NCBI GenBank assembly: GCA_964589975.1 | Contig: CAZPVH010000002.1 | Span: 4,217-68,216 of the forward strand | Origin: an uncultured Candidatus Saccharibacteria bacterium | Lineage (GTDB): Bacteria; Patescibacteriota; Minisyncoccia; Phycocordibacterales; CSBR16-119 | Reading direction: 5' to 3' | Length of the DNA: 64,000 nucleotides | Part shown: positions 1 through 64,000 of the stretch, one piece after another | How positions within the stretch are numbered: position 1 is the stretch's first letter | Layout: each line of letters begins with the position of its first letter | Notes under the pieces: model-generated | What the model was told of the DNA's origin: nothing | Databases searched by the model: none | What the model saw: the letters and a program-made list of their open reading frames with translations, nothing else | Made by a program: the position numbers and the translations under genes

Positions 1-615
1 CTGGAGACTATTCCTTTTAAAACAGTTTACCTTCATGGAACTGTTCGCGATGGTCAGGGCCGCAAGATGTCAAAGTCTCTTGGGAATGGCCTTGATCCGG
101 TAGAAGTTGCGGAGAAATTCGGCACAGACGCGGCCCGCATGGCGCTCATTGTCGGCACAGCTCCGGGAACTGATATGCGGATCGATGAAAACAAAATTAA
201 AGCTTATTCTAAATTCGCCAATAAGCTTTGGAACATAACTCGCTTTATCCTCCAGAGCGCAGACAGTCCAGACATGAATGCCACCCTATCTGAGGTAGAT
301 GAGAAACTATTAGCTGAGCAATCCGTTTTTCTAAAAGACTTGTCAGATGATATCGAGAATATGCGTCTGCACATTGCCAGCGAAAAAGCATACCACTATG
401 TGTGGCATGAGTTGGCTGACAAAATTCTGGAAGACAGCAAAACTATTCTGTCTGGCGAAGGAGCGGCCTCGAGAAAAAGAACACTTCATACCATCCTCCA
501 CAAGTCCCTAAAGATGCTTCATCCATTCATGCCGTTCGTAACCGAAGAGATCTGGCATCTCATCCACAATGAAAAACCTGACCGACCTCTTATAATAGAG
601 GCATGGCCGATATAA
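1..615 (+). CDS. valS: valyl-tRNA synthetase, C-terminal part (5' end lies outside the window)
   Basis: Reading frame is open from position 1. It contains HGTVRDGQGRKMSKSLGN (the class I KMSKS motif) and GTDAARMAL...NKLWNITRFIL, which matches the ValRS anticodon-binding region (E. coli GTDALRFTL...NKLWNASRFVL). Confidence 0.85.
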   Translation: METIPFKTVYLHGTVRDGQGRKMSKSLGNGLDPVEVAEKFGTDAARMALIVGTAPGTDMRIDENKIKAYSKFANKLWNITRFILQSADSPDMNATLSEVDEKLLAEQSVFLKDLSDDIENMRLHIASEKAYHYVWHELADKILEDSKTILSGEGAASRKRTLHTILHKSLKMLHPFMPFVTEEIWHLIHNEKPDRPLIIEAWPI

Positions 616-1283
616 GCTTTAAGGTAGCAGTTATTTCACTTGCGGGCGGACTTGTCCCTGCTTTTTTATGGCTATCATTTTGGTTAAAAGAGGACGAAAG
701 AAAGCCTGAGCCATGGGGGCTTCTTGTGCTCACATTCATTCTAGGCATGGTTTCTGTTTTTGCCGTGCTCCCCGTTGAAAATTTCATAGACAGCATGATA
801 GCCAACGAGCGCGTACTCACGATTCTTTGGGCCGCCGCAGAAGAGCTTATAAAATACGTTGCGGTTCTATTTATTGCTATCAAAAGTCGATATGCCGACG
901 AGCCAATCGACTTCGCAATATACATGATGACTGGCGCACTAGGATTTGCAGCTCTTGAAAATGCACTTTTCTTGATCGACCCTGTAACTTTTGGCGGCGC
1001 AACGGTCTCTCTCCTCACTGGAAACTTCAGATTCCTGGGCGCCATGCTTCTCCACACTGTTTGTTCAGGCCTTATCGGTATCGCACTGGGACTTTCCTTC
1101 TACAGAAACTGGAAAATGAAAAAATTATTCCTTTTTTTGGGGATTCTCGGCGCCGTTTCCTTGCACTCTATCTTTAATTTTCTTATAATTAACAGCGATA
1201 AAGGACTGTTCGGCGTTTTCAGCCTTTTGTGGGGAGTAACTATCATTGTCTTGCTTCTCTTTGAACAGCTAAGAAGAATGTAA
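603..1283 (+). CDS. PrsW-family intramembrane protease-like membrane protein
   Basis: 226 aa with multiple predicted TM segments and an EExxK-like motif (AAAEELIKYVAV) typical of the PrsW family. Overlaps the valS stop by 13 nt. Confidence 0.55.
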   Translation: MADISFKVAVISLAGGLVPAFLWLSFWLKEDERKPEPWGLLVLTFILGMVSVFAVLPVENFIDSMIANERVLTILWAAAEELIKYVAVLFIAIKSRYADEPIDFAIYMMTGALGFAALENALFLIDPVTFGGATVSLLTGNFRFLGAMLLHTVCSGLIGIALGLSFYRNWKMKKLFLFLGILGAVSLHSIFNFLIINSDKGLFGVFSLLWGVTIIVLLLFEQLRRM

Positions 1284-1284
1284 T

Positions 1285-1773
1285 ATGTTTAAAAAAAGAT
1301 CATTTTTTCAAAAATTAACCGGCGGCCTATCGCTACGAGACAGCGATTCAGAAGTTTGGGATGAAGAATCCGAATTACCCAAATTAAAAGCCGAAGCCGA
1401 ACCTATGGAAACAACAGAATGGAGCGAGACTGCCGAAGAAGAACTCTCCGAGCTCGCCGTCGACGTCTACCAGACAAATGATGAGATCATAGTGAAAGCG
1501 ATGGCCGCTGGCGTCAGGCCAGAAGACCTGGATATCGATATCTCTCGCGACATGGTGGTCATCACAGGCACCCGCAAAGAAGGCTCCCTCGCTGAGACTG
1601 GAGATTATATCCACCAGGAGCTCTTCTGGGGATCATTCACCCGAACCATCGTCCTCCCCGAAGAAATCGATCCAGAAACAGCTATCGCTACAGAAAAAAA
1701 TGGTCTTGTAATCGTGAGACTTCCAAAAATTGATAAAAAACGAAGAACGAAGATACGAGTGAAGTCGAGATAA
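1285..1773 (+). CDS. Hsp20/alpha-crystallin family small heat-shock protein
   Basis: 162 aa. An alpha-crystallin-domain-like core (DVYQTNDEIIVKAMAAGVRPEDLDIDISRDMVVITG...FTRTIVLPEEIDPETAIATEKNGLVIVRLPK) follows an acidic N-terminal region. ATG lies 1 nt after the prsW-like stop. Confidence 0.75.
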   Translation: MFKKRSFFQKLTGGLSLRDSDSEVWDEESELPKLKAEAEPMETTEWSETAEEELSELAVDVYQTNDEIIVKAMAAGVRPEDLDIDISRDMVVITGTRKEGSLAETGDYIHQELFWGSFTRTIVLPEEIDPETAIATEKNGLVIVRLPKIDKKRRTKIRVKSR

Positions 1774-1792
1774 AATCTAAATTTGATACAAA

Positions 1793-1817
1793 GAAGCCCC
1801 GACATCGTCGGGGCTTC
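1793..1817. terminator. GC hairpin GAAGCCCCGAC-ATCG-GTCGGGGCTTC between convergent genes (bidirectional terminator candidate)
   Basis: Perfect 11-bp inverted repeat. A T-rich tail follows on the minus strand, downstream of the minus-strand gene 1839..2333. Confidence 0.5.
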
Positions 1818-1838
1818 GAAGTTCTGGTGCGATGATGA

Positions 1839-2333
1839 TCAGGCATGAACATTTCGCGTGAGCTCTTGGAGCCAATCCTTCATTGGCGTGCGTCGATCTT
1901 CTTCGTGCAGGACATAGGCTTTGCAAACCTTCTCCAGATCTGCCTCGGTTACAGGCAGGCAATCGTTTTGGAAGAAGAACTCCATACCTCCGAGATATGC
2001 GAGCGCCATTTTCACTTTGTGCTCACCTTTGAATTCATGAAGGCGAATCCATCGCGCAGCTCCTTGATCTCCCATGAAGATAATGGGCATCTGGACATTG
2101 TCCATCCCGAATCCGCGGACTGTGTGCACGATTTGCAGAAGACGAAGCATCGGCTTCGTATTGTAGCAGCCGTAGGAATCGGTTCTTGCGTTTCCGGGCG
2201 CATTCGTCGCAATTTCCAACGAGTACTCGTTGTACTCTCGCACTTCGAACTTGTACTGTAGGTTGCAACAGAGGTGCAATAAGGCATTGAAGAATGGTAC
2301 CTCACGGCCATTCACCTGAATTTTCATCATCAT
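1839..2333 (-). CDS. hypothetical protein
   Basis: 164-aa ORF in a locally GC-richer segment. No family recognised by eye. The overlapping plus-strand ORFs are considered spurious. Confidence 0.4.
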   Translation of the reverse strand: MMMKIQVNGREVPFFNALLHLCCNLQYKFEVREYNEYSLEIATNAPGNARTDSYGCYNTKPMLRLLQIVHTVRGFGMDNVQMPIIFMGDQGAARWIRLHEFKGEHKVKMALAYLGGMEFFFQNDCLPVTEADLEKVCKAYVLHEEDRRTPMKDWLQELTRNVHA

Positions 2334-2437
2334 TTTTAATGTTCAGTTTGGTTGACTTGCATAGTAGCACAATATATAGATAAAGTCAATAAGCGGAAAT
2401 CCCCTGTTTTTAAAAGGTTTTGTGTTAAAATTTTGCC

Positions 2438-2707
2438 ATGGAAGAACGGGAGCTTCGAGAGATGAAAGCAAAGATTGATGAGACCCACAAAATGGTCTCA
2501 AAACTCTATAGATTCGAGAAGAATCGCCGCTTTTGGCGAGCCTTGAAATTGATCCTCATTGCTGTTATTATCGTGGGGGCATATTTTGCCATTTTGCCGA
2601 TATTTAAGAGAACGCTCGACACCTATAACAGCTTCTCTTCCGGTATAAGTAACATCCAAAATTTCAAACTTTTTGGCGATAATAGCGGAGAACAAGCCCC
2701 GGAATAA
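2438..2707 (+). CDS. small membrane protein, hypothetical
   Basis: 89 aa with one clear TM segment (LKLILIAVIIVGAYFAILPIF). A promoter-like TTGACT...TATATA lies upstream near 2358-2390. Confidence 0.45.
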   Translation: MEERELREMKAKIDETHKMVSKLYRFEKNRRFWRALKLILIAVIIVGAYFAILPIFKRTLDTYNSFSSGISNIQNFKLFGDNSGEQAPE

Positions 2708-2709
2708 TT

Positions 2710-2785
2710 GCTCAGGTAGCTCAGTTGGTAGAGCGCCCGCCTGAAGAGCGGTAGGTCACCAGTTCGAACCTGGTCCTGAGCACCA
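2710..2785 (+). tRNA. tRNA-Phe (anticodon GAA)
   Basis: GCTCAGGTAGCTCAGTTGGTAGAGC...CCTGAAGAG...GGTTCGAACCTGGTCCTGAGCACCA gives a cloverleaf with a CTGAAGA anticodon loop and an encoded CCA. Confidence 0.9.
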
Positions 2786-4188
2786 TGAAATATCTCATCA
2801 CAACACTGGCTGGAACAGTTCTCCTGGCCTTTTTCAGTTTTTTACTCCCCTCTTCGATTACAATATCTGCCCACGAATCCCAAAATGGATTCACTATCCA
2901 CATGAACGAAGACGGCTTTTCGCCGAAGCGACTCATCATAAAGCCCGGTAGCCGAGTAATTTTTGAAAACACTGGAAGCGCGGCAATCTGGCCGGCTTCG
3001 AATGATCATCCGAGCCACACCCTATACGACGGAACTTCCGCCGAAGAACATTGCGCCACCCCGGACTCTGATGCTTTTGACGCCTGCGGCGGTGTCTCGC
3101 CCGGTAAGTCCTGGAGCTTTATATTCGAGAAAACAGGAATTTATGGATTCCATGATCACTTCGACTCATATATGGGAGGTAAAATTATCGTGCGTACGTT
3201 TCCGTTAGAAAACTTTTTCCGAAATATATTTCACAAATCCACCCTTACATCCAAGGAGTCTGCAGAAATAAATAGCCAGAAAATAGAAAAGTATGAATAC
3301 GTAAAGACCAGGTACTCACGACTTGTACGAAAGGATGGGGCGGGAGTTGCTATTGATAAACTTACGACGGAGTCTGCTGCCGACCCAGAAATCGGTGCAA
3401 TATGCCACGACCTCCTGCATACAATCGGCAGGACTGCCTATGAAAAATACGGCGGCTTTGAGAAAAGTATCATTTATCACAAAGACTTTTGTAACTCTGG
3501 ATACATTCATGGTCTATTTGAGGTTTATTTCCTCGAGGAATCAGATCCCCTAGCAAACATTGGCACGCTTTGCCGAGACCGAAGCGTCCTACCCCGCGGT
3601 TTTGATGTTTGGCAATGCGAGCACGGCATTGGACACGGAATTATGTACTTCACCCAGGGAGACCTAGATGAATCCATCCGACTATGCCAAGACTCTCTTT
3701 CCGAGAGTGCCGCAGTAAACTGTATAAATGGAGCCTATATGGAGGTTTTCAATACCGAAGTACTGGCAAAAGAGCCGGAATTCGTCGACAAAGAGAATCC
3801 CCTAAAGACCTGTGAATTAAGAGACATTGGGAAAGCCGACTGCTTCATCTATGCGCCGGTATATTTTTATGGAACGCTCGGAATGGATTTTAATCAGATT
3901 ATAGAAAGGTGCACAGAACCAGGTGGAATATGGCGAGACAGTTGCATGCTTGGCGTCGGAAGCGAGATGATGAAACGGAATATGCATGACGAACAGAGTG
4001 TTTTTGAGACGTGCAGCTTTGCAAAGAAAGAAAAAGACGAATTGTCTTGCATAGCCGGTGCTGCAGCCATGAATATGAACCAGAAAGGATCTTTTGAGGC
4101 TGGAGCAGAGTTTTGTATAAGCGCGCCAGAGAAATTTAGAGAAGCCTGCTATAAATTGATTGAGGGCAAGAGGGGGATGTTTGAGTAA
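2785..4188 (+). CDS. secreted protein with an N-terminal cupredoxin-like domain and a Cys-rich C-terminal region
   Basis: Has a signal peptide. The N-terminal ~130 aa show a plastocyanin-like pattern (RLIIKPGSRVIFENTGSAAIWPASNDHP...C..GFHDHF..MGGKIIV). The remainder carries many Cys in repeated C..HG.GHG / C.NG motifs. Confidence 0.5.
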   Translation: MKYLITTLAGTVLLAFFSFLLPSSITISAHESQNGFTIHMNEDGFSPKRLIIKPGSRVIFENTGSAAIWPASNDHPSHTLYDGTSAEEHCATPDSDAFDACGGVSPGKSWSFIFEKTGIYGFHDHFDSYMGGKIIVRTFPLENFFRNIFHKSTLTSKESAEINSQKIEKYEYVKTRYSRLVRKDGAGVAIDKLTTESAADPEIGAICHDLLHTIGRTAYEKYGGFEKSIIYHKDFCNSGYIHGLFEVYFLEESDPLANIGTLCRDRSVLPRGFDVWQCEHGIGHGIMYFTQGDLDESIRLCQDSLSESAAVNCINGAYMEVFNTEVLAKEPEFVDKENPLKTCELRDIGKADCFIYAPVYFYGTLGMDFNQIIERCTEPGGIWRDSCMLGVGSEMMKRNMHDEQSVFETCSFAKKEKDELSCIAGAAAMNMNQKGSFEAGAEFCISAPEKFREACYKLIEGKRGMFE

Positions 4189-4245
4189 GGGTTTTGATGG
4201 TCTTTGTGATCACGAATATTTTTCCTGACGGAAAAATTTCTCAAT

Positions 4246-4314
4246 CCCGCCTCGCGGTTTTTGCCTTTCGTCCGCCAAGCGGACTCAAACAAAAACATCG
4301 CTGCGGCCGGCACC
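4246..4314 (-). repeat. tRNA-trailing repeat element, copy B (minus orientation)
   Basis: The reverse complement reads GTGCCGGCCGCAGCGATGTTTTTGTTTGAG...CGAAAGGCAAAAACCGCGAGGCGGG. This is near-identical to the element at 29591-29657. Confidence 0.7.
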
Positions 4315-4384
4315 AAGGCAGAAAGCCCCGAACTAACGGGGCCTATTCTACTGTGGTCACAGATAATTTTGCTACGTAAAATTT

Positions 4385-4434
4385 CCGCGACCCCGCCTCG
4401 CCGTCGCTGCGTGACATGGCTCCGGCCGGCACAG
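4385..4434 (-). repeat. tRNA-trailing repeat element, copy A (minus orientation, shorter middle)
   Basis: The reverse complement reads GTGCCGGCCGGAGCCATGTCACGCAGCGACGGCGAGGCGGGGTCGCGG. It shares both conserved blocks with the other copies. Confidence 0.7.
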
Positions 4435-4478
4435 AAGCACAAAAACATGGCGCAGGCCATGTTTTTTTGTGTCTACTG

Positions 4479-4550
4479 TGCCCTCACTCCGAATCGAACG
4501 GGGATCTATTCCTTAGGACGGAACTGTTCTATCCATTGAACTATGAGGGC
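4479..4550 (-). tRNA. tRNA-Arg (anticodon CCT), no encoded CCA
   Basis: The reverse complement GCCCTCATAGTTCAATGGATAGAAC A GTTCC GTCCTAA GGAAT...CCCCGTTCGATTCGGAGTGAGGGCA folds as a cloverleaf. The T-stem has one mismatch. Confidence 0.75.
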
Positions 4551-4596
4551 GTCCATAAAAAATACACGAAAATAACAGAAATTGCCATAGCCCGGG

Positions 4597-6117
4597 CTAT
4601 TTGTCCGCATGAGCGACGCTGAAGATAAAGAATTGTTTCTCGTGATAAACCTCCTGGAAACAAGCGCTTGAAATCAAGGCCGGAACAAGTTTTGGATAAA
4701 AAACCGCATCTATTAACAAATACTCAGTATCAAAGTACTGTAAACTCTGGCAAAGATCTTTTACTGAATCGGGCGTATAAGTTATTTTTCTATCGTTCTC
4801 CTGCCAAATATAATTTTTAAGTTTGTCATTTGAGCCTGGATCATACACATGCATAAATATAGGGTCTGAAAAATTCAGGAAATGCATTTTCTGGTTCCAG
4901 TAATAAACTTTATGCGCATCCCACTGGCCCGATGCTACCAAGAGATTCCCTTGCGCAGCATTCGCAAATAACCACGAGCTCGGCGCTTCCCAATCTTTGA
5001 TATTTGATAGACTAATTCCGTTTAGTCTAAATATAACGAACGTAATCCCTGTCCCTAAAAGCATTGGGACAAACAATCCCGCAAAAATTTTTGTAATCGG
5101 GAAAGAAATTGACTGATACCTAGATAAAACTAAGCCAATGAAGAAGGTAGCAAACAAAAACGCGAGATCAATTGATCGCTCAGCCATGCCAAAAGTAAGC
5201 GCAATAAATATAAGAGCAATAACCATCGCGCTCACCGCCATAACATTTTTATCTTTTTCGATAGCACTTCGATTATTTCGAAGGAAAATAACAACGCCTA
5301 TAATAAACATTATAAGCATCGGCAGAAGGTAAATTATATAAATGGAATCTATATCGAATGGCATAACCTCCCCGCCAAACGGCAGTACGACTCCATGCCA
5401 TTTAGCCAAAGTAACTTCCCCTATCTGTATCCATAGAAGCTTTAAACCATGGAGAGGCTGCGGACGCAGAAACACTCCTGCGAAAGCGCCAAATGTAATC
5501 GCAGCCCATCCGGCAAAGTACGGCCTCTGTTTGTAAATCAGATCAGCAATAAATACCGATCCGACGATCAATGGAACAACCCAAATAAGCGACAAGTGTA
5601 TCCAGGCTAGTAAAAACGAAACGAGCGCCAGCTTCCAGTGTTTAACGCGTTTACTTAGTAATACGAATAAAAGTAAGATAAGAAGCGTACTCAAGACAAA
5701 CGGTCGACCAGTCGTCATACGGCCAATTATGCCGACCCAAGAGAATACATATAAAAATATGTAAAAAATCGGGTTACGCAAACCGGAATGACGAAAGATA
5801 AGATAAATCCCAACCAGGAAAATTGAAAAGAAGGTTGCAGCAATAAGCGGAATACTAAATGAAGGATTTTCTATGAAGGAAAAAGGCAGGAGGAGCATCC
5901 TATGCCCATACCAAAGATCGGATGGATGATCGCGAAATGCGGACCACTCCAAGAAAGCATACGAGCTATCAAAAATCCCATGGGCGCGGTATTGTTCCGC
6001 TTCTCGAAAATGCAGATATGGATCCTGATCCATAGCCGTCGGAAGCACAAATGAAACAGCAAAAGAAAAAACCACTAGCGCGAGGATGTGCAACCAGGGT
6101 TTTTTCAATTTTTCCAT
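4597..6117 (-). CDS. polytopic membrane protein, possible GT-C-type (ArnT/PMT-like) glycosyltransferase
   Basis: 506 aa with more than 10 predicted TM helices in the N-terminal two-thirds and a soluble C-terminal domain. Family assignment is tentative. Confidence 0.4.
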   Translation of the reverse strand: MEKLKKPWLHILALVVFSFAVSFVLPTAMDQDPYLHFREAEQYRAHGIFDSSYAFLEWSAFRDHPSDLWYGHRMLLLPFSFIENPSFSIPLIAATFFSIFLVGIYLIFRHSGLRNPIFYIFLYVFSWVGIIGRMTTGRPFVLSTLLILLLFVLLSKRVKHWKLALVSFLLAWIHLSLIWVVPLIVGSVFIADLIYKQRPYFAGWAAITFGAFAGVFLRPQPLHGLKLLWIQIGEVTLAKWHGVVLPFGGEVMPFDIDSIYIIYLLPMLIMFIIGVVIFLRNNRSAIEKDKNVMAVSAMVIALIFIALTFGMAERSIDLAFLFATFFIGLVLSRYQSISFPITKIFAGLFVPMLLGTGITFVIFRLNGISLSNIKDWEAPSSWLFANAAQGNLLVASGQWDAHKVYYWNQKMHFLNFSDPIFMHVYDPGSNDKLKNYIWQENDRKITYTPDSVKDLCQSLQYFDTEYLLIDAVFYPKLVPALISSACFQEVYHEKQFFIFSVAHADK

Positions 6118-6130
6118 ATGTATCCTGGTT

Positions 6131-6364
6131 TTAGAGTCCGAGGAACTGTTTGATCTTGCCCTCGTTGAAGCCGATGACCATATCGTCGCCGATAAAGATG
6201 ACCGGCACGCCCATCTGACCGGACTTTTCTATCATCTCGGCGCGCATGGCTTCATCTGCCGCAACATTATGCTCGGTATAAGAAACATTGTTTGCTTTAA
6301 AAAACTCTTTGGCCATTTGGCAGAAGTGGCAGGTCGGCGTTGTATAGATTGAAACTGGTTTCAT
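6131..6364 (-). CDS. glutaredoxin-like protein (NrdH/Grx family)
   Basis: 77 aa with a CHFC redox motif near the N-terminus and a thioredoxin-fold length and pattern (VPVIFIGDDMVIGFN). Confidence 0.7.
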   Translation of the reverse strand: MKPVSIYTTPTCHFCQMAKEFFKANNVSYTEHNVAADEAMRAEMIEKSGQMGVPVIFIGDDMVIGFNEGKIKQFLGL

Positions 6365-6406
6365 TTGATTAAAATAAACTTATAAGTTATGTAAGTATAC
6401 CACTCT

Positions 6407-6799
6407 CTACCGCTTTTTAAAAAACCGAAGGAAGAAATCAAATATGCTTTCATTTTTGTCCATACTCTCAGTAGAATTTACCCCTTGGCCCTCTGGGACA
6501 ATGACAATTATATTCTCCCCTTCGCGAATAACATTGAATTTTTCACGAAGAGCCTTCTCCTCTCCAAATGGAGTATTGGCATACTCCAAATCTTTTGAAA
6601 GCTGCTCTTTCTGTTCCGATAGTTTTTGATATTCGGCCTGTGTCGCCGCAAGTCTTTTGTCTGCGGTGCGAGACTTACCATATGCGTCTATAGCGCCAAA
6701 TGAGAACAGGCCTCCGAGCAACAGGAGCACGATATACGTCAAAGGAGAATGAGCCAGTCTGGTGATGAATCTTTTTCTCTCAAGTTTTGGCATTTTCAA
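6407..6799 (-). CDS. FtsB/DivIC-like septum-formation-initiator family protein (tentative)
   Basis: 130 aa with an N-terminal TM segment followed by a coiled-coil (QAEYQKLSEQKEQLSKDLE). The architecture is typical of FtsB/DivIC. Confidence 0.4.
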   Translation of the reverse strand: MKMPKLERKRFITRLAHSPLTYIVLLLLGGLFSFGAIDAYGKSRTADKRLAATQAEYQKLSEQKEQLSKDLEYANTPFGEEKALREKFNVIREGENIIVIVPEGQGVNSTESMDKNESIFDFFLRFFKKR

Positions 6800-6990
6800 A
6801 TTATACCAAATGGTGTAAAATATCAGCCATGTTATTCAATCCAAAAAATAAGAAGATTTTCAAGCGTATTTGGGCCGTTTTAGCCTTCTTTGTCATCGTC
6901 TCGATGATTCTCCTCTACGCGCCAATATTCAGGTAATTATAAATAACAAAGCCCGTGCGCATAACGCACGGGCTTTTTGTTCTGGCGGGC

Positions 6991-8847
6991 TTACTGCTGC
7001 CTGCCTAGTTTCGTCGCAATGGAGTCGAGCACTTCATCGGGAACGTCTCCGTTCCGAATTGCGTTCCTTGTCGAGGCCCGCGAAGCGTCTTTCTGCCGAT
7101 CATCGAGTCTTGCTTCCGCCCTCTCGGTCACATCTTTCTGATTGTCCGAAACCGATAGGTCGATCGAAAGGTTGTCGAAGTGATTAACCGAGACCATTGA
7201 CGCCTTCGTATCAAGAAAACTGATCTTGAGGCTATCGCCTGGCAGACTGACCAGAACCTCACTGAACGTCTGTGGCACCACATAGATGTGTGGACGATCC
7301 TTGAAGTACAGATAATAGGTACTGCCAGAAGCTGTCATGCTTTGACTTATCCTATCAAGCCTTCCTGAGTAAACAGACTGAATCGTCGCTATGTCGGTAC
7401 CAAGAGAGCCAAGTGAGCCTGCCATGGTCTGGTATTGCATAAGCGCAACTGATGGCTCAGCATTCCATGTCATGTTTTTCGTCTGCACATCAACCAGGGC
7501 TAGCCCTCTGATAGAATGGTCAGCGGCAAGAATCGGCACGAGCGCCGTCATTCTGTTGCCAACATTTTCGTAGACAACAGCTGCCGCATGCAGGTTTTGG
7601 AAATTCACTGTTGCATCAACAGTAGCGATGACCTTTTCTTCTGTGGCACCTGAGACGCTAAACCTGCGCTGTTCGCCAGTACGTGAATTGGTGTAGACCA
7701 AATCCGTCATACTGTGATCGTTTGTCGATGTCGAGGTCATAGGCGTCACATACCAACACTGGCCGTCGCTTCCATAATTAAGAACAGTGGCCTCGGCTTC
7801 TCGAAGATTATTCCGTCCTCCGATTGCATTACTGCTGTTCCAATAGCCAGAGGAAAGTTGGCCCCAGTAATTCAAATTGTCCTGGATAACACCCTCGGGT
7901 ATGATTCGGTCAATCCAATCTGGGGCTTTGCCCTTTTCGTAGTAACTAATTGAGCCGGTTTCCGGTTCAACCACAGCTACTCCGTCGACAACAATACCGC
8001 TGTACATGCCAATCGTGTGATGGCATACGCTCACGACCCAATAGGGCTTCAGATCATCATCCACCTCGAAACAGTAATCCATGAGGATCTTGTTTGCATA
8101 CCCATGGGTATACAGATGCCGTTCAAGGTCGTTCGAAAAGCATGCACCAGGGGTATACAGCATGGAATATCCATCGATGTACTTTGGAGCCGAGTGCTGA
8201 TCTTCTGCGTTCATCAGAACATAGCCAGGGACGCCTTTGGAAGAGTTGCTCCAAACGCCCCAACTGGCATAGTCAAGCGGCATTACGTAGTACAACTCGT
8301 CGTTTACTTTCTGAAGAGTTGTATGTTCTCCATCCAATGGGAACTGACTTCCAACGATATTCCCCGCATCATCAGAGTGCTGATTCAGTGCGGTTTTACC
8401 GATAGAAATTGCATGCTCCTCAGGAACAATCCTGATGTGGGTTGGAGAAAGTTCTTCGTGATGCTGAGTCCAGTGATCGTGGCTTTTTCCACCAGCCAGA
8501 TCACCCGCAAGTGATGCATAGTCACCTGATCGACACGCCGCACAGCCTGACATCAGAGTAATGACGAGGACCAGGAAGCCTCCACCGAACGATAAACTGG
8601 GGAGTTTCGCAAATTCGTCTTCCACCACGGAAACAACAATAGTAGTCACCAAGAGGAAGAACAATGCGGTTCCAAATACCCAGCCATACAATGTGTAGTC
8701 AAGGCATGGCGGTTCGAAATAGAAGGCGAACCAGGACACGATCGTGTAGATCACGCCAAGGACACCAAATAATCCGAACCTGCCTTTGAACAATGCTGGA
8801 ACTGCCCCAATAACTGAGGCTATCAAAGCCATGAGAAGAAAAGTCAT
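6991..8847 (-). CDS. large membrane protein with a C-terminal extracytoplasmic domain, hypothetical
   Basis: 618 aa. The N-terminal ~120 aa hold several TM helices. The remainder is W/Y/N/G-rich and soluble. GC is locally elevated. Confidence 0.5.
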   Translation of the reverse strand: MTFLLMALIASVIGAVPALFKGRFGLFGVLGVIYTIVSWFAFYFEPPCLDYTLYGWVFGTALFFLLVTTIVVSVVEDEFAKLPSLSFGGGFLVLVITLMSGCAACRSGDYASLAGDLAGGKSHDHWTQHHEELSPTHIRIVPEEHAISIGKTALNQHSDDAGNIVGSQFPLDGEHTTLQKVNDELYYVMPLDYASWGVWSNSSKGVPGYVLMNAEDQHSAPKYIDGYSMLYTPGACFSNDLERHLYTHGYANKILMDYCFEVDDDLKPYWVVSVCHHTIGMYSGIVVDGVAVVEPETGSISYYEKGKAPDWIDRIIPEGVIQDNLNYWGQLSSGYWNSSNAIGGRNNLREAEATVLNYGSDGQCWYVTPMTSTSTNDHSMTDLVYTNSRTGEQRRFSVSGATEEKVIATVDATVNFQNLHAAAVVYENVGNRMTALVPILAADHSIRGLALVDVQTKNMTWNAEPSVALMQYQTMAGSLGSLGTDIATIQSVYSGRLDRISQSMTASGSTYYLYFKDRPHIYVVPQTFSEVLVSLPGDSLKISFLDTKASMVSVNHFDNLSIDLSVSDNQKDVTERAEARLDDRQKDASRASTRNAIRNGDVPDEVLDSIATKLGRQQ

Positions 8848-8949
8848 GTTTTCTTTTTAAGGTACAACCAGCTTTTTCCCGTAGCCGGCAACACGGACCA
8901 AACCTAGGTTTAGCGACAATATATTAGCATATTTATTAGGTTTTGTCAA

Positions 8950-10752
8950 TTACTCCCCGCCTCGCATCATTTTAAGAAATACCTCATGTGGAATATTAAC
9001 CTTGCCGCGTTCGGCCATCTTTTTCTTTCCTTTCTTCTGCTTCTCACGAAGCTTCATTTTTCGAGTAATATCGCCACCGTACATATGCTGAGTAACGTCT
9101 TTTCTAAAAGCTTTGAGTGTCTCTGAAGCCAGGATACGGCCAAGGGCTTTGCCTTGGATTTTAGCCACGAACATCTGACGCGGGAGACTAGCGTGAAGCT
9201 TCTGGACCGCCTTCTCGGCCTCTTCCTGAACCCGGCGACGGGAGACAACGCGGGAAAATGCCATAAGGGGCTCGTCAGCAACCAGGATATCCAGCCGAAC
9301 AACATCAGCTTGGCGATAAGCGCCAATTTCGTATGAGATGGAAGCATAACCGGAAGAAACGGATTTTAGATTATCGAAAAAGTTCCGCATCATTTCTCGG
9401 AGCGGCATTTCGACAGTAAGCGAAGCACGGTTGTCGCCGAAATTCTCTACGTCTTTTGCTTCGGCCTCGTGTTCGAAGAGGAGTGTCATGATTGGCCCCA
9501 GATAATCCGTCGGCGTAATGATTTTTACTTCCACCCATGGCTCCATGATTTCAGACACTTCCCCGTCATTTGGGAATGCGTGCGGCGAGTAGATCATTTC
9601 TTCTTTACCGCTTCCCTTGTACTTAACTTTGTACGTAATAGACGGCATGGTTACCACAAGCTGAAGATTAAATTCGCGCTTCAAGCGCTCAGAAATAATC
9701 TCAAGGTGAAGCATCCCCAGGAATCCGCAGCGAAAACCGCGGCCAAGCGCGCCGCTCGACTCTTCTTCATACGTAAACGAAGAGTCTGAGAGTTTTAATT
9801 TCCCAAGAGACGCGCGAAGCTCGTCAAAGTCATCCTGGCTTTCAGGATAAATAGACGCCCAAACGACCGGCTTCGGATTCATATATCCCGGAAGCGCAGG
9901 CAGCGGTTTCTTTTCGAGTGTTACAGTGTCGCCGACTGAAGCGATTCCCGGCTTCTTGATACCCGTGACAATGTAGCCAATCTCTCCGGCACCGATGGAA
10001 TCTTTCGGCTGCGGGTCAGGGCTAAATGTTCCAACTTCAAGCGCGATGAATTTTTCATTTGCTGTCGCGAATTTCAAAACATCGCCTTTTCTGACAGTGC
10101 CATCCATGACACGCACATAAACAATCACGCCTTTGTGGTTCGAATATTGAAAATCGAAGACGAGCGAACCAAAACTGCCAGAGTTTGGCGTCATTTCAGT
10201 CGGCGGCGGAACCTTTCGGACAATTTCTTCCAGAAGCTCAAGGACGCCTTCGCCCGTGCGACCAGATACCGTGAGAATATCTTCTTCAGAACACTCGAGC
10301 ACTTTTGCGACTTCAGCCTTTACCTCGGGAACGCGCGCGAGCGGCGAATCGATCTTTGAGAGAACCGGGATGAGCTTGAGTCCAAGCTTCTGGGCCATGT
10401 GAAGCGTTGTAAACGTCTGAGCCTGAACTCCCTGCGTCGAGTCAACGAGAATGATTGAACCCTCGACGGCCTTAAGCGCGCGAGAAACTTCGTAAGAGAA
10501 ATCGATATGACCCGGAGTATCGATGAGATTAAAAACATAGTCTACTCCCCCAACCTTGTGTGTCATTCTAACAGGCTGCATTTTTATAGTAATGCCGCGC
10601 TCGCGCTCAAGTTCCATATTGTCGAGCACCTGGTCTTGCATCTTTCGTTTTTCGATAGTATGGGTCAATTCCAAAAAACGGTCGGCCAAAGTCGACTTTC
10701 CATGGTCTATATGAGCGATAATGCTGAAATTCCGTATCCGGCTTAAATCCAT
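8950..10752 (-). CDS. lepA: elongation factor 4 (LepA)
   Basis: N-terminus reads IIAHIDHGKSTLADR...NLIDTPGHIDFSYEV, i.e. G1-G3 motifs with LepA-type order and the LepA C-terminal domain. The true start was chosen at MDLSRIRNF, since the ORF track extends 33 aa further upstream. Confidence 0.9.
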   Translation of the reverse strand: MDLSRIRNFSIIAHIDHGKSTLADRFLELTHTIEKRKMQDQVLDNMELERERGITIKMQPVRMTHKVGGVDYVFNLIDTPGHIDFSYEVSRALKAVEGSIILVDSTQGVQAQTFTTLHMAQKLGLKLIPVLSKIDSPLARVPEVKAEVAKVLECSEEDILTVSGRTGEGVLELLEEIVRKVPPPTEMTPNSGSFGSLVFDFQYSNHKGVIVYVRVMDGTVRKGDVLKFATANEKFIALEVGTFSPDPQPKDSIGAGEIGYIVTGIKKPGIASVGDTVTLEKKPLPALPGYMNPKPVVWASIYPESQDDFDELRASLGKLKLSDSSFTYEEESSGALGRGFRCGFLGMLHLEIISERLKREFNLQLVVTMPSITYKVKYKGSGKEEMIYSPHAFPNDGEVSEIMEPWVEVKIITPTDYLGPIMTLLFEHEAEAKDVENFGDNRASLTVEMPLREMMRNFFDNLKSVSSGYASISYEIGAYRQADVVRLDILVADEPLMAFSRVVSRRRVQEEAEKAVQKLHASLPRQMFVAKIQGKALGRILASETLKAFRKDVTQHMYGGDITRKMKLREKQKKGKKKMAERGKVNIPHEVFLKMMRGGE

Positions 10753-10792
10753 AATGGATATCTTAGCAGAAAAACTCGAAAAATAAAGCGAT

Positions 10793-11278
10793 TTGACAAA
10801 TTTGTCAATAGTAGATAAGATGCTGAAAAACAAACACGTGAAAAAGAACATCGTAGAAGTCCTCGCAACTTCACCATCTCGCCACTACTTATTCCGCTTC
10901 TGGATCCACCACTCGGAAAATACCGATGATCAGATGATGGAAAGGGCTTTTTATGAAAAGTGGTCGAAGGTCCACGAAGGAGACCATCACGAGATCCAAA
11001 TCCTGGAACCAGACTTAGGCGCGCACGAAGCTGGCAAAGTACACTACCACGTTTCGAAAAAAGAGAATGGCGGAAAATACATCTGCTGGACTGGGCCTTT
11101 GCCGAAACTCTCTCATGCCATGATCATCATCGAGAATTGGACCGGCGGCGCCGTCCATGCCATGGAAACCGGCATTGATTTCAAGGAGACTTTCAAGAGG
11201 TACGGCAGCGAAATCATGAAGATGAAGGAGGTGATGGAAAAGGAGCACGGGATCAAAGTTGAAGTGCTGAAGAGCTGA
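10793..11278 (+). CDS. hypothetical His-rich protein
   Basis: 161-aa ORF followed by a clean terminator. Several His pairs (HH, HYH) hint at metal binding. No family recognised. Confidence 0.45.
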   Translation: MTNLSIVDKMLKNKHVKKNIVEVLATSPSRHYLFRFWIHHSENTDDQMMERAFYEKWSKVHEGDHHEIQILEPDLGAHEAGKVHYHVSKKENGGKYICWTGPLPKLSHAMIIIENWTGGAVHAMETGIDFKETFKRYGSEIMKMKEVMEKEHGIKVEVLKS

Positions 11279-11282
11279 ACCA

Positions 11283-11315
11283 GGCCGGCGCGTATTCTTG
11301 CGCCGGCCTTTTCAT
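11283..11315 (+). terminator. rho-independent terminator
   Basis: GGCCGGCGC-GTATTCTTG-CGCCGGCC followed by TTTTCATTT. Confidence 0.7.
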
Positions 11316-11365
11316 TTCAAAAAATTTTCATTGCATGTAGCGTCACTAAGAAATATAATAAGAAC

Positions 11366-12820
11366 ATGGAACGGATCGAAGATATCTACGCGAACATGGG
11401 TCCGGATATCAAACCGGAGGACAAAGCTTGGATAAAAAAAGCTTACGAGTTTGCCATGAAGGCTCATGCCGGCCAAAAGCGAGCATCGGGCGAACCATAC
11501 TTCAATCACGTGCTGGAAGTTTCTAAAATCCTAGCCGACTTCGGCATGGATACTAGAACCATCATCGCCGGACTCCTCCATGACACTATAGAAGACACTT
11601 CCGTCACTGAAGAGGAAATTGAACGCGAGTTCGGCGAAGATGTTCTCTTTTTGGTTAATGGCGTTACCAAACTTGGTAAGGTCAAATACCGCGGCGAACA
11701 GCGTCATGTCGAATCTCTCCGGAAATTCTTTGTGGCCATGGCCGAGGATGCTCGCGTAATCATCATCAAGCTCGCTGACCGCCTACACAATGTCCGCACG
11801 CTAAAACATATCCCGCCAGAAAAATCGAAACGCATCGCGCTCGAGACCATAGAGATTCACGCGCCGATGGCAAACAGGCTCGGCATGTGGAGACTGAAAG
11901 GCGAGCTCGAGGATCTGGCCTTCCCCTACGCATTCCCGAAGGAATATTCGGAAGTTGTGGAAATGATCCAGAAGAAAACAACCACAGACCAGAACTCTCT
12001 CGACAACATATATAAAACTCTCTTGAATAGCATTAGCAATCAGGGCATAAAAGTTATCGAAGCGAGCTACCGCACAAAAGGGCTTTATAGTCTCTACAAA
12101 AAACTAAAGAAAAAAGACATGGACATAGATAAAATCTATGACATTGTCGCGCTCCGCGTCATTGTGCCAACCGTAGAAGAATGCTACAAAGTACTTGGTA
12201 TAATTCACGGACAATGGAAGCCAATTCCTGGCCGAATCAAAGATTTCATTGCTCTGCCAAAATCTAATGGCTACAAAAGCCTGCATACAACAATCCTGAC
12301 CGGCGAGGGCGGTGTCGCCGAGATCCAAATCAGAACGCCGGAAATGCATGAACAGGCCGAATACGGTATTGCCTCCTTCTTCGCCTACAAAGAGGGCTTC
12401 GACAAAAACCACAGACATGTGAGCTGGATTGAACAATTCAAAGAGCTTCAAAAGAATGTGGCCAACCCATCAGCCTTTCTTCAAAACTTGCGGATGGATT
12501 TCTTTTCTAAACGTATTTTCGTCTTCACTCCAAAGGGAGCAGTTATAGATTTGCCAGAAAATTCAAGCATTATAGACTTTGCCTACGCAGTTCACTCAGA
12601 CATCGGTAACCATGCAAGTGGCGCCAAGATAAATGGCAAATACTCAAAACTAGATACTGTTCTTCATAATGGAGACATCGTTTCGGTAGAAACTTCTGAA
12701 AAGGCTGTACCGAACAGTAAGTGGCTCGATGCGGCCAAAACAACTTTGGCACGCCGACACATCAAAAAATACTTGGATGAGAATAGTCTATTGAATAAAT
12801 TCATCCAGCGCTTTAGGTAA
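11366..12820 (+). CDS. rel: bifunctional (p)ppGpp synthetase/hydrolase, short form without C-terminal ACT/RRM domain
   Basis: HD hydrolase motifs (HD..ED), a RelA/SpoT synthetase core (ALRVIV..., YKSLHTT) and a TGS domain (RIFVFTPKGAVIDLP...GDIVSV). The 484-aa ORF ends right after TGS. Confidence 0.85.
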   Translation: MERIEDIYANMGPDIKPEDKAWIKKAYEFAMKAHAGQKRASGEPYFNHVLEVSKILADFGMDTRTIIAGLLHDTIEDTSVTEEEIEREFGEDVLFLVNGVTKLGKVKYRGEQRHVESLRKFFVAMAEDARVIIIKLADRLHNVRTLKHIPPEKSKRIALETIEIHAPMANRLGMWRLKGELEDLAFPYAFPKEYSEVVEMIQKKTTTDQNSLDNIYKTLLNSISNQGIKVIEASYRTKGLYSLYKKLKKKDMDIDKIYDIVALRVIVPTVEECYKVLGIIHGQWKPIPGRIKDFIALPKSNGYKSLHTTILTGEGGVAEIQIRTPEMHEQAEYGIASFFAYKEGFDKNHRHVSWIEQFKELQKNVANPSAFLQNLRMDFFSKRIFVFTPKGAVIDLPENSSIIDFAYAVHSDIGNHASGAKINGKYSKLDTVLHNGDIVSVETSEKAVPNSKWLDAAKTTLARRHIKKYLDENSLLNKFIQRFR

Positions 12821-12822
12821 TA

Positions 12823-13839
12823 TTACAGAGAGAAATTTGAGATGTTATATAGATCCGCTTCTTCTTCGGATTTTTTCTTTTCCTCGGCGGTTCGATCATC
12901 AAGCATTTCCGCATCATCTGGCATAGGGACAGTCTCAACGTCTTCAGATGGCAGTTCGGAAACAGGAGGCGCCGTTTCTAGGTGTCTTTGCATCAAATCC
13001 TTCCCTGGCTCATTTGACTGTAGGATTTTCAATAGGTCCTCCAAATCTTGCCTAGAGAAAAAGTCTATTGTGATTTTTCCACCGGACTCCTTGGTATCAA
13101 TATGTACTCGAGTGCCGAGAGATTCAGCAAGTTTCGTCTCCATTTCTTCTATCTCAGGATCGGGGAGTAAATCATGTTTTCTAACTTTCTCCTTTGCGAT
13201 ACCACGAGCAATTTTCTCTGCTTCACGAACAGTCATTTTCTTGTAAACAATCTCCTTGAATAGAACTGACTGCTCATCAGGTCTGTCGTTTAGCATAAGA
13301 AGGGGTCGAGTATGACCTTCTGTAATTTTTCCAGCGGAAAGTCCGTCGATTATTTCCTGTGGCATCTGAAGCATACGCAGACTGTTGGAAACATACTCTC
13401 TCGACTTTCCAACCTTGCGACCAATCTCCGCGTGAGAAAAACCGAATTCAGAAGCGAGACGAAGAAATGCTCTGGCTCGGTCTATAGGAGACAAATCTTC
13501 ACGCTGAAGATTTTCGATGATTGCGAGCTCGAGCTTCATCATCGGATTTTCTTCTTTTCTTATGACAGCCGGTACCTGAGTTAGTCCTGCCAATCGTGAT
13601 GCTCGAAGGCGTCGTTCTCCCGCGATAAGCTCGTACTTCACAGAGAATCCTCCGTCAGAATTTGGTTCTTCAATTCGGGAAACAACCAGAGGCTGAAGGA
13701 CGCCATATTGACGTATAGAGTCAGCCAAATCTTTCAGGCGAGCTTCATCAAAGTCGCGCCTAGGCTGATAGGGGTTTGGGACGATCTTACTTGTATCTAT
13801 AAAAAATATTGAATCTCCGGGTGTTTCGTTATATGGCAT
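12823..13839 (-). CDS. parB: ParB/Spo0J-family partition protein
   Basis: ParB N-terminal box (GERRLRASRLAGL...VPAVIR) and an HTH region (FSHAEIGRKVGKSREYVSNSLRML). Confidence 0.8.
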   Translation of the reverse strand: MPYNETPGDSIFFIDTSKIVPNPYQPRRDFDEARLKDLADSIRQYGVLQPLVVSRIEEPNSDGGFSVKYELIAGERRLRASRLAGLTQVPAVIRKEENPMMKLELAIIENLQREDLSPIDRARAFLRLASEFGFSHAEIGRKVGKSREYVSNSLRMLQMPQEIIDGLSAGKITEGHTRPLLMLNDRPDEQSVLFKEIVYKKMTVREAEKIARGIAKEKVRKHDLLPDPEIEEMETKLAESLGTRVHIDTKESGGKITIDFFSRQDLEDLLKILQSNEPGKDLMQRHLETAPPVSELPSEDVETVPMPDDAEMLDDRTAEEKKKSEEEADLYNISNFSL

Positions 13840-13933
13840 GAATGTATTTTAGCATACCCTCCTAGGCCTCAAGTTGTTTAAAAAATGTTGATAGTTGTAA
13901 TTAAATCTAGGTTAAAGTAAAATCTTGCTAATT

Positions 13934-13985
13934 GCCGAAGTGGCGCAAATTGACTACAGTGGTAGACATACGCGACTCATGGGAA
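13934..13985 (+). pseudogene. degenerate partial copy of the 5' half of tRNA-Leu(CAA)
   Basis: GCCGAAGTGGCGCAAATTGACTACAGTGGTAGACATACGCGACTCATGG aligns to the 5' half of the intact tRNA-Leu 30 nt downstream, with substitutions and a short insertion. Confidence 0.5.
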
Positions 13986-14015
13986 TTATTGGATAAAGGA
14001 TAGAATTAAAATATT

Positions 14016-14097
14016 GCCGGAGTGGCGGAATTGGTAGACGCGCACGACTCAAAATCGTGTCTCGCAAGGGGTGGAGGTTCGATTCCTCTCTCCGGCA
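14016..14097 (+). tRNA. tRNA-Leu (anticodon CAA), long variable arm, no encoded CCA
   Basis: GCCGGAGTGGCGGAATTGGTAGACGC G CACGA CTCAAAA TCGTG TCTCGCAAGGGGTG GAGGTTCGATTCCTCT CTCCGGC A. Confidence 0.85.
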
Positions 14098-14185
14098 CAA
14101 GTATAAAAATTCCCAGCTTTTTGCTGGGTTATTTTTATTGGTGCTGGATAAGAAATGCGCCTGCGCGCATTTCGTGAGGAATCGA

Positions 14186-14236
14186 AGGCCGGAGCCATAT
14201 TCGGAGCCTGCGAGGAATGGCGAGGCGGGGTCGCGG
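14186..14236 (+). repeat. tRNA-trailing repeat element, copy D (partial)
   Basis: AAGGCCGGAGC...GGCGAGGCGGGGTCGCGG shares the CCGGAGC and GCGAGGCGGGGTCGCGG blocks with the copies at 4246-4434 and 29591-29657. Confidence 0.6.
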
Positions 14237-14816
14237 CCTTGCGTAGCAAGAGCTGTGACCGAACTCTCTCCGGCACAATAACAAAGGGCGCATCCAGAGG
14301 ATGCGCCCTTGACTTGTTGGAGATGAACTCCTGTAACCTGTTGACCTGAGCGCGCGCTCAGGAGCTTTACGAGACCGAGGTCTCGAGTCGTGCCTGGACC
14401 ACAATCGTCACATGTTTGAGCCTCGCCCACAATCTGCAGAGAGTGGAGAGATCCCATTTCTGAAGTTAGGGTCCGAGACCTAACACTGGCTAGGTTACGC
14501 GAAGAACGATTCCGGTAAAGATATTACTCCTCCTTAAATCATTGTCAAGCAAAAGAAAGGGCCGTCCTTGCGGACGGCCCTCTAACCTCAGTAGCCAACC
14601 TCTACAGCCCTTCGTCCCTTTTTCAGGAATCGACAAACTGTCAGTTGGTGTCAGCTACAGAGCCTGTTCTGTGTTCCCGAACCAATCAGGATTCCTCGCC
14701 ATATATCACGTGAATTCAGACTTTGGATTCCGTCATGTATGTCCAGTACTTAACCGGAACAGCTTGGGTTAGATATTATTCATTGAGCCTAGACATGTCA
14801 AGACAAAAGAAATAGT

Positions 14817-15680
14817 ATGGTCAATATGCAAAAACCCCTTATTTATGTCGTCTGCGGCCCAACGGCAACAGGCAAGTCAGACTACGCGGTAAACCTAGCT
14901 CTCAAAGTTAATGGCGAGGTCATTTCAGCTGATTCCCGGCAAATTTACCGAGGAATGGATCTTGGGACCGGCAAAATTACCGAGGCGGAAATGAAAGGCG
15001 TTCCTCATCATCTTTTGGATATCAGAGACCCGGATGAGGATTTTTCCGTGGAGGAATTTCAGAAACTCGCGTTTGAAAAAATTGAAGAAATTTTATCACG
15101 TGGCCGGACGCCGATTATTTGTGGAGGAACAGGGTTCTTCATCCAGGCAATTGTCGATAACCCCGCCTTCCCTGTCGCGCCGGCGAATCCTGTGCTCCGA
15201 GCAGAACTTGAAACGAAAGACCTGTCAGAGCTCCAAGAAATTTTAAAAAGCATCCCCGCAGAAGACGGCGCAAAAGTCGACATAGAGAACAAACGCCGAG
15301 TCATCCGCGCCATCGAACTCGGCCGCGCGCTCGGGAAAATTCCAGCCATAAAATACGGTGAACAGAAATATGAGTTTGAAATGATAGGACTAGATTTCCC
15401 CGATGATGTTTTGAAACAAAGAATTGAAAAACGATTACTCGCGCGGCTAGAAGCTGGCATGATCAATGAGGTTAAAAAACTTCACGATGACGGCCTGTCT
15501 TGGCAGCGTCTGGAAAACTTCGGACTTGAATACCGCTACATCGCCGAATTCTTACAAAATATAATCACCGAGAAGGACCTGCCTGCCGATGAGGCATGGA
15601 TGATCGAAACTCTAAAACTCAAAATCTGGCAATACGCCAAGCGTCAGAGGACGTGGTTTAAACGAGATAAAAAGGATTAA
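14817..15680 (+). CDS. miaA: tRNA dimethylallyltransferase
   Basis: P-loop VCGPTATGKSD and DSRQIYRGMDLGTGK at the N-terminus. Length of 287 aa is typical of MiaA. Confidence 0.85.
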   Translation: MVNMQKPLIYVVCGPTATGKSDYAVNLALKVNGEVISADSRQIYRGMDLGTGKITEAEMKGVPHHLLDIRDPDEDFSVEEFQKLAFEKIEEILSRGRTPIICGGTGFFIQAIVDNPAFPVAPANPVLRAELETKDLSELQEILKSIPAEDGAKVDIENKRRVIRAIELGRALGKIPAIKYGEQKYEFEMIGLDFPDDVLKQRIEKRLLARLEAGMINEVKKLHDDGLSWQRLENFGLEYRYIAEFLQNIITEKDLPADEAWMIETLKLKIWQYAKRQRTWFKRDKKD

Positions 15681-15731
15681 ATGGAATCCATAATAAAAGG
15701 CGCCCGCTCGGAGCGCCTTTTATCCAAAATT

Positions 15732-16001
15732 TCAGTGGCAGCCGAGAAAATCTACTCGGTTATAGAAAACGACTTTCGAGATCTCATGATCGAGGAGTTT
15801 CGCCACGATCTCATAGGGATAGACTTCATGTCTCACACCATCGAATTCCACGTAGAGCCTGTCATTCTCTGACACAAGATCAAAGAAAGCGCCGGCCTTT
15901 ATCCGGAATCTCTCGTATTCGTGCCAATTCCAGCCAGCGCAACTATAGCCGATGAAAATCGCTACTTTCTCGGTCGCAAGACTTGTCTTCTTACTTGCCA
16001 T
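15732..16001 (-). CDS. hypothetical protein
   Basis: 89-aa ORF with a terminator-like hairpin downstream at 16040-16060. No family recognised. Confidence 0.35.
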   Translation of the reverse strand: MASKKTSLATEKVAIFIGYSCAGWNWHEYERFRIKAGAFFDLVSENDRLYVEFDGVRHEVYPYEIVAKLLDHEISKVVFYNRVDFLGCH

Positions 16002-16361
16002 GTTTTTTGGTTTTGTTTGTTTAAAGAACGAAAAATCCAGCCTTCTGGGCTGGTGATTTTCCTTATTCTTTATTAGTTAAAAAATTAACGAGAAGAAGCA
16101 CCAACCCACAAGTTGTTGGTGTCATGCCAGGCAAAATTATTGCTTCTTTGCTTCATGGCCCTAATATTTCATATTTAATAAAGTATGTCAAACACTCTTC
16201 TGCGGGACACCTCGGTCTTGTAAAACCTGGGCCTTACCCCATAAGGGTTTTTAGACTACTTTTAGTTTACCATTTTGAGGCATCTCGGAATAGCTACAAG
16301 CTTGACTTACTACATCTTTTATTTTATTATCCACAGGAACAGTTCACTAAAACCAGAAGAA

Positions 16362-16967
16362 ATGGACCTCCTCACACAGCAGGTACTGCAGGGGCTTGCA
16401 GGGGGATTATTCCTCCTGAACAAGATCTTCTTTTCCTTTTCTGAGCGTGCACTAAACCGAGGTAATAGCCCGAGAGCAAGGAGTTTTCGAATAGCTGCTT
16501 GGGTGGTTTATCTAGGTGGTTTACCGGCTTGGGTGATCATCTTTGTAAGCTTGCACGATTGGATAGCGGCGTCCGTTGAAGGAAGTGGATTGCCAGCCAT
16601 GATTCTTGGTCTAATCATGACATTAAAAGGGCGTGATCATAAGTCACCGCGCTGGCTCGACATCCTTGCCCTTGTTTGTGTCGTACTAGGCATCAGTTGT
16701 AGCCTGTACGATTTCGGTAGCTTCAGGCAGTTAAGCCAGTGGCTAGAAGCTGGGCTTGCTCTTGGATTCCTTATCGGTACGTATATGTTGGCGAAGCAAC
16801 GACGGGAAGGATATCTCTGGTATGTGTTCATGCACATATGCTGCGGATGGCTGATGTGGATCCAGGGTTACCCCTTACTTCTGGCACAACAACTACTTTC
16901 GCTTGTCTTCATTGCTGATGCCTATTACACAACGCGAAGAAGAATCCCCGTGACTGAAACGGCTTGA
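16362..16967 (+). CDS. integral membrane protein, hypothetical
   Basis: The ORF track begins at 16275. The first ATG with a plausible context is at 16362 (MDLLTQQ). There are about 6 TM helices. Confidence 0.4.
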   Translation: MDLLTQQVLQGLAGGLFLLNKIFFSFSERALNRGNSPRARSFRIAAWVVYLGGLPAWVIIFVSLHDWIAASVEGSGLPAMILGLIMTLKGRDHKSPRWLDILALVCVVLGISCSLYDFGSFRQLSQWLEAGLALGFLIGTYMLAKQRREGYLWYVFMHICCGWLMWIQGYPLLLAQQLLSLVFIADAYYTTRRRIPVTETA

Positions 16968-16980
16968 ACCTTTGGGAAGC

Positions 16981-17012
16981 TCCGACGAAAGTCGGGGCTT
17001 CTTTTTATTTAG
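16981..17012 (+). terminator. rho-independent terminator (variant of the recurrent GCCCCGAC hairpin)
   Basis: GAAGCTCCGAC-GAAA-GTCGGGGCTTC followed by TTTTTATTT. Confidence 0.65.
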
Positions 17013-17020
17013 AAAAACAA

Positions 17021-17485
17021 CTACGGCAAAACCAAAGTCTCTCCTTCTTTGCAGTATTTATTTACTTGATGACCATCAAACTCATAAAGAACGGTAGCCA
17101 TTTTTTGATATCCTATTAAAGGATCACCAGCGATATTGTTTGAAATGACTATTATGAGCTTGTCATCTTGAATGGCATTATTCAATTCGTTGGTTATATC
17201 AATAAGATGTAGGTCTCTACCATATGTCGCCTTCAAAATTTTTAGACGTCTTTTGTCTATTTTTATTTTATTAATAAATTTATATGTAAAGTACGAAATC
17301 AGAATGCTAAGTAACGCAGAAAAAATAGGAACCTTGACGTTTAATATATAGCTAGCTCCTCGCGCTAAATTATTAATATCTGAAATATCCATAGATCCGA
17401 CTAATCTTTCTACTACGGGAACGAGAAATAAGGCTAATATCCAAAACCACCACCGATCTTTAATTTTTAGGAAAAACTTCTGCAT
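17021..17485 (-). CDS. small membrane protein, hypothetical
   Basis: 154 aa with two N-terminal TM segments. AT-rich coding. Confidence 0.4.
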   Translation of the reverse strand: MQKFFLKIKDRWWFWILALFLVPVVERLVGSMDISDINNLARGASYILNVKVPIFSALLSILISYFTYKFINKIKIDKRRLKILKATYGRDLHLIDITNELNNAIQDDKLIIVISNNIAGDPLIGYQKMATVLYEFDGHQVNKYCKEGETLVLP

Positions 17486-17526
17486 ATATTTAAAAACCCT
17501 CTCGGAACCCAGAACCTGTCTCTAAG

Positions 17527-17600
17527 TGGCGGGCGATGGAGGAATCGAACCCCCACCAAAGGTTTTGGAGACCTTCGTTCTACCACTAAACTAATCGCCC
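17527..17600 (-). tRNA. tRNA-Trp (anticodon CCA), CCA encoded
   Basis: The reverse complement reads GGGCGATTAGTTTAGTGGTAGAAC G AAGGT CTCCAAA ACCTT TGGTG GGGGTTCGATTCCTCC ATCGCCC G CCA. Confidence 0.85.
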
Positions 17601-17807
17601 AACTGGCCCCGCCCATTACAGGCGAGGCCGCTAGCGAGAGACGGATTGCCTCTCGCCCAATTAAAATACAAAGAACCGATTAAGGATAGTATATTTACTA
17701 GCGAGAAGCAATGCAATGTTTACATTATATTGTTCGAGCGAAGTAAATATATAAGACGAGCGAAGCGAGTGCTTTTATAACATTCCCGAGAATAAGAAAA
17801 GCCTAGA

Positions 17808-18416
17808 TTAATCCTGCCTTTTAACTGTTCTGTTTTTCCGGAAAAGTATCATCCCCGTCATGAATGTATTTGAGATGATCATTACTATCGAGTGAAGCAT
17901 TGTCGCCACATTGTAAGCCTGAAGAGAAAATAGTATCAGAATATGACGTAGGACATTCATGCTGTATAGAAGTGGTGTTTCGGTATTTGGATGCGACCAG
18001 GTCTTTCTGAGGGTTGGAGTAAATGCGATGAGATCAATACTAACCGCAATGATGACTGAAATCGTCGGGTCTTTGGTCAGCACCCACGGGATAAGCCCGA
18101 GGAGCGCGATGATGAGAAATACTGTATCGATTTTTCGGATATTTTTAAAGCCATACCGAAGCGAGAAGAAAAATATAATTATGGTAAAAATCTCTGCCGC
18201 GGCTGTCGGTAGCGCACCAATTCCCGCCCCTTTTGCCACTTGGCCGAAGAATACGATACAAGAAACTATAGACCAAACGAGCCATGTGTATGGATGAGGT
18301 TTTACTCTTTTACGGATAATGTCTCGGAGGTAAGGAATATTGCCAATAATGGCGAGTACAGATGCGACGATAGCAATGGTCAATTTCATAAAGATAATTC
18401 TATCATCTAATCCCAT
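17808..18416 (-). CDS. integral membrane protein, hypothetical
   Basis: 202 aa with ~6 TM helices. No conserved catalytic motif recognised. Confidence 0.45.
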   Translation of the reverse strand: MGLDDRIIFMKLTIAIVASVLAIIGNIPYLRDIIRKRVKPHPYTWLVWSIVSCIVFFGQVAKGAGIGALPTAAAEIFTIIIFFFSLRYGFKNIRKIDTVFLIIALLGLIPWVLTKDPTISVIIAVSIDLIAFTPTLRKTWSHPNTETPLLYSMNVLRHILILFSLQAYNVATMLHSIVMIISNTFMTGMILFRKNRTVKRQD

Positions 18417-18442
18417 TTAATCATTTTTGATATAATTGGAAC

Positions 18443-18958
18443 ATGACATATAACATACATCCCATATTGGTTCATTTTCCAGTAGCACTATTATTTCTCT
18501 ACTCCATTGTAAAATTATTACCTTTTAAAAGATGGTTTCCGAACGTGTCGTGGAAGCATGTCGAATTGGCACTCTTGATCCCCGGATTACTTGGGGCTTT
18601 TGCAGCAAATATAACCGGCGAGGTTGCAGAGCATATCGCAAGGCCAAATCATAAACTGGTCGAAACACATGCCTTCATGGCTCTAACTGCTACATGGATG
18701 TATGGACTCCTTTTGGCGGGCGAACTATTGTATTGGATAAATACTAATTTGGTATCAAAGCTCCGATCTGCGCCTATACTTTCATTTTTTGTATTTATCA
18801 GAAATATTCTGGTGCATCCTTTCGTATCAGGGCTTTTAGCACTACTTGGACTCATTGCTATCTCACTCACCGGACTCCTTGGCGGAGTAATGGTTTACGG
18901 AGTTTCGGCTGATCCTCTCGCCGGAATAGTTCTCCAAATTCTGGGCATTTCTATCTAA
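18443..18958 (+). CDS. DUF2231-like membrane protein (tentative)
   Basis: 171 aa. An N-terminal HPILVHFPVALL-type motif and 4 TM helices resemble the DUF2231 family. Confidence 0.4.
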   Translation: MTYNIHPILVHFPVALLFLYSIVKLLPFKRWFPNVSWKHVELALLIPGLLGAFAANITGEVAEHIARPNHKLVETHAFMALTATWMYGLLLAGELLYWINTNLVSKLRSAPILSFFVFIRNILVHPFVSGLLALLGLIAISLTGLLGGVMVYGVSADPLAGIVLQILGISI

Positions 18959-19020
18959 AATCTATCTTGAAACCCCATCATAATAAAACAAAACCCGCTA
19001 GATGCGGATTTTGTTTTTAA

Positions 19021-19152
19021 TTATTTCTTCGTCTCTTTGTAGGTTACATGCTTCCTGACTTTCTTGTCGAATTTGCGGAGAACCAAAGGGTCAGGATTCT
19101 GCTTCTTATTCTTAAAAGTCCGGATAACCGTCTTGGACTTGTCGCTTTTCAT
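19021..19152 (-). CDS. rpmG: 50S ribosomal protein L33
   Basis: 43-aa ORF, below the ORF-track length cutoff. It reads [43 protein letters not shown], and the ...RLELKKFC..HT.HKETK tail is L33-like. Confidence 0.65.
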
Positions 19153-19178
19153 TTTTATAAGTCTATCTTGTGACATAA

Positions 19179-19206
19179 ATTAGGCGCTAGGCATTAGGCG
19201 CTAGGC
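19179..19206. repeat. perfect tandem duplication TTAGGCGCTAGGCA x2 upstream of rpmG
   Basis: Read directly from the sequence. It sits between the rlmB stop and the rpmG start in the likely promoter region. Confidence 0.6.
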
Positions 19207-19249
19207 AATGGCATGATATTAGCACGGGTAAAAGTATATGGCAAATCCC

Positions 19250-19993
19250 CTAGTAATTTCGTCTTTTCCACTCATAGGCTACGACCCCAGCGGATACGGA
19301 TGCGTTTAGTGATTCTATCCCGTCCTCCATGGGGATAGCAAGGAGGTAGTCGCAAGCTTCTTTTGTCCCACTACGGATACCCCGGCCTTCGTTTCCTATG
19401 ACGACGGCCATCGGGCTGTCCCACTTCTCCTCCCAAATATTCTTTCCGGCTTCCCCATCGAGCCCGACAACCCAGAATTTATGATCCTTGAGCTTTTGAA
19501 TGGTGTCATTCGTATTCGAGACGACGATTATGGGCAATCGCGCAGCAGTACCGGCAGACGTCTTGTAGACTGCGGACGTGATCGGCACTTGGCGATGCTT
19601 TGACATAATAACCCCCGCGGCACCAGCAGCGGCAGCCACGCGAATAATGGCGCCGACATTGTGCGGGTCTTCAAGTTCATCCAGGACGAAGACCAGAGGA
19701 TTGCTGTCTTTGTCAAAAGTATCTATCCAGTCATTAAAATCAAGAGACTTAAATTCCCTAAGCTCGGCAACAAAGCCCTGAGTGTTTACATCACCCACAA
19801 GAGAAATGAGCTTATTTTCAGGCACACGCGTAAGCGGAATTTTGTGCTTCGAGAGATATGGGCGGATTAATGTGAGGTCGTTATCTTTTACTGACTCCTT
19901 TACATAAATAGTTTTCACGTTTTTGGGATCAGTCAAAAGCGCCTCTTCGATAGGCTTCCTGCCGTATATATGGAGGCCGGTTTTTTCTTTCAT
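19250..19993 (-). CDS. rlmB: SpoU/TrmH-family rRNA 2'-O-methyltransferase (RlmB-like)
   Basis: N-terminal L30e-like substrate-binding domain plus SPOUT motifs (LDELEDPHNVGAIIRVAAAAGA, VIGNEGRGI, LNASVSAGV). Confidence 0.75.
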   Translation of the reverse strand: MKEKTGLHIYGRKPIEEALLTDPKNVKTIYVKESVKDNDLTLIRPYLSKHKIPLTRVPENKLISLVGDVNTQGFVAELREFKSLDFNDWIDTFDKDSNPLVFVLDELEDPHNVGAIIRVAAAAGAAGVIMSKHRQVPITSAVYKTSAGTAARLPIIVVSNTNDTIQKLKDHKFWVVGLDGEAGKNIWEEKWDSPMAVVIGNEGRGIRSGTKEACDYLLAIPMEDGIESLNASVSAGVVAYEWKRRNY

Positions 19994-20064
19994 GCGTACA
20001 CACTACAATAAAATTTTCTTTTTATCAAGAGCGAGCTCCGGCCGCTCTTAGCGGGGAAATTCGG

Positions 20065-20517
20065 CTAATTATAGATCACGCAAACGTCGTGATGACTTTC
20101 GGTAACACCAGTTACAAGATTCATGTAACCAACAATACAATCATTTGAGCTAGAATTCACTGTTCCCCTTCCTATGAAGTACGGATCTCCGTCCTCCCGT
20201 GGGAATTTTCCTGGAACATAGAAATCTATCCTCGTAACTTCCATATGCGAATCAGTGGCATTTTTGAACGCATCGATGGCCATTGAGTATGTTCCATACT
20301 TTAGGGAGTATTGGCACTTAAAATTATTATACTGACTCTTTAGACTTCCTTCAGCGTCGGTATCGCAAGGCTCTGGAGCGGACGATGGATTTGGTGTTTG
20401 AGGAGAAGGCTGCTGCGGATTATAGACAAGACCAGATTTTTTCCCTCTCGATAAAAATACCAAAACAACAATAAGTAAAATTATTGCGACAACTACCAAA
20501 ACTTTATTATTTTTCAT
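20065..20517 (-). CDS. secreted/anchored hypothetical protein
   Basis: 150 aa with an N-terminal TM or signal segment and a Pro/Gln-rich linker. No family recognised. Confidence 0.4.
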   Translation of the reverse strand: MKNNKVLVVVAIILLIVVLVFLSRGKKSGLVYNPQQPSPQTPNPSSAPEPCDTDAEGSLKSQYNNFKCQYSLKYGTYSMAIDAFKNATDSHMEVTRIDFYVPGKFPREDGDPYFIGRGTVNSSSNDCIVGYMNLVTGVTESHHDVCVIYN

Positions 20518-20521
20518 ATTG

Positions 20522-20605
20522 TGCGCCGGGCAGGATTCGAACCTGCGTAGGCCATAGGCCGACAGATTTACAGTCTGTTGTAATTGACCGCTCTACCACC
20601 GACGC
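20522..20605 (-). tRNA. tRNA-Tyr (anticodon GTA), long variable arm
   Basis: The reverse complement reads GCGTCGGTGGTAGAGCGGTCAATTAC A ACAGA CTGTAAA TCTGT CGGCCTATGGCCTACG CAGGTTCGAATCCTG CCGGCGC A. Confidence 0.8.
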
Positions 20606-20650
20606 GATAGGAAGAGATTAGCACATATCCTGATTTAGTTCAATTATACT

Positions 20651-20679
20651 CTTGCCAGAAATTCAGAGTGGGTGTACTA
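20651..20679 (+). promoter_or_regulatory. sigma70-type promoter TTGCCA-N17-TACTAT
   Basis: Read from the sequence. Lies 40 nt upstream of the 20719 ORF. Confidence 0.45.
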
Positions 20680-20718
20680 TCGTCCGGTACAGTTCCAAAA
20701 AACAAAAACCAGTAACGC

Positions 20719-21249
20719 ATGAGTGGCAGAATCAGTTTTGCAGTCAGGTTGCTTACGAGCAAGGATGTGATGAAAGAACGTTTCCGAGAGGCGGACCGGC
20801 ATCTCGTTTCCGACACGCTCGGAATATCCGAGCAGAAGATCACGTTGAGGCACGATCCGAACACGAAAGAGGGCGATGTCTGGGATTTCTCCTTCAAGAT
20901 GAAGGGACTCAACACCAAGATCGAAGGGGTGATCCGGTACAAAGGTGAGAAAGGAGCACGTATGCTTATCTCCAATGGCGAGGCGTCCATTCGGACACAC
21001 CTACGGAGAGTGAACCCACAAGTTCAAGCCGAAGTAATGCTCGAACCTGTGTTTGAAAAACTCTTCAAGGAAGAAAAGAAGCCCGTGGTGATACCGGAGG
21101 TAGAACATGGGTTCGGTGGTGGACTTCTAGGACTCGGAGCTGCCCAAAGGGCTCACGTACACATGCCTGAGCCGGTAAACAGCCGAACCGAAATGAACGG
21201 TATGGAGATTACGGCTGAGGAGGAAGAGAATCGGACAGTTGTTGGCTGA
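20719..21249 (+). CDS. hypothetical protein
   Basis: 176-aa ORF in a GC-richer segment with a strong terminator downstream. Several mutually overlapping ORFs on both strands exist here; this one has the best context (promoter, terminator, coding-like composition). Confidence 0.45.
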   Translation: MSGRISFAVRLLTSKDVMKERFREADRHLVSDTLGISEQKITLRHDPNTKEGDVWDFSFKMKGLNTKIEGVIRYKGEKGARMLISNGEASIRTHLRRVNPQVQAEVMLEPVFEKLFKEEKKPVVIPEVEHGFGGGLLGLGAAQRAHVHMPEPVNSRTEMNGMEITAEEEENRTVVG

Positions 21250-21269
21250 TCTCAACTGGTAAAGAAACG

Positions 21270-21305
21270 ACAGAGGCCCCACTTGCTAGTGGGGCCTCTT
21301 TTTAT
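21270..21305. terminator. bidirectional rho-independent terminator
   Basis: GAGGCCCCAC-TTGCTAG-TGGGGCCTC with T-runs on both sides, between convergent genes. Confidence 0.7.
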
Positions 21306-21309
21306 TTAC

Positions 21310-24003
21310 TTACGCCGTAACTTTATCTTTTGCGGCAATCCGAGATTTCTTTTCTTCCGATTTGATGACAAGCTCGCCGTCTTTCTCGTCAACAGTTACT
21401 TTCGCTCCGGCTTTTAGTTCCCCGCCAATAATCTTTGACGCTACGGGGTTCAGGATCTTCGTTTGTATGAGTCTGTTGAGAGGACGCGCGCCGAATTCTG
21501 GTTTATAACCTTCTTTACCAAGATATTTGAGGGCCTTGGCCGTTACTGACAGGTTAATCTCTTTTTCTTTGAGTCTCTCTATCACCTTTTCGATGCGTAG
21601 ACCCACAATGGACGAGATAGCTTCCGGCGAGAGGACATCGAAGACTATTATCTCGTCGAGGCGGTTTATGAATTCTGGACGGAAATTGTCTTTGAGCGCC
21701 GACAAAACCCTTTCCTTTGTATCTTCATAAGCTTCTTTATCGGTATTGTCAGAGAAACCGATTCGTTCCATCTTTTGGATAAATTCTGAACCAATGTTCG
21801 AGGTGAGAATTATGACCGAATTTCTGAAATTGACCACGCGACCCTTGGCGTCGGTCAGGCGTCCTTCATCCAGAACCTGGAGAAGAATGTTAAAGACTTC
21901 CGGATGCGCCTTTTCAATCTCATCGAATAGGATTACCGAATATGGTCTATGTCTTACTGCCTCTGTAAGCTGGCCGGACTCATCATAACCGACATACCCC
22001 GGAGGAGATCCGATGAGCTTCGAAACGCTATGCCGTTCCATGTACTCGGACATGTCGACGCGAATAAGAGCCTTGTCGTCGTTAAACATAAATTCAGCCA
22101 GAGTCTTTGTTAGCTCTGTCTTGCCCACGCCTGTAGGCCCAAGGAATATGAATGAGCCAATTGGTTTCAGCGGATCAGAAATACCCGCGCGATTGCGGCG
22201 AACTGTGTCCGCAATCTTTGTAATCGCCTCGTCCTGGCCCACAACACGCTTACGCAGCTCTTCTTCCATCCTGGAAAGTTTCGAACGCTCAGCTTCAAGC
22301 ATTCGTGAAAGAGGGATACCGGTCCAACGAGCTACGACTTCGGCAATATCCTCGGCGTTGATTTCTTCTTTTAGAATTCGGCGATCTTTCTGAAGTTTTC
22401 GGAGGCGAGAAGTTTTCTGCTCCAAATCTTTTTGCAGAAGCGGAATTTTTCCATAGCGAATTTCAGCTGCACGCCCGAGGTCTGCTTGAATTTCAGCGTT
22501 CTCCGCTTCAAACCGCAGACTATCGAGCTTCGCTTTCAGCGCCCGAATTTCACCAAGCGTTTCTTTCTCATTCTTCCACTTGAGCTCAAGCTCCTTCGTC
22601 ACTTCCCTAAGATTTGCAATCTCAGTTTTAATTTCTTTTATACGGGCGCTAGTCTTCTTGTTCAAGACGTCGTCTGTGGAATTTTCAAGATCTTTTGTGA
22701 GTGCGGTATTTTCGATCTCCAGGCGCATAATTCTTCGGTGCGCATCCTCAAGCTCGGCCGGCTTGTTTTCAAGCTGCATTTTAAGAGACGACGAAGCCTC
22801 GTCGATAAGGTCAACTGCTTTGTCCGGAAGATATCGACTAGTCAGATACCGAGTTGACAGATCAACAGCAGAAATGATGGCGTCATCCGTAATACGCACC
22901 CCGTGGTACAGCTCATATTTTTCCTTTAGGCCACGAAGGATCGCGACTGTGTCTTCCTTGGTCGGCTCTTCTATGTACACAGGCTGAAAGCGTCGCGCGA
23001 GAGCGGCGTCTTTTTCAATATGTTTCTGATACTCCTTCAGCGTAGTTGCGCCAATAGCCCGGAGTTCGCCGCGCGCGAGAGCGGGCTTTAACATGTTTGC
23101 TGCATCCATCGTGCCTTCCGCGCCACCGGCGCCAACGATCATGTGGATTTCGTCGACAAAGAGGATGACCTTCCCGTCAGCTTTGTCTATTTCTTTCATG
23201 ATTCCTTTAAGCCGCTCTTCAAACTCACCGCGATACTTTGTACCAGCAAGAAGCGATCCCAAGTCCAGAGAAACGATTTCTTTATCCTTCAGAGAGTCAG
23301 GGACGTCGCCCTTGGCAACGCGTTGCGCGAGGCCTTCTACGACAGCGGTTTTACCGACACCCGGCTCGCCAATGAGGATCGGATTATTTTTTGTTCTACG
23401 GGAAAGTATCTGCATGATGCGCATGACTTCAGAGTCGCGACCAATTACCGGATCAAGCTTGTCCTCCTGAGCGAGCTTCGTGAGACTTCGTGTGTATTTC
23501 GAAAGCATGCGGAATTTTACCTTCGCCGTGGCGCCAGTCGTGTTTTGATTTCGGAGCTCATCGAGCGCTTTCAAAACTCGCTCTTTGCCAATTTTAAATT
23601 GATTGATGACTTCCTGGAGTTCGCCTTGAGAATCAAGGAGCGCAATGAAGAGATGTTCTGTTGAAACGAATTCGTCTTTCAAAAATTTAGCGACTTTGTT
23701 TGAGTTGTCTATAGTCTGGGCCAAGTCCGGCGTGAGATAAATTTGAAATGACGGCGCCATGGTCGTGCGCTGCTCCGGAGCATCAATCATTTCCATGAGA
23801 ATTGAGGAAAGTAGGACCGTATCAACCTCAAGCTTCTCGAGGATTGAGATGACCATAGACTCTTCCTGAAGCATCAAAGCTCCGAAAAGGTGGATAGAAT
23901 TTACGTGATTCTGCCCGCGCTCAATAGCAAGCTCGTGAGCTCGCCTGATGGCTTCTTTGGCCTTTGTAGTGAAGTTATGGAATGGTTGAGGCTGATTGTT
24001 CAT
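21310..24003 (-). CDS. clpB: ClpB-type AAA+ disaggregase chaperone
   Basis: 897 aa with two AAA+ modules (Walker A GEPGVGKT and GPTGVGKT), the Clp_N domain and a long middle coiled-coil. Confidence 0.9.
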   Translation of the reverse strand: MNNQPQPFHNFTTKAKEAIRRAHELAIERGQNHVNSIHLFGALMLQEESMVISILEKLEVDTVLLSSILMEMIDAPEQRTTMAPSFQIYLTPDLAQTIDNSNKVAKFLKDEFVSTEHLFIALLDSQGELQEVINQFKIGKERVLKALDELRNQNTTGATAKVKFRMLSKYTRSLTKLAQEDKLDPVIGRDSEVMRIMQILSRRTKNNPILIGEPGVGKTAVVEGLAQRVAKGDVPDSLKDKEIVSLDLGSLLAGTKYRGEFEERLKGIMKEIDKADGKVILFVDEIHMIVGAGGAEGTMDAANMLKPALARGELRAIGATTLKEYQKHIEKDAALARRFQPVYIEEPTKEDTVAILRGLKEKYELYHGVRITDDAIISAVDLSTRYLTSRYLPDKAVDLIDEASSSLKMQLENKPAELEDAHRRIMRLEIENTALTKDLENSTDDVLNKKTSARIKEIKTEIANLREVTKELELKWKNEKETLGEIRALKAKLDSLRFEAENAEIQADLGRAAEIRYGKIPLLQKDLEQKTSRLRKLQKDRRILKEEINAEDIAEVVARWTGIPLSRMLEAERSKLSRMEEELRKRVVGQDEAITKIADTVRRNRAGISDPLKPIGSFIFLGPTGVGKTELTKTLAEFMFNDDKALIRVDMSEYMERHSVSKLIGSPPGYVGYDESGQLTEAVRHRPYSVILFDEIEKAHPEVFNILLQVLDEGRLTDAKGRVVNFRNSVIILTSNIGSEFIQKMERIGFSDNTDKEAYEDTKERVLSALKDNFRPEFINRLDEIIVFDVLSPEAISSIVGLRIEKVIERLKEKEINLSVTAKALKYLGKEGYKPEFGARPLNRLIQTKILNPVASKIIGGELKAGAKVTVDEKDGELVIKSEEKKSRIAAKDKVTA

Positions 24004-24089
24004 ATTTTGCTTAGGTTATACAAATAAGGACGTACCAGACATGCCAATAATACAATATTTGGCCATTTCGGTCAAAGCTGACATAGTGT

Positions 24090-24118
24090 TTGACAGTGGT
24101 GTATTTTTGTGATAATAA
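24090..24118 (+). promoter_or_regulatory. sigma70-type promoter TTGACA-N17-TAATAA
   Basis: Read from the sequence, upstream of the 24137 ORF. It sits in the shared divergent region with clpB. Confidence 0.45.
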
Positions 24119-24136
24119 GAAGAAAAAGCCACGCAC

Positions 24137-24754
24137 ATGACAACCATCAGTCTCTTTAGAGGGGATGCGGATCGTGAACTATTCAAAGGTATCCAACTCC
24201 GCGTTGACCGTTTCCGAAACTTCCGCTACCTGGAATCTTTCCTAACCTCACTCGCCTTGATTGCTGCGATCTACTTCGTGTCATTCTTCTTGTTGGGTCT
24301 TGTTTGCGAGATCAGCAAAGGGACACGATTCGCGGAAATACTCAATGCGGCTATTACCCCATTTGAACCGAGGCCTTGGGGTTCTCCTTTGTCGATCAGT
24401 TACATTGCAACCTTGGTCCTCATTTTCCTTAGCGCAGTGATTCGGAGCGCATTCGCGTTCGGTCGCGCACAGCAACGTGACACGAGAGACATCGCCTTCC
24501 TGCGCAAGGTCTATAACGACAACACCCTGCAAGATTTACATGCACGAGTGACAGCGCGGGCAAAGAGCCTGAGCGAACTGCAGGTTGCAGCACCGGGTAT
24601 CGACGAAGTCGAGCTCGAGTTGCTACGAACCGCGGTAAAGGAAAGTCATTATCTGCAAGAACTCCAGGCCGAGAAGACAGAGACCGAACGAGTATTTGGC
24701 AAAGTGACTGAGATCTTGGGGGTCCAACATCTCAGCGAACCAGTCCTCGCATGA
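24137..24754 (+). CDS. membrane protein, hypothetical
   Basis: 205 aa with two TM helices in the first half and a charged helical C-terminus. Confidence 0.4.
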   Translation: MTTISLFRGDADRELFKGIQLRVDRFRNFRYLESFLTSLALIAAIYFVSFFLLGLVCEISKGTRFAEILNAAITPFEPRPWGSPLSISYIATLVLIFLSAVIRSAFAFGRAQQRDTRDIAFLRKVYNDNTLQDLHARVTARAKSLSELQVAAPGIDEVELELLRTAVKESHYLQELQAEKTETERVFGKVTEILGVQHLSEPVLA

Positions 24755-24797
24755 TAGCACAGCAAAGGCCCCCGACTCTGCCGGGGGCCTTTCACTA

Positions 24798-26006
24798 TCA
24801 ATGATTTAGTTTTTCGTATTTCTTGAAAATCTCCTTTAAGGATTTTATTAGGTGGTCTATATCAGATTTACTGGTTGCGTGACCAAAGGAGATGCGTATA
24901 CTGCCAGTGTTTTCATTTCGGAGACTTTCGATTACATATGATTCCGTGTCCTCGGTATTACATGCAGACTTTTCTGAGATCATTATTCCCTTTGCATCGA
25001 GTTCGATGACTAGGAGCTCCGAATCAAAGTCCGGAAAAGTAATATTTACATTATTTGGCAATCTGTGCTCACGTGATCCATTTACAATAAATTTTCCAGA
25101 AAAATTCTTCTCAAGTTCGGCGAAGCAATAATTCTGAATTTCGCGAAGCCTCGCAGAATCCGCTTCCCTATCTGTTACGGCGAGTTCGAGCGCTTTCGCA
25201 AAACCGACTATTCCTGGAATATTTTCCGTTCCGGGACGAAGATCAAATTCTTGCGAGCCACCCATCAGAATCTTTTCGAGTTTCGTGCCTGATCGGACAA
25301 AAAGCATGCCGATGCCGTGCGGGCCGTAGATTTTCTCAGAACTGAGGGTCATCAGATCTACATGAAGTGTCTGCAGATTTATATCTTCATAAAGCGGCGC
25401 CTGAGAAGCGTCGGTATGAAGAAGCGGATATTTAGATTCGTGGTTGCCGAGAACATGTTTCTTGTAATGCCTGATCTCTTTTGCAATTTCGCGAACCGGC
25501 TGAAGGACACCGATCTCGTTTGAGGCGTAGATGATTGAAATAATAATGGTTTCTGGTCGCAAAGCTTCGCGGAGTTTTTTCGCATCGACAATTCCCTCGT
25601 CAGACACTTCCAGATAGGTTACTTCGGCGATTCCTTTATGTTTCAGATGCTTACAAACTTCCAAGACCGATGGGTGTTCAATCCGGCTTACAATAACATG
25701 CGGCTTCCCGCCTCTTCCGGCGGGTGAACTTGAAAGCCAAGCAAAAACACTTCCAAATATTGAAATATTGTTTGACTCAGTCGCGCCCGATGTAAAAATT
25801 ATTTCTTTTGATCGGGCGCCAAGTGTTTCCGCAATCTTTTCCCGAGAGGACTCCAAAAGCTTCTTTGCCTCCACCCCGCCGGAATGAATGGTTCCGGGAT
25901 TGGCAAAAACTTCCATTGCGCCTAGCATGGCTTTCTTTGCCTCGGCCCGAACGGGAGCCGCGGCGGCATAGTCCAGATATATTCTCTTTTTCTTACTAAA
26001 AAGCAT
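24798..26006 (-). CDS. cysteine desulfurase (class V aminotransferase, NifS/IscS family)
   Basis: IYLDYAAAAPV at the N-terminus, TSGATESNN, and a PLP-lysine-region pattern. 402 aa. Confidence 0.8.
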   Translation of the reverse strand: MLFSKKKRIYLDYAAAAPVRAEAKKAMLGAMEVFANPGTIHSGGVEAKKLLESSREKIAETLGARSKEIIFTSGATESNNISIFGSVFAWLSSSPAGRGGKPHVIVSRIEHPSVLEVCKHLKHKGIAEVTYLEVSDEGIVDAKKLREALRPETIIISIIYASNEIGVLQPVREIAKEIRHYKKHVLGNHESKYPLLHTDASQAPLYEDINLQTLHVDLMTLSSEKIYGPHGIGMLFVRSGTKLEKILMGGSQEFDLRPGTENIPGIVGFAKALELAVTDREADSARLREIQNYCFAELEKNFSGKFIVNGSREHRLPNNVNITFPDFDSELLVIELDAKGIMISEKSACNTEDTESYVIESLRNENTGSIRISFGHATSKSDIDHLIKSLKEIFKKYEKLNH

Positions 26007-26230
26007 GTTCTTGCCCCCACACCAAATTTAGCTAGGTTAAAATCAATATTTTAGAGGAGAATTTGAGAACTTGGTGTGGGGGTGTAGTAAAACTACCACA
26101 AGCATTATATAATTTCCATACGTGTCCCGTTAGTGACTGATAGTGTAGTGGAAGAACTTATAATGAAAAACCTAGCAATAAAAATTAATTTGGACAGGCC
26201 ACGACAAGACCGAGGTCGGTCACTATTGGG

Positions 26231-26680
26231 ATGACTATGGACATGATGATAATCTTCGGCCTTCTGATCCTGGCGATCATCGTACTCGCTTTTTTCGTCT
26301 TCAAGGCAAACTCTCGCATCAATATGCTGCTCCAAGGCAAAGATGCCAAAAGCCTCGAGGACTCCTTTACCTATCTGGCCGAAGATATAAAACGGATGAA
26401 CGCGAACGAGCTTCTAACAGAAAAGGCTCTGAACAATTTAAACATCAGGCTGAAGAAATCTCTCACGGGTTTCAAAACCGTCCGTTTCAATCCATTCCCC
26501 GAACAAGGCGGCAACCAGAGCTTTGCGATAGCAGTCGTGAACGAAGAAGGCGACGGCTTTATTCTTTCAAGTCTATACTCTCGCGAGAAAACCAGTCTCT
26601 TCGCCAAACCGATCAAAGGCGGCAAATCTGATATCGCTCTGACCGAAGAAGAAACTAAAGCACTTGCTGAAGCAAAATAA
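26231..26680 (+). CDS. DUF4446-like protein, hypothetical
   Basis: 149 aa with an N-terminal TM segment and a conserved-looking FNPFPEQGGNQSFAIAVV core. Confidence 0.4.
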   Translation: MTMDMMIIFGLLILAIIVLAFFVFKANSRINMLLQGKDAKSLEDSFTYLAEDIKRMNANELLTEKALNNLNIRLKKSLTGFKTVRFNPFPEQGGNQSFAIAVVNEEGDGFILSSLYSREKTSLFAKPIKGGKSDIALTEEETKALAEAK

Positions 26681-26687
26681 ATATACA

Positions 26688-26716
26688 AATGAAGAAGCCC
26701 CGACAAGTCGGGGCTT
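26688..26716 (+). terminator. rho-independent terminator (recurrent GAAGCCCCGAC hairpin)
   Basis: GAAGCCCCGAC-AA-GTCGGGGCTTC. Confidence 0.6.
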
Positions 26717-26737
26717 CACACTTTGTGGACATTGAAC

Positions 26738-26983
26738 TCATCTTAGAGGCACATACTTCCTTATGGCCCACCGACGAAGCGCCAAGAACGGCATGACGAG
26801 TACGAGAAACGGGAAAAGCAACGACCACCAAGTTGGAGTTTCTGTCTGCCACAGTGCGTATCCGACGAAATGTCCGATAAACACGAGAAGTGCAAACAAT
26901 ACTTGTCCAAAACCCGTACCCAAAAGCACGACGAACGCGGCAGCCAGAACTCCCAGCGTGATCAGATGATTTGACCTCTTCAT
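26738..26983 (-). CDS. small membrane protein, hypothetical
   Basis: Start chosen at MKRSNHLI, giving 81 aa and three TM helices. Confidence 0.35.
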   Translation of the reverse strand: MKRSNHLITLGVLAAAFVVLLGTGFGQVLFALLVFIGHFVGYALWQTETPTWWSLLFPFLVLVMPFLALRRWAIRKYVPLR

Positions 26984-27083
26984 GTGTGAAGTACTTTGTT
27001 GTCTTAAACATACCTGCCCCTTATTAATTGTCAATCATTATCTAAACTAGTAATTTTCATCTTTTTGCTGTATAAATAAGCCC

Positions 27084-28616
27084 ATGTCAAAAGACATCTC
27101 CAAAAACTCCATAGAACGCCCCCCTGTCGTCGCCGTCATGGGCCATGTCGATCACGGAAAATCGACGCTTTTGGACTATATTCGAAAGACTAACGTCGTG
27201 GAAAAAGAGCACGGCGGAATCACCCAACACATCTCGGCATACGAAGTGAGCCACAAGAACGAGGCGGGAGTAATGAAGAAAATCACCTTCCTCGACACTC
27301 CGGGCCATGAAGCCTTCTCAAACATGCGCGCCCGCGGCGCTCGCGCGGCCGATATTGCCGTTCTGGTAGTTGCAGCCGACGACGGCGTAAAGGCTCAGAC
27401 CAAAGAAGTCTACGAAACTATAATTGAGTCCAAGACTCCATTTATTGTCGCTATAAACAAGATCGACAAGCCCGGAGCAAATCTTGAAAAGACGAAGAAT
27501 TCCCTCTTGGAAGCCGGCATATATATTGAAGGCTACGGCGGCAGTATTTCTGCTGTCGAAGTTTCTTCAAAGACCGGCGCAGGGATAGATGAGCTTTTGG
27601 AAACAATTCTTCTCACAGCTGAGCTTGAAGGACTTAAGGGCGACCCTTACGAGAACGCTTCCGGCATTGTCATCGAATCAAATCTCGACGAAAAGCGAGG
27701 CATCTCATCAACGCTCGTCATAAAAAACGGCACCCTGAGAAAAGGAATGTACGTCGTGGCTGGCGACACAATAGCCGCGACCAGAATTTTTGAGGACTTC
27801 AAAGGAGATACTTTGAATTCCGCGACTTTCTCTTCCCCTATTTCCATCACCGGATTCAGTTCCGACGTTCGAATCTTCGGCCTGGTAAAAGTTCCGAAGG
27901 CCGGCGAAGAGTGGTTTTCTTTTGATACCAAAAAAGAAGCTGAGGAATACGCCGCGACATGCCGCACGAAGAAGAACGCGAACGAAATCCTCTCTTACAA
28001 TGATCATCTAAACTTTACTGTCCCAATAATCGTAAAGACCGATGTGGCAGGAACCGGCGAAGCGATCCAGGAAGAAATAGTAAAAATTATGTCCGAAGGC
28101 TCTGGTTTTAAAATTATTCGCGCTGGCGTCGGCGATATTTCCGAGTCGGATCTTACATACGCGCAAGCTGATAAAAATGTCCTAATCGTGGGCTTTAACG
28201 TAAAAGTTGAGCGCACTGCTCTCGACGCTAACGAGCAGATCGGCGCAACCATAAAGACTTTCAATATTATTTACGAGCTAACTGACTGGCTTCGTAAAAT
28301 GCTCGAAGAACGGCGTCCGCGAGTTGAGGAGCGCAGCGTCCTCGGCTCCGTAAAAGTCCTGAAGATTTTTAACGCGACAAAGAATCGCTTAGTCTTTGGC
28401 GGGCGCGTGAACAATGGCCTCATTAAGACGGGTAATTCTGTCGACATTCTCAGGCGAGAAGCAAAGATAGGAACCGGCAAGATTGTCGGCCTTCAGCAGT
28501 CCAAAGTTGAGACGAAAGAAGTGTCAGAGGGTCTCGAATTCGGCGGCATGATCGAATCAGATATTGAAGTGGCACCGGGGGACATCTTGGAAACATTTAC
28601 AATGATTCAAAAATAA
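27084..28616 (+). CDS. infB: translation initiation factor IF-2 (short form lacking the N-terminal domains)
   Basis: [20 protein letters not shown] and [17 protein letters not shown]-domain motifs, followed by IF-2 domain II and the C-terminal beta-barrel. 510 aa. Confidence 0.9.
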
Positions 28617-28619
28617 TTT

Positions 28620-28943
28620 ATGTCAGACCGAACTCTAAAACTTGAAGAAATGATCAAGCAGCTGGCGGCAAAATTTATTGAGATCGAAGCTGACCGAACT
28701 TCCCTCATTACCGTCATGCGCGCGGACATCTCACCAGATCTAAAAAATTCAACCATATACATCAGTGTCCTACCCGACAGTCAGGCCGAAGCGGCGCTAA
28801 ACTTCTGCAAGCGTAAAATGACCGAGTTCAAACAGTACGCTAAACAGAATATGAATCTAAAGATCATCCCCTTCTTCCATGTCGAGCTTGATCATGGAGA
28901 GAAAAACCGCCAGAGAATAGAAGAGATTTCCCACAATATCTAA
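28620..28943 (+). CDS. rbfA: ribosome-binding factor A
   Basis: 107 aa, immediately downstream of infB (the conserved infB-rbfA order). KH-like pattern. Confidence 0.75.
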   Translation: MSDRTLKLEEMIKQLAAKFIEIEADRTSLITVMRADISPDLKNSTIYISVLPDSQAEAALNFCKRKMTEFKQYAKQNMNLKIIPFFHVELDHGEKNRQRIEEISHNI

Positions 28944-28986
28944 GCCCTGTAAAATTTGGATAAAATAGTATAGAATCTACTTCATT

Positions 28987-29002
28987 GGCTAGGTGGCGAA
29001 GT
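28987..29002 (+). pseudogene. 16-nt exact duplicate of the tRNA-Cys 5' end (GGCTAGGTGGCGAAGT) 65 nt upstream of the intact gene
   Basis: Exact match to 29068-29083. It is followed by an unrelated GC-rich hairpin (TCCGCC...GGCGGA). Confidence 0.55.
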
Positions 29003-29067
29003 TCCGCCTACGCACGGCTTCGGCGGACAGGGTCCACGCAGCGGCCGGATTTTCTGGACTCGGTATT

Positions 29068-29139
29068 GGCTAGGTGGCGAAGTGGTAACGCAGCGGTCTG
29101 CAAAACCGCCATGCACGGGTTCAATTCCCGTCCTAGCCT
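29068..29139 (+). tRNA. tRNA-Cys (anticodon GCA)
   Basis: GGCTAGGTGGCGAAGTGGTAACGC A GCGGT CTGCAAA ACCGC CATGC ACGGGTTCAATTCCCGT CCTAGCC T. The U73 discriminator is typical of Cys. Confidence 0.85.
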
Positions 29140-29243
29140 CAAGTCGAACTTTTTACACATGCCCGGATGGCGCATAATTTGACTATAGAGGTATACGCGC
29201 GCGACATTTTGGCTAGTAATAGTACATTGGAAATGATTTATTT

Positions 29244-29328
29244 GCCCGGATGGCGGAATTGGTATACGCGCACGACTTAAAATCGTGTCTCGAAAGGGAT
29301 GTGGGTTCGACCCCCACTCCGGGCACCA
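29244..29328 (+). tRNA. tRNA-Leu (anticodon TAA), CCA encoded
   Basis: GCCCGGATGGCGGAATTGGTATACGC G CACGA CTTAAAA TCGTG TCTCGAAAGGGATG TGGGTTCGACCCCCA CTCCGGGC A CCA. Confidence 0.85.
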
Positions 29329-29369
29329 GTCTTTTATTTTATTTTTTTTCTGGTAGAATTTCCCGGTAC

Positions 29370-29442
29370 CCCCTTGTAGCTCAGCTGGTAGAGCAGCTCC
29401 CTCTTAAGGAGAAGGTCCTAGGTTCGATCCCTAGCGAGGGGA
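29370..29442 (+). tRNA. tRNA-Lys (anticodon CTT)
   Basis: CCCCTTGTAGCTCAGCTGGTAGAGC A GCTCC CTCTTAA GGAGA AGGTC CTAGGTTCGATCCCTAG CGAGGGG A. Unusual C1-G72 and one anticodon-stem mismatch. Confidence 0.7.
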
Positions 29443-29466
29443 CAATGCAGTCATAGATAAATGTAT

Positions 29467-29548
29467 GCCCGGGTGGCGAAATTGGTAGACGCGCTAGTCT
29501 TAGGAACTAGTGGAGCAATCCATGGAGGTTCGATTCCTCTCCCGGGCA
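29467..29548 (+). tRNA. tRNA-Leu (anticodon TAG), long variable arm
   Basis: GCCCGGGTGGCGAAATTGGTAGACGC G CTAGT CTTAGGA ACTAG TGGAGCAATCCATG GAGGTTCGATTCCTC TCCCGGGC A. Confidence 0.85.
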
Positions 29549-29590
29549 CAAAAGACACAAAATCCCGACTGCTCGGGGTTTTGTGCTTTT

Positions 29591-29657
29591 GTGCCGGCCG
29601 GAGCGATGTTTTTGTTTTAGCGAAGCGAAAGGCAAAAACCGCGAGGCGGGGTCGCGG
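29591..29657 (+). repeat. tRNA-trailing repeat element, copy C (reference copy)
   Basis: GTGCCGGCCGGAGCGATGTTTTTGTTTTAGCGAAGCGAAAGGCAAAAACCGCGAGGCGGGGTCGCGG. Lies immediately 3' of tRNA-Leu(TAG), after a short hairpin. Confidence 0.7.
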
Positions 29658-29717
29658 AATTTCCCCGTCATGGGAAATATCTGTAACCACAAAATACGTG
29701 ATATTATAATATCCATC

Positions 29718-31328
29718 ATGCAAAAACATCTTACTTTTGCGAAAATCGCCCCTTTTCTAATATTTCTTTTCTTTTTCGGTTATACTCTAATCATCCGACT
29801 AAGCATCGGTACTTTTCTCACTTCTGATGATCCATTCTTTCACGCGCGAATGTCTCACAGCTTGTGGCACGGAGAAGAAGTCACCATGCCCCGCCTTTCC
29901 ACCCAGCACGATCACACATCCAATTTATATTTCTTATATCACGCCGCCATGTCGCCCTTTGTCGGTCATTGCGAGACATCTGACTTCAAGTGCATCATCA
30001 CAGGCTCGCAGATCTTTCATTCCCTGATCGTCGGCCTGTTTGCTGTATTTTCATATTTGGTCTTTCAAAGGGTCTTAAGAAGGGGCAAAGTAAAAAATTC
30101 TGAGATACTGGCGCTTCTTCTCGTGGTACTAATGGTTTTAGTCTCGAGACAATACTTGCATAGATTCCTCATGGAGCGTCCGATCATCTGGAGCCTTGGT
30201 TTTACCGCCGTCTATATTTACGCGCTTGTCCGGAAAAAAGACTATTGGATATTTTTTATTCCGCTCGCTTATGTCTTTTCATATTCAGTTACATTCATGA
30301 TTCTAATTCCGGCTTTTGTATACGCTTTTTCGGGAATCTTTGCCGGCAAACAAGAATTCCGCTACGGTCTTCGAACCCTCGGACTCACTCTTGGTGGGCT
30401 TGCGGCTGGCATAATCCTCCGGCCCGACAGCTATAACTATCTACTTAACGCGTATGGATCGCATTTTCTTTCAATCTATCAAAGCCTCACTAGCCACAAC
30501 AGCGTGTCAGTTCCCGGGGAATTCAAGCCTGTCATCGGCGAACTCATATATTCATACAACATTTGGTATTGGATTTTTCTCTTTTTATTTGTCTACCTTT
30601 TGGTCAAAGCATTTCGAACAGAGAGGGCGCATGCCGAGCGGCGAAACCTCATCTTCCTAAATGGCGCTACGCTATTCTTCACGCTCCTTTTCCCTATTTT
30701 CTTCCGAGCCATAGACTATTTGCTATTCATTGGATTTTTCTCCTTGGCTTACAATATCGCTCACTATTCGTCCCTTCGGGACGACAGAAGCTTACTGAAT
30801 ATGTTCCTCGGCAAGGGTAAATATCTTATTGCTATATCCATCCTGGCAGTCCTGTCTTTATCATTCGTCCTAGTAAGACCTATAAAAAATGTCACGAGCG
30901 ACGAATACCTCCATAAGTATTTCAATATGGAATACACGGACATAACAGAAGCTATACGAAAAGACTACACGCCGGGAGAGCTGGTCTTTACGCCAGGCTT
31001 CGGCGTCTACGCCAAACTCATTTTTTACGATCCTGGTATAACTTATCCGATGGGAATGGATTCGTCTTTTACTCGCTTGTATGACGAACAGGTTTTCTGG
31101 AAAATCCAGCACATGATCCGCGGAGAAAATATCTGCGGCACTCACATGTGCGCGGAAGACGAAGGAACCTATGAATTTCTGCGCGAAATAGAAACTAAAT
31201 ATGTGCTTGTAGATGACGAAGTTACGACAACGCTTCCATTCGCGCAAACCTTGGCAAGCGACAAGCGTTTCGAGCTAGTCTATACGCACTCGGTAAATAC
31301 GAATCTCCACCTTTACAAGGTTAATTAA
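29718..31328 (+). CDS. polytopic membrane protein, putative GT-C-type glycosyltransferase
   Basis: The ORF track starts at 29583 inside the repeat. The first in-frame ATG after it is at 29718 (MQKHLTFAKIAPFLIF...). There are more than 12 TM helices, and the gene is adjacent to a GT2 polyprenol-phosphate sugar transferase gene. Confidence 0.5.
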   Translation: MQKHLTFAKIAPFLIFLFFFGYTLIIRLSIGTFLTSDDPFFHARMSHSLWHGEEVTMPRLSTQHDHTSNLYFLYHAAMSPFVGHCETSDFKCIITGSQIFHSLIVGLFAVFSYLVFQRVLRRGKVKNSEILALLLVVLMVLVSRQYLHRFLMERPIIWSLGFTAVYIYALVRKKDYWIFFIPLAYVFSYSVTFMILIPAFVYAFSGIFAGKQEFRYGLRTLGLTLGGLAAGIILRPDSYNYLLNAYGSHFLSIYQSLTSHNSVSVPGEFKPVIGELIYSYNIWYWIFLFLFVYLLVKAFRTERAHAERRNLIFLNGATLFFTLLFPIFFRAIDYLLFIGFFSLAYNIAHYSSLRDDRSLLNMFLGKGKYLIAISILAVLSLSFVLVRPIKNVTSDEYLHKYFNMEYTDITEAIRKDYTPGELVFTPGFGVYAKLIFYDPGITYPMGMDSSFTRLYDEQVFWKIQHMIRGENICGTHMCAEDEGTYEFLREIETKYVLVDDEVTTTLPFAQTLASDKRFELVYTHSVNTNLHLYKVN

Positions 31329-32016
31329 AAAATCTGTACCTGATGGCAGCCGTCGCGGCACGCCAGCCCTCGCGCAGGTATGACATTTTTTTCCCCTGAG
31401 AAACACTGCGCGGATAATAACTGATTGGAACCTCAACTATTTTTATCATGCGACGAACCAGCTTGGCCGTTATTTCGACTTCAATATCGAATCCTGAACT
31501 TCTGAGGGCCAGAGATTTCAGTAAGTCTGCGCGAATGGCTTTTTGTCCGGTTTCAAGGTCAGTCAAATTTGTAGGGTACAAAATATTAAAAAAAATATTT
31601 AGAACTTTGTTAACAAAGGCTGTGATAAATGGAATTTTATTTTTATCTGCGCCAATAAAGCGCGAACCGTAAACCGCCGAAACACAATCTCCGCTAAATG
31701 CCGACAGGAGTTTCGGGTATTGATTGGGATGATACTCTAGATCCGCGTCTTGGAAAATTATAATCTCTCCGCTCGCGGCTTTTATCCCTTCGCGAAGCGA
31801 CGCGCCTTTTCCTGAGTTTGATTCTTTGAGAATTACTTTGACGAAATCATCCGTCAATTTTCTAAGCCAATCTCTGGTTCCATCTGTCGATCCGTCGTCG
31901 ACAATAATTATTTCTTTTTGATTATTCTGTCCCGTTTCAGCTTGTTTTACCTTCGAAATTACTTCGGAAATGGTATCTATTTCGTTAAAACACGGAATGA
32001 TGACAGAAATTTTCAT
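31321..32016 (-). CDS. family-2 glycosyltransferase (polyprenol-phosphate sugar synthase, Dpm1/ArnC-like)
   Basis: ISVIIPCFNE...IIVDDGSTDGT...QDADLEYHP are GT2 DXD-containing motifs. 231 aa. Confidence 0.75.
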   Translation of the reverse strand: MKISVIIPCFNEIDTISEVISKVKQAETGQNNQKEIIIVDDGSTDGTRDWLRKLTDDFVKVILKESNSGKGASLREGIKAASGEIIIFQDADLEYHPNQYPKLLSAFSGDCVSAVYGSRFIGADKNKIPFITAFVNKVLNIFFNILYPTNLTDLETGQKAIRADLLKSLALRSSGFDIEVEITAKLVRRMIKIVEVPISYYPRSVSQGKKMSYLREGWRAATAAIRYRFFN

Positions 32017-32167
32017 ACCTAAATTTTAGCAATTTTGATGTCTTATTCCTAATTTAGCCTTGATTTTCAACGTTTTTTGCCTTGACAATAAGGCATTTTA
32101 TATGCTATAATACACGGGAAGGAACTGAAACAAAAACGTCGTTCATCGACAACAAAAAACCAACATA

Positions 32168-34072
32168 ATGAACTGGAAACTCATCAGAAATTGGGCCGGC
32201 ATATTTGCCGTCTCCATGCTGCTGATTCTCTGGATCGGCACACCAATCGCATGGGCGGTTGGAATCGGTCTCGGGATAACAGCCGCAGCTTTCTTCCTGA
32301 CAGGAAAAAAGCTGAGTGACTTCAACGCCACGGGAACTACGCCTGCCGGAGCACCCGCTCCGGTAACCCCTCCCCCGTCCAGAAACAAAAATCAAAGCAA
32401 TCTGATGGCATATCTGGCGTGGCCGCTTCTTGGACTGCTTCTGATTCCCGTGATCGATATGTACGTCCTGAAAGGCAAATCCCCGATTGGCGTACCACTT
32501 GTAATGGCTGCCGCGATCACCCTCGCATTGTTCTTCTTGAACAGGAGGTTTGGGGTAGCCGGACGCGCAAAGAGCGCCGCGCAGACGGGATCAAACTCGC
32601 TAGTATCGGCTTTCAATGCCATGCTTTCGAGCGGGATATCGATTACGATATTCGTTCTGTCTCTGATCGCAATTGGGCTCGTGTACTTGGTCTTCCCCAT
32701 CTATTGGGCGACCCTTGTTATGCTCATCATCGTCGGGCTTGCTAGCCTGCTCGGTCATGCGCTGATCAGCGATGAATGGCTGAAAAGCCGGGACCTCCTG
32801 ATCTTCTCACACTTCTTCGGCGAAGGAACGTATGGAGAACCCGATGCTTCCTCACACAGGAGGAATTGGAAACATCTCCCGACGGGCCTCAATTGGAAGT
32901 ACTTCGTGTGTCTGTCTGTCGCTCTAATCATTATCGGTTATTTGATTCCCGCCAGCTTCCCGCTGTTCGGATTCTCTACCGACACAATGATCGGCGACTT
33001 GTCAGTAGGACGGATATACTTCTATGTCGTACTGCTTTATCTGATAGCCTCTGGTTTACCCTTCGGCTCTCTCAAGGAGCTCGCTATCGACAAAGAAGAA
33101 GAGGGCGAAGGCACAGGTAATGATATCGGCGGGATCGGCTGGAGACCATTTGTCCGCATCAATGAACGCGGCCTGGTGTTCTTCTTCGGGTTCGCCGTGT
33201 GCGAAGTTTCTGGTTCGCTCTGGATACCTCTTCCTATGGGTATTTCTTGGGTGCATTTGTATCCAAAGAACCACATTCAACGGGAGAGGCTAAAGAAGGG
33301 TCAGAGATTGAACGCAACAAGGGAGTTTGATGGCAAACCCATCAGCAATGCCCTTAAAGCCACAGATCCGAAGAGCCGCGCCATGACCGCTGACGTGATA
33401 ACCGCGCGTTCATATGTCATACCCCGTGGATACTTGGCTATCTTTGAGAAGCGATGCAGCAGCATCCGCCAAGCAAACAAGCTGATCGAAGACACGGTCA
33501 GCGCGGAAAATGAAGTAGTCCTGAGCCCTCTCTCATACCGCGAGGTATCTGAGCACATGAAAGCCGTGGGCAATAGACTCCACAATGTCTGCCAGTTGAG
33601 GGTGCGCGAACCGTATCTCAACACACTGACAGGCACAAAAAAGGAAAAGGACGCCGAGATTGCCCGTCGCGGCTACACAGACATCGATACTTACGGTATC
33701 GATATGATCTATGTAGAGCTCAAAAGCGTGGACCCTGACAGCAGAATCACGACTGCGGACAACGAAGACGCCGCGTCGATTGCACAACTATCAAAGACCA
33801 AGCGGGTTGCTGAAGGCATTCGCGTAACGAAGAAAGCTGAAGCGATTGGCCCTTACGAAGCGCTGATCGAGGCAGTCACCAAGAACGCTCAAACGCTTGG
33901 AATCGTTGACGAAGATGGCCGCGTAAAACCCGGCCAGGAAGACTCTCTGCGGAAACTGTTTGACACGTACATCGCTACTGGAGCGATGAAGGACATGCAG
34001 ATTCAGAACATCAATGTTGGAGACAGCATTTACGGGCTCCTCAAGAACTTCATCAAACAAAAAGCTGCGTAA
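32168..34072 (+). CDS. membrane protein with a C-terminal SPFH/band-7-like domain (tentative)
   Basis: 634 aa. The N-terminal ~250 aa are multi-TM. The C-terminal soluble part has an SPFH-like stretch (IDMIYVELKSVDP...KRVAEGIRVTKKAEAIGPYEALIEA). GC is elevated. Confidence 0.35.
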   Translation: MNWKLIRNWAGIFAVSMLLILWIGTPIAWAVGIGLGITAAAFFLTGKKLSDFNATGTTPAGAPAPVTPPPSRNKNQSNLMAYLAWPLLGLLLIPVIDMYVLKGKSPIGVPLVMAAAITLALFFLNRRFGVAGRAKSAAQTGSNSLVSAFNAMLSSGISITIFVLSLIAIGLVYLVFPIYWATLVMLIIVGLASLLGHALISDEWLKSRDLLIFSHFFGEGTYGEPDASSHRRNWKHLPTGLNWKYFVCLSVALIIIGYLIPASFPLFGFSTDTMIGDLSVGRIYFYVVLLYLIASGLPFGSLKELAIDKEEEGEGTGNDIGGIGWRPFVRINERGLVFFFGFAVCEVSGSLWIPLPMGISWVHLYPKNHIQRERLKKGQRLNATREFDGKPISNALKATDPKSRAMTADVITARSYVIPRGYLAIFEKRCSSIRQANKLIEDTVSAENEVVLSPLSYREVSEHMKAVGNRLHNVCQLRVREPYLNTLTGTKKEKDAEIARRGYTDIDTYGIDMIYVELKSVDPDSRITTADNEDAASIAQLSKTKRVAEGIRVTKKAEAIGPYEALIEAVTKNAQTLGIVDEDGRVKPGQEDSLRKLFDTYIATGAMKDMQIQNINVGDSIYGLLKNFIKQKAA

Positions 34073-34075
34073 ACG

Positions 34076-34765
34076 ATGGAAGAAGTAACTGGACTGAAAA
34101 CTGTGGCCACCATTGCCTTCTTCGCAATTGTGGTTGCCATGATCTGGTTCTCCCTCATACAGCCATATATCTTCGGGAAGAGAACCTCTTCCAGTAAAGA
34201 TGGCAGTACTTCAGAGAAACCAAGTATCAAGTTGTCGTTCCTGAAGAATCGTTGGGTCATCGCAATCGGCCTGGTACTTCTACTCATCTTCGTGTGGAAT
34301 GCCGGAGGAACACAAGCTCATGTGAGGATGTCGGAGGTTAGGAATGAACAATTGCACAAGGTGTTCATTCCCGTCGGGGAAACGAGAGATGCGTTTGCCT
34401 ATGCGATCTACGCTAGCGGACAAATCGATCTCGATTACCTCGAAAGCTCTCCTGACATTACCGAGATCACGTGTGGTGATGTTCACCATTCGTGGGCACC
34501 GGGTTACACCGAGATAGACGCCTGCGACAGCCTGTTCTACTACATCTGCTACGACGCTCGTAAGAACCGCTGGGGTGCAATCAATACCAACGTCCCAGGG
34601 CAGGTCCTCCGGGTCAACGTAGATGCAGCCAAAATTCGCGTTTGGTGTCAGACAATGAACCCGCGCTACGAAGGCTACAACTTGCGCGTTTACCAACGCC
34701 AAGGCCAACCACACAAGGACCCGAGGAAGCAGCAAAAACTCGCTTCTCGGAAAAAGAAGAACTAA
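34076..34765 (+). CDS. membrane-anchored hypothetical protein
   Basis: 229 aa with two N-terminal TM segments, a Cys-containing ectodomain and a basic C-terminal tail. Starts 4 nt after the previous gene. Confidence 0.45.
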   Translation: MEEVTGLKTVATIAFFAIVVAMIWFSLIQPYIFGKRTSSSKDGSTSEKPSIKLSFLKNRWVIAIGLVLLLIFVWNAGGTQAHVRMSEVRNEQLHKVFIPVGETRDAFAYAIYASGQIDLDYLESSPDITEITCGDVHHSWAPGYTEIDACDSLFYYICYDARKNRWGAINTNVPGQVLRVNVDAAKIRVWCQTMNPRYEGYNLRVYQRQGQPHKDPRKQQKLASRKKKN

Positions 34766-34778
34766 GCTCTTTCAAATG

Positions 34779-34808
34779 AAAAAGCCCCGACTTGTCGGGG
34801 CTTTTCCA
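34779..34808. terminator. bidirectional terminator hairpin AAAAGCCCCGAC-TT-GTCGGGGCTTTT
   Basis: Read from the sequence, between convergent genes. Confidence 0.65.
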
Positions 34809-34814
34809 TTTGCC

Positions 34815-35150
34815 TTATTCCGGATTTCCAATGTTTACTTCTCCCGTCTCAACGTTTATTTCGTCTTGAGTAATTCCGAGCGTCCCAAGGATGATCTTCA
34901 TGATCAGGAAGACTCCGACCATGATAGAGAGGCCAATAATGCCCCACATCATGTGCCGTCTTCCCTTCTCCCGCCCATCATCGCTGTCTGAGTCCCGCAT
35001 GTATTCGTATATTCCATAGATGAAATATGCAACAGCGAGCACGACCAGAAAGTAGATGAGCGGATTGAAGAGGTGCTTGTTCAGCTTTTGGATGAACGTA
35101 TCGACGTCTGCGTGAGCGAGCGGAGTGACAAGATGGATAAGCCAGAACAT
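34815..35150 (-). CDS. small secreted protein with the C-terminal two-helix 'pilin-like' module (VirB2/TrbC-like, tentative), paralog 6
   Basis: Start chosen at MFWLIHLV, giving 111 aa. The module reads PLIYFLVVLAVAYFIYGIYEYMRDSDSDDGREKGRRHMMWGIIGLSIMVGVFLI. It is a paralog of the five genes upstream. Confidence 0.4.
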   Translation of the reverse strand: MFWLIHLVTPLAHADVDTFIQKLNKHLFNPLIYFLVVLAVAYFIYGIYEYMRDSDSDDGREKGRRHMMWGIIGLSIMVGVFLIMKIILGTLGITQDEINVETGEVNIGNPE

Positions 35151-35154
35151 AAGA

Positions 35155-35598
35155 CTAGACGCAGTTTGGAGGAAGTTCGAAGTCCTGGTTATCAGGATTC
35201 CAGTAAGGCTGGCAGTTTCCTGTGTTTCCGCCACCCTGACCGACATCGAATGTCTGGTTGAGGATCGCTACGAGTCCCCAAATCGAAACAATAACGAAGA
35301 CGGCAATGATTCCGTGAAGGATCGTTTTTCGCGCCTTTGCCTGTGTCTCATCGTCATCAGCAGTGATGTATTTAATCACGCCGACAATCACCCAGATGAC
35401 TGCGAGAGTCACGAGGATCGGAATGACGACCGCAAGGATTCCGGAAACGATTCCGAGAATATTGAAAGCGTCGCCACCGCCTGGCAAGACTGTACCAGCA
35501 GACTGTCCGCCTGGCTGGAAATCAAACTGCGCGAGTGCAAGCGCCGGAGCCAAGAATGACGCCGCACCTACTGACAACTTTAATAAAGTGTTCTTCAT
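35155..35598 (-). CDS. small secreted pilin-like protein (VirB2/TrbC-like, tentative), paralog 5
   Basis: 147 aa. A signal peptide ending ALALAQ, then hydrophobic helix 1 (ILGIVSGILAVVIPILVTLAVIWVIVGVI), a charged loop (KYITADDDETQAKARK) and helix 2 (GIIAVFVIVSIWGLVAIL). Confidence 0.45.
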   Translation of the reverse strand: MKNTLLKLSVGAASFLAPALALAQFDFQPGGQSAGTVLPGGGDAFNILGIVSGILAVVIPILVTLAVIWVIVGVIKYITADDDETQAKARKTILHGIIAVFVIVSIWGLVAILNQTFDVGQGGGNTGNCQPYWNPDNQDFELPPNCV

Positions 35599-35682
35599 AA
35601 TATAAAATTAATAATAAATAATAAACGACCTGTTATTCACTAATACCCCCTTATTATATCACACGCCTCCCTACGAAATGCA

Positions 35683-36084
35683 CTACACTCCGTCCTGAAG
35701 CTGTGGAATAAGCGTATCAGTTCCAAGTCCAAATGTTCCCTGAATAATTCCGACAAGCCCCCAGATGGATACCATGACGAATAGGGCGACAATCCCGTAG
35801 ATCATAAATCGGCGTCCCTCTTCCCTCTGCGCCGCTTCATCAGCTTTTGCAATGTACTTGATCACACCAACAATGAATAGAACGATGGAGAGCGTAATGA
35901 GAAGTGGAACCAAAGCCTTTCTCATGATACAGATCCCGAGCAAGAGCACATCTGCGACGTTGTCAACGCTGTCGTCACAAATACTGCCACCATTGCCGCC
36001 AGACTGCTGCGCCAGAGCTGGAATCGGAACCGCGGGCATAAGAGAGAGGACAAACATAAAAGATAGAAGGAATTTTTTCATCAT
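35683..36084 (-). CDS. small secreted pilin-like protein (VirB2/TrbC-like, tentative), paralog 4
   Basis: 133 aa with the same architecture: a signal peptide ending PALAQQ, then ...LLITLSIVLFIVGVIKYIAKADEAAQREEGRRFMIYGIVALFVMVSIWGLVGII. Confidence 0.45.
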   Translation of the reverse strand: MMKKFLLSFMFVLSLMPAVPIPALAQQSGGNGGSICDDSVDNVADVLLLGICIMRKALVPLLITLSIVLFIVGVIKYIAKADEAAQREEGRRFMIYGIVALFVMVSIWGLVGIIQGTFGLGTDTLIPQLQDGV

Positions 36085-36086
36085 GA

Positions 36087-37280
36087 TTAAGTTAATTTAA
36101 TAATTTCTTTGATAATGGTGTTCATGGCAGATATGTCATCTATAGTGCCTTTCAAAACTGTCGCAATCATCCAGGCGCCAAAGATAATGAATGCACCTAT
36201 TATAACGTATAAGAAGTTCTTTTTCGCAACCTCAAGCTTGTCGGTATTTCCCCGAGCTTCGACAAAGAGGAATCCAGAGTATATGGCAAAGAGTATAAGA
36301 AACGGAAGCGCGATTTTCACCATAACCTTAAAAAGCTTCTGAAGGAATGCAACTATATCAATATCGCCGTTCTCACCTAGAGGATTTTGTAAGCTAGAGG
36401 TGAAACTCAAATTCGAGTTATAGTCCCCGCCCGAAGCAAAGAAATCTATACACGGCTGAGTATCGGCAAAAGCCTCCTCATAACAATCTTGCGCTGGATT
36501 GAAATCGTCCGGCGGATTATCGTTTCCACCCTGACCGCCCGGGAAATTTATAGGCTGATTGGTCAAAAATACCTGATCTGTGTTGTCAGAGTTTACAATG
36601 GTAAACGTATATTGTTGTCCTGGAACAATTCCGGAACTTGAAAGCCCGCCGAATGTATGCGAGAAAACTCCGGATCCATTCGTCGACACGTCAGCTGCTG
36701 CAAGCTCTTCACCATCCAGACTATTTATAGTAATGAGTGCGTATCCGTTGTTTAAGGTTAGATCGCCAGAAATTACCAAAAGGGCATTTCCAGATTGAAA
36801 CTGATACTCTGCGGTATTGCCCTCTCCATTATTCCCCCCTTGGCCATTCGACAGATACCAAGATAGTCCGCTACAAATTTGATAATCGCTGTTATTAGGG
36901 TTATTCGGATTGTAAAGATTCATGCCCCCTTGGCTAGCCAAATATGTATTATTAACTAAACAGTATTGAAAGGCGTAACCAGTCGGGTCATCGGGAAGCA
37001 TCATCGTTGTATTTATATAGCCACCGTTAACATTGATCGGCAAATTGTTCACCTGGGCGATCGGAGGATCCATGTCATCTGGATCAGCGAACCCGAGTAG
37101 CGTGTACCCACTAAAGCTATTTATCTCCACCGGCTGCAACTGCACGGTTACAATAAAATCCCCGGTCATCGGAGTAACGTTGATTAGGCCCATGAGCAAA
37201 TCCGCAGCAAATACCGAGCGGGGCACAAGCACCAATATGACTGTGAAAAAAAGTATTGTTTTAAAAATTATTTTTTTCAT
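36087..37280 (-). CDS. secreted protein with an N/G/Q-rich ectodomain fused to the C-terminal pilin-like module, paralog 3
   Basis: Start at MKKIIFKT, giving 398 aa. A signal peptide is followed by a ~300-aa Asn/Gly/Thr-rich domain. The C-terminus IALPFLILFAIYSGFLFVEARGNTDKLEVAKKNFLYVIIGAFIIFGAWMIATVL matches the module of the small paralogs. Confidence 0.45.
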   Translation of the reverse strand: MKKIIFKTILFFTVILVLVPRSVFAADLLMGLINVTPMTGDFIVTVQLQPVEINSFSGYTLLGFADPDDMDPPIAQVNNLPINVNGGYINTTMMLPDDPTGYAFQYCLVNNTYLASQGGMNLYNPNNPNNSDYQICSGLSWYLSNGQGGNNGEGNTAEYQFQSGNALLVISGDLTLNNGYALITINSLDGEELAAADVSTNGSGVFSHTFGGLSSSGIVPGQQYTFTIVNSDNTDQVFLTNQPINFPGGQGGNDNPPDDFNPAQDCYEEAFADTQPCIDFFASGGDYNSNLSFTSSLQNPLGENGDIDIVAFLQKLFKVMVKIALPFLILFAIYSGFLFVEARGNTDKLEVAKKNFLYVIIGAFIIFGAWMIATVLKGTIDDISAMNTIIKEIIKLT

Positions 37281-37281
37281 A

Positions 37282-38196
37282 TTAAATACTGAGCAATGCA
37301 TCCTGAATAGCGCCGGCTACAAGCCAAGCGGCCAATAAAACCATTCCTCCGATAATCGCATAAGTAAATGCTTCTTTCGCCTTCTCGAGCTGACCATCAG
37401 AACCGCGCGCGGTGACAAAGAGAAAACCGGAGTAAACGATAGCCATGGCGATAAGCGGAATGCCGATGGTTAGAATAAAGTCTACGACCTTTTGGAAAAA
37501 TTCCGGAATAGTGTCTATCGTTCCGGCGATCGGATTCGGAAGATTAAGGTCTATGACCGATGGACCATCAACTTGATCGACAATCTGCGGCGGCTCATTT
37601 TCAAAAGTATTACCTACGGTGTTGCCTGGTGCATATACGTCAAGCCCGTTAGTCCCGCCCATATCGTTTCCTAGGGGTATTATGTCTATGAATTCCCAAT
37701 CTGACGGTGCGCCAATAGGCGTGTCATAGGCCACAGAAGTATCAGAGAGATGCAGGTCTGTGTCGTCTTCATTCTCAACTTGCAAGAAGTATTCGCAATC
37801 TGTTCCAGGTACATCTTCACAATTCTCATTACCCGCCCTCATAACAATTGTAAAAGCGCCAGCGCCATCAGTTTCTAGACCACCAATTATAATGAGTTCG
37901 TCATTAAGAGCGTCAATATTAGTCGAGCCAGCCAGAGTGAGGTCCATCTCGACAAGACTGAATTCTAGCCCTATTCCAGAACAATCGGATGTTTGTACGT
38001 CTATATATACAATAGGTCGATCGCTCTCCTGATAAAAGTTCTCAGCGCCCATGCCTCCCTCCTTGTAAGTGCGGAAACCGACGTTGTTGACCGCGCAGGT
38101 CTGCTGCGCCTGGGCGGGCGTCGCCAGAAAATACGCTCCCATGAGGATGGCTGGAAAAATCAGAACCGCGAGATATGATAAAATATTTTTTTTCAT
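37282..38196 (-). CDS. secreted protein with an acidic ectodomain fused to the C-terminal pilin-like module, paralog 2
   Basis: Start at MKKNILSY, giving 305 aa. The C-terminus reads IGIPLIAMAIVYSGFLFVTARGSDGQLEKAKEAFTYAIIGGMVLLAAWLVAGAI. Confidence 0.45.
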   Translation of the reverse strand: MKKNILSYLAVLIFPAILMGAYFLATPAQAQQTCAVNNVGFRTYKEGGMGAENFYQESDRPIVYIDVQTSDCSGIGLEFSLVEMDLTLAGSTNIDALNDELIIIGGLETDGAGAFTIVMRAGNENCEDVPGTDCEYFLQVENEDDTDLHLSDTSVAYDTPIGAPSDWEFIDIIPLGNDMGGTNGLDVYAPGNTVGNTFENEPPQIVDQVDGPSVIDLNLPNPIAGTIDTIPEFFQKVVDFILTIGIPLIAMAIVYSGFLFVTARGSDGQLEKAKEAFTYAIIGGMVLLAAWLVAGAIQDALLSI

Positions 38197-38213
38197 TGTT
38201 TCTACTTTAAATA

Positions 38214-39713
38214 TTACTGCGGCGGCTCGGTGCCAAGGATTCCCCAAAGAGGTCCTTCCGGCGTATAGCCAAAGACGACTAGCACAAGCTTAATTATAAC
38301 CCATGCGAGCAGCGCGACGATGAGACCGATGATAACTTTGCCGATCATTTCTTTGGCCTTGTCTCGAGCGCCGGAAGATCCGCCGGAAGTTAGGAGAAGT
38401 ATTCCGGCCCAAGCGATCACTATGGCCACGAACGGAAAAGCGATGAAGACTATAAGGAAGTTTACAACGCGGTTCACCGTCTCAAGGAACGCGTCAAAGT
38501 CGCAATCGTAATTAGCAGGATCTTCACCGCAAGCAACCAAGCCGTTGTATTCCGGACCTTGCGTTTGAGTATTCCCTCCGCCGCCTCCACCTCCCTGGCT
38601 TGGGGCCGGCATAGTGAATGTATGCGGCGGCGTCAGATCTACTCCGGTAGACTGATTAACTATGGTGTAAGTATACTGCTGCCCGGCCACAAGTCCGGCG
38701 TTAGTCAGGCCGAAAAACAGATGCTCAAAGTAACCGTTTGCTATTTGAGACTGCGGCCCAGTAACTGTCTCTGCAGCCATCATTTCCGTACCGCTCATAT
38801 CTTTTATGATAATTTCGATTGGCAGGTTCGTTATAACGTACCCATTTTGTGTCTCCAAATGTCCCGAAATCAACACACTATTCTCCTGAGGAAAGCTATG
38901 AGTTACGTCGTTTCCTCCTAGCAGGTCCGTCGGAGCAAAACCATAAGTAAACAAGTTTGTACAACCATCGGAAATGTTAGACGATGCGCATTCAAAAATA
39001 GTGAAGTAATAGTCAGTATTCGGCGTCAGGTTCGGGATAGTCGCATTGAAGTTGTAATTCGGACCATTGGCAGACTGGATTGGTAAATAGCCGACCACAT
39101 TGCTATAACTCGCTTGGCCAGCAATTCCGTATCCGTATTCAATTTGAAAATATTTTGTTACGTTAGTTGGAGCAATTGGAATCAAATGGGCTCCACTGAA
39201 AGAAATACTATTATCACTCGAAATGATAGTACCCCAGTTCACTCCGTTAATATATTCCGGGTTGGCATACGTTGTCATGATGTCCCCCTGACCCTCTACT
39301 TGAATGCAAGGAATTTGATACTGGAACCCAACACCGCTCTGACCTTGCGAAATATAGGTTATCCCAGCCTCTGGTGGAGTTTGGTAGAGCCGAAATTCAT
39401 AAGTCTGGCCGCAAGAGAGTCCCGAGATTGGAGCTTGAAAGTTTCCATTTGATTGAATACTTAAGTTTGGATGCTGTGTCTGAGCAGGCTGACCGGCGAT
39501 ATTTGTCTTGAAATAAGCCTGAGCGTTCTGAGGCTGCTGCCCGGGAAGCGGTGTAACTGTGCCCGACACGGTTACCTGGGTAAGAGAGTTTTCAACCACA
39601 TTCGTCAGTGTATATGGAGATGACAGAACAAAAGCTTCGGCTGCATTAGCGCCCACAAAGAGCGCAAATACTACTACAAAGATTGAAAATAATTTTTTAA
39701 ATGATTTCATCAT
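38214..39713 (-). CDS. secreted protein with a large T/Q/N/G-rich ectodomain fused to the C-terminal pilin-like module, paralog 1
   Basis: 499 aa. A signal peptide is followed by a ~400-aa beta-rich ectodomain, a GGGGGGGN linker, and then FLIVFIAFPFVAIVIAWAGILLLTSGGSSGARDKAKEMIGKVIIGLIVALLAWVIIKLV. Confidence 0.45.
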   Translation of the reverse strand: MMKSFKKLFSIFVVVFALFVGANAAEAFVLSSPYTLTNVVENSLTQVTVSGTVTPLPGQQPQNAQAYFKTNIAGQPAQTQHPNLSIQSNGNFQAPISGLSCGQTYEFRLYQTPPEAGITYISQGQSGVGFQYQIPCIQVEGQGDIMTTYANPEYINGVNWGTIISSDNSISFSGAHLIPIAPTNVTKYFQIEYGYGIAGQASYSNVVGYLPIQSANGPNYNFNATIPNLTPNTDYYFTIFECASSNISDGCTNLFTYGFAPTDLLGGNDVTHSFPQENSVLISGHLETQNGYVITNLPIEIIIKDMSGTEMMAAETVTGPQSQIANGYFEHLFFGLTNAGLVAGQQYTYTIVNQSTGVDLTPPHTFTMPAPSQGGGGGGGNTQTQGPEYNGLVACGEDPANYDCDFDAFLETVNRVVNFLIVFIAFPFVAIVIAWAGILLLTSGGSSGARDKAKEMIGKVIIGLIVALLAWVIIKLVLVVFGYTPEGPLWGILGTEPPQ

Positions 39714-41017
39714 TTTTGGAGCAAGAGCTTAAGTTCGGTGCTGGCACTCATAATAGCGTCCTCGGTAGAAGAAAGCCCAGACAAAACATCTTCGAACATC
39801 TGAGAAAATATTTCTGTGGTTTTCTTGTCATCTGGATCTACCCAAGAGCGCGAGCTCAATGCAGCTGCGTAGTAAATCTTTCCGTATTTATTCTGGTTTG
39901 GCGCGGATATTAGATCGCGACGGACCGGAGCAAAGCCTGACGCACCAGCAATTCCAGCAGCCGCTGGACCATTGGCCAGACTGGAGGCAATAGCAAGCGC
40001 CATTTGCGCTTTTGGCGAATTCGACGGGATGGAGAGGGCGTAAACATCCGCGTAAGTGATGACTGTCGGAAGCTCTTTGACCTGCGGCAACTGATGGATG
40101 TCGAAATTAAGATTCGGATTACGCAAGCGAATATTTTCAAACTCGCTAGTAAGGCCAAAATAGATCGCCAGGTCCCCAGAAATAAACTCTTTATCGGAAC
40201 TTTCCATAGACTTGTTCCAGCTATAAACGGATTTCGTTGGGTCGGAGAATTCACCGTAAAAATCCATCGACTGAATCGCCGGCTTTGAAGAAACCGCTGA
40301 CGAAGCGCCAAGGACCGGAGCAAATTTGCCATTTGCCGGATTTCTAGCCACTATTGGATTATCAAGCTGAAGCATAAGAGCAACGAAAATTTCCTTGGCA
40401 TTCTTCACATTCTCAAACTCACCGAGCGCGACACCGGCCTTATCAATCTTCAGAGCCTCGTTAATACTCGTAAGTTTCGGCACATATTCAAACAAGTCGC
40501 TCCAGTACGTCGGGGGTTCGGTGTAGCCTTTTGACTCCAAGATATCCTGGTTGTAATACATAATGAGCGGATCGACGAATATCGGGAAACCCAGGAAGCC
40601 TTGGCCTTTTTTGAAAATTTCCGCAGCTCGGACGAATGAATCGTCATAAGTCCTTTCTGGAAAATATGTAAAAGGAATGTTTATGAGCTTGTCTTCGTAT
40701 TTAAATATTAAATCCTGAGACATAAGGAATGCGTCCGGAAGCCCGCCGAAAGCAAAAGCATTCAATATATCTTCTTCGTACGTTCTGGGATCCTTGGCCA
40801 CATATTTTACCTGCATGCCCGAGCCTTGGGTCGAGAGCGCGATAGCCGGAGCGAGCTTTTTTGAAGGTAGAGTACCCCAAATAGTCAGCGTTGGCGCGGC
40901 CGCGACTTCTTCGGCGCTTTTATTTCCCCCAAGCTTGATCGCGCCGGAAAAAATTAGGACACCAAGAAATACAAAAAAACCAAAAAAGATAAGGATGCCG
41001 ATTTGGAAGCCTTTCAT
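39710..41017 (-). CDS. extracellular solute-binding protein (ABC-transporter SBP family 1-like), first gene of the pilin-like operon
   Basis: ~435 aa with an N-terminal signal anchor and a bilobed SBP-like length and composition. No permease or ATPase is adjacent. Its stop overlaps the start of the next gene (ATGA). Start chosen at MKGFQ, downstream of the leader helix. Confidence 0.5.
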   Translation of the reverse strand: MKGFQIGILIFFGFFVFLGVLIFSGAIKLGGNKSAEEVAAAPTLTIWGTLPSKKLAPAIALSTQGSGMQVKYVAKDPRTYEEDILNAFAFGGLPDAFLMSQDLIFKYEDKLINIPFTYFPERTYDDSFVRAAEIFKKGQGFLGFPIFVDPLIMYYNQDILESKGYTEPPTYWSDLFEYVPKLTSINEALKIDKAGVALGEFENVKNAKEIFVALMLQLDNPIVARNPANGKFAPVLGASSAVSSKPAIQSMDFYGEFSDPTKSVYSWNKSMESSDKEFISGDLAIYFGLTSEFENIRLRNPNLNFDIHQLPQVKELPTVITYADVYALSIPSNSPKAQMALAIASSLANGPAAAGIAGASGFAPVRRDLISAPNQNKYGKIYYAAALSSRSWVDPDDKKTTEIFSQMFEDVLSGLSSTEDAIMSASTELKLLLQK

Positions 41018-41150
41018 CCTGTTAGAAGCAGGTCGCGGTCGCAAAACCACAACATGCTTTATTATTTTTTATAAAAAAACCTTCCTTGATCATTATCATA
41101 GAAATTACAAACCCGTGACCGTGGCTTCTAACGGGATTCATACCACCAAT
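41018..41150 (-). promoter_or_regulatory. conserved leader RNA element (copy 1), with a long-range helix that sequesters the start-codon region
   Basis: mRNA sense reads AUGAAUCCCGUUAGAAGCCACGGUCACG...(~85 nt)...GCGACCGCGACCUGCUUCUAACAGGAUGAAAGG. The paralogous copy upstream of proS shows compensatory changes. Confidence 0.55.
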
Positions 41151-41193
41151 TGTAGAACAAATATGGTGTTTTGGCTAAAAAATATGTGAATTG

Positions 41194-41727
41194 CTACGAA
41201 GCTTTACGTTCAAAAACCATGGCATAGTGGTGCTCGCCGGCTGGCAGAGACTTTTTGTATTCAAAAGGACCTGTCTCAAATATCCTGCGCGCAGTTTCTT
41301 CATCCACGACAGCCTCAGGCTGAGGGCCAATACCACCAAACGATTCATACCAGTCTATTAGCAGAACTCTCCCTCCGATCTTCGTAATCCGAGCACACTC
41401 ATGTACAAGACCCGCCTTTGAATCTATCTGAAAAAGTACGTTAGAAATAACTACAGTGTCGACAAAGTTTTGTCGAAGCTTCGTTCCTCCAATTATTTCA
41501 ATATCGCCCCAGATTATTTCTATATTTTTGATTCCCTTTTGCGCGGCGTCCTTAGCCAAGCGTTCCAAAAGGTTTTTTTGAATATCAATCGCAAAGACCT
41601 TGCCTGTCTCGCCGACTTTTTCTGACAACGCAAAAGCCGTGTGACCATAACCGACGCCAAGGTCAGCGACAACGGTGCCTTCTTGGATGCCAAATTGATT
41701 CAATATCTCACGAGGGTCGTTTAACAT
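41194..41727 (-). CDS. class I SAM-dependent methyltransferase
   Basis: 177 aa with a VADLGVGYGHTAFALSE (motif I, G-x-G-x-G-like) Rossmann-fold pattern. Confidence 0.65.
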   Translation of the reverse strand: MLNDPREILNQFGIQEGTVVADLGVGYGHTAFALSEKVGETGKVFAIDIQKNLLERLAKDAAQKGIKNIEIIWGDIEIIGGTKLRQNFVDTVVISNVLFQIDSKAGLVHECARITKIGGRVLLIDWYESFGGIGPQPEAVVDEETARRIFETGPFEYKKSLPAGEHHYAMVFERKAS

Positions 41728-41793
41728 GTATATATTGTATCAGCTTTTAATCCAGTAGTATGTGAATTAGGCCTATTTTAAAGGGTTTTTAGC

Positions 41794-41822
41794 TTGACAA
41801 AATATATGTATTATGCTACTAT
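41794..41822 (+). promoter_or_regulatory. sigma70-type promoter TTGACA-N17-TACTAT
   Basis: Read from the sequence, 25 nt upstream of the 41847 ORF. Confidence 0.5.
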
Positions 41823-41846
41823 ATAACGAAAGAAAACTTCACTGAC

Positions 41847-42041
41847 ATGTCCAACACCGTTGCTTACTTGCTCGTCATTCTCATATGCTTGATGGCCGCC
41901 CCTGTCTTTGATGCGAACAATGCACCCCACTTCGGAACTGTGTTGAAAGGAACGGCTTTTTTCTTCGGAGTACTCGCAGTAATGGAAGACAATAAGTACC
42001 GCATGGAGAAACTGAAGAAAGATCTCCAGAACAAGGCTTAG
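41847..42041 (+). CDS. small membrane protein, hypothetical
   Basis: 64 aa with one TM helix, a good promoter upstream and a terminator downstream. Confidence 0.4.
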   Translation: MSNTVAYLLVILICLMAAPVFDANNAPHFGTVLKGTAFFFGVLAVMEDNKYRMEKLKKDLQNKA

Positions 42042-42078
42042 CCCTCACGACCCATCGGAAGACCCATTCCGGTGGGTC
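42040..42078. terminator. bidirectional rho-independent terminator
   Basis: GAAGACCCAT-TCCGG-TGGGTCTTTTC between the convergent 41847 gene and uvrA. Confidence 0.65.
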
Positions 42079-42085
42079 TTTTCGT

Positions 42086-44758
42086 TTATTGAGAATTTTT
42101 CTGCGCCTTACGAGTCTTAGCTAAAACTTTTTTGAGATATTTTCCGGTATGAGACTTTTCATTATTCGCCACTTCTTCTGGCGTACCTTTTGCCACGAGC
42201 TTACCGCCGTTTTCCCCACCTTCGGGACCGAGGTCAATGATGTAATCTGCGACTTTGATCAGGTCGAGGTTGTGTTCGATGATGATTACCGAATTTCCGC
42301 GCACAACGAGCTTTTGGAGGACTTCAATGAGCTTCGCCACATCGTCGTAGTGAAGTCCAACAGTCGGCTCGTCGAGAAGGTAAATTGTCCGCTCTGTCAT
42401 AGGCCTATAGAGCTCTGATGAAATTTTCACACGTTGCGCTTCCCCGCCGGAAAGAGTTGTCGCTGGTTGTCCGATCTCGATATAACCGAGTCCGACGTCG
42501 TCGAGAGTCTTCAATCTGTCGTAAATAGATGGGATATCTTCGAAGAACGCGAGTCCGTCTTCGACAGTCATTTTCAAAACTTCGTAAATATTTTTCCCTT
42601 TATATTTTACTTTTAGAGTTTCTTTGTCGAAACGCTTACCGTCACAAATGTCGCATTTTACATAAACGGTCGGGAGGAAGTGCATCTCGACAGAAATTAG
42701 TCCTCTTCCTTCACAGGCTTCACAACGACCGCCTTTGACGTTAAAAGAAAATCGGTTTGCTTTCCAGCCTCGGAGCCGCGCTTCTTCACTTTCGGCGAAC
42801 ATGTCGCGGATTGGTCCCCACGCACCAGTGTAAGTTGCAACGTTAGAACGAGGCGTTCTACCAATTGGTGACTGATCAATAAGAACTGAGCGCGAAACAT
42901 ACTCGGCGCCAGTAAATGACGCGCAGTTATAAGTCTTGGCGCTACGGTATTTTCTATCGAATTTTGCTTTGAGATTCTGATCGAGAATCTCATACATAAA
43001 AGAAGATTTTCCAGAACCAGATACACCAGTAATCACGGTCATACGTCCAAGTGGTACGTCGACGTTCAGATTATCAATATTGAAAACTTTTCCACCCACG
43101 ACTTTGAGCCAGCCTTTATCAGCCTCACGCCTTTTCTCTGGAAGAGCAATAAATTCCTCATCACGTAGATACGCGAGAGTTCTTGATTTACTTTTATTGG
43201 TCTTCGCCGTGAGCAAATCCTCTAGGTAATCTGCAACAATTATTTCTCCACCATGCACGCCGGCCTTGGGTCCAATGTCGACAATATAGTCTGATGCGTA
43301 GATGGTATCTTCGTCATGCTCGACGACAATTATGGTATTTCCTAGATCGCGAAGTTCTTCGAGCGTTTTGATGAGCCTGTCATTGTCACGCTGGTGAAGT
43401 CCGATGGTTGGTTCATCTAGGACATATAGCGCTCCTACTAGGCGTGAGCCAAGCTGGCTGGCAAGACGAATACGCTGCGACTCTCCTCCAGAGAGCGTAT
43501 TCGCACGGCGTTCAAGCGACAGGTAATCGAGTCCGACGTTTAGCATGAACTGAAGACGGTCTTCGATTTCTTTCAGAATCGCGCTCGCGATTTCCCGCTC
43601 TTTGGCTGTGAGGGGAACAGTCGTGATGAACTGGAAGGCGTCGCGGATTGTCATGCTGGTGAAAGTAACAATATTGACCCCCTTCTGCTTCCCACCCAAG
43701 AAAACATTCAGGGCTTCTTCACGTAGTCGCGCGCCATGACAAGTCTCACATGGATCTGTACCGAAAACGTGCTTCGTGCCAAGCCCATTACAAGAAGGAC
43801 ACGCACCATATGGAGAGTTGAATGAGAAAAGCCTTGGCTCGATTTCCGGAAAGACATATCCATCTTCGGGACAAACGAGTTTCGCCGAAAGCAGCGTGTC
43901 TTCGACAGTAGTCTTCGCTTTCTCAGCTTTAACCACATCCGGCTCGCCGATCACGATTCTGACAAATCCTTCTGATTCTTCGATGGCCCGCTCAATGGCT
44001 TCCCCGAGACGCATCTCAAAATCTTCCGGCTTGTCTTTGAATTCATGCACGGCAAAAGAGTCGACGAGAAGGTCAATTTCATGCTTTTTGTTTTTTGAAA
44101 GCTCGATAGATTCTCGCAGACTCTTCATTACGCCATCAATTCTGATTTTCAAATATCCTTTACCAAGAAGGTCATATAGGTACTGATAGTATTCGCCCTT
44201 TCTTCCACGCACAACTGGCGAGAAAATATGAATCATCGTGTCGTTCCATTCGACGCCAACGAGTTTTTTTGTATTACCTTTCTTGGCAAGATCGCGAATT
44301 TTATTTTTTACAACCTCGCTGATTTCTTGATTTGAAAGTTTCTTGATTTCGTTTCCAGAAATTGGACTATATGGACGCCCAACTCGTGCGTAGAGAACGC
44401 GGAGGTAATCATAAATTTCTGTAATGGTCGCGACAGTAGAGCGCGGATTGTTCGAGCGAGATTTCTGGTCGATAGAAATTGCCGGCGAAAGTCCCGTGAT
44501 CTCATCGACATCAGGCTTCGGCATTTGGGCGAGGAATTGGCGAGCGTATGAAGACAGTGACTCGACATACCTGCGCTGTCCTTCGGCGAAGATGGTGTCG
44601 AATGCAAGTGATGATTTTCCTGAACCAGAAAGACCAGTGAAAACCACCATCTTGTTTCGAGGCATGGAGACAGTCACATTTTTCAGGTTATGTGTGCGTG
44701 CTCCTTTGACTGTTATTTCGCCGTAATCCGGCTTGTTGCCTGGTTTTTTAGTAGACAT
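42086..44758 (-). CDS. uvrA: excinuclease ABC subunit A
   Basis: 890 aa with two ABC ATPase modules ([19 protein letters not shown]), Zn-finger Cys clusters and LSGGE signature motifs. Confidence 0.95.
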
Positions 44759-44864
44759 AAGTGTCGCCCCAAATCCCCCTCAATTATTTGTAGGGGGTAT
44801 GTATAGACAATATAGCATAAAGCAGCTAAGAAAAGCGAAAGCCCCGCAATTGCAGGGCTTTTAC

Positions 44865-45104
44865 TTAACCAAGAGTTGTTACTTTACTTCTACGAATGGC
44901 GTCAGCCAATTCCTGTCTTCTATCAGAAAGCTCATTGATCAAACGAACGGCATCAGCGATCGCCGCCGAAATCCCGGTCTCGGTAGGCATTTTCTGGTCT
45001 CGTATCATGACTGCCTTCAGGGAAAGCAGCACTTCCTTTTCAGTCCTCTGGACTGGAACAAGGGCAATCAAGCCCCGAAACATTTCTTCAATGTATTCCA
45101 TCAC
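44865..45104 (-). CDS. small hypothetical protein between uvrB and uvrA
   Basis: 79-aa ORF on the same strand as the flanking genes, 40 nt after the uvrB stop. Helical composition. Weak support. Confidence 0.3.
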   Translation of the reverse strand: MMEYIEEMFRGLIALVPVQRTEKEVLLSLKAVMIRDQKMPTETGISAAIADAVRLINELSDRRQELADAIRRSKVTTLG

Positions 45105-45143
45105 GGGGGTTTTCAGTATTTATACTTGTATTGGATCAACGAG

Positions 45144-47177
45144 TCAAATGTTCTCCAGAGCCTTGATTTCATCTCTGAGTATCGCCGCAGTTTCGAAATC
45201 GAGCTCTTTCACTGCCGCGTTCATTTGGCGTTCTTTGAGCTTTATCAACTTCCCTATTTGGGTTCGGCGCTTTTTCGGATCGGCGACGTTGAAGATAGCT
45301 TTATCAAGCGCGAGTTCCCTGTTCACAGTCTTTTCATGCTCACTCTCCATACCTTCGGTGATGTCGCGAATAGTCTTCATGATCGTCTTCGGAGTTATGC
45401 CGTGCTTTTTGTTGTACTCGAGCTGTTTCTCTCGGCGACGTTCAGTCTCGCCAATGGCGCGCTCCATCGAGCCAGTGATTTTGTCAGCATAAAGTATGAC
45501 GCGTCCGTTTTCGTTTCTCGCGGCGCGGCCAATGGTCTGGATGAGCGACGTTTCGGAACGAAGAAAGCCTTCTTTGTCAGCGTCGAGGATGCCGATAAGC
45601 GTTACTTCGGGAAGGTCGAGTCCTTCGCGCAAGAGGTTTACGCCTACTAGAATGTCGAACTCACCTTTTCTGAATTTGGTCAGAATCTGAATACGCTCAA
45701 TCGTCTTGATGTCACTGTGCAGATATTCTGATTTGATCTTTCGGTCTTTGAGATACGCCGCCAAATCTTCGGCCATGCGTTTCGTGAGCGTTGTCGCGAG
45801 CACGCGTCCCCCTTTTTCGATTTCGGCTTCGGCGACGTTGATGAAGTCCTGGACCTGGCCGATAGAATCAGTATCCAAGTTTTCAATGATCGGTTTGATT
45901 TCAATTTTCGGATCGACAAGTCCAGTCGGACGGACGATCTGCTCGGCTACATTTTGACTCTCTTTGAGTTCGATGTCAGTCGGTGTTGCCGATGTATAAA
46001 TCACCTGATCGATTCGTTCTTCGAATTCAGGATATTTGAGCGGACGATTGTCTTTTGCCGATGGAAGCCTGAAACCATATTTCACCAGCGTATCTTTTCT
46101 GGAAGCATCACCCGCGTACATAGCGCGCAGCTGCGGGAGTGTCACGTGTGACTCATCAATAATGGTCAAGAATTCCGGCTTACCACTTTTGTCATGAGGA
46201 AAATACGATAGGAGAGTTTCAGGCGGTTCGCCGGCCATTTTACCGGAGAGATGCCTCGAATAATTCTCAATACCAGAACAATAACCAACTTCTCTGATGA
46301 GCGCCAAATCATAATTTGTTCGTCGCTTCAGGCGTTCGGCCTCTAGGATGAGTCCCTCGGCTTCTAAAACTTTAAGCTGTTCCGCCAACTCGTGCTTTAT
46401 AGATTTGATTGCCGCTTCTTTTTTCGTACCATCGGTCAAAAAGTGTTTGGCTGGGAAAATAAAAATACTTTGCGGATGCTCAAGGATTTTCGAACTCACC
46501 GGATCGATGAGAATTATGTCTGCGATGGTGTCGCCATCGAGAACAATTCGATAAAGGAAATTCTCTGAGATCGGCATGACTTCCACCATACTGCCAATGC
46601 TTCGAAACATTCCTGAGTTTAGGTCCGCATTCGTGCGCTCATAGTGAATGGAGACCAGCTTCTGCATGAGCTCGGTTCTGGAAATTTTATCCCCTGGCTT
46701 TAGAAACAGATTACTCGCTTTATACTCTTCCGGACTACCAAGACCATAAATGCACGAAACTGAAGCTACGATGATAACGTCGTTTCGCGTAAGGAGCGAC
46801 TGCGTCGAGGCATGGCGCAAACGGTCAATTTCCTCGTTGATGCTGGCATCCTTCTCTATATATGTATCGGAGTGCGGAATATACGCTTCTGGCTGGTAGT
46901 AGTCGTAGTATGAGACAAAGTAGTGGACAGCATTGTCCGGGAAGAATTCTTTGAACTCCTGCGCGAGCTGCGCAGCCAGGGTTTTGTTGTGGGCAATAAC
47001 GAGCGTCGGCTTCTGTACTTTCTCAATCACGTTCGCCATAGTGAACGTCTTTCCTGATCCGGTAACACCAAGCAAGGTTTGCTTTTGGAAACCTTTCTTC
47101 AGCCCATCTACCAGAGATTTGATGGCTGTCGGCTGATCGCCGGCCGGCTCGTATTCGGATTTTATCTTAAACTTCAT
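45144..47177 (-). CDS. uvrB: excinuclease ABC subunit B
   Basis: 677 aa with helicase motifs ([10 protein letters not shown]), a beta-hairpin region and a C-terminal UvrB/UvrC interaction coiled-coil. Confidence 0.95.
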
Positions 47178-47261
47178 ATAGATACTTTACTTATAAAACA
47201 GCGTATTTACAAGAATTTGCTTTATTCCTTGAGGTGCGTAAACTATGTGAAAACAAGAGTC

Positions 47262-47546
47262 ATGGAACGAGACCAAATACTATCGCTCCTCAACACATAC
47301 GAAGGAGGACTGAAGGTCTTGGGCGCTACGCCCATACGTTTTGACAAGGAGGCAAAAATGAATACCAACAAGAAAGGCCGGCGTAAGGATGTACTGAATC
47401 ACATCTGCTACATGGTAGGTGAGATACGGATATTCATAGAGAACAACAAAATGGAAAAGGCAAATCGCTGGCTAGGTTTCGTCCAGGCGTGCATATGGAA
47501 TCTGGGATACGCCACCCTGGGAGAACTTCGAACCGACAACAGATGA
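47262..47546 (+). CDS. hypothetical protein
   Basis: Start chosen at MERDQIL, giving 94 aa. A GGGCCC-TTCGC-GGGCCC terminator follows at 47550-47573. Confidence 0.35.
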   Translation: MERDQILSLLNTYEGGLKVLGATPIRFDKEAKMNTNKKGRRKDVLNHICYMVGEIRIFIENNKMEKANRWLGFVQACIWNLGYATLGELRTDNR

Positions 47547-47573
47547 AAAGGGCCCTTCGCGGGCCCTTTCTGC

Positions 47574-47894
47574 TTAGTCGTACATCTCAGCGGCTTTGGC
47601 TTTCATCCGCTCGATGAGTTCCGGATCTTCGATCTTCGTGAACCGCGGGAAAGTTTTACCTTCCTTCGTTACGTCTTCCGCGAACATTGAAAACGGCCGG
47701 ATATCCCAAAGCTTTCCAGCTTGATAGACCTTGGCGCTTTCATAAAGCGGCCGATAGACAACGAACGATGCGTCGTCAAAATCTTCTATCTCCGTATGTT
47801 TGCCAATATTCAGAACCTCGTAGGCGTAATTGAATTCGCCGTTCGCCGGATCGTGCTTGTAGTGGTAAAAGAACCCCTTCTCTATTTTTTTCAT
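47574..47894 (-). CDS. DUF1653-like protein
   Basis: 106 aa. The pattern YHYKHDPANGEFNYAYEVL...VVYRPLY resembles the DUF1653 family. Confidence 0.4.
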   Translation of the reverse strand: MKKIEKGFFYHYKHDPANGEFNYAYEVLNIGKHTEIEDFDDASFVVYRPLYESAKVYQAGKLWDIRPFSMFAEDVTKEGKTFPRFTKIEDPELIERMKAKAAEMYD

Positions 47895-48036
47895 ATTGGG
47901 ATTATATTTCCTGGCGAGGACAAGCGCAAGGCAGAACCTTGAATGGCATTCGAGCGAAGGAAATAATGAGTGAGAATAACGAGACCCTTATACCAAATGA
48001 AACTGCCCCGGCGCGATGCGCCGGGGCAGTAGGTTC

Positions 48037-48711
48037 TTAGAGGTCTTTGAAGTCCCAACCCCACCAGACTCCGAAGTAACGCTCTTCTTGGCTCCAAAGA
48101 TCCCAAGCATAAGCTCGGACAAAGAAGCTTTTTCCGATCTCCGCGCCGAGCGCAGGACCGATATCCAGATCATCGAGCTTCCCGGAAATTCGTATCTGTT
48201 CCGCAAGACCTACCCGAAGCCACTTGTTCACTTTGTAAGCTGCGTCAGTGAAGTTGTAAGTGATGTTCGTTGTATTGTGGGTCAACGCGAAACTGTGTTG
48301 GTTGATCGAATAGATCTTCCAGCGCTCCCTGTCGAGCGTAGTGTGCGACGTGAAGCCGATAAGAGTCCGAGCCCTGTAACCATATTCCCACATTGTGTTA
48401 TAGGTGGTTACACCAAATGCCGGAGCGAACGAGAGACCGAGTTTCTTGCCGATATTCCACCGGTGGCCCCAGTAGAAGGAATTTGCTCGAGTTTGTTCGA
48501 AGTTGTAGCGAAATTCGAACAGATCATCGTTTCGATACACCAGACCTCGGAAGGCCACGACAGGATTCTCGAGCTCAGCTCGGTCCCACATCCACATGGA
48601 TGCATTGGCGGACCAATCGCTTGGGTTGCCTACGATCTTCGCCTGGTCATTCTGCTGAGCAGAGACATTGGCGCACAGGAGGACCACTGAAAAGGACAGT
48701 TGTAAGCGCAT
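48037..48711 (-). CDS. secreted W/Y/R/N-rich beta-strand-rich protein, hypothetical
   Basis: 224 aa with a signal peptide (MRLQLSFSVVLLCANVSAQQ) and an alternating aromatic/polar pattern reminiscent of a beta-barrel or beta-sandwich. GC is elevated. Confidence 0.45.
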   Translation of the reverse strand: MRLQLSFSVVLLCANVSAQQNDQAKIVGNPSDWSANASMWMWDRAELENPVVAFRGLVYRNDDLFEFRYNFEQTRANSFYWGHRWNIGKKLGLSFAPAFGVTTYNTMWEYGYRARTLIGFTSHTTLDRERWKIYSINQHSFALTHNTTNITYNFTDAAYKVNKWLRVGLAEQIRISGKLDDLDIGPALGAEIGKSFFVRAYAWDLWSQEERYFGVWWGWDFKDL

Positions 48712-48794
48712 GTTTGTTCTTTTGTTTTAAACTAACATACTTATCTATAATTGTCAACCAAAGAAAAACGCCCCCGATTTACGGGGGCGCTTTT

Positions 48795-50459
48795 TCAATC
48801 CTTGAAAGGAACTGTATCCTCCTCTTTTCTGACATGCTCTTTGGAACTCTCTTGTTCCATATAAGCTTGCCAACTAGAAGGATGTGCTTCGTTGCCTTCG
48901 AGATGTATACAGACCTGACGGTCAGCAGCATCAATGAGAGCAATTTCGGCTTTGCCGAACGTGATGATCTGCAGGCTATCGCCCGACTTGGCCTGGATAT
49001 TCGTCTTCCAGTACAAGTGGCGGTCACCGTTCACATCACGAACTACAGGGGTCATCTCTGTAGGCTCTTGGCGGTGCCAATCATATTCAGGCATGTAATC
49101 CCGAACTTTGCTTGGTATCGCTGTCGGACCCATCAGTTTCTCTGGCGACGTCTTGTGGTCAAAGTAGTAGACGTGTGAGTCGTCGCCTTTGACAAAGAGA
49201 CTGAGCGAAAGAAGGCTCTTGTCTTTGCCGTACGGTTCGAGCGGGATGTAGTGACATAAGCCATCTTGGGCCTTGCCACCTGACACTTCGCTCAGTACGA
49301 AGTACTCCTCGAAAGGAAGTATCGTATACGAGTTCGGCGAGTTAGGGACTCTGACATCTCCTGCGTGGTTACCCCACGAGGGAGCCCAGAAGCCTTTGTA
49401 GAACCGGAACGTTTGTGCCGCGTAGAGCGCCACTTGGTCCGGAACCAGAAGTTGTCCCGTGAGGAAGTCGTGATCTGTAACCTTATCGGCCGTGATCACT
49501 TCTCCTCCGCCAAAAAGAACTTTTTCAAAGTAGGGCGCCTTGCCCTGCTTGAACACAACTACTCCTCCATACTCAGGCATCGGGAACAGAATTCCCGTCC
49601 ACTTGATGAGCGGCACGACTTGGACGAAATCGCCATTGTCGTCCGGTATATAGATAGAGTAGTTTACCGGTTCATACCGGAAGTACTGCCAGAAGCCGAG
49701 CTTCTTGATGGCAGCGGTCTTCACGTTGCTCGACAGGATCAGATTCTCCCCGAAGGAGAACTCGACCTTTGCCACCTCCTTGTTCTTTTCATCGAACTTC
49801 GGAGACAGCGTATTGCCGGGCGTCAGGAAAACCTGTTCGACGTGACCGAACAAGTATTGCCAGATCTTGGTGCTCGACGGCTCTACGGCCATCGTAAACC
49901 AGTACTCGGCGTCTTGTCCCAAGCCGTACCGCCTGCGGGCCGCTTCGTTGAAGCGGACCATGTGCGGCAGACTCACGTCTTTGGTATCATCCACGCTCTC
50001 CTTGTCGGCGATGCTGTGGATGCTGTACACCGCTTGTACTTTCTCGTGCGCTGTAAGCGGCATATCCGTGAGCTCAACTGAGCGAATGCGCAGATGATTC
50101 CGGTAAAGCGAGACGTACTCGTAAGACATCGCGCCGGCCGTGTAAACGACAACAGCTGCGAACGTCCATATGATCCCTGTCCATGTCTTCTTCCACCATG
50201 CGCCTTCCCGTTTCTTCACCCGCTTCACGACGAAGTAGATGGTTGAGACGAGGAGGATTGCAAGGGGAGTTTTGAGGACAATGAACAGTACGAGCGGATG
50301 GTACAGACCTCGGAGGGTGAAGAGCGCGAAGAGGAGGAGGAAGGCAAGCAAGACCCAGATGGTCTTGCCCACCACTCCGTAATTTCGCCACTTGAACCAC
50401 CCCTGGATATTCCTTCCCCATCGTGTGAGGAAGAAACCTTTCCTTGCTGTGCTTTCCAA
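48795..50459 (-). CDS. large membrane protein, hypothetical
   Basis: 554 aa with ~4 N-terminal TM helices and a large soluble domain. GC-rich block. Confidence 0.5.
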   Translation of the reverse strand: MESTARKGFFLTRWGRNIQGWFKWRNYGVVGKTIWVLLAFLLLFALFTLRGLYHPLVLFIVLKTPLAILLVSTIYFVVKRVKKREGAWWKKTWTGIIWTFAAVVVYTAGAMSYEYVSLYRNHLRIRSVELTDMPLTAHEKVQAVYSIHSIADKESVDDTKDVSLPHMVRFNEAARRRYGLGQDAEYWFTMAVEPSSTKIWQYLFGHVEQVFLTPGNTLSPKFDEKNKEVAKVEFSFGENLILSSNVKTAAIKKLGFWQYFRYEPVNYSIYIPDDNGDFVQVVPLIKWTGILFPMPEYGGVVVFKQGKAPYFEKVLFGGGEVITADKVTDHDFLTGQLLVPDQVALYAAQTFRFYKGFWAPSWGNHAGDVRVPNSPNSYTILPFEEYFVLSEVSGGKAQDGLCHYIPLEPYGKDKSLLSLSLFVKGDDSHVYYFDHKTSPEKLMGPTAIPSKVRDYMPEYDWHRQEPTEMTPVVRDVNGDRHLYWKTNIQAKSGDSLQIITFGKAEIALIDAADRQVCIHLEGNEAHPSSWQAYMEQESSKEHVRKEEDTVPFKD

Positions 50460-50479
50460 TGTGCTGCTTTGGTTTTTTG

Positions 50480-51061
50480 TTACCGTTGGGTGTACTTACT
50501 GATGTCGTCGCGAGGATCGGTGTCCGGCTTCACGGGGCCGCTTGGCGGCGGCGTGATGATCGGCTCCTTCTTTTCCTCGCGAGCTCCATTTCCGCGGACA
50601 CCTCCACCAACATTGTCGGTTTCAGCGAAGTGCCTTTCTGCTTCTTCTTTCAGCTTGGTTCCCACTTCCTCCGCCTTCTTCTGAACCTTGGGCCAGATAT
50701 AGTGCGTATAGGTAGCAAGTACCACGATACCGACATTGAACATGAACGGCCAGAACCCTTCAAAGGGACTGACATATTCGGGGTTCTTTGGATCGGACGA
50801 AACCGTGAGCAGTTCCCACACCAGCGTAAAGATGATGGTGGCACCCAAAGACACGATGAACCTGATGAGCAAGTTCTGGCGGAATACGATTCCGCGCGGC
50901 CCTTTTTCATCCTCTTTCTTCCAGCCGAGACGGCCGAAGATGCTCATTACCGAAAGTGTCAGGCCATTCGGCGCAACGCGTCGGCGCGAGTCAAGGAAGG
51001 CCAGGAACATGCAGCCCAGGAAAAGGGCTGCGATCTTGAAGAGAAAACCGATGAACTCCAT
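50480..51061 (-). CDS. membrane protein, hypothetical
   Basis: Start chosen at MEFIGFLF, giving 193 aa. It has 3-4 TM helices and a charged Pro-rich C-terminus. Confidence 0.4.
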   Translation of the reverse strand: MEFIGFLFKIAALFLGCMFLAFLDSRRRVAPNGLTLSVMSIFGRLGWKKEDEKGPRGIVFRQNLLIRFIVSLGATIIFTLVWELLTVSSDPKNPEYVSPFEGFWPFMFNVGIVVLATYTHYIWPKVQKKAEEVGTKLKEEAERHFAETDNVGGGVRGNGAREEKKEPIITPPPSGPVKPDTDPRDDISKYTQR

Positions 51062-51084
51062 GTGTTGTGGTTTTTGGTTTTGGT

Positions 51085-52386
51085 TTACTGCGAACTTGCA
51101 TCTTTCCTGTCGATGTATGTCGGCAGGTAATGTTTTTTGAGGTGTGCAACAGCCCACTCCTGCTTGATCTTCGCCCACTTCTGATAGTGAGCGAAGAATT
51201 CAGAACGATCATGAGCGTACATGCGCAGGATGTCGAATGACGTCCGGCGCATCATCATCTGCCACAGGAGCTTCCGCAAGTTTTGCGGAAATTCCGGATT
51301 GGGGCGGATCAGCAGTTCCCTTTCCTTCTTGAGGATTCGGGTTGTGCTGGTATCTTCAAGGCGTTTGATCTTCCGAAGAAGCCTATCTGCCGTGAAGTAT
51401 GTCTTCTTTAGAAGCCCCAGGTCGGAAAGGCGTTTTACCACCATCTTCCTTTTTGGACCTTCGAAGTAAGACAGGTCTGCGGTTTCATCAGCGCTATCGA
51501 CGATGGCTTCGAGGAGCAGCAGATCCTTGATCCGCTGCAACCTGGAAACTCCTTCTTCGGTCGCTAACTCATCCATGTAGATATCGTAGACACCGTGCTC
51601 TTCCAGATAGCTCCACAGATGTGGATCACTGATCGCATAGGAGCGATATCCGCTCGGCGTCACCTTTTGCTCGTTGTGCGCAGTCTCGCTCGCATGGACG
51701 ATTAGAGGGTCCATGTCACTGACATTCCTGAGGACAAAAACGCCTCCGAATGCCTGCGTAAAGAAAGACTGCACTTCAAGAAAGGGAATGGCTGGTACAT
51801 CGAACTGCCGGAATCTGAGATCACCGTGCTCTTTCGAGGTCCGGATAATCTCGCTCCGCAGCGCTGTGTCAGACCACGCCCTGTCTTCTTCGTAATACTG
51901 CCTGATCAGCGCTGCCTGCTCCCGCTTCGCTTCTGGGAGATTAACGGTGCTTCTGATCCGCAGCTCGTACGCGTCGATCATCATGAGGTCTTCTGGACTC
52001 TCATAATGTTCGATATTCTCGTCCATCTCAACCCATATTCCTCCCTCTGTTAGAAGATCGGAGATCTGGGCTTCGGCGTCCGTGAATATCTTTTCCATCA
52101 TGCGCCGGTCAAATGAGTGCACCGGAAAATAGACCGGCAAACCCTTTTGATCCAAGCTCACGAGTATCGCGTACGTATTGGCAAGCCCGTGCGAAAGATA
52201 GAAGTTATCCTTCTTCTCATCCGCAATTTCGGGACTCCATCCCATCGCATCGATTGAGAATCGCTCAAGCGATGTTGGCGCAAGACCGATGGCTTTCAGA
52301 CAGTCGTTGTAACGACCGACAAGAAGACCACCGCGTATCGGCAAAAGTCCTTTGCCGAACAATCCTGCTTCCTGTAGTCTATTCAT
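51085..52386 (-). CDS. hypothetical protein
   Basis: Start chosen at MNRLQEAG, giving 433 aa of soluble helical protein. Abuts the AAA ATPase gene. Confidence 0.45.
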   Translation of the reverse strand: MNRLQEAGLFGKGLLPIRGGLLVGRYNDCLKAIGLAPTSLERFSIDAMGWSPEIADEKKDNFYLSHGLANTYAILVSLDQKGLPVYFPVHSFDRRMMEKIFTDAEAQISDLLTEGGIWVEMDENIEHYESPEDLMMIDAYELRIRSTVNLPEAKREQAALIRQYYEEDRAWSDTALRSEIIRTSKEHGDLRFRQFDVPAIPFLEVQSFFTQAFGGVFVLRNVSDMDPLIVHASETAHNEQKVTPSGYRSYAISDPHLWSYLEEHGVYDIYMDELATEEGVSRLQRIKDLLLLEAIVDSADETADLSYFEGPKRKMVVKRLSDLGLLKKTYFTADRLLRKIKRLEDTSTTRILKKERELLIRPNPEFPQNLRKLLWQMMMRRTSFDILRMYAHDRSEFFAHYQKWAKIKQEWAVAHLKKHYLPTYIDRKDASSQ

Positions 52387-52446
52387 GTGTGTTGTGCGTT
52401 TTTTGCCCGGGCAGCCGAATTGCCGCCCGGGACCAAGTGAAAGCAA

Positions 52447-54438
52447 TTAGCCCTTCATGACCGCCTCACGCCTTTCCGAAAGCTGCTTGTCGGCTTCTTG
52501 TCGGATAAGGTGTTCTTCGATCACTTGGTCGACGCGCCGCTGGCGCGCCGTGTTCTTGATCTGGATCAGGGTGTTGAGATGCCGAAGCATCTCTTCTGTA
52601 AGCACCTGCGCAAAATTGCTCTTGCCCAAGGCTCCTTTCCTGACTTCCAGAATCATCTCCACCTTCTTGTCATAGCTGCCACAGAGGAAGAACTCTTCGG
52701 GCTTCTCGAACCACTCCTTCGGCATATCGTAGTCGTTCAGACGGAAATCAACCGCCTTTTGCACGTTTCGCTTCTCGCGCGACGTTACGAATGGATATGC
52801 TTTTTGAGCGTGGTAGAAGAGCTCTGCATGGAAGGCGAAGTCTTTCTCCGGATTGAGATTCCTCCCGACAATCGCATCGTACATATCCCGGAGACCGGTA
52901 TCTGTGATGTCTTTGTAGGAGAATTTCTCTTGGCTGAAGCTCACGAAGCTGTCTTGCGTCGACATGAACTTGTAGCCTTCTGGAGCATCGAGATTGATGA
53001 TGCCTCCTGTCTCTCGGTTGCCGTAGTTCGACCACCAGAGATAGTTCTGATCGAGCCAGTCTTCCTTCGTCGTTGCTCCTGCGATCAGTTCTCGGCTTTG
53101 GATGCGCGAGAGAATCGCCGGATCAACTTGCTCCAGAAGATTGGTCATCAGATATATTAGCGAGTTGCCTCGCCTCATCGCGCTCGCGCCCTCGGTCGCT
53201 CTCAAGAACTCTCCAATGAATTCCCTCACTCCGGAGGAAACTCCTTGCATCGTCCTGTCCTGCATGACGTTTTCAGCGTCATCGATGGGCGCGTATGTAA
53301 TCACGTTCGGATTGTTCACTGCTTTGAACCACTCGATCGCCCGTTCAGCCGATCCGCCCTGGAACGTCGAAATGATATTCCCAGGCAGCGGAGAGAACTG
53401 GAACGGGATCTTGATGATCTCGCAGTATTCCTTGATCAATCCGGCTTTTGCAGCGACGAGCATCGATTTGCCAGTTCCCGGAGGGCCGTAGCCCGCCGAA
53501 ATGTCCGGAAAACCGCCAAGCCTTTTGTCCATGAACGGATTCAGCTTGCGGTCGAAATCGTATGCGACCAGCCGTTGCGCCAGCCTCTTACACTGGAGTT
53601 TGACCCTGTGGTTACCGACGATCTCGCCGAATGATACCGGTTTGATCTCAAGCGTTTGGATGGCTCGATACAAATTCGTCTCGAAGCCATCGATCACAAA
53701 GTCTTCATGCTCCAGCTTGTGCATGTACTTGCCGAAGGATTCCAATTGCTGGTCTCCTTCTGACCTGAACTTCAGGTCGTCCATAAGGGCTTGGAAGTAA
53801 AGCAAGGTGAACTTCTGAAGCGTCTGCTCGTCGCTTACGGTGCCTGACTTTTCAAGGTACAAGGCGTAGTAATAAAGCGAGCAGCGTATAGCTTCATCGA
53901 GGCTCATCAAGCCGACTTCCGGCACTCCCGAGTACTGCATATTGATCTTGGCCAAGTCCTCTTCGCCGCCTTGTGCTATCTCCCATGCGATGTAATACGC
54001 TGATGAGAATAGGAACACGATGGCTTGCGACGATTTCTTGGCATGCATTTCTGCCTTCTGCTGCGGAGAGATGTTCCCCGTCGCATTGCGGCCGATCAGC
54101 GTGTCGAGACCGGACGTCTTGGCGAATTGCTCCGCCATGTGATATCCGATCTGGTAACCGCGCTTCAAGATATTCGCTATCCTGTTATGAGGCTGACCGA
54201 GGATCACGGGATTGCCCGAGAGTTCGACAAGCTTCCTAACCACGGATCTCGTATCATTGTTCGCTCCAGCAATTGCCGGATTGGCCATGATCGAGGCGAA
54301 ATCACCGTACGCGTCCTTATCCTTCGCGGACATCTCTTTCGGCTTCCATGTCACGTTCTTCAGGAACCCTATGACAAGGGTTTCATGCTTCTTGATGTCG
54401 GACTCCTTGATCGGGAGTACGTTCTTGGCTTTTTGCAT
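52447..54438 (-). CDS. divergent AAA-family ATPase with a ~300-aa N-terminal domain
   Basis: Walker A GYGPPGTGKSML. The Walker B and SRH regions are degenerate (ITYAPIDDAE, DPAILSRIQSRELI). Its 5' end overlaps the upstream ORF by 56 nt, so the true start may be internal. Confidence 0.6.
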   Translation of the reverse strand: MQKAKNVLPIKESDIKKHETLVIGFLKNVTWKPKEMSAKDKDAYGDFASIMANPAIAGANNDTRSVVRKLVELSGNPVILGQPHNRIANILKRGYQIGYHMAEQFAKTSGLDTLIGRNATGNISPQQKAEMHAKKSSQAIVFLFSSAYYIAWEIAQGGEEDLAKINMQYSGVPEVGLMSLDEAIRCSLYYYALYLEKSGTVSDEQTLQKFTLLYFQALMDDLKFRSEGDQQLESFGKYMHKLEHEDFVIDGFETNLYRAIQTLEIKPVSFGEIVGNHRVKLQCKRLAQRLVAYDFDRKLNPFMDKRLGGFPDISAGYGPPGTGKSMLVAAKAGLIKEYCEIIKIPFQFSPLPGNIISTFQGGSAERAIEWFKAVNNPNVITYAPIDDAENVMQDRTMQGVSSGVREFIGEFLRATEGASAMRRGNSLIYLMTNLLEQVDPAILSRIQSRELIAGATTKEDWLDQNYLWWSNYGNRETGGIINLDAPEGYKFMSTQDSFVSFSQEKFSYKDITDTGLRDMYDAIVGRNLNPEKDFAFHAELFYHAQKAYPFVTSREKRNVQKAVDFRLNDYDMPKEWFEKPEEFFLCGSYDKKVEMILEVRKGALGKSNFAQVLTEEMLRHLNTLIQIKNTARQRRVDQVIEEHLIRQEADKQLSERREAVMKG

Positions 54439-55555
54439 TGGTTCCGATGCTTATGGGTTTTACTGAGTGAATCGGGAATGACAGCCGGCGCGCAAAATCC
54501 TTGTGCTCGGCTGTAACTTTCTGAGCGAGGTGATGACTGCAGATCAGAAAATTCTTCACTGCGCTCACTCCCCGCTCGCTGCATTCGAAATCCGATGTCT
54601 CAACGTGGAATTGTTGCACGATCTTATCGGTCTTCAGGAAGCTTCCTGTTAGGTCAGCTTCTCCTGCCGAGACCAGCATCTCCACGGTAAGCGGCACACC
54701 GAACTCTCCTTTATCCATTGCTGGATCGCGGATGAGGTTGGTGAGCACATGGTCGTCATTCGAATATTCACCGAGGATCGGTCCGATCTCGATGCGCTTC
54801 AACAGCTTGGGACTAACGGCTTTGATCTTGCGGTCGATCCCTCGACCGATCAAAACCAGCTCCCGAGCCAAGAACGACTCATCTTTTACCGCCTGTTCGA
54901 ACAGTCGCCGCGCGGCCTCGTCTTCACGAAGGTCGGGAGCTGACTTCTGTTGGTCGAACATCATCAGATAGATAAATGGGCGGCTGTCTTCGGAATCGAA
55001 GATCGCCCAGTGGTAAAGGAATTGCCGGATATCGGCGTTCTCGCCGATTAAGGCAAGGTCGCCACGGTTGTAGCTTCTGAAGAAAGGCTGTTCCGAGAGT
55101 GCCTTGAAATAAAGGCGCTCTCCCATCACCTGCAAAAGATCTTTTGGATCCTCGTGCTTGGTCATGAGGCGGTTCAAGATCTCACCCTTGAGATCCTGCT
55201 CGCTCGGAAAGCTCTTCAGTCGCTCTTTTGCCTGCATCAGGTCTGCGTCCAGCTTCGTGAATTCGAGGCTATTCGGATAACCCGAGAAGGTCGTATCAAT
55301 ACGCATCGCCGAATCGGCGTCGTAGAGATACTTGTAACGCAGAATGACAATGGTGTTCAGAAAGAGCCTGAGATAATGCTCGATGAGCTTCACCTCATTC
55401 GCCTCCCCGCCATGCGTAGTGCTTTGGTAGAAAGACATGACTCTCTTGAAGACAGAGTTCAAGTACTGGAAGTAGTGGGCGTTCTGATCGGACTTAAGAT
55501 CCACCATATTGAGATGATCATTTTCCGTGTCAGTAAGAAGCTTGAGTTTTCTCAT
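54383..55555 (-). CDS. hypothetical protein
   Basis: 390-aa ORF in the GC-rich block, in the same operon-like array. Confidence 0.45.
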   Translation of the reverse strand: MRKLKLLTDTENDHLNMVDLKSDQNAHYFQYLNSVFKRVMSFYQSTTHGGEANEVKLIEHYLRLFLNTIVILRYKYLYDADSAMRIDTTFSGYPNSLEFTKLDADLMQAKERLKSFPSEQDLKGEILNRLMTKHEDPKDLLQVMGERLYFKALSEQPFFRSYNRGDLALIGENADIRQFLYHWAIFDSEDSRPFIYLMMFDQQKSAPDLREDEAARRLFEQAVKDESFLARELVLIGRGIDRKIKAVSPKLLKRIEIGPILGEYSNDDHVLTNLIRDPAMDKGEFGVPLTVEMLVSAGEADLTGSFLKTDKIVQQFHVETSDFECSERGVSAVKNFLICSHHLAQKVTAEHKDFARRLSFPIHSVKPISIGTNAKSQERTPDQGVRHQEA

Positions 55556-55612
55556 TGTTGAGGTTTACTGTTTGTGAAAACCCCCCGGCACATGTCCGGG
55601 GGGTCTCGCTTG

Positions 55613-57046
55613 TCAGCTGAGTACGCTGAAGCCTTCAGTGGCGGGTTTCCCGCCGCTTGGAGCTCCATCGGAACCCTCGGGCTTCTCTTCACCATTGTGC
55701 TTGTAGAACGAGGCGACGGCTTCTTCAGGATTGATGCCGTATTGCTTCATGTAGTCCTGGAAAAGTTCTTCCTCGGTTCTTATAACACCGGCCATGGCTT
55801 CGGCATAGACCTTACCTACTTGGTGTAGGTGTCTCATCCGCTCAGGATGCTTGGCAATCTGAGCGAGTCGGTCATCCTCGGAAGCTTTGGCGGCTGATGC
55901 CGTGTATTCGATGTTGAACTCATCGACTTTCCCGCCAATGTTCCTGTACATCGATGTCACCTCCTGATCCTTTTGAGCCTGCATGATGCTGACCAGCGTC
56001 TTCCACGTGACGGAGCGCTTGTCAGATGCGGCTTTCAGGGCCTGGAGGTTGGCTGCCAAGTTTGTCTTCAAGCGGGTTACCGCGTCGTACTGAAGGCTCA
56101 GTTCATTGACCGCAGCCTCATACTCCTGGTTCACTGCTCGAGCCTCTTCAAGCTTGGCTTTCGTGTCGCCGTACTGCTTCTTCAGATCTTCGACGAGCTG
56201 GTCCTGCTTCGCATAGGCTTCTGTGCCCTTCTCTGCGATCATGGCAGCAAGCTTATGACTTTCTTCTGTGACCTTGGTCATCAGATCTCCGGTCTGTTCG
56301 TTCCATTCGCGGAACTTCTTGCCCGCTTCGTCACGAAGCCTGATCGAGGATTTCTTCTTGTCGTCGATCTGCGTCAGCTGCCTCACCAGTCCCTGGACAC
56401 GCTGTCGGACGAGACCATCGATCTTGGATACCAGACCCATGTAGTGGGTCAATGATTCCTCCATCGATGCCGTCTGCAAACGCTTCCGGTAAAGTTCATC
56501 AGCCTTGGCTTCAGCATCCGCGAGTCCTTGCTCACGATCTGCCTTGGTGCGGTTCAGCTCCTGGATCAATGCTTCGGCCCTGCGAACTTTACCGCCACGA
56601 CCATTGAAGATCGAGAGGAACCAGTTATCCGAAAGCGCTTGCGCGTCGGTCAGTTGGTTATTCGCCGAAGGGATCCTTGCTTTGACCTCATCCAGGAATT
56701 GCTGGGCTTTGTCGATCAATGCCTGTTCGTCAGGATTGAGCGAAGTGAGTTTTTCAAACCCAAGCTGCACCGTATCCATGAATTGCCGAACTGCCAAGAA
56801 GACGTTGGCGAGGTCTTTTTCCTCCGACTTGAGCATCGCTTCCACCGACTTGAAGTCGGCGGTCATGATCCTCTCTCGGAGACCAGCTTTGGCATCTCCG
56901 GTCTTCGCATCCATGACCTGATCGATCACATCAGCGTAGTCTGTACCTGCCACTTGCTTGACCTTGTCCTCCATCTTCGTTTGCACATCTCCCTTCTGGA
57001 GTTCCTCCAGAAGATCGAACTGGAACGCGGGATCCTTGTCTGTCAT
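55613..57046 (-). CDS. large coiled-coil protein, TelA/KlaA-like (tentative)
   Basis: 477 aa, almost entirely heptad-rich helical with an acidic N-terminus. Length and composition resemble toxic-anion-resistance TelA family proteins. Tentative. Confidence 0.35.
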   Translation of the reverse strand: MTDKDPAFQFDLLEELQKGDVQTKMEDKVKQVAGTDYADVIDQVMDAKTGDAKAGLRERIMTADFKSVEAMLKSEEKDLANVFLAVRQFMDTVQLGFEKLTSLNPDEQALIDKAQQFLDEVKARIPSANNQLTDAQALSDNWFLSIFNGRGGKVRRAEALIQELNRTKADREQGLADAEAKADELYRKRLQTASMEESLTHYMGLVSKIDGLVRQRVQGLVRQLTQIDDKKKSSIRLRDEAGKKFREWNEQTGDLMTKVTEESHKLAAMIAEKGTEAYAKQDQLVEDLKKQYGDTKAKLEEARAVNQEYEAAVNELSLQYDAVTRLKTNLAANLQALKAASDKRSVTWKTLVSIMQAQKDQEVTSMYRNIGGKVDEFNIEYTASAAKASEDDRLAQIAKHPERMRHLHQVGKVYAEAMAGVIRTEEELFQDYMKQYGINPEEAVASFYKHNGEEKPEGSDGAPSGGKPATEGFSVLS

Positions 57047-57114
57047 TTCTGCGGTTTTTGGTTTGTTTTTCGTTTCTGCTTTAAGTTGTCAACGACCTGC
57101 GTTAACTTGAGGGT

Positions 57115-57142
57115 AATACTACACATTTCGGGTTATTTGTCA
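57115..57142 (-). promoter_or_regulatory. sigma70-type promoter (minus strand) TTGACA-N16-TAGTAT for the 57046->48037 gene array
   Basis: The reverse complement of 57115-57142 reads TTGACAAATAACCCGAAATGTGTAGTAT. A CCCCGCAC...GTGCGGGG terminator for the upstream gene lies at 57200-57232. Confidence 0.45.
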
Positions 57143-57237
57143 AGTGTTTTCAAGGCTTTTTTGCTTTTTCCTGGGAAGCCTGTAAATAAGGGCCCAAATA
57201 GCAAAAACCCCGCACTTTCGTGCGGGGTTCTTTCGGG

Positions 57238-57960
57238 TTACAGCTCACGACCCAAATTGCCATTTCTGTAGTCATCGTCGAGCTTGGTGTCATTTACCGG
57301 CTCCCCCTCGAGAAGCGTGGCTTGTTCGAGAGACGTACGATGCTTGACCTCTTCTTTCTTTTCGAGGTTATCCCAGTGCGGAACATCACCAAACCTGATG
57401 CTGTAGACCGTCATCGACATCCACTTTTCCGGGATACGATCTTCTGGCACTTTCCAACGCCCGTTGAACGGATCATCGAGCTCGGTTGCGATCATAAAAC
57501 CCATCACCGCCAGAAACACGAAGGTTCCAATGAAAAAGCATCCCACGCGAATGGAACTGAAATCGAAGAGGAAGAACATGATGGTGGTCGTAAGCGAGAT
57601 AAAGAGAAGCAATCCATGCATCAAAGGATGCGTTCTTCTGTCGCGCTCTTCGAGGAACATCAAAGCGTTCATCGTGTCGATGGCCGCGTTAATCCTCTGG
57701 TTCTGCGTCATGCATCGGTTCAGCACAAATCCCAGGATAGTGCTATAGATGATGCTTGGCATCAGTACAATCAGGTCAGACCCGAGCTCTCTTGAGCTGA
57801 TGCCTTCCGATTGCAAGTGGAATGCCTGATAGATATGGTGCTTGAAGAAGAACCAGATGGCTACAAACACGACCGAGAATATCGATGCGATTGCAAACAT
57901 CGGGAAGGACTTGCGAAGCGTGTTCGCTAGTGTATGTTTTTCCAGCTTATCTTTTTCCAT
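57238..57960 (-). CDS. membrane protein, hypothetical
   Basis: 240 aa with 4 TM helices and an acidic C-terminal tail. Confidence 0.45.
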   Translation of the reverse strand: MEKDKLEKHTLANTLRKSFPMFAIASIFSVVFVAIWFFFKHHIYQAFHLQSEGISSRELGSDLIVLMPSIIYSTILGFVLNRCMTQNQRINAAIDTMNALMFLEERDRRTHPLMHGLLLFISLTTTIMFFLFDFSSIRVGCFFIGTFVFLAVMGFMIATELDDPFNGRWKVPEDRIPEKWMSMTVYSIRFGDVPHWDNLEKKEEVKHRTSLEQATLLEGEPVNDTKLDDDYRNGNLGREL

Positions 57961-58010
57961 GAGAGGAACTTTTTCTGCATATTACCTAAAAATTCCTCTT
58001 TGTCAAACTT

Positions 58011-59225
58011 TTATGCCTGGTAGCTTTTCTTGAATTCTTCTTTAAATTCTTGGAATCGATCTTCGAGTATCGCCTGCCTGATGCCTTTTACAAAATTCAC
58101 CATGAAGTAGAGATTATGAATTGAACCCAAAGTGTTGGCCAAAATTTCTTTTCCATGAAAAAGATGTGCGACATAGCTCCGAGAGAAATTCTTACATGTA
58201 TAGCATCCGCATCCTTCCTCGATCGGCAAGAAATCTTCTCGGTATTTCGCGTTCATTATATTTATTTTTCCGGCTTTCGTATAAAAAGATCCGTTACGGG
58301 CGATCCGTGTTGCGGTAACACAATCAAAAAGATCACAACCATTTTCTACCGCTCCGAGGATGTCGAGTGGTTCACCGATTCCGAGTAGGTGCCTCGGCTT
58401 CCCTTCCGGAAGACTTTCATTTACCCACGCGACAGCTGTCCCAATGTCGTCTTTATCAAACGAGCCGCCAATTCCAAAGCCGTCGAACTCATTTCCATTT
58501 TGAGTTTTCATGCCCGCCAGAGTTTCAGCAGACTCTTTGCGTAAATCTTCATGACGTCCGCCCTGCACAACGGCAAAAAGTGCCTGAACATTTTCTGGAT
58601 CCAGTTTCTCGTGCGCTTCGAGTGACCGGAGCGCCCATCGGTGAGTTCGTTCCATGGCCTCACGCTGATATTCATATGTCGCTTGCGGACTAGTGCATTC
58701 GTCGAATGCAAATATCATGTCCGCGCCCAGATCCCACTGGATAGCCATGGAAGATTCTGGTGTGAACCTATGTTCTGAACCGTCGAGATGAGATTTGAAA
58801 GTCACCCCGTCTTCGTCTATCGAGGCCAGCTTGCCGTGATTCCCTGTTCCGCCATCTTCAACAGGCCTCGTTTCGACATCGCCCTTCGCAACTTTTGACA
58901 CACGCTCGCCGAACGCGGCGCCCAAAGAAAAAACTTGAAAGCCTCCCGAGTCTGTCATCGTCGGCCCCTTCCAATTCATAAACCTCGCAAACCCTCCAGC
59001 TTTCTTTATGAGTTCCGAACCAGGTTGCAGATAAAGGTGGTACGTATTCGCAAGCACGACCTGAGCGCCAACGGTATCGAGCATCTCGGGTGTCAGAGAT
59101 TTTACCGTCGCCTTTGTTCCGACAGTCACATACGCTGGTGTTTCGATCTGCCCATGCGGAGTTGTGATAAGTCCCGCGCGCCCCAGCGCTCCAAATTTTT
59201 TATTTATTTCGAAATTAAATTTCAT
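58011..59225 (-). CDS. tgt: queuine tRNA-ribosyltransferase (tRNA-guanine transglycosylase)
   Basis: N-terminal GALGRAGLITTPHGQIETPAYVTVGT, the Tgt catalytic (beta/alpha)8 region, and a C-terminal Zn site (CGCYTCKNFSRSYVAHL). Confidence 0.85.
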   Translation of the reverse strand: MKFNFEINKKFGALGRAGLITTPHGQIETPAYVTVGTKATVKSLTPEMLDTVGAQVVLANTYHLYLQPGSELIKKAGGFARFMNWKGPTMTDSGGFQVFSLGAAFGERVSKVAKGDVETRPVEDGGTGNHGKLASIDEDGVTFKSHLDGSEHRFTPESSMAIQWDLGADMIFAFDECTSPQATYEYQREAMERTHRWALRSLEAHEKLDPENVQALFAVVQGGRHEDLRKESAETLAGMKTQNGNEFDGFGIGGSFDKDDIGTAVAWVNESLPEGKPRHLLGIGEPLDILGAVENGCDLFDCVTATRIARNGSFYTKAGKINIMNAKYREDFLPIEEGCGCYTCKNFSRSYVAHLFHGKEILANTLGSIHNLYFMVNFVKGIRQAILEDRFQEFKEEFKKSYQA

Positions 59226-59228
59226 GCT

Positions 59229-60008
59229 TTAAATTTGTACTTGCACCCACCTCTCTTCCTGGATATTCACTGGACTCTTCATCAAGACTTTTTTGAACGA
59301 GTCGCGCGCATCAAAGTCTATTTTTCTGGCGACCCCAAGCGGCATATTCGTAAGTCCTGGATAAAAGAACATGTCACCGACCGCGACTGTGACATCACGC
59401 GCCACATCTACCTCGAATGTTCCATTCCCTGTTCCACGGGCATTAAAAAATCTCCCTGTATTTCCATAGACGACCTGAGAAATATTTCCCGGAGCGGAAT
59501 AAAGGAGCACACGGGAGGAGTTTGATTCGACAGACTCTATCTCGCCAACTAATACATTCCCGTCTACGAATACTCGCATGTCCGGCTTTACACCATCATC
59601 TGATCCGGCATCGATTATAAGAGTATCGTAAGGAGTTATGTTAGGTTTGGCCAAAATGTTTCCAAGCACGAACTGCGAGCCTGTCGGCATGCGGCCCATG
59701 ATCTCTTTGAGTTCGGCATTTTCCGCAGCAATATTTCCGGATGACGTGATTTGAAGATTGAGGCGATCAACCTCTTCACGAAGACGTTTATTTTGTTTCC
59801 ATAAATCTTTTTTTGATGAAACATTGATAGAAAGAAAATCAGCCGCATAATTCTCCGCTGTCCAGATTGGTCGAAAGATACTCGTAAAAAAAGAATTCAT
59901 TCCTTTTAGAAGCCCCTGTTGCAAGGCAATGAAAAAAAGCGCCAAAAGCACAAAAAAGACAAGCGTAAGCCAGCGCCGCCGATATGTTTTAGCGAGGTGG
60001 TGATTCAT
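59229..60008 (-). CDS. mreC: rod shape-determining protein MreC
   Basis: N-terminal TM segment, a coiled-coil (LRLNLQITS...ENAELKE) and beta-rich periplasmic domains. Immediately downstream of mreB. Confidence 0.7.
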   Translation of the reverse strand: MNHHLAKTYRRRWLTLVFFVLLALFFIALQQGLLKGMNSFFTSIFRPIWTAENYAADFLSINVSSKKDLWKQNKRLREEVDRLNLQITSSGNIAAENAELKEIMGRMPTGSQFVLGNILAKPNITPYDTLIIDAGSDDGVKPDMRVFVDGNVLVGEIESVESNSSRVLLYSAPGNISQVVYGNTGRFFNARGTGNGTFEVDVARDVTVAVGDMFFYPGLTNMPLGVARKIDFDARDSFKKVLMKSPVNIQEERWVQVQI

Positions 60009-61038
60009 ATTGCGTGTCTATAATTATATCCTTGTACTTTGAAAGATTCTCCAGAACCACACCCGTGCCGCGCGCAACCGCGGTGATCGGATCTTCTGCA
60101 ATATGAATCGGCATCTTTACCTTGCGTTCAAGCATCTTGTCGAGACCCTTAATAAGCGCACCACCTCCCACTAGGACAATTCCCCTGTGCATAATGTCGG
60201 CCAGGATTTCTGGCGGTGTGTTCTCCAGAACTTCCCGAATACCTTCGACAAGAGTAGCAATCGACGGCGCCATGGCTTCACGGATATCTTCATCAGTTAC
60301 CATAACAGCGCGCGGAAGTCCGGTGATGAGATCGCGACCACGAACCTCGATCTCTACCGATTCACCAACAGGCAACGCGGAGCCAATTGCAATTTTTATG
60401 TTCTCAGCAGTTTTTTCGCCAATGAGAAGCTTGAACTGATCTTTAAAAAAGGCGCTGATGTCATTGTTTAATTTGTCCCCAGCGATGGTGAGGTTTTTTG
60501 ATTGAACAATACCGCCGAGCGAAATGACAGCAATGTCGGTTGTACCGCCGCCAATGTCGACAATCATCGAACCGACCGGATCGTGAATTGGAAGACGAAT
60601 TCCTACGGCCGCAGCTGTTGGCTCTTCGACAATATAAACCTCGCGCGCTCCGGCATTTTTTGCCGCGTCATAAACAGCTCGCGTTTCGACGCTGGTGATA
60701 CCGGATGGAACGCCAACAACGACGCGCGGACGGAAAAACTTCGGCGACATCTTCTCGATTTTGTTGATGAGGTACGACAGCATTTCTTCGGTCACCTCGA
60801 AGTCAGAAATCACGCCATCGACAAGAGGCCGGACGGCTTTGATATGCGGCGGAGTACGGCCGAGCATCTGCTTTGCCTCAGCGCCAACAGCGACGATGGT
60901 TCCCGTTTTTTTATTTACGGCCACAACCGAAGGCTCAGAAATGACAATTCCTTTCCCCTTCAAATAAACAAGGGTATTCGCAGTACCCAAGTCTATGCCG
61001 ATGTCGTTAGAAAATAATTTATAAAGTCTTTCAAACAT
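59989..61038 (-). CDS. mreB: rod shape-determining protein MreB (actin homolog)
   Basis: IGIDLGTANTLVY phosphate-1 motif, VVDIGGGTTDIAV phosphate-2 motif. 349 aa. Confidence 0.9.
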   Translation of the reverse strand: MFERLYKLFSNDIGIDLGTANTLVYLKGKGIVISEPSVVAVNKKTGTIVAVGAEAKQMLGRTPPHIKAVRPLVDGVISDFEVTEEMLSYLINKIEKMSPKFFRPRVVVGVPSGITSVETRAVYDAAKNAGAREVYIVEEPTAAAVGIRLPIHDPVGSMIVDIGGGTTDIAVISLGGIVQSKNLTIAGDKLNNDISAFFKDQFKLLIGEKTAENIKIAIGSALPVGESVEIEVRGRDLITGLPRAVMVTDEDIREAMAPSIATLVEGIREVLENTPPEILADIMHRGIVLVGGGALIKGLDKMLERKVKMPIHIAEDPITAVARGTGVVLENLSKYKDIIIDTQYESPPR

Positions 61039-62290
61039 AATTTTTAATCTCCCCCATCAAATCCTCCGGCTTGATCATTCGGCCCTTTTCCTCACGCCTT
61101 TCCTTTATCTCAATCATACCTTCGGCGAGCGTTCGCTTACCAACAACAACACGGAGTGGAATGCCGATAAGGTCTGAGTCGGCAAATTTTGTACCGGCGG
61201 AAATATCTCGGTCATCATAAAGTGTTTCAATTCCAGCTGCGGTTAAAGTTTCATAAATTTCTTCTGATTTCGCCTTGACCTCTTCGTCATCAGCGCCGGC
61301 AGAAATAAGGTGCACAGAAAACGGCGAAACTTCTTTCGGCCAGATAAGACCTTTCTCGTCAGACAAAACCTCAGCGATAGTTCCCATAATTCGAGATGGG
61401 CCAATTCCATACGAACCCATGAAAACAAATTCTGATTCTCCTTTCTCATTTTTATAAGAGAGCTCTAGCGGTTCGGAATATTTATAACCAAGGGTAAAAA
61501 TATTTCCGACTTCGACAGCCTTATGCTCAACAAGCTTGTCGCGAGTAAGTCCGAGGTTCGTTAAAACTTCATCATTCAGAACCTCCTGATTAACCGCGAG
61601 CCCAGATCCTTCGTCGACATAGATTACATCTTCGCCGGCGCTCGTGACAGTCTGGAATTCATGTGAGTACTTTGAAAAAGTACCACCTGAAGCGAACGTC
61701 ATGTACGTCAGGTGGCCGATACCAAGCCGGTCATACGCGCGCTTGTACGCCTTCTGAACTTCTTTGTAAAATGCTTGGTGCTCTTCTTCGTTCTTCGCGA
61801 ACGAATACATATCCTTCATCAGGAATTCACGTCCGCGCATGACGCCAGACTTGGCGCGTAGTTCATTTCGAAATTTTACTTGGATCTGATAAGCGGCAAC
61901 CGGAAGATCTTTGTACGATGAAATGTGGTTCTTCAAAATATCCGTAAGAGGTTCCTCGTGCGTGAAGCCAAGTCCAAGCTCTGAATCATTTTTGAGTTTC
62001 GTCTTGAACCAATTGTCGACGACAGCGTCATCCCAGCGACCAGACTTTTGCCAAACTTCCGGGTCCTGGAGAGCTGTGAGTTTCATTTCAAGTGCTCCGA
62101 GCTTATTCATCTCGTCTCGAATGATGCCACAAATCTTGTTCATCACTCGAAGTCCCAGCGGGAGATACGCATACACGCCAGCCATTTCTTTATGCACAAA
62201 TCCGGCCCGGATCAGAAGTTCGGCGTTCTTTGACGCCTCATCCGCAGGAGCTTCTTTCCTAGTTTTAGTGAAGAGTTTTGTTTGTCTCAT
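61031..62290 (-). CDS. proS: prolyl-tRNA synthetase (short bacterial form without editing insertion)
   Basis: Class II motifs and the ProRS N-terminal pattern (RAGFVHKEMAGVYAYLPLGLRVMNKI...FRNELRAKSGVMRGREFLMKD). Start chosen at MRQTKLF. The ORF track adds 13 codons that fall in the leader helix. Confidence 0.85.
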   Translation of the reverse strand: MRQTKLFTKTRKEAPADEASKNAELLIRAGFVHKEMAGVYAYLPLGLRVMNKICGIIRDEMNKLGALEMKLTALQDPEVWQKSGRWDDAVVDNWFKTKLKNDSELGLGFTHEEPLTDILKNHISSYKDLPVAAYQIQVKFRNELRAKSGVMRGREFLMKDMYSFAKNEEEHQAFYKEVQKAYKRAYDRLGIGHLTYMTFASGGTFSKYSHEFQTVTSAGEDVIYVDEGSGLAVNQEVLNDEVLTNLGLTRDKLVEHKAVEVGNIFTLGYKYSEPLELSYKNEKGESEFVFMGSYGIGPSRIMGTIAEVLSDEKGLIWPKEVSPFSVHLISAGADDEEVKAKSEEIYETLTAAGIETLYDDRDISAGTKFADSDLIGIPLRVVVGKRTLAEGMIEIKERREEKGRMIKPEDLMGEIKNYV

Positions 62291-62420
62291 CCCGTTAGAA
62301 ACAGGTCGCGGTATTTCCGCCATCTGCAAGTTTAATGTTGATAATCTTAGGTTAATCGAGTGCCTTGCCTATCCCGTCTTCGTGACCGCGGTTTCTAACG
62401 GGACTCATGGGCTATATATT
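62291..62420 (-). promoter_or_regulatory. conserved leader RNA element (copy 2) upstream of proS
   Basis: mRNA sense reads AUGAGUCCCGUUAGAAACCGCGGUCACG...(~75 nt)...AUACCGCGACCUGUUUCUAACGGGAUGAGAC. Both arms match the copy at 41018-41150. Confidence 0.55.
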
Positions 62421-62447
62421 ACTCGGATTTAAGGTTTTTTCCTATGC

Positions 62448-62476
62448 TTGACATTATAGCCTAAATATGGTATTAT
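62448..62476 (+). promoter_or_regulatory. sigma70-type promoter TTGACA-N17-TATTAT
   Basis: Read from the sequence, 20 nt upstream of the 62496 ORF. Confidence 0.5.
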
Positions 62477-62495
62477 AGTAGTAAACCCCAGAACA

Positions 62496-62843
62496 ATGAG
62501 AACCATATTCACCTTGCTCGTACTGAGCATTTCCCTCTTCCTGAGCGCTCAGACGCGTGAATTCACGCGAGACAGTTCGCACTTTGCCATCCTTCAAATA
62601 GGGTACAAAGAAATACTGACCTACAGCAATCCGTCCGGAGAATTCGAAGTACTCACCGGACCAGCACTTCTCATCCATGAGGAGCTGCTCGTGATCAACA
62701 ACAAGATCATGGAGGTGTACTACACAAACGGTCAAGGCTTGGAGAAGGACCTGTTCGTGCTGGAGAACGGCAGGTGGAACAAGCTCCAAGAGGAGCGAAA
62801 GCTTGCCAAATTGAAAGTCCGCCGCGGTTACGACCCACAGTAA
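62496..62843 (+). CDS. secreted hypothetical protein
   Basis: 115 aa with a signal peptide (MRTIFTLLVLSISLFLSAQT) and a terminator downstream (CCCCGCGA-TCATG-TCGCGGGG + TTTGCTTTT at 62862-62895). Confidence 0.45.
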   Translation: MRTIFTLLVLSISLFLSAQTREFTRDSSHFAILQIGYKEILTYSNPSGEFEVLTGPALLIHEELLVINNKIMEVYYTNGQGLEKDLFVLENGRWNKLQEERKLAKLKVRRGYDPQ

Positions 62844-62896
62844 GCCCACAAAACGAAGCAACACGCCCCGCGATCATGTCGCGGGGTTTGCTTTTG

Positions 62897-62924
62897 TTGA
62901 CAAAACCTCTGTGAATCGTAATAT
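62897..62924 (+). promoter_or_regulatory. sigma70-type promoter TTGACA-N16-TAATAT upstream of the rpsB leader
   Basis: Read from the sequence. Lies ~400 nt upstream of the rpsB start codon. Confidence 0.5.
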
Positions 62925-63328
62925 TCGCAAAAACCCCTATTCATGGAAACTCTAGATAATCTCTTCCTCGAGCCTTGGCTTTCAAAGACCCTTTACTTAT
63001 CAGGACTACCCATGTTCTGTGTTGGAGAATATCCAGCTGGTTACAGCTTCACGCTCATGGCCATCTGCCTCGCCCTACACCGCCTTATTTGGAGACCATA
63101 AGGCACCACATCTCGAGCCCCGCGCATGCGGGGCTTTCGGTTTTCTTCATCTTGCCGAAGCCAAAACTGGAGTGGGTAGCCGTTGACTACCCCCCTTTTT
63201 CATGTAATATACGGAGGTCTGTAACAAATCCGTCTCGCCTAAGGGCGGACGAGATGCCCACACGGTTAGTCGCCGGCGGGTCAAACGGGAACCATTTAAT
63301 AAGACCGGTTCCTGTGCAGATAGAATAT

Positions 63329-63994
63329 ATGGATTTATCAAAAGATCTTATGGCCGTCGGGGCCCACTTCGGATATTCGAAGACCCGCCGCCACCCGTCA
63401 GCGAAGCATTATGTCTTCACGACAAAGAACAACGTCGATATCATCGACATTACATACACAGAGAAGATGCTTGCGGATGCCCTGGCATACGTAAAAACTC
63501 TTGGCGAAGAGAAGAAAAACATCCTTTTTGTTTCCGGCAAGCCGGAATCAAAGAAAATAATTGAGACGGCTGCAAAGTCACTCAATATGCCTTACGTTGA
63601 GAACCGCTGGATCGGCGGAACTCTTACCAATTTCACACAGATCAAGAAGCGAATCGATGTCCTCATCGATCTCAAAGCTAAGCGAGAGAAGGGTGAGCTC
63701 GAGAAATACACAAAGAAAGAGCAGTCTGACTTCTCTAGGCAGATTGAGAAGATGGAAAAGAATTTCGGCGGACTCGTAGGTATGGTCAAGCGCCCTGACG
63801 CCGTTTTCATTGTCGATACACGAAAAGAGCACATCGCTCAGACTGAAGCTAACATGGTAAAGATCCCGGTAATTGGTCTATCTAACACTGACTGTGATTT
63901 CAGTGACATCGACTATCCAATTGTTGCAAACGACGCCTCAAAGACAAGCGTTCAGTTTTTCGTCGATAAGATAGTAGAAGCGTACAAGGGATAA
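63329..63994 (+). CDS. rpsB: 30S ribosomal protein S2
   Basis: MDLSKDLMAVGAHFGYSKTRRHPSAKHYVF...NRWIGGTLTNF are S2 signature regions. Start chosen at MDLSK. The ORF track's 118-codon N-terminal extension is not S2-like. Confidence 0.9.
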   Translation: MDLSKDLMAVGAHFGYSKTRRHPSAKHYVFTTKNNVDIIDITYTEKMLADALAYVKTLGEEKKNILFVSGKPESKKIIETAAKSLNMPYVENRWIGGTLTNFTQIKKRIDVLIDLKAKREKGELEKYTKKEQSDFSRQIEKMEKNFGGLVGMVKRPDAVFIVDTRKEHIAQTEANMVKIPVIGLSNTDCDFSDIDYPIVANDASKTSVQFFVDKIVEAYKG

Positions 63995-64000
63995 TTCCAT

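Follow-up and report, generated by a model that had tools for sequence, protein, structure and literature searches.

The 64,000-nucleotide stretch analysed here (the window) carries exactly four copies of a repeat, A to D, each placed directly 3' of a tRNA gene and on the strand of that gene, as a first-pass annotation made from the letters alone had already recognised. Two copies stand in tandem at tRNA-Arg(CCT), one follows tRNA-Leu(CAA) and one tRNA-Leu(TAG). We lean towards the reading that they belong to a non-autonomous, orientation-specific, guide-bearing insertion element, which colonises the 3' ends of conserved Patescibacteria genes and regenerates its target. Each copy combines a new end for the target gene, an antisense arm matched to that gene and a structured core.

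A chance origin of this repeat family in the window is excluded by the excess of a conserved word, by covariance-model scores and by folding. The 17-mer GCGAGGCGGGGTCGCGG has three exact matches in the window where 0.14 would be expected; with a covariance model trained on other genomes, the four copies reach 55.7, 54.0, 42.7 and 28.7 bits, against 12 bits for the best match outside the copies across the 64 kb; and folding compared with shuffled sequences gave z = -8.9 for copy C and z = -4.8 for copy A. The units, each closed by CYGUGAC, are 125-180 nt long in the window (Table 1), and the bounds first drawn around them were too short. The conserved blocks attributed to all copies stood only in part: the first block is without its GUGCC in copy C, and copy B has decayed. 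Copies B and D belong to one subfamily, the antisense arm of B is homologous to the arm of A, and the left arm of D is about 90% identical to that of A despite the different tRNA. Because copy B is both distal and decayed, it is presumably the older of the tandem pair.

Table 1. Target genes, units and parts of the four copies in the window.
Feature	Position	Strand	Details
tRNA-Arg(CCT)	4478..4550	-	Target of copies A and B; ARAGORN, Rfam, sequence
tRNA-Arg(CCT) junction	G71 (4481) / C72 (4480)	-	Sequence
Copy A, unit	4480-4356	-	
Copy A, left arm	4428..4480	-	Regenerated tRNA end CAC and trailer, long hairpin with CUGC loop, X'
Copy A, X' (...UUCUGUGCC)	within 4428..4480	-	Pairs with tRNA end GGCACAG..
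Copy A, purine spacer	G4427	-	1 nt
Copy A, core	4356..4426	-	Intact; covariance model 55.7 bits, segment table
Copy A, core layout			GCC-G-GA-[P2]-GA-GGC-GG-[P3 GGUCGCGG..CUGUGAC]
Copy A, X'' (CACAGUAGA)	4347..4355	-	Direct repeat of 4472-4480; doubles as first bases of copy B
Copy B, unit	4355-4209	-	
Copy B, left arm	4309..4346	-	Hairpin GGCCCCG-UUAGUU-CGGGGC and antisense arm UUUCUGCCUUGGUGCC
Copy B, core (GCGAGGCGGGAUUGAGA...UCGUGAU)	4209..4307	-	Decayed; covariance model 28.7 bits
Copy B, X'' (CACAAAGACC)	4199..4208	-	Presumed original sequence 3' of the tRNA-Arg junction
tRNA-Leu(CAA)	14016..14098	+	Target of copy C; junction before T-loop C56 (14080)
Copy C, unit	14080-14259	+	
Copy C, left arm	14080..14186	+	Single multi-branched hairpin overall
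Copy C, X	14080-14099	+	tRNA from C56 to end
Copy C, trailer hairpin	14100-14148	+	Terminator-like stem
Copy C, CUGC-loop hairpin	14152-14173	+	
Copy C, antisense arm X' GUGAGGAAUCGAA	14174-14186	+	
Copy C, core	14188..14259	+	Intact; covariance model 54.0 bits
Copy C, X'' (CGAACUCUCUCCGGCACAA)	14260..14278	+	Displaced tRNA-Leu(CAA) 3' part, slightly decayed; original terminator hairpin next
tRNA-Leu(TAG)	29467..29549	+	Target of copy D; junction before C72 (29547)
Copy D, unit	29547-29687	+	
Copy D, left arm	29547..29595	+	CAC and trailer, CUGC-loop hairpin, antisense arm ..UUUUGUGCC
Copy D, core	29597..29687	+	Long P2, CUGUAAC end; covariance model 42.7-55.7 bits
Copy D, X'' (CACAAAA)	29688..29694	+	Direct repeat of 29547-29553

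Read 5' to 3' on the sense strand of the target gene, the element consists of X, a hairpin, X', one purine, the core, the junction GUGAC^C and X''. X repeats the target sequence from the junction onwards as far as the gene end, which keeps the gene intact, and the hairpin that follows it, between gene and core, is terminator-like in 44 of 83 left arms. X' is an antisense arm able to pair with the target between position -2 and about +10 or beyond, and X'' is the displaced original gene end, which stands behind the element as a direct repeat. Across copies the whole measures about 125-250 nt, of which the conserved core takes 60-110 nt. The small GC hairpin noticed at first ahead of each copy does exist; it is no separate preceding feature, since its stem runs on into the antisense copy of the tRNA 3' end. 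No canonical GNRA or UNCG loop was found in the element and no independent promoter before the cores in the window; the promoterless cores, together with the frequent terminator-like hairpins, argue against an abundant core RNA. The direct repeats are from 3 to more than 35 nt long and usually end where the target gene ends, and the trailer behind X belongs to the element, as a module common to different tRNAs; for these two reasons a pure target-site-duplication model was rejected.

The core folds into a three-helix junction, and does so on the tRNA-sense strand only. Helix P2 is flanked by tandem G.A pairs and closed by GCC/GGC, whereas P3 is formed by GGUCGCGG...CYGUGAC, with a bulged A and a variable tip. 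The helices are continuous except for one-nucleotide bulges and the tandem G.A pairs, the strands at the junction are R-GCC.. and GG, the site itself is GAC^C, and very few unpaired nucleotides are conserved. Covariation among aligned copies, which the first-pass annotation had proposed as a check, was found at 23 of 29 pairs in 123 distinct sequences, with 93% of cells paired. A gapless alignment of 45 sequences had 91% of cells paired, against 33-44% with slid partners, and 17 pairs in which both sides had changed; in several copies the helix GCC/GGC is flipped to GGC/GCC. The core helices hold 86 G.U pairs and a single A.C, which gives the strand signal, and one G.U in P3 is essentially invariant (116/118 cells); invariant G.U pairs are commoner in RNA than in DNA. 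As the search patterns contained both strongly conserved blocks, part of the conservation of these blocks reflects how the data were selected. The CCGCGA...UCGCGG hairpin described earlier did not survive this analysis, as none of its six pairs is changed on both sides and it clashes with the supported pairing of GGUCGCGG with CYGUGACC. Compared with a kink-turn, the segment GCC-G-GA-[P2]-GA-GGC has both GA dinucleotides and both helices, with a bulge of 1 nt instead of 3.

The antisense arm is matched to the gene in which each copy sits. Within the T-loop class (n=51), each position from -2 to +9 is paired between X' and its own target in 78-96% of copies, and the pairing ends at -3 (2% paired). 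At variable positions X' matches its own target in 92%, against 42% with shuffled partners, and in the class inserted at the 3' end (n=19) positions -2 and -1 match in 79-84%, against 42-46%. The register of insertion is equally precise: the commonest tRNA junction is the T-loop C56, and at about 45 loci the repeat that follows GUGAC begins exactly there, with a sharp homology boundary in all tRNAs, while in a second register class it begins at C72. The nucleotides 5' of the junction are variable (UU, CG, GG, UC, GA).

Further copies, at least about 150, were found in Patescibacteria, in two Elusimicrobia genomes and in untyped metagenome contigs. Among the matches listed, a tRNA ends at most 260 nt upstream on the same strand for 96 of 156 elements and on the opposite strand for only 6, and the target tRNAs represent 32 different anticodons. 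The core is also found at the 3' ends of tmRNA, rpsI and topA, and in the latter two the last codons and the stop are supplied by the element. About one third of the copies lie off intact tRNAs; where their positions were examined, these copies mark the 3' ends of further conserved genes or the remnants of decayed tRNAs and are not randomly placed. The tRNA linkage first claimed thus applies to the majority and fails for this third. Matches to the 17-mer in high-GC genomes lack all other parts of the element. A copy is carried by 17 of 133 unselected tRNAs (about 13%), and this fraction, together with a junction inside the tRNA and the protein genes that are also hit, makes a tRNA trailer-processing element, one of the four explanations offered at first, unlikely. 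Some tRNAs are interrupted by the element. One of them, a tRNA-Ser(UGA) at L154:3341-3498(-) with 37 bits to the Rfam tRNA model, holds X' and core alone (80 nt) in its T loop, with no spare 3' part, and there is no second copy within 12 kb; three other interrupted tRNAs have an intact duplicate 40-80 nt downstream.

The distribution of the copies suggests that the element is mobile. Three different tRNAs (those of copies A and D of the window and of locus L226) are followed by one and the same left arm, in which the two guide nucleotides alone differ. In clusters of Leu-TAA, Lys-CTT and Leu-TAG genes with the same gene order, the window and loci L011 and L226 differ in the members that carry the element and in its register, and its presence at equivalent tRNAs varies between genomes. 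Tandem arrays have a distal copy that is decayed, as in the pair A/B of the window, or identical, as at L030. Simple homing accounts for the persistence of copies and not for their retargeting. Strain-level empty sites were sought by exact-protein look-ups, which matched one sample only, and the contigs there end at elements. "MITE-like insertions with a tRNA-3' target preference" had been the closest of the four initial options, in that varied targets, displaced-end repeats, tandem arrays and variable presence all point to an insertion element. An ordinary MITE was rejected: there are no family-specific terminal inverted repeats, X' and X'' being target-derived and different in each copy, there is no target-site duplication of fixed length, and the core has a single-strand structure.

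No protein family was linked to the element when 1854 ORFs from 146 loci, in about 830 kb of flanking sequence, were clustered all against all, and the ORF clusters near these loci were housekeeping synteny and pseudo-ORFs over the element only, in agreement with the initial view that ORFs over the repeats are artefacts. No integrase was present in the 146 loci, and no transposase, integrase or reverse transcriptase was found by Pfam among 40 ORFs of the window; a TnpA (Y1 HUH) or TnpB likewise appeared neither as an enriched ORF family near the 146 loci nor as a transposase in the window. Searches for RNA families gave a similar picture. With Rfam 15 at the gathering threshold, only tRNAs passed in the window; at E up to 10 the cores were overlapped by noise only; and five multi-copy loci returned tRNA, tmRNA and one group I intron, and nothing else. 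A true group I intron is picked up elsewhere by this search, no intron match falls on the element, and a match to a known ncRNA family, which the first-pass annotation had named as a refuting outcome, did not come up in Rfam. Among 2.9 million viral contigs of IMG/VR there was no true copy, and seven matches considered as viral copies were rejected as chance matches on high-GC phage contigs that lack other element parts. A full-text literature search, including the exact 17-mer, found nothing relevant. By inspection of the sequence, hammerhead and attC fail on defining features, as do HDV-like ribozymes, retrons, box C/D, RNase P guides, DGRs, Xer and casposons, each on at least one. The element matches no described transposon, intron or RNA family among those tested.

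For the working of the proposed insertion element, we infer that a single-stranded form, either RNA or ssDNA, employs X' as a guide or splint. X' would pair with the target strand across the insertion point, and the +1 nucleotide of the target (usually C, paired to a core G) would be brought beside the 3' end of P3, where the strands may be joined by a machinery acting in trans that recognises the conserved core. Since the element brings the gene end with it, insertion into an essential gene would be tolerated and the target regenerated, and re-insertion would produce tandem arrays with the oldest copy distal. A more far-reaching version, which we put forward tentatively and regard as possible though doubtful, is that of a new guided mobile element, in which a three-way-junction scaffold of about 60 nt with a terminal guide of 10-20 nt would set strand joining at a fixed position and a change of arm would reprogram the target. 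Its single-stranded form could be RNA, as a mobile T-loop intron or a trans-splicing-like ribozyme or RNP with an IGS-like splint, or else ssDNA handled by an unlinked, possibly host-encoded enzyme. We know of no excised form or enzyme of the element.

Other explanations could be considered. The repeat might be a functional ncRNA, made by read-through from the promoter of the tRNA (or of rpsI or topA), with the partial gene copies as by-products of gene duplication; the antisense arm would target the tRNA 3' half, whether in cis or in trans, in maturation, quality control, guidance of modification or titration of 3' fragments. A structure confined to the sense strand, the invariant G.U and the exchange of C and U opposite G are what an RNA would leave, the targets are all highly expressed genes with the element always sense-oriented, and the tandem G.A beside P2 resembles protein-binding K-turn-like modules. 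We nevertheless consider this unlikely, because only about 13% of unselected tRNAs carry the element, the two registers at C56 and C72 and the protein-gene targets are unlike one tRNA-specific function, a terminator-like hairpin precedes the core in 44 of 83 arms, canonical GNRA/UNCG loops and a promoter are lacking, and the X'' direct repeats and tandem arrays require an insertion process regardless. An RNA of another kind would be an intron-like insert, in which X' and core entered the T loop first, X' served as an internal guide, the insert left the RNA through its own activity or that of host enzymes, and copies with a spare 3' end represent a derived, splicing-independent state. The tRNA-Ser(UGA) at L154, with X' and core only in its T loop, is what this predicts, and X' is laid out as a group I IGS: pairing to the downstream side falls to its 5' part, pairing to the upstream side to its final 2 nt. 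The L154 tRNA is, however, the one clean case, and the intact duplicates downstream of the other three interrupted tRNAs are as expected for dead copies. Very few core nucleotides are conserved and unpaired, no ribozyme model matches, and splicing would be needless at protein-gene targets, so that we find an intron-like origin quite unlikely.

At the level of DNA, the copies could be scars or cis-mobilisable remnants (attL-attR fusions) of tyrosine-integrase islands or prophages in tRNA and tmRNA genes, a reading close to the attachment-site remnants first suggested. The direct repeats of the tRNA 3' part that flank the insert bear out that suggestion, the gene end is regenerated, tandem arrays are present, and integrases classically use the T loops of tRNA and tmRNA genes. 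It leaves unexplained the conserved structured core and the absent integrase: none lies in the 146 loci, and the 2.9 million viral contigs hold no true copy. Moreover, a single conserved core serves dozens of unrelated target sequences, it is a covarying single-strand structure (86 G.U against 1 A.C) and not a set of duplex binding sites, and all tRNAs show the same sharp limit of homology at C56, which makes island scars highly improbable. A generic REP/BIME-like extragenic palindrome or a chance GC-rich repeat would share with the element that it is short, GC-rich, hairpin-forming, intergenic and multi-copy. It would not share the extreme specificity of target and orientation (upstream tRNAs 96 on the same strand, 6 on the opposite) or a covarying three-way junction of more than 60 nt, and the high-GC 17-mer matches come with no other element part; we regard this explanation as effectively refuted, with a negligible chance of being right.

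If the copies are insertions of the guide-bearing kind that we favour, they would be of interest in several respects. Patescibacteria have tiny genomes and are thought to be poor in mobile DNA, and here, despite this supposed poverty, a protein-less element reaches four copies in 64 kb. By carrying the gene end along it would have a compact route into essential genes that does not kill the host, with target recognition by a matched antisense arm beside a conserved single-strand scaffold. If base pairing does set the target, the element would be among the smallest guide-plus-scaffold systems known and would point to a further recombination, ligation or splicing activity in these bacteria. It also matters in practice, as it breaks short-read assemblies at tRNA loci, yields spurious conserved ORFs, and contains partial tRNA copies that can mislead tRNA annotation.

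Several known systems share some of these properties. Like the islands of tRNA and tmRNA genes and CIMEs, the element enters the 3' part of such genes, with the T loop a frequent site, provides them with a new end, leaves the old one as a direct repeat and forms tandem arrays; unlike them, it is only 125-250 nt long, has no integrase nearby and bears a target-matched antisense arm, and one core with single-strand structure serves dozens of targets, rpsI and topA included. REP/BIME palindromes (20-40 nt, in either orientation) differ from it in that the element is longer and orientation-specific. With IS200/IS605 and the PATEs, which are non-autonomous hairpin-only derivatives of that family, it has in common that it is strand-specific and hairpin-based and that a short sequence at the foot of a hairpin pairs with the cleavage or target site. 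In IS608 a 4-nt guide pairs 5' of the cut; the guide of the element, at 10-20 nt, pairs mainly 3' of the junction. IS200/IS605 are not known to duplicate their target or to regenerate genes, and a PATE derived from them would lie, with no target duplication, 3' of a fixed sequence of 4-5 nt, whereas the element has direct repeats and variable nucleotides 5' of the junction; no TnpA or TnpB is linked to it in the 146 loci or the window. In architecture the element also recalls IS110/IS1111, in which a structured non-coding bridge (seek) RNA sets the insertion site by base pairing; a pairing-specified site, proposed for the element, and orientation-specific insertion into conserved sequences would be common to both. 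The bridge RNA has its guides in two internal loops, within an IS of 1.2-1.5 kb that carries a DEDD recombinase gene, and IS110 is not known to duplicate more of its target than a 2-nt core; the element has one terminal arm and no gene.

Among RNAs, the IGS of group I introns (P1/P10) and the EBS/IBS of group II introns are comparable in that a guide on the 5' side pairs with both sides of the junction, and the order of the guide, the downstream-pairing part before the upstream-pairing part, is that of P10/P1. The core of the element, three helices in 60-110 nt, is however without the catalytic parts of these introns (P3-P9, or domains I-VI with D5), and most copies leave the gene functionally uninterrupted. 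The strand topology of the hammerhead is likewise that of three helices whose junction site falls between the 3' strands of helix III and helix I, and in both RNAs tandem G.A pairs adjoin helix II; the element differs in having no CUGANGA/GAAA core, no NUH site (GAC here) and no Rfam hammerhead match, and a 3-bp helix separates its G.A pairs from the junction. Finally, unlike integron attC sites and the folded attP of CTX phage, the element has a highly conserved core sequence and gene-end targets that would be recognised by a matched antisense arm, and it has neither R/L boxes (GTTRRRY) nor a linked IntI; no Xer (dif-like) site can be seen by eye in its core. It would resemble both in the use of a folded single strand as recombination partner, in variable hairpin tips that keep structure and not sequence, and in target-derived sequence 3' of the crossover.

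The window carries nine tRNA genes (ARAGORN), and three of them are followed on the same strand by a GC-rich repeat, in one case as a tandem pair (see the table). The 17-mer GCGAGGCGGGGTCGCGG occurs three times in the window against 0.14 expected, and a covariance model built from other genomes only matches exactly the four copies, at 55.7, 54.0, 42.7 and 28.7 bits, the best other match in the 64 kb scoring 12 bits; chance is therefore excluded as the source of the repeat. The four tRNA-strand copies at three loci reported by the first-pass annotation are thus real, and the finding is of greater interest than was described there. Elsewhere the window consists of ordinary chromosomal sequence, with genes for LepA, RelA/SpoT, ParB, MiaA, ClpB, IF-2, UvrA/B, Tgt, MreB, a ProRS-like protein, S2 and T4SS pilins; no transposase, integrase or reverse transcriptase was found in it. 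Three adjacent genes each encode a C-terminal type IV secretion pilin domain (PF18895).

Coordinates of the element copies, their target genes and associated features
Feature	Sequence	Position	Strand	Remark
tRNA-Arg(CCT)	window	4478-4550	-	two tandem copies downstream
tRNA-Leu(CAA)	window	14016-14098	+	repeat downstream
tRNA-Leu(TAG)	window	29467-29549	+	repeat downstream
copy A	window	4480-4356	-	whole unit
copy B	window	4355-4209	-	whole unit
copy C	window	14080-14259	+	whole unit
copy D	window	29547-29687	+	whole unit
tRNA ends without encoded CCA	window	4478-4480, 14096-14100, 29547-29551
CUGC arm loops	window	4452-4455, 14161-14164, 29569-29572
ORF across copy C	window	13954-14457	-	ORF-finder call
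ORF across copy D	window	29583-31328	+	ORF-finder call
three pilin-domain genes	window	36087-39713	-	PF18895
tmRNA	L159	8480-8879	+	T-loop target
element	L159	8964-9028	+	downstream of tmRNA
interrupted tRNA-Ser(UGA)	L154	3341-3498	-	Rfam tRNA model, 37 bits
split tRNA-Met(CAT)	L154	7790-8105	+	anticodon loop
group I intron	L154	7812-8057		RF00028, 51 bits
diverged element copy	L154	8194-8297		3' of split tRNA-Met(CAT)
interrupted tRNA region	L152	1-330
interrupted tRNA region	L181	~200 nt either side of 1881

A scan of genomes and a scan of metagenomes, whose figures cover the matches listed, added at least about 150 further copies in low-GC DNA. Among these matches the named hosts are Patescibacteria (Saccharibacteria, Paceibacteria/Parcubacteria, Kaiserbacteria, Nomurabacteria) and two Elusimicrobia, the metagenome contigs carrying no taxonomy; matches of the 17-mer in high-GC genomes were set aside as chance, every other feature of the element being absent there. 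Aligning the copies by their conserved blocks on the tRNA-sense strand revealed a unit longer than had been proposed, with a fixed order from 5' to 3': the gene, then X (the target gene from the insertion junction to its 3' end), one or more hairpins, X' (the reverse complement of X), a single purine and a core starting with GCCGGAG and ending with CYGUGAC, followed by X'', in which the gene end is repeated directly, often in decayed form. What comes after X'' looks like the original trailer and terminator of the gene. An encoded CCA is absent from the tRNA genes of this organism; at one other locus (L082) it is retained in the displaced X'' and absent from the functional X.

The structure of the core was drawn by eye and then tested on alignments. 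It has the layout GCC-G-GA-[P2 hairpin]-GA-GGC-GG-[P3], in which P3 consists of GGUCGCGG, a variable hairpin, a bulged A and CYGUGAC together with target nucleotide +1, while P1 is formed by X' paired with X''. In a gapless alignment of 45 distinct sequences 91% of cells are paired, against 33-44% in slid controls, and 17 pairs have changed on both sides, nine of them in P3; for 123 distinct sequences aligned with the model, and hence biased towards it, the values are 93%, 34-47% and 23 of 29 pairs. Several copies swap GCC/GGC for GGC/GCC, and the two innermost pairs at the base of P3 covary. In the hairpin proposed by the first-pass annotation no pair changed in a compensatory way, and that hairpin competes with both P2 and P3. 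One core pair is almost always G.U (116 of 118 cells), its neighbour varying between G.U and G-C; the core helices together contain 86 G.U pairs and a single A.C, so the structure belongs to the tRNA-sense strand only, as RNA or as that DNA strand. Copies C and A also have far more stable folds than shuffled controls (z = -8.9 and -4.8). Between T loop and core, the sequence can adopt a multi-branched hairpin of very high stability (down to -81 kcal/mol), in which antisense sequence further downstream pairs with all of the trailer and of the tRNA 3' part. In 25 of 83 left arms the hairpin between tRNA and core bears a CUGC loop. This loop could pair with the GCAG in the AGCA(G) loops of P2 and P3, and a loop-loop contact is possible; a conserved loop of 11 nt, GAAUACNUGGA, marks another subclass.

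The element targets conserved genes with high expression at their 3' ends and is always in the sense orientation. Among the matches listed, a same-strand tRNA ends within 260 nt upstream of 96 of 156 elements, against only 6 with an opposite-strand tRNA in that range, and 32 anticodons are represented. The element is not a general tRNA feature, as a copy is present at only 17 of the 133 tRNAs that played no part in the choice of loci. At about 45 loci GUGAC is followed by a repeat of the tRNA that begins precisely at C56 in the T loop and runs for 8 to more than 35 nt, and a second class, with window copies A, B and D, begins at C72. The tmRNA gene ssrA is also a target, since the downstream repeat of one element begins in the tmRNA T loop. 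Protein genes are hit as well, namely the last codons of ribosomal protein S9 (L100, L233 and L207, identified by the C-terminal ...QWSKR* tail) and the 3' end of topA in three genomes; here X supplies the final codons and stop.

Registering X' against the intact gene copy allowed its pairing with the target to be scored. In the T-loop class (n=51), positions -2 to +9 pair with the own target in 78-96% of cases, shuffled partners varying by position, and position -3 in 2% (shuffled 3%); at the variable positions +4 and +9 the values are 86-92% against 41-42%. In the 3'-end class (n=19), positions -2 and -1 reach 79-84% against 42-46%, and the rpsI and topA copies obey the same rule. This pattern indicates that X' spans the junction: its long 5' part pairs downstream of that point and its two final nucleotides pair upstream, before the purine and core. 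In 103 of 119 copies a core G is the partner of target +1 (a C in 97 and a U in 6).

Several observations bear on movement, and we infer that the element is mobile. A left arm with the trailer hairpin ACACAAAAUCCCG-CUGC-... is common to window tRNA-Arg(CCT), window tRNA-Leu(TAG) and a third tRNA in locus L226, where only two guide nucleotides differ (GUGCC vs GUGGA), and another trailer module, AAUGAUUCGCAAGGACAGCC..., is common to elements at five different tRNAs. In the window tandem, tRNA-proximal copy A is intact and distal copy B decayed, while another locus (L030) holds two identical units. Placement differs within the Leu(TAA)-Lys(CTT)-Leu(TAG) cluster: the window has the element at Leu(TAG) with the C72 register, L011 has it at Lys(CTT), and L226 has it at Lys(CTT) and also at Leu(TAG), there in the C56 register. 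The X/X'' repeat usually stops exactly at the gene end, with wholly different trailers beyond, which fits an element bringing its own gene end and is at odds with a staggered-cut duplication. The only other public contigs of this organism (L240, L241 and L242; Logan, sample SRR16481186; 3-6 kb) end at or beside elements and tRNA loci, so the element breaks short-read assemblies. Because the organism came up in that single sample alone, a search for an empty site at strain level yielded none.

Some variant loci are relevant to how insertion works. The T loop of a tRNA-Ser(UGA) in L154 holds only 80 nt of X' and core; a spare 3' part is lacking, and the 12-kb locus has no second copy. Either the gene is dead or it hints at removal of the insert from the RNA. 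In L152, L181 and L162 an element-interrupted tRNA (Gln, Lys or Glu) has an intact whole-gene duplicate 40-80 nt downstream, with antisense T-arm sequence 3' of the core in L181 and L162. These four loci suggest that X' plus core may be the minimal inserted unit, the gene being rescued by differing duplications. L154 also contains a tRNA-Met(CAT) split by a group I intron, with a diverged element copy 3' of it.

The evidence best supports an insertion element that is non-autonomous and orientation-specific. We hypothesise that its conserved core acts in single-stranded form and that the antisense arm would hold the target strand with +1 directly against the P3 3' end, an arrangement with the geometry of a nicked three-way junction; the carried gene end would regenerate the target and make insertion into essential genes harmless. 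The anatomy, the structure with its strand specificity, the range of targets and the complementarity of the arm are direct results; the guide function, like the enzyme and the nature of the intermediate, is what we infer. The invariant G.U and the highly expressed targets in sense orientation would favour an RNA intermediate. Single-stranded DNA, or at least no abundant RNA, would be favoured by terminator-like hairpins ahead of the core in 44 of 83 arms, by the lack of promoters found, and by the CUGC and AGCA loops and GAA/GUA triloops, which are not the usual stable RNA tetraloops. The main weakness of the insertion-element reading is that it does not account for the acquisition of both X and X' for a new target. 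The chance that the element represents a new guide-directed mechanism seems to us substantial, though well short of even.

No protein family was enriched near the element among 146 loci; the largest "families" there were pseudo-ORFs across it, similar to those over copies C and D, as the first-pass annotation had suspected, and such pseudo-ORFs could be mis-annotated as conserved hypothetical proteins. No true copy was present in 2.9 million viral contigs, no Rfam family matched, and we found no paper on the element. Of the explanations offered earlier, an insertion element is supported in modified form. The element fails the tests that define MITEs, IS200/IS605 derivatives, bridge RNAs, introns and known ribozymes, and integrase scars seem unlikely too, no integrase having turned up beside the 146 loci. 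We file it as a site-specific, gene-end-regenerating insertion element, a new variant among such elements, which has single features in common with each of these known systems.

Follow-up and report, generated by a model that had tools for sequence, protein, structure and literature searches.

Introduction

Short repeats such as MITEs, REP/BIME sequences, Correia and RUP elements and the Rickettsia palindromic elements are multi-copy, intergenic and devoid of open reading frames, have a stable fold and inverted termini, are patchily distributed between relatives and form tandem copies, and the repeat family defined in this work, named here TTE (tRNA-trailing element), shares these features with them. 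Elements that integrate at tRNA genes are classically recognised by a direct repeat of the tRNA 3' end that runs from the T-loop into the trailer. As in TTE, the islands and prophages of tyrosine integrases directly repeat the tRNA 3' end from the T-loop and leave the upstream tRNA intact, and casposons also duplicate about 14-15 bp at the tRNA 3' end. Another likeness concerns guide-bearing mobile RNAs, of which the group II introns (EBS/IBS; class C after terminator hairpins), the IS110 bridge RNA and the IS605 omega-RNA have been compared. Like TTE, they carry a segment complementary to the flank of the insertion site, combine a conserved core with a variable 'guide' and are placed directly behind a hairpin or terminator. 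Class C group II introns consist of six domains including the catalytic domain V, have a length of at least about 400 nt and a 5' GUGYG, and insert after terminators.

The locus studied here is the gap between a tRNA-Leu(CAA) gene and miaA in a 64,000-nt stretch of DNA, the whole of which is referred to as the window. This gap is a composite of the tRNA-Leu terminator, one TTE copy, two tandem minus-strand units (A and B) that converge on the tRNA and TTE, and the predicted miaA promoter. As judged from sequence comparison, many ultra-small (CPR) bacteria have TTE copies directly behind tRNA genes, and the TTE core is predicted to be a strand-specific three-way junction of about 110 nt.

Results

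Composition of the gap between tRNA-Leu(CAA) and miaA

The features of the gap and the TTE copies of the window are listed in Table 1. The initial annotation had described positions 14100-14810 as a hairpin-dense stretch without coding sequence, and its six hairpins are all present, together with a seventh one. When perfect hairpins were defined by a stem of at least 6 bp and a loop of at most 8 nt, the gap contained 7, compared to 1.39 +/- 1.2 in 500 dinucleotide shuffles, only 2 of which reached 7. The density was thus borne out against shuffles, although it is not unique to the gap, since 7-8 perfect hairpins are also found elsewhere in the 64 kb, in overlapping 711-nt scan windows at three places (near 0.7-2.5 kb, 48.3 kb and 54.7-55.7 kb). 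Three of the six hairpins are predicted intrinsic terminators, one on the plus strand and two on the minus strand, and the gap is divided into separate units, so that the proposal of one structured non-coding RNA did not hold. The fold z-scores of the whole segment were -4.3 to -5.4, with much of this signal supplied by the three terminators, and the unit bodies without terminators reached only -2.6 (A) and -1.3 (B).

Table 1. Coordinates of the features of the tRNA-Leu(CAA)-miaA gap and of the TTE copies found in the window.
Feature	Position	Strand	Evidence or detail
Degenerate copy of tRNA-Leu 5' half, directly upstream of the real tRNA	13931..13985	+	Direct repeats D2, D3
tRNA-Leu(CAA), host gene of the repeat copy	14016..14098	+	ARAGORN; Rfam tRNA model, 59.4 bits
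tRNA-Leu intrinsic terminator, CCCAGC-TTTTT-GCTGGG then TTATTTTTATT	14112..14139	+	Terminator scan
Hairpin CCCAGC/GCTGGG (predicted terminator stem)	14112-14128	+	
TTE copy after tRNA-Leu(CAA)	14139-14278	+	R1 at 14174-14270, 57.7 bits, E = 5e-12
TTE left arm	14139..14187	+	Inverted repeat I6, 14078-14088 with 14176-14186, 11/11
Seventh hairpin, AAATGCGC-CTGC-GCGCATTT	14153-14172		
TTE core	14188..14259	+	R1 match, covariation, fold z = -4.3
TTE right arm, direct duplicate of tRNA-Leu 3' end (CGAACTCTCTCCGGCACAA)	14260..14278	+	Direct repeat D1; blastn
Unit B, candidate transcription unit	14274..14514	-	Promoter and terminator scan
Predicted terminator stem of unit B, then TTTGTTATTGT	14310->14284	-	
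Hairpin GGGCGCATCC/GGATGCGCCC	14286-14308		
Palindrome CCTGAGCGCGCGCTCAGG	14345-14362		
Hairpin GAGACC/GGTCTC	14372-14385		
Hairpin GTTAGG/CCTAAC	14467-14486		
Promoter-like site of unit B, TTGACA-N16-TAATAT	14548->14521	-	10/12 positions
Unit A, candidate transcription unit	14546..14766	-	Promoter and terminator scan
Hairpin GGGCCGTCC/GGACGGCCC	14559-14580		
Predicted terminator of unit A, then CTTTTGCTTG	14583->14556	-	
Promoter-like site of unit A, TTGACA-N17-TAATAT	14801->14773	-	10/12 positions
miaA promoter-like site, TAGACA-N17-TAGTAT	14790..14818	+	Ends at annotated start
miaA ORF	14817-15680	+	
TTE copy after tRNA-Arg(CCT)	4345..4440	-	R1, 73.3 bits
Second TTE copy, more degenerate, in tandem behind the 4345..4440 copy	4198..4321	-	R1, 55.8 bits
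TTE copy after tRNA-Leu(TAG)	29583..29698	+	R1, 68.6 bits

The non-coding character of the gap was corroborated. Its longest ORF (167 aa, minus strand) runs through tRNA-Leu, and none of its ORFs showed translated conservation in syntenic relatives, the matches being at the DNA level, in all frames and over the repeat and the terminators only. A six-frame tblastn search against four syntenic regions and all collected loci returned only frame-independent DNA matches (TTE, terminators). This leaves the suggested pseudogene without protein homology in those sequences, whereas the companion suggestion of a mobile-element remnant stands to the extent that part of the gap behaves as a mobile-element-type repeat. 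Neither small conserved ORFs nor phage DNA similarity were found in the gap.

At the gathering threshold of Rfam 15 only tRNAs passed in the whole window, and a permissive search (E <= 10) of positions 13800-14900 yielded tRNAs and terminator look-alikes only, the top non-tRNA match being one of the latter (ctRNA_p42d, 29 bits compared to a threshold of 50). No Rfam 15 match to RNase P RNA, tmRNA, SRP RNA, 6S RNA, riboswitches, self-cleaving ribozymes or GOLLD/ROOL was obtained in the gap, and ARAGORN called no tmRNA in the window, which agrees with the by-eye exclusion of RNase P RNA, tmRNA and SRP RNA in the initial annotation. Rfam also gave no match in the best TTE copies or in the syntenic regions of loci L133 and L007. 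On these comparisons, the tRNA-trailing repeat is the only part of the gap with strong sequence evidence of conserved structure.

The tRNA-Leu(CAA) gene and the TTE copies of the window

The repeat copy noticed behind the tRNA is real, since an exact 17-mer, GCGAGGCGGGGTCGCGG, occurs three times in the window compared to 0.14 expected. A covariance model of TTE (R1), composed of the closing stem, the stem with the G.A loop and hairpin hp1, and the stem P2 with its G.U pair, matched four copies in the window, each with E <= 1.5e-11 and no two identical. No second match was obtained in 13800-14900 with filters off.

The left arm of the copy behind tRNA-Leu(CAA) begins 40 nt after the tRNA 3' end with a degenerate inverted copy of the acceptor 3' strand and trailer (14139-14149, TGGTGCTGGAT), followed by the seventh hairpin, capped by a CUGC tetraloop, and by an inverted copy of the T-stem and T-loop (14174-14187, GTGAGGAATCGAAG). 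This layout is repeated in locus L002 and in dozens of other loci, and CTGC-loop hairpins with a stem of at least 7 bp are found in the window only inside TTE copies. The core, whose motif GCCGGAGC lies 90 nt from the tRNA 3' end, contains a stem GCC-G-GA-GC / GC-GA-GGC whose internal loop has tandem G.A and whose cap is the variable hairpin hp1 (14196-14219), then a GGG linker and the stem P2 (GUCGCGG...CUGUGAC) with the invariant G.U pair and the variable tip hp2. In the right arm, 15 nt (CTCTCTCCGGCACAA) are identical to positions 14086-14100. The copy behind tRNA-Arg(CCT) is of a short-arm form, in which the tRNA end and trailer pair with their complement in a long CUGC-loop hairpin, and its ortholog in L002 scored 76.5 bits with R1. 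The pair GCCGGAG...CTCCGGC was considered as a defining acceptor-like closing stem and dropped, because GCCGGAG belongs to the conserved core behind other tRNAs too.

The tRNA-Leu gene and its terminator are 95% identical in L004 and L005, both of them without the repeat. In L004 the same tRNA and terminator run directly into ACAATAAAAAGCG, whereas the window has positions 14139-14274 inserted there. The copy behind this tRNA in the window has an ortholog in L002 (81% identity), and a trailer base and its left-arm partner have changed jointly between the two (CACAA/TTGGTG compared to CACAG/CTGTG), which speaks for long retention and for selection on pairing, as in a resident functional RNA.

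The degenerate half-copy upstream of tRNA-Leu comprises the acceptor 5' strand, the D-arm with an 8-nt insertion (TTGACTACAG) and the start of the anticodon stem. It is conserved in L002, within a 353-nt inverted block that is 81% identical, and also in L132. The half-copy lies outside the stretch covered by the initial annotation, yet it is part of the block inverted in a relative. A similar half-copy was seen upstream of tRNA-Leu(TAA).

TTE as a family

A pattern scan found TTE at 119 loci or more, and R1 matched 113 copies in 90 loci. The unfitted seed alignment (MAFFT, 18 copies) has 88.9% of its cells paired, the values for shuffles and slid controls being 68.6% and 33-45%, and shows compensatory changes at 28 of 39 pairs. 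RNAalifold independently recovered the core, with 19 of 30 pairs compensatory. The 113-copy alignment gave 38 of 39 compensatory pairs, counts that lean towards structure as this alignment was fitted to the model. The second of the three stems carries the tandem G.A loop and a variable hairpin, and the segment flanking this loop covaries (GC to AU, CG to AU/GC at columns 20-22/104-106). The third is P2, in which pair 4 is G.T in 85/85 copies and the whole stem shows 132 G.T and 0 A.C. The two arms pair to give the closing stem and have no bias of G.U over A.C (35 compared to 36), as expected of templated copies that later decay. A CCGAGC...GCGAGG module recurs at the tips of both variable hairpins in many copies.

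TTE corresponds to no Rfam 15 family and no description of it was found in the literature searched, so that it is apparently undescribed so far. The HDV-like, hammerhead and group II domain V folds were compared with the core by eye and set aside on their helix order and conserved nucleotides, in agreement with Rfam. A 12-nt identity, GGCGAGGCGGGG, is shared with the cos cohesive end of P2/P4 (PMC3931495). It is most likely due to chance.

A tRNA or tmRNA gene on the same strand ends within 300 nt upstream of 80 of the 113 copies, and none of the 113 has an opposite-strand tRNA alone. The hosts include 18 tRNA specificities, tmRNA and, occasionally, the end of a highly conserved protein gene, and the arms track the host, the left one being an inverted and the right one a direct copy of its 3' end. 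Where evident, the direct duplicates measure 9-31 nt, occasionally more than 40 nt. They start mostly at C56 of the T-loop (T54 to C56 across copies), usually extend into the trailer and end at variable points. In the long-arm form the arms reproduce the stack of a 7-bp acceptor and a 5-bp T-stem. The interval between the direct repeats is about 130-180 nt and contains no ORF. A terminator usually intervenes between host tRNA and TTE, so that transcription of the core would depend on read-through.

The proportion of tRNAs with a TTE copy is 5/5 in L002, 3/9 in the window and none in L004, L005, L007 and L008. Near-identical core subtypes stand behind different tRNAs and in different genomes (window 4198-4321 and 29583-29698, L091, L122), and tandem as well as degenerate copies occur. 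The family is present in many Patescibacteria classes and in MAGs labelled Elusimicrobia and WS2. The pattern also matched two viral contigs, and the one examined (L128) has TTE copies in tandem, with no tRNA called. A Pfam scan of 20 of the 59 window ORFs, those neighbouring TTE copies, gave housekeeping functions or no match, and neither a transposase nor an integrase nor a reverse transcriptase was found near the copies.

Candidate units A and B and the putative miaA promoter

The two best promoter-like sites and the two strong terminators of the gap are on the minus strand, opposite miaA, and delimit units A and B. Both sites are predicted from sequence and resemble sigma-70-type promoters. 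Unit B holds in its body and terminator three of the hairpins listed in the initial annotation, and its promoter is conserved with L002 and L008. The terminator and last ~30 nt of unit A are 94% identical in L002, and, outside the tRNA, no sequence is better conserved between the window and L002 than the promoter/terminator junction. A minus-strand unit running from promoter to terminator is found in the same place and orientation upstream of miaA, back-to-back with its start, in 8 other genomes (nine with the window), with one or two units per genome and lengths of 150-430 nt. The unit bodies cannot be aligned between genomes whose MiaA proteins are ~80% identical. Structure in these bodies across relatives is weak and without consistent strand-specific excess (sense z of 0 to -3.8, antisense similar). 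The conservation of hairpins in syntenic relatives, on which the initial annotation had let its proposal depend, is therefore split: the terminator hairpins keep their position and the internal hairpins of the units are not conserved.

Units A and B were considered as paralogues and rejected, their similarity by MAFFT and blastn being confined to promoter and terminator. 6S RNA was also rejected, as the MFE folds of 12 units are branched rather than rod-like, and no 6S match was obtained in 13800-14900 at E <= 10 or in the L133 and L007 syntenic regions at E <= 5. The terminator hairpin of unit A is a generic one: its sequence, GGGCCGTCCTTGCGGACGGCCC, was found at 41 loci of metagenome contigs, none of them syntenic.

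The -35 region of the miaA promoter-like site overlaps that of unit A, and an equivalent TTGTCA...TATTAT arrangement precedes miaA in L004, L008 and L130. The closest database homologue, P0001 (284 aa), spans 99% of the 287-aa miaA ORF and starts at ATG 14826, which suggests that the miaA mRNA may be leaderless or near-leaderless. A riboregulatory leader of miaA, as the initial annotation had envisaged, is unsupported because the strong terminators and best promoters lie on the opposite strand and miaA has its own promoter-like site, which ends at the start codon. A 5' leader or riboswitch was likewise rejected, the upstream sequence not being conserved beyond the promoter.

The most likely reading of units A and B, as predicted from their promoter and terminator, is that they yield genuine short non-coding transcripts. 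Selection appears to act on promoter and terminator and not on the sequence between them, which suggests that the act of divergent transcription, or the insulation of miaA from the tRNA, outweighs the RNA product. Alternatively, the units could be neutral spacers or remnants of lost genes in which promoter and terminator were retained by chance. The unalignable bodies, the weak z-scores that are alike on both strands and the lack of an Rfam match favour this alternative, but nine compact genomes keep a promoter-plus-terminator unit in the same place and orientation and the promoter/terminator junction is so well conserved between the window and L002 that we consider it unlikely, while according it appreciable weight.

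Discussion

The joint reading adopted here, a composite gap with TTE as a non-autonomous mobile element and units A and B as short non-coding transcripts, is held at about even confidence. TTE would be a small element read through from the tRNA promoter, spreading by copy-and-paste beside genes that bear a T-loop, with its arms templated from the target upon each insertion. Its conserved core may be the recognition target of an enzyme acting in trans or may possess an RNA activity in itself, and the inverted repeats between TTE and tRNA ends would probably favour small inversions of tRNA genes between relatives. Mobility is consistent with the patchy distribution among close relatives, with the filled site in the window and the empty site in L004 at the same tRNA and terminator, with near-identical core subtypes behind different tRNAs and in different genomes, with tandem copies, with the presence of the family in Elusimicrobia- and WS2-labelled MAGs besides many Patescibacteria classes, and with arms that have no G.U-over-A.C bias. 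On the other hand, no mobile-element enzyme was found among the 20 neighbouring ORFs scanned, the copies of the window all differ, which leaves recent movement unsupported, the copy shared with L002 has been retained with a joint change of trailer and left arm, and the terminator precedes the element, making core transcription dependent on read-through. To our knowledge, no mechanism has been described by which one target serves as template for an inverted copy as well as a direct one.

The main rival regards TTE as a resident functional module that acts in cis in pre-tRNA transcripts, its patchiness being due to repeated loss. The left arm is antisense to the 3' third of the tRNA, with the downstream duplicate competing for it, and the helix capped by the core, similar to an acceptor/T-stem, could be a substrate or decoy for RNase P, RNase Z or the CCA-adding enzyme. 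Protein binding through the G.A motifs could occur instead. The strict orientation and position relative to tRNAs, the strong RNA-type covariation of the core with its never-replaced G.U pair and conserved unpaired junction nucleotides, the retention in the window and L002 with trailer, duplicate and left arm changed in concert, and the mimicry of the 7-bp acceptor and 5-bp T-stem stack by the long-form arms all favour such a module. However, the arms match each of many different hosts (18 specificities, tmRNA and a protein gene), so that a resident module of ancient date would in any case have to be mobile or to have arisen independently. TTE is wholly absent in close relatives in which the same tRNAs are retained, some copies are in tandem or degenerate, the terminator precedes the element and the arms show no G.U-over-A.C bias. 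We therefore rate this rival as rather unlikely, although of real weight.

A bolder form of the mobile-element reading would make TTE a new class of small, protein-less mobile RNA element or tRNA mimic, with a catalytic or enzyme-recruiting three-way junction as its core. Starting at the T-loop, the element would copy the 3' end of its target into its arms twice, once inverted and once direct. It would thus be re-programmable and templated by the target, with tRNA and tmRNA genes as its special targets in the Candidate Phyla Radiation and outside it, and the frequent inversion of tRNA genes between related genomes would be a by-product. This proposal is doubtful as it stands and is offered tentatively.

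That TTE acts as single-stranded DNA, like REP/BIME or the IS200/IS605-derived palindromes moved by a Y1 (HUH) transposase, is improbable in our estimation. The conserved hairpins with their G.T pairs and bulges would then be protein recognition sites on one DNA strand, in keeping with the strand-specific folding (the G.T excess of P2), the lack of an ORF of its own and the multi-copy occurrence beside hairpins and terminators. But the ends of TTE are copies of the target, 15-31 nt in length, whereas elements of the REP/IS605 type have fixed ends and no target duplication; a three-way junction in which the joining strands are conserved and tandem G.A loops occur would be more usual in an RNA, and neither TnpA nor RAYT genes were found among the 20 of 59 window ORFs scanned. 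TTE copies could also be attL/attR scars of integrase islands targeting tRNA 3' ends, with the cargo nearly all deleted, as the direct repeat from T-loop into trailer would suggest, but the ~130-180 nt between the repeats never contain an ORF, one core stands behind 18 specificities when an integrase family normally keeps to one site, the structural covariation of the core would not persist in a decaying scar, and the pattern matched only two viral contigs, one of them (L128) with tandem copies and no called tRNA, all of which renders this origin very improbable. Finally, that the whole of 14100-14810 is one novel structured RNA or a miaA leader is hardly credible, in spite of the high hairpin density, low folding energy and lack of ORFs, given that three terminators and two promoter-like sites partition the stretch mostly on the strand opposite miaA, that conservation of sequence or structure is limited to TTE, and that in relatives the units, one or two in number and 150-430 nt long, have unrelated bodies.

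Should TTE prove to be what the sequences indicate, a widespread structured element with at least 119 loci has no entry in Rfam 15 and no description in the literature searched, and many 'empty' regions flanking tRNAs in reduced genomes could become annotatable. It would also provide a concrete RNA that can be tested for self-cleavage, protein binding at the G.A motif and processing by tRNA enzymes, and the puzzle of the inverted and direct target copies could reveal a new mechanism of insertion or templating. In addition, TTE may account for changes in the orientation of tRNA genes between CPR genomes that are syntenic in other respects. The interest of units A and B is more local, as a conserved arrangement of divergent promoters beside a tRNA-modification gene whose neighbours on either side are tRNA substrates of its product.

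Comparison with known systems

Units A and B resemble orphan sRNA genes and divergent non-coding transcripts in their sigma-70-type promoter, ORF-free body of 220-240 nt and canonical terminator, and, like transcripts from back-to-back promoters, they diverge from the miaA promoter. They differ from orphan sRNA genes in that their bodies have no conserved sequence or structure and that copy number (1-2) and length (150-430 nt) vary.

The G.A loop of TTE presumably resembles a kink-turn of the L7Ae type. GNC-G-GA-GC with GC-GA-GN'C, a covarying Watson-Crick stem, tandem G.A/A.G and a second stem are common to both, a likeness of sequence pattern alone, and the bulge has 1 nt in TTE compared to 3 nt in the canonical motif.

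In comparison with guide-bearing mobile RNAs, the core of TTE is only about 110 nt, without domain V/VI, Rfam match or adjacent protein gene, and TTE carries, besides its complementary segment of 12-25 nt, the target a second time as a direct copy. A class C group II intron was rejected on the length of ~110-180 nt and the unmatched Rfam intron models, the position behind a hairpin being the only shared feature.

With tRNA-targeting integrative elements, TTE has in common the flanking repeat of the tRNA 3' end expected of a genomic island, whereas integrase, cargo and a single target tRNA are absent. It carries instead an extra inverted copy of the target, and a single core serves 18 specificities, tmRNA and a protein gene. 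Compared with IS200/IS605-REP elements, the strand specificity is seen in TTE (132 G.T, 0 A.C), but it has a target duplication and those elements have none.

TTE was rejected as a MITE because it has neither shared fixed terminal inverted repeats, its termini following the local tRNA, nor a short target-site duplication of constant length. The direct repeat is 2-10 nt in MITE-type elements and 15-31 nt, sometimes more than 40 nt, in TTE, for which no partner transposase is known. Unlike the MITE-type repeats, TTE bears at its termini copies of the 3' end of the adjacent gene in place of a fixed element sequence, keeps a strict position and orientation with respect to tRNA genes and has a three-way-junction core with covariation of the RNA type.

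Hairpin content and setting of the region

The region between tRNA-Leu(CAA) and miaA (14100-14810) had been described in the initial annotation as an ORF-free, hairpin-rich stretch holding candidate structured RNAs; the observation is confirmed and its interpretation partly supported. The object of interest is a repeat named here the tRNA-trailing element (TTE), one of whose four copies in the window lies in this region, the remainder being terminators, promoters and two orphan units (A and B). All the hairpins listed originally were found, plus a seventh. With perfect hairpins counted at stems of at least 6 bp in a 711-nt scan window, the region contained 7, compared with 1.39 +/- 1.2 in 500 dinucleotide shuffles (2 of them reached 7), and whole-segment folding gave z = -4.3 to -5.4. 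This density is real but not unique, since overlapping scan windows at three other places of the 64 kb hold 7-8. At threshold, tRNA was the sole Rfam family over the window, a permissive Rfam scan of 13800-14900 returned terminator look-alikes only, and six-frame translations of the region revealed no protein-like conservation among the syntenic relatives.

The window has a G+C content of 47%, and the names borne by its MiaA homologues are Patescibacteria, Paceibacterota and Pacebacteria. The order RelA/SpoT(+), ParB(-), intergenic region with tRNA-Leu(CAA) and miaA(+) was found again in eight other genomes (L002, L004/L005, L007, L008/L130, L131, L132 and L133, L numbers designating loci or contigs from other genomes), with MiaA identities of 72-82%. 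The genes for tRNA-Leu(CAA), tRNA-Trp and tRNA-Tyr flank miaA (14016-20605); all three tRNAs read UNN codons and are hence presumably MiaA substrates, and their clustering with miaA may be functional.

Features of the window considered in this analysis
Feature	Position	Strand	Remarks
tRNA-Leu(CAA)	14016-14098	+	Flipping tRNA (vs L002, L004, L007, L008)
tRNA-Leu(CAA) terminator		+	First hairpin plus TTATTTTTATT; promoter/terminator scan
TTE copy	14139-14278	+
Unit B	about 14514 to 14274	-
Terminator	14310 to 14284	-	Among the region's strongest hairpins
Promoter-like site	14548 to 14521	-	TTGACA-N16/17-TAATAT, 10/12 match
Unit A	about 14766 to 14546	-
Terminator	14583 to 14556	-	Among the region's strongest hairpins
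Promoter-like site	14801 to 14773	-	TTGACA-N16/17-TAATAT, 10/12 match
miaA	14817-15680	+
tRNA-Phe	2710-2785		Flipping tRNA (vs the same relatives)
tRNA-Trp	17527-17600		Flipping tRNA (vs the same relatives)
tRNA-Tyr	20521-20605		Flipping tRNA (vs the same relatives)
Equally hairpin-dense 711-nt windows	about 711-2486, 48281-48991, 54671-55736		7-8 perfect hairpins

Minus-strand units upstream of miaA

A plus-strand leader of miaA had also been proposed, but the region holds instead two tandem minus-strand units converging on the tRNA, since each minus-strand terminator has a promoter-like site 220-240 nt upstream on the same strand. The miaA mRNA (start region 14790-14830) may be leaderless, because a weaker plus-strand promoter-like site ends at the start codon and the closest homologue begins at ATG 14826; the -35 of this site overlaps that of the divergent minus-strand unit. 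Exact matches to the terminator hairpin 14556-14583 (GGGCCGTCC-TTGC-GGACGGCCC) are present in 41 unrelated metagenome contigs (L134-L174); this sequence is a generic, recurring terminator.

In 9 of 9 genomes, a TTGACA...TAATAT-type promoter on the minus strand stands back-to-back with the miaA start, followed after 150-430 nt by a strong terminator, and four genomes carry two such units. Between the window and L002, conservation is highest at the promoter/terminator junction. Unit bodies were not alignable between genomes, except for an 82-nt stretch of L004 and L131 (83%) and for matches in the terminator region, for example between the A units of the window and L002. With terminators removed, sense-strand z-scores ranged from 0 to -3.8 (-2.6 for window unit A and -1.3 for unit B), and antisense values of the bodies were similar. 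A 6S-like RNA was rejected, the folds being branched instead. An Rfam search of these regions in two relatives gave no match, and a metagenome scan for closer relatives recovered unrelated contigs sharing the terminator hairpin only. Units A and B are probably genuine, short units of transcription without constraint on their sequence, and their role may be divergent transcription or insulation at the miaA promoter.

Distribution and structure of the TTE

The exact 17-mer GCGAGGCGGGGTCGCGG, present in the TTE copy of the region, recurs behind tRNA-Arg(CCT) and tRNA-Leu(TAG), giving 3 matches in the window versus 0.14 expected. Copies read side by side yielded the consensus GCCGGAGC - variable hairpin - GCGAGGCGGGGUCGCGG - variable hairpin - CUGUGAC. 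When sequence collections were scanned with the pattern GCCGGAGC-N(12-42)-GCGAGGCGGGGTC, at least 119 loci matched; among the matches listed, these belonged mostly to Saccharibacteria, Paceibacterota, Kaiser-, Zambryski-, Giovannoni-, Moranii- and Falkowbacteria, WWE3 and Minisyncoccia, with a few contigs labelled Elusimicrobia or WS2, and high-G+C genomes also gave chance matches. The covariance model of the element (R1) detected the four window copies (all E <= 1.5e-11) and, among the matches listed, 113 copies in 90 of the collected loci. The family may extend past Patescibacteria, or have been transferred, because long MAG contigs labelled Elusimicrobiales (L095), Elusimicrobia (L106) and candidate division WS2 (L099) give good R1 matches (75, 58 and 53 bits, respectively).

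An 18-sequence MAFFT alignment, fitted to no structure, supports a three-way junction composed of a closing stem made by the two flanks (P1), a stem of GNC / G / GA / GC with GC / GA / GN'C capped by the first variable hairpin (hp1), a GGG linker and a third stem with a one-nucleotide bulge (P2). In this alignment, paired cells reached 88.9%, versus 68.6% in shuffles and 33-45% with partners slid, and both-sided changes were present in 28 of 39 pairs; RNAalifold independently predicted the same core. Compensatory change was found in 38 of 39 pairs in the 113-copy alignment, which was fitted to R1, and G-C to A-U replacements occurred even in the three-pair stem adjoining the G.A loop. All 85 copies counted have G.T as the fourth P2 pair, at a position where the search pattern also permitted G-C. 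The fold belongs to the tRNA-sense strand, because P2 contains 132 G.T and no A.C. A CCGAGC...GCGAGG module is repeated at both variable hairpin tips in many copies, the window copies carrying the central one only.

Twelve nucleotides of the core (GGCGAGGCGGGG, e.g. 14219-14230) equal the start of the 19-nt P2-type phage cohesive end, whose first 12 are identical (PMC3931495); this identity is probably a coincidence.

Host genes and arms matching their 3' ends

A same-strand tRNA or tmRNA ends within 300 nt upstream of 80 of the 113 copies, and in none was there only an opposite-strand tRNA. Among the matches listed, hosts comprise 18 tRNA specificities and tmRNA. Among the copies without a called tRNA, those in L054, L085, L098 and L104 follow sequences that by eye resemble tmRNA 3' ends (...GGTTCGATTCCC..CATCTCCAC), which ARAGORN missed, and those in L017, L041 and L108 follow a shared conserved sequence. 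In L036, L046, L051 and L059, four different Patescibacteria genomes, one conserved gene for a small basic protein ending ...PQWSKR* precedes the element, which lies past its stop codon and terminator; the last codons of this gene, GGTCGAAGC, are T-loop-like, and the duplicated flank reaches more than 40 nt.

The right arm, immediately 3' of GUGAC, is a direct duplicate of the host 3' end, usually beginning at T-loop C56 but sometimes at T54 or T55, and extending 15-31 nt into the trailer. The left arm is the reverse complement of the T-loop/T-stem, placed immediately 5' of the core past three unpaired nucleotides; farther upstream, often past a CUGC-tetraloop hairpin, the acceptor 3' strand and trailer are likewise present in reverse complement. 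In a short-arm form, represented in the window by the copies behind tRNA-Arg and tRNA-Leu(TAG), only the last few tRNA nucleotides and the trailer are involved, folding back via a CUGC-loop hairpin. Arm pairing in P1 is 61% Watson-Crick in the right register, versus about 25% in others. The arms are read as templated from the target and then drifting, and the core as under structural selection, because in the arms G.U (35) does not outnumber A.C (36), unlike in the core.

Possible mobility and tRNA-gene inversions

The TTE with both arms behaves as a discrete indel, since in L004 tRNA-Leu and its terminator (95% identity with the window) run directly into ACAATAAAAAGCG, whereas the window has 14139-14274 between the terminator and ACAATAACAAAGG. 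It lies behind 5 of 5 tRNAs in 21 kb of L002 and 3 of 9 in the window, and R1 at E <= 1 detected none in L004, L005, L007 and L008. Core subtypes are common to different tRNA loci and genomes, and tandem and decayed copies exist. In decayed TTE-like copies behind tRNA-Tyr (L007 6841-7010, L002 18026-18190), the core is replaced or eroded, but the CUGC hairpin, inverted T-arm and direct duplicate of the tRNA 3' end persist; R1 gives 20 bits in L002 and no match in L007. Several observations speak against simple mobility. The tRNA-Leu(CAA) copies of the window and L002 are orthologues whose trailer, duplicate and left arm changed jointly (CACAA/TTGGTG vs CACAG/CTGTG); no transposase, integrase or reverse transcriptase was found among the 20 ORFs scanned near TTE copies, and a terminator usually lies between tRNA and element.

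Relative to ParB and miaA, the block 13931-14277 (a pseudo 5' half, the tRNA, its terminator and the TTE) lies in inverted orientation in L002, at 81% identity over 353 nt. Orientation also differs between syntenic relatives for tRNA-Trp, -Tyr and -Phe, as for tRNA-Leu(CAA), with flanking protein genes unmoved, and the flipped state coincides with TTE presence for tRNA-Trp and tRNA-Tyr. The terminal direct duplicate is an inverted repeat of the tRNA 5' acceptor strand (ATTGCCGGAG...CTCCGGCACAAT in the window), and this pair would be a plausible substrate for the inversions. Degenerate tRNA-Leu 5'-half copies lie just upstream of tRNA-Leu(CAA) (13931-13985, kept in L002 and L132) and tRNA-Leu(TAA) (about 29161-29205), with a like D-loop insertion (TTGACTACAG / TTGACTATAG).

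Comparison with known systems

The TTE resembles MITE/REP-type repeats in being small, folded, multi-copy and without ORF, tRNA-integrating islands and casposons in the direct repeat of the tRNA 3' end, guide-bearing mobile RNAs in a variable target-complementary segment adjoining a conserved structured core after a hairpin, and kink-turn-like motifs in its G.A pairs. The defining tests failed for each of these families that could be tested, and the element corresponds to no Rfam 15 family and to no description found in the literature searched; it is therefore placed among structured interspersed or mobile elements in the broad sense, with a small but real chance of being something mechanistically new.

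Follow-up and report, generated by a model that had tools for sequence, protein, structure and literature searches.

Do seven tightly packed genes, six of which encode proteins ending in the same two-helix module, make up a novel pilus-like surface system, as a sequence-only reading of this DNA had proposed? We followed up this question in the window, that is, the whole 64-kb stretch of DNA that was analysed. The seven-gene set, together with a methyltransferase gene that usually precedes it, forms a conserved cassette in an ultrasmall bacterium (Patescibacteria/Paceibacteria) and consists of a sugar-type solute-binding protein (SBP) followed by six different type-IV-secretion (T4SS) pilin-like membrane proteins, p1 to p6. 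An ORF check with refined start codons placed the SBP and p1-p6 genes at 34815-41017, all on the minus strand, and both their presence and their spacing agree with the earlier description: the SBP stop overlaps the p1 start (ATGA), and gaps of 17, 1, 2, 84 and 4 nt follow between p1-p2, p2-p3, p3-p4, p4-p5 and p5-p6.

41194-41727, minus strand: small class I SAM-dependent methyltransferase, 177 aa, directly upstream of the SBP
39710-41017, minus strand: SBP, 435 aa
38214-39713, minus strand: p1, 499 aa; module at ~38283-38474
37282-38196, minus strand: p2, 304 aa; module at ~37306-37515
36087-37280, minus strand: p3, 397 aa; module at ~36153-36356
35683-36084, minus strand: p4, 133 aa; module at ~35743-35904
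35155-35598, minus strand: p5, 147 aa; module at ~35263-35442
34815-35150, minus strand: p6, 111 aa; module at ~34911-35075

The shared C-terminal module was borne out by a Pfam search, in which all six C-termini match PF18895 (T4SS_pilin) with E-values of 1e-5 to 1e-10. Four of the six proteins exceed the gathering score (p1, 1.3e-7; p2, 1.1e-10; p3, 5.3e-10; p5, 2.6e-8), and p4 (9.7e-6, 26.0 bits against 26.6) and p6 (1.7e-5, 25.2 bits) fall short of it by 0.6 and 1.4 bits. The latter two also match NF045849 (Mbov_0395 pilin-like) under its cutoff (p4, 1.2e-5; p6, 1.6e-9, 37.3 bits against 40). A module HMM finds exactly six ORFs in the 64-kb window, all of them p1-p6, with no further ORF matching at E <= 10. 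Hydropathy agrees with the proposed layout of a hydrophobic leader at the N-terminus and, towards the C-terminus, two hydrophobic segments around a charged loop. The claim that every protein begins with a signal peptide holds as far as hydrophobic leaders are concerned, but that of p6 is very short (~14 aa, ending in ...AHA before DVD) and has no basic n-region. The module is always C-terminal (median tail, 8 aa), extensions are nearly always N-terminal, and its TM helices consist almost entirely of hydrophobic residues: the alignment shows no polar or charged position conserved within the membrane. Where Cys pairs are conserved, they either precede helix 1 (p1, p4) or follow helix 2 (p5), which places them outside. 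Mature p4-p6 are essentially the module alone, which speaks for the module as the functional unit. The subfamilies p1-p3 and p4-p6 differ in conserved loops, Cys pairs and tails, and hhalign relates the large to the small pilins with 97% probability (E = 1e-11).

How close does this module come to VirB2/TrbC? Orthologous modules match PF18895 in 30/30 cases and PF04956 (TrbC/VirB2) in 9/30 as well (best E = 1.2e-7), and hhalign aligns the p1-p3 modules with nine annotated MPF_T VirB2/TrbC proteins over 62 in-register columns (P = 2.3e-4; reversed and shuffled controls, P >= 0.095). These profiles show a similarity to genuine VirB2/TrbC that is weak but above controls, in keeping with the earlier proposal. 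The TrbC gathering score is reached by no window protein (p2, 3.3e-4, under the cutoff), the module loop is ~7 residues longer than that of MPF_T VirB2 and of mixed charge, and comparison of the module profile with the PDB found no solved VirB2/TraA sequence. AF2 models do return helix-turn-helix hairpins; however, fold searches with the hairpin do not separate VirB2 from long alpha-hairpins of any kind.

The claim of novelty did not survive. VirB2-like pilin arrays of 2-11 genes have been published for 383 Patescibacteria assemblies (441 arrays, with an average identity within arrays of 25%; PMC12102498), had been noted in Saccharibacteria in 2018 (bioRxiv 10.1101/258137), and include an array that is essential in Southlakia epibionticum (PMC10633639). 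PF18895 is the family of this very array, SEML1_0014-0019 (PMC10633639, PMC12857230), which sits within a VirB4/VirB6/PrgI T4SS cluster and has no SBP. Since the module belongs to a known family, arrays have been published and one of them is essential, the core idea of a VirB2-like pilin array is a rediscovery. For Patescibacteria proteins of the PF18895 family, filaments have yet to be observed, and reviews treat a pilus as a possibility. The statement that ectodomain-pilin fusions are undescribed appears fair, as none is found in the searchable literature; the architecture is nonetheless common in sequence databases. That literature likewise holds no description of a strict link between SBP and array or of a usual methyltransferase before the SBP, of the six paralogues as positional orthologues, of Lys/Arg-poor Ig/FnIII-like ectodomains on p1-p3, of a conserved internal promoter before p5-p6, or of such cassettes without nearby VirB4, VirB6, VirB3 and VirD4.

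Structure models and fold matches indicate that the p1-p3 ectodomains are tandem Ig/FnIII-like, Lys/Arg-poor and non-enzymatic. Behind its signal peptide, p3 carries two predicted beta-sandwiches (residues 27-110 and 155-245 of an AF2 model with pLDDT 73), a disordered linker, an NPLG motif and the hairpin module (helices 309-341 and 346-396); tandem Ig/FnIII folds were the only Foldseek matches (E ~1e-4), and the 274-aa ectodomain contains zero Lys and zero Arg. Its 23 homologues are 251-417 aa long, 22 of them with PF18895. The signal peptide of p1 is followed by a beta-rich ectodomain of ~375 aa (K+R content 1.1%) with weak fn3 and Pur_ac_phosph_N-like Pfam matches and ~30% identity to that of p3 over 239 aa, and then by the Cys pair and the module, while p2 has a signal peptide and an acidic ectodomain of ~180 aa before its module. 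Among the small proteins, p4 comprises signal peptide, Cys pair and module; p5 has a signal peptide, a flexible Gly-rich segment, the module (helices 42-79 and 83-116 in an AF2 model with pLDDT 71.5) and a small C-terminal disulfide-type beta-hairpin knob; and p6, the smallest, is leader plus module. The 58 homologues of p5 (109-240 aa) all match PF18895.

The first protein of the operon is, by its sequence matches, a family-1 (sugar-type) extracellular solute-binding protein with one N-terminal TM anchor. It matches PF13416 (SBP_bac_8, E = 5e-16), among solved structures the trehalose/maltose-binding protein 1eu8 comes closest (E = 6e-8), and W58, W183, W278, W403, Y83 and Y297 are invariant among 39 homologues. 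It had been taken for a lipoprotein, which is ruled out by an N-terminus (MKGFQIGILIFFGFFVFLGVLIFSGAIKLGG) with neither Cys nor lipobox; a single TM segment spans residues 6-24 instead. The methyltransferase matches Pfam Methyltransf_31/25/11 and Ubie_methyltran, with no NCBIfam family reaching its cutoff. A homologous gene immediately precedes that of the SBP, in the same orientation, in 52 of 72 related loci (median gap 21.5 nt) and is likewise found upstream in L003, L005, L006, L007, L017 and L018; judged by gene order, it is the upstream member of the conserved cassette. On the other side, the array faces a convergent pair.

32168-34765, plus strand: neighbour pair of a 634-aa polytopic membrane protein and a 229-aa membrane protein

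Its position is occupied in L003, L005, L006, L007 and L017 by a protein of ~200-220 aa and one of 325-394 aa, and the larger matches SPFH/Band_7 in the last four (up to 3.4e-11); the window's own pair has no significant Pfam or NCBIfam match. Synteny of the pair is conserved, and its membership of the system is uncertain.

Three candidate expression signals accompany the genes.

41018-41193, minus strand: SBP leader, 176 nt, with a promoter-like site and a 5' hairpin/23-nt element
35599-35682, minus strand: p4-p5 intergenic region, 84 nt, predicted internal promoter for p5-p6
34764-34787, minus strand: weak terminator-like hairpin after p6, a 10-pair stem followed by a T-rich tail (consensus scan)

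The operon had been described as driven by a leader element shared with another gene. A promoter-like TAGCCA-17-TACAAT lies at 41177-41149, and the 23-nt element TCCCGTTAGAAGCCACGGTCACG does occur twice in the window (41114-41136 and 62381-62403; 0 matches expected by chance), the second copy upstream of a class II aminoacyl-tRNA synthetase gene. In L003, the closest relative, the CCCGT...ACGGG stem of the SBP leader persists while the loop differs; the leader has no Rfam match at E <= 1. Alignment of p4-p5 gaps from six lineages revealed a conserved TGnTATAAT (TGTGATATAAT in the window) followed by GGTCG and TATTATTAAT, and a gap of 80-143 nt is kept in L003, L005, L006, L007 and L017. The 84-nt gap thus holds a predicted extended -10 promoter, so that p5-p6 probably also have their own promoter. 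Terminator-like sites in the region are not more numerous than the shuffled expectation, and the p6 hairpin is therefore tentative.

The cassette is not peculiar to this genome, as the paralogue array is kept, with the SBP directly upstream of 4-7 pilin genes, in 59/59 species-level genomes with enough flanking sequence. This bears on the reading of the module as a mere C-terminal membrane anchor of unrelated surface proteins with no collective function, with which its constant C-terminal position, N-terminal cargo of 0 to ~2,080 aa and the non-specific fold search would agree. We consider it very improbable, because most array members are cargo-free (273/312 are <= 180 aa), the small members are conserved best, the genes always come in such sets behind the same SBP, and family members are essential in the S. 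epibionticum T4SS locus (PMC10633639).

Each of the six positions best-matches the same position in L003, L005 and L006 (6/6) and mostly in L007. Orthologues of p1 and p2 hold their places in all four loci, those of p4 at the matching position share 47-76% identity, p5 is the best conserved paralogue (81% identity to L003), and p6 has positional orthologues in all five loci compared; this order spans lineages with SBP identities of only 38-80%. By analogy with Bartonella Trw, the Patescibacteria arrays have been proposed to serve antigenic or host-range variation, with major pilins that can replace one another and have diverged to evade or suit different hosts. Paralogue identities of only 18-40% within the array, matching the published average, and ectodomains whose size and presence differ between lineages would fit such a role. 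However, positional orthologues across lineages with SBP identities of only 46-80% mean that the paralogue set is old and fixed rather than turning over, and the distinct features of the two subfamilies, as well as the fusion of adjacent modules into one polypeptide in 7 loci, also make variation an improbable explanation here. Positional orthology, the constant array size of 4-7 and the module fusions argue instead for a fixed heteromer.

A fixed heteromer need not be a pilus. As had been noted, no T4SS or type IV pilus machinery was found in the window, and single-sequence phmmer searches of limited sensitivity found no VirB4, VirB6, VirB3 or VirD4 homologue in it or in 1.37 Mb around 86 cassettes (+/-10 kb). 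The 4-7 hairpin proteins could thus join into a self-contained, non-filamentous hetero-oligomer in the cell membrane, with 8-14 TM helices in a bundle or ring, which would serve together with the SBP for uptake or as a receptor and show Ig-like domains independently of any T4SS. The strict SBP linkage with translational coupling, the fixed orthology, the absence of ABC permease and ATPase genes from the window and the fusions, which reach six modules in one chain (P0307), speak for such a complex, and an SBP can function in the absence of an ABC ATPase, as the TRAP and TTT secondary transporters illustrate. We nevertheless rate it as rather unlikely: the homologous S. epibionticum array lies inside its T4SS cluster and has no SBP, the profile similarity points towards VirB2 pilins, the almost purely hydrophobic helices are unlike those of a transporter, and large Ig-like ectodomains would be unusual for transporter subunits.

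We therefore give about even credence to the reading of this locus as the form that the Patescibacteria VirB2-like pilin array takes in Paceibacteria, encoding a fixed heteromeric set that forms a short pilus or surface complex. The six non-redundant PF18895 paralogues would be exported by Sec, have their leaders cut at AxA sites and insert as hairpins whose two termini face outward while the charged loop lies in the cytoplasm. From this membrane pool one heteromeric structure, a short T4SS-type pilus or a stalk-like oligomer, could assemble, with a core of p4-p6 (p5-p6 boosted by their own promoter) and with the p1-p3 ectodomains projecting outward as adhesive or spacer subunits; ectodomains of 300-400 aa would be sterically demanding on a pilus unless these subunits are rare or at the tip. 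The translationally coupled SBP may act at the same site, either as the receptor of a carbohydrate from the host or, by binding glycans, as a co-adhesin. Assembly would presumably need VirB4-type machinery encoded elsewhere in the genome. The analysis shows the family to which the pilins belong, their topology features, the conservation of the cassette, the positional orthology and the fold class of the ectodomains; polymerisation, major and minor subunit roles, the role of the SBP and VirB4 dependence are what we infer.

Among known systems, the Patescibacteria arrays (S. epibionticum SEML1_0014-0019; the TM7x 'array of small signal-peptide proteins') share PF18895, with or without PF04956, a tandem of about six divergent signal-peptide paralogues of low mutual identity and a chromosomal location in a reduced, epibiont-type genome. 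Unlike them, the window array does not adjoin virB4, virB6 or prgI, is led by an SBP and usually a methyltransferase, and has three members with ectodomains of ~180-375 aa; published accounts mention no SBP link, ectodomains or positional orthology and propose variation rather than a fixed heteromer. MPF_T VirB2/TrbC (A. tumefaciens VirB2, RP4 TrbC) resemble the module in their cleaved leader, hairpin of two hydrophobic helices joined by a short polar loop, outside termini, a mature size like that of p4-p6 and the weak in-register profile similarity. They differ in that the TrbC score is not reached, the window loop is longer and of mixed charge, virB3/virB4 do not adjoin and the host is a monoderm; to our knowledge, N-terminal ectodomains are not known in VirB2. 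Bartonella Trw, which seems to have been turned from DNA transfer to attachment, also has tandem, sequence-variable VirB2 paralogues (multiple trwL, alongside multiple trwJ = VirB5), but these are recent amplifications within a T4SS operon, whereas the window paralogues are ancient, positionally fixed, unlinked to machinery and different in architecture. The logic of chaperone-usher tip adhesins (FimH, PapG), a receptor-binding beta-sandwich domain fused to a pilin domain that fits it into the fibre above a shaft of small cargo-free subunits, is the same, without homology: their Ig-fold pilins are linked by donor-strand exchange, and the module here, if it does polymerise, is an alpha-hairpin in the membrane. 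The Mycoplasma ICE Mbov_0395 family (NF045849) and pCF10 PrgF are small two-TM hairpins of monoderm or wall-less conjugation systems, PrgF with the same helix-charged loop-helix layout (hhalign in register, P = 0.009), but no match reaches its threshold, PrgF lacks a signal peptide, and both are single genes within conjugation clusters. Finally, the SBP shares the SBP_bac_8/SBP_bac_1 fold and the conserved aromatics typical of sugar binders with family-1 ABC proteins (MalE/UgpB-like), yet it is TM-anchored rather than a lipoprotein, lacks nearby permease and ATPase genes and, from gene order, is invariably co-transcribed with pilin-like genes.

Seven closely spaced genes occupy 34815-41017 on the minus strand, one for a solute-binding protein (SBP) and six for pilin-like paralogues (p1-p6). 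Together with the methyltransferase gene upstream of the SBP they form the cassette described here.

Genes of the cassette
41194-41727, minus strand, small class I SAM methyltransferase, upstream of the SBP
39710-41017, minus strand, SBP, 435 aa
38214-39713, minus strand, p1, 499 aa
37282-38196, minus strand, p2, 304 aa
36087-37280, minus strand, p3, 397 aa
35683-36084, minus strand, p4, 133 aa
35155-35598, minus strand, p5, 147 aa
34815-35150, minus strand, p6, 111 aa

The stop codon of the SBP gene overlaps the p1 start codon (ATGA), from which translational coupling of the two genes can be read directly, and the gaps after p1 measure 17, 1, 2, 84 and 4 nt in order, the same spacing as in the sequence-only reading. 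According to hydropathy, each of p1-p6 begins with a Sec-type hydrophobic leader with an AxA site (atypically short in p6) and ends in a pair of hydrophobic segments around a charged loop of 13-20 residues. This C-terminal two-helix module makes up the whole of mature p4-p6 and is preceded by an ectodomain in p1-p3. The six tandem genes share 18-40% pairwise identity, with C-termini 13-29% identical to that of p1 in a multiple alignment, and an HMM of the module matched the p1-p6 ORFs as the sole hits in the 64-kb window. Array and common module are thereby confirmed as an observation.

The module belongs to the family PF18895 (T4SS_pilin), whose gathering score of 26.6 bits is exceeded by p1 (32.1), p2 (41.8), p3 (39.7) and p5 (34.2), while p4 (26.0) and p6 (25.2) fall under it by 0.6 and 1.4 bits. 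All 30 of 30 trimmed orthologous modules from five lineages matched this family (E <= 0.01; best 3.3e-12), and it is the precomputed annotation of 22/23 p3 homologues and 58/58 p5 homologues. For TrbC/VirB2 (PF04956), the top scores in the window were 21.3-22.2 bits, short of the 27.9-bit cutoff, and 9/30 orthologous modules matched (E <= 0.01; best 1.2e-7); sub-threshold matches were also obtained to NCBIfam NF045849, a Mycoplasma ICE pilin-like protein. When aligned by hhalign with nine plasmid genes annotated as MPF_T VirB2/TrbC, the p1-p3 modules gave P = 2.3e-4 (44% probability) with pre-helix, helix 1, loop and helix 2 all in register, compared with P >= 0.095 for every reversed and column-shuffled control (20 shuffles). 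The p4-p6 modules alone were not significant in this comparison, and they are homologous to those of p1-p3 (97% probability, E = 1e-11). AF2 models show helix-turn-helix hairpins, with conserved Cys pairs flanking the hairpin on the outer (extracytoplasmic) side only. Because fold searches returned generic alpha-hairpins only, and because the module profile matched no VirB2 or TraA among PDB sequences and hit GPCR TM5-TM6 only by chance, the structural check was uninformative. The relatedness to VirB2 first proposed for the module is thus supported by profile evidence of modest strength, to which the fold search added nothing. That the modules are simple membrane anchors seems very improbable to us.

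A side observation concerns PrgF, the 75-aa product of prgF in the Enterococcus T4SS plasmid pCF10 (L100, 11546-11773), which has the same helix-charged loop-helix layout as the module. It gave a weak in-register match to the module alignment (hhalign P = 0.009) and phmmer E values of about 0.003 to two array ORFs. As a weak lead, PrgF may be the monoderm counterpart of the PF18895 module, and the 627 published 'PrgF' matches in Patescibacteria may overlap PF18895 pilins.

Arrays of this kind are already known. A survey based on PF18895 and PF04956 recovered VirB2-like pilins from 1,948 Patescibacteria assemblies and counted 441 arrays, each of 2-11 genes and on average 25% identical (PMC12102498), and by that definition (at least two tandem PF18895/PF04956 genes of low mutual identity) the array in the window is of the Patescibacteria type. 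Six PF18895 pilins are likewise encoded by SEML1_0014-0019 of Southlakia epibionticum, which are essential there, lie inside a VirB4/PrgI/VirB6 cluster (PMC10633639) and featured in a 2025 review. In view of these published arrays, the core idea of the sequence-only reading was a correct rediscovery: it was largely right about the family and wrong about how new this kind of system is. Its statement that the window lacks T4SS and type IV pilus machinery was borne out by Pfam and NCBIfam searches of the large ORFs, which found no such component, and by phmmer searches with pCF10 PrgJ, PcfC, PrgH and PrgI, which matched nothing in the window and nothing in the 1.37 Mb of sequence surrounding 86 cassettes.

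The SBP carries PF13416 (E = 5.2e-16), its homologues also PF01547, and it is weakly similar to the trehalose/maltose-binding protein in PDB 1eu8 (E = 6e-8). This similarity and its invariant aromatic residues are consistent with a role as carbohydrate receptor. It had been taken for a lipoprotein; there is no lipobox Cys, and a single N-terminal TM helix serves as the anchor. No ABC permease or ATPase gene was found in the cassettes of six Pfam-annotated loci or in the window. The genomes that carry SBP homologues (38-80% identity) are of Paceibacterota/Parcubacteria type, under labels such as Paceibacterota, Parcubacteria and Nomurabacteria. Scanning genome contigs with the single SBP sequence gave no match; the SBP alignment succeeded as query, and the resulting profile scan, with one genome per GTDB species, yielded at least 575 relatives and 80 loci. 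In all six Pfam-annotated loci the methyltransferase is followed by the SBP and a run of PF18895 genes. For 59 loci the sequence continues for 4 kb or more downstream, and in all of them (59/59) the SBP is immediately followed on its own strand by 4-7 module ORFs (4 ORFs in 15 loci, 5 in 18, 6 in 20 and 7 in 6). The link of pilins to an SBP and the ectodomain fusions are not described in the literature searched, whose coverage was incomplete, so that an earlier account is possible.

Every window paralogue finds its best match at the equivalent position in the closest relative, L003, and in two further loci, L005 and L006 (6/6 each), and most do in L007; this one-to-one orthology holds across lineages with SBP identities of 46-80%. 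The six paralogues are therefore ancient and non-redundant, which argues for a defined heteromeric structure and against antigenic variation. It also speaks against a variation array as in the published host-range idea, which we consider unlikely to apply to the cassette. Two adjacent modules are fused in one chain in 7/80 loci, each from a different species.

Two-module ORFs in SBP-linked arrays
L073, 12589-13266
L060, 12152-12826
L045, 7557-8165
L082, 4614-5204
L080, 12031-12648
L052, 7668-8465
L035, 2169-2663

In a metagenomic locus, protein P0307 (L099, 76-1743) has one signal peptide ahead of six tandem modules, which amount to 12 TM helices; next to it downstream come three single pilin genes. 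These fusions suggest that the products of adjacent genes would be physical neighbours in an assembly.

In the p3 model, two Ig/FnIII-like beta-sandwiches are connected to the hairpin through a disordered linker and then an NP(L)G motif, which is invariant, and the p1 and p3 ectodomains are about 30% identical over 239 aa. Lys and Arg make up 0-3.9% of the p1-p3 ectodomains (36087-39713) versus about 9% of the SBP, the 274-aa p3 ectodomain containing none of either, and N/G/Q/T/S account for 35-47% of residues. The Lys/Arg depletion is kept in close relatives (L003, L005, L006) and is weaker in distant ones (5-7%). Proteins that extend beyond the module almost always do so on its N-terminal side, consistent with an N-out topology. 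The ectodomains vary among lineages: 14/59 arrays have a member of at least 250 aa, and 27/312 proteins are that long. The giants among SBP-linked arrays of other Patescibacteria, of 2,170 aa (L090, 9747-16259, the largest) and 737 aa (L069, 11329-13542), have the module once, at the C-terminal end. A p3 profile recovered 5,847 representative clusters; among the 150 top-ranking ones, many have a length of 250-630 aa and a C-terminal module. A published survey of Patescibacteria pilins detected no adhesins. The ectodomain-module fusions are candidate adhesins, and the view that they were undescribed agrees with our incomplete literature search, which turned up no account of them.

The 84-nt gap between p4 and p5 contains a conserved TGnTATAAT and recurs at the equivalent position in five other lineages; this predicted promoter would allow separate, probably higher expression of p5-p6. 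We propose, with evenly balanced confidence, that the six pilins build one heteromeric surface structure or pilus. Its core would be p4-p6, with p5 as the likely major subunit, given that it is best conserved and has its own predicted promoter and a C-terminal disulfide knob. The ectodomain-bearing p1-p3 would act as adhesive or spacer subunits, and the SBP as a partner receptor for carbohydrate. An autonomous SBP-coupled membrane complex that forms no filament is a less probable but serious alternative.

The methyltransferase homologue lies directly upstream of the SBP in 52/72 loci, where the gap has a median of 21.5 nt and is often below 30 nt, and the adjacency holds despite a different next upstream gene (UvrA in the window, GyrA in most relatives). 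Speculatively, its substrate could be the cytoplasmic pilin loops. Beyond the array, a convergent pair of about 210 aa and 325-394 aa is present in the five of the six annotated loci whose contigs continue far enough (that of the sixth, L018, ends within the array), and the longer protein is SPFH/Band_7 in four of the five. BLASTP (1e-5) of the convergent neighbours found no match in distant loci, so this linkage pertains to the six annotated loci. In the window, the convergent neighbour (32168-34072, plus strand) is a 634-aa protein with a long polytopic N-terminal region and no significant Pfam match; a VirB6/VirB3-like identity was rejected, the sole indication being a weak DUF4133 match (E = 0.048).

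Several other features of the window were recorded. The minus strand has two copies of a 23-nt element, TCCCGTTAGAARCCRCGGTCACG, where none is expected by chance. One (41114-41136) belongs to the 5' leader of the SBP gene, and the other (62381-62403) lies upstream of a gene for a class II aminoacyl-tRNA synthetase (61031-62329). With its 5' flank the element resembles the T-arm/acceptor 3' end of a tRNA (GGTATGAATCCCGTTAGAAGCCA). L003 keeps the CCCGT...ACGGG stem alone, and an Rfam search of the SBP leader and element gave no match. The region 59229-62329, considered as a second SBP/ABC operon with the same leader, proved to encode a ProRS/ThrRS-type synthetase, MreB and MreC. Between about 48000 and 57000, G+C rises to 0.51-0.53 from about 0.46 elsewhere; this block encodes proteins without family match, a DUF6638 protein (51085-52446) and an AAA ATPase (52447-54438), and could be an island gained by horizontal transfer or a defence locus. 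Four tRNA genes (Cys-GCA, Leu-TAA, Lys-CTT, Leu-TAG) lie at 29068-29549 (plus strand), with a 581-aa ORF without family match just downstream.

Paceibacteria is the largest class and has few cultured members. If our findings hold, they would redirect experiments to this class and provide specific targets to label in cryo-ET, to model with AF-multimer and to use in ligand screens. Reviews have speculated that T4SS and pilins in Patescibacteria form a conduit for host molecules, and the clade-wide, invariant genetic coupling of a sugar-type SBP to the pilin set offers a concrete, testable handle on this idea. The 'missing adhesins' of these systems may be the Ig-like ectodomains that three paralogues carry, and these paralogues likewise give work on T4SS/pilin function in Patescibacteria something concrete to start from. 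A bolder reading, which we think improbable, is that the cassette encodes an autonomous, unrecognised SBP-coupled apparatus of Paceibacteria with a fixed hetero-oligomer of pilin-derived hairpins as conduit or receptor, independent of a VirB4 motor, in which conjugative pilins were exapted for nutrient scavenging. Such an apparatus would receive a host-derived carbohydrate from the SBP, or would attach the SBP and the Ig-like domains to the host.

Compared with known systems, p1-p6 have in common with TrbC/VirB2 pilins a cleavable leader, two hydrophobic helices, a short polar loop and both termini outside; those pilins are encoded with virB3, virB4 and virB6, whereas none of these was found in the window or around the cassettes searched. 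The SBPs of family-1 ABC importers share the SBP_bac_1/8 domain with the cassette SBP, but they have permease and ATPase operon partners and, in monoderms, a lipoprotein anchor, neither of which was found for the cassette SBP. Finally, an antigenic-variation array of the Bartonella Trw type would show recent, lineage-specific amplification of interchangeable copies, whereas the cassette paralogues are one-to-one positional orthologues.
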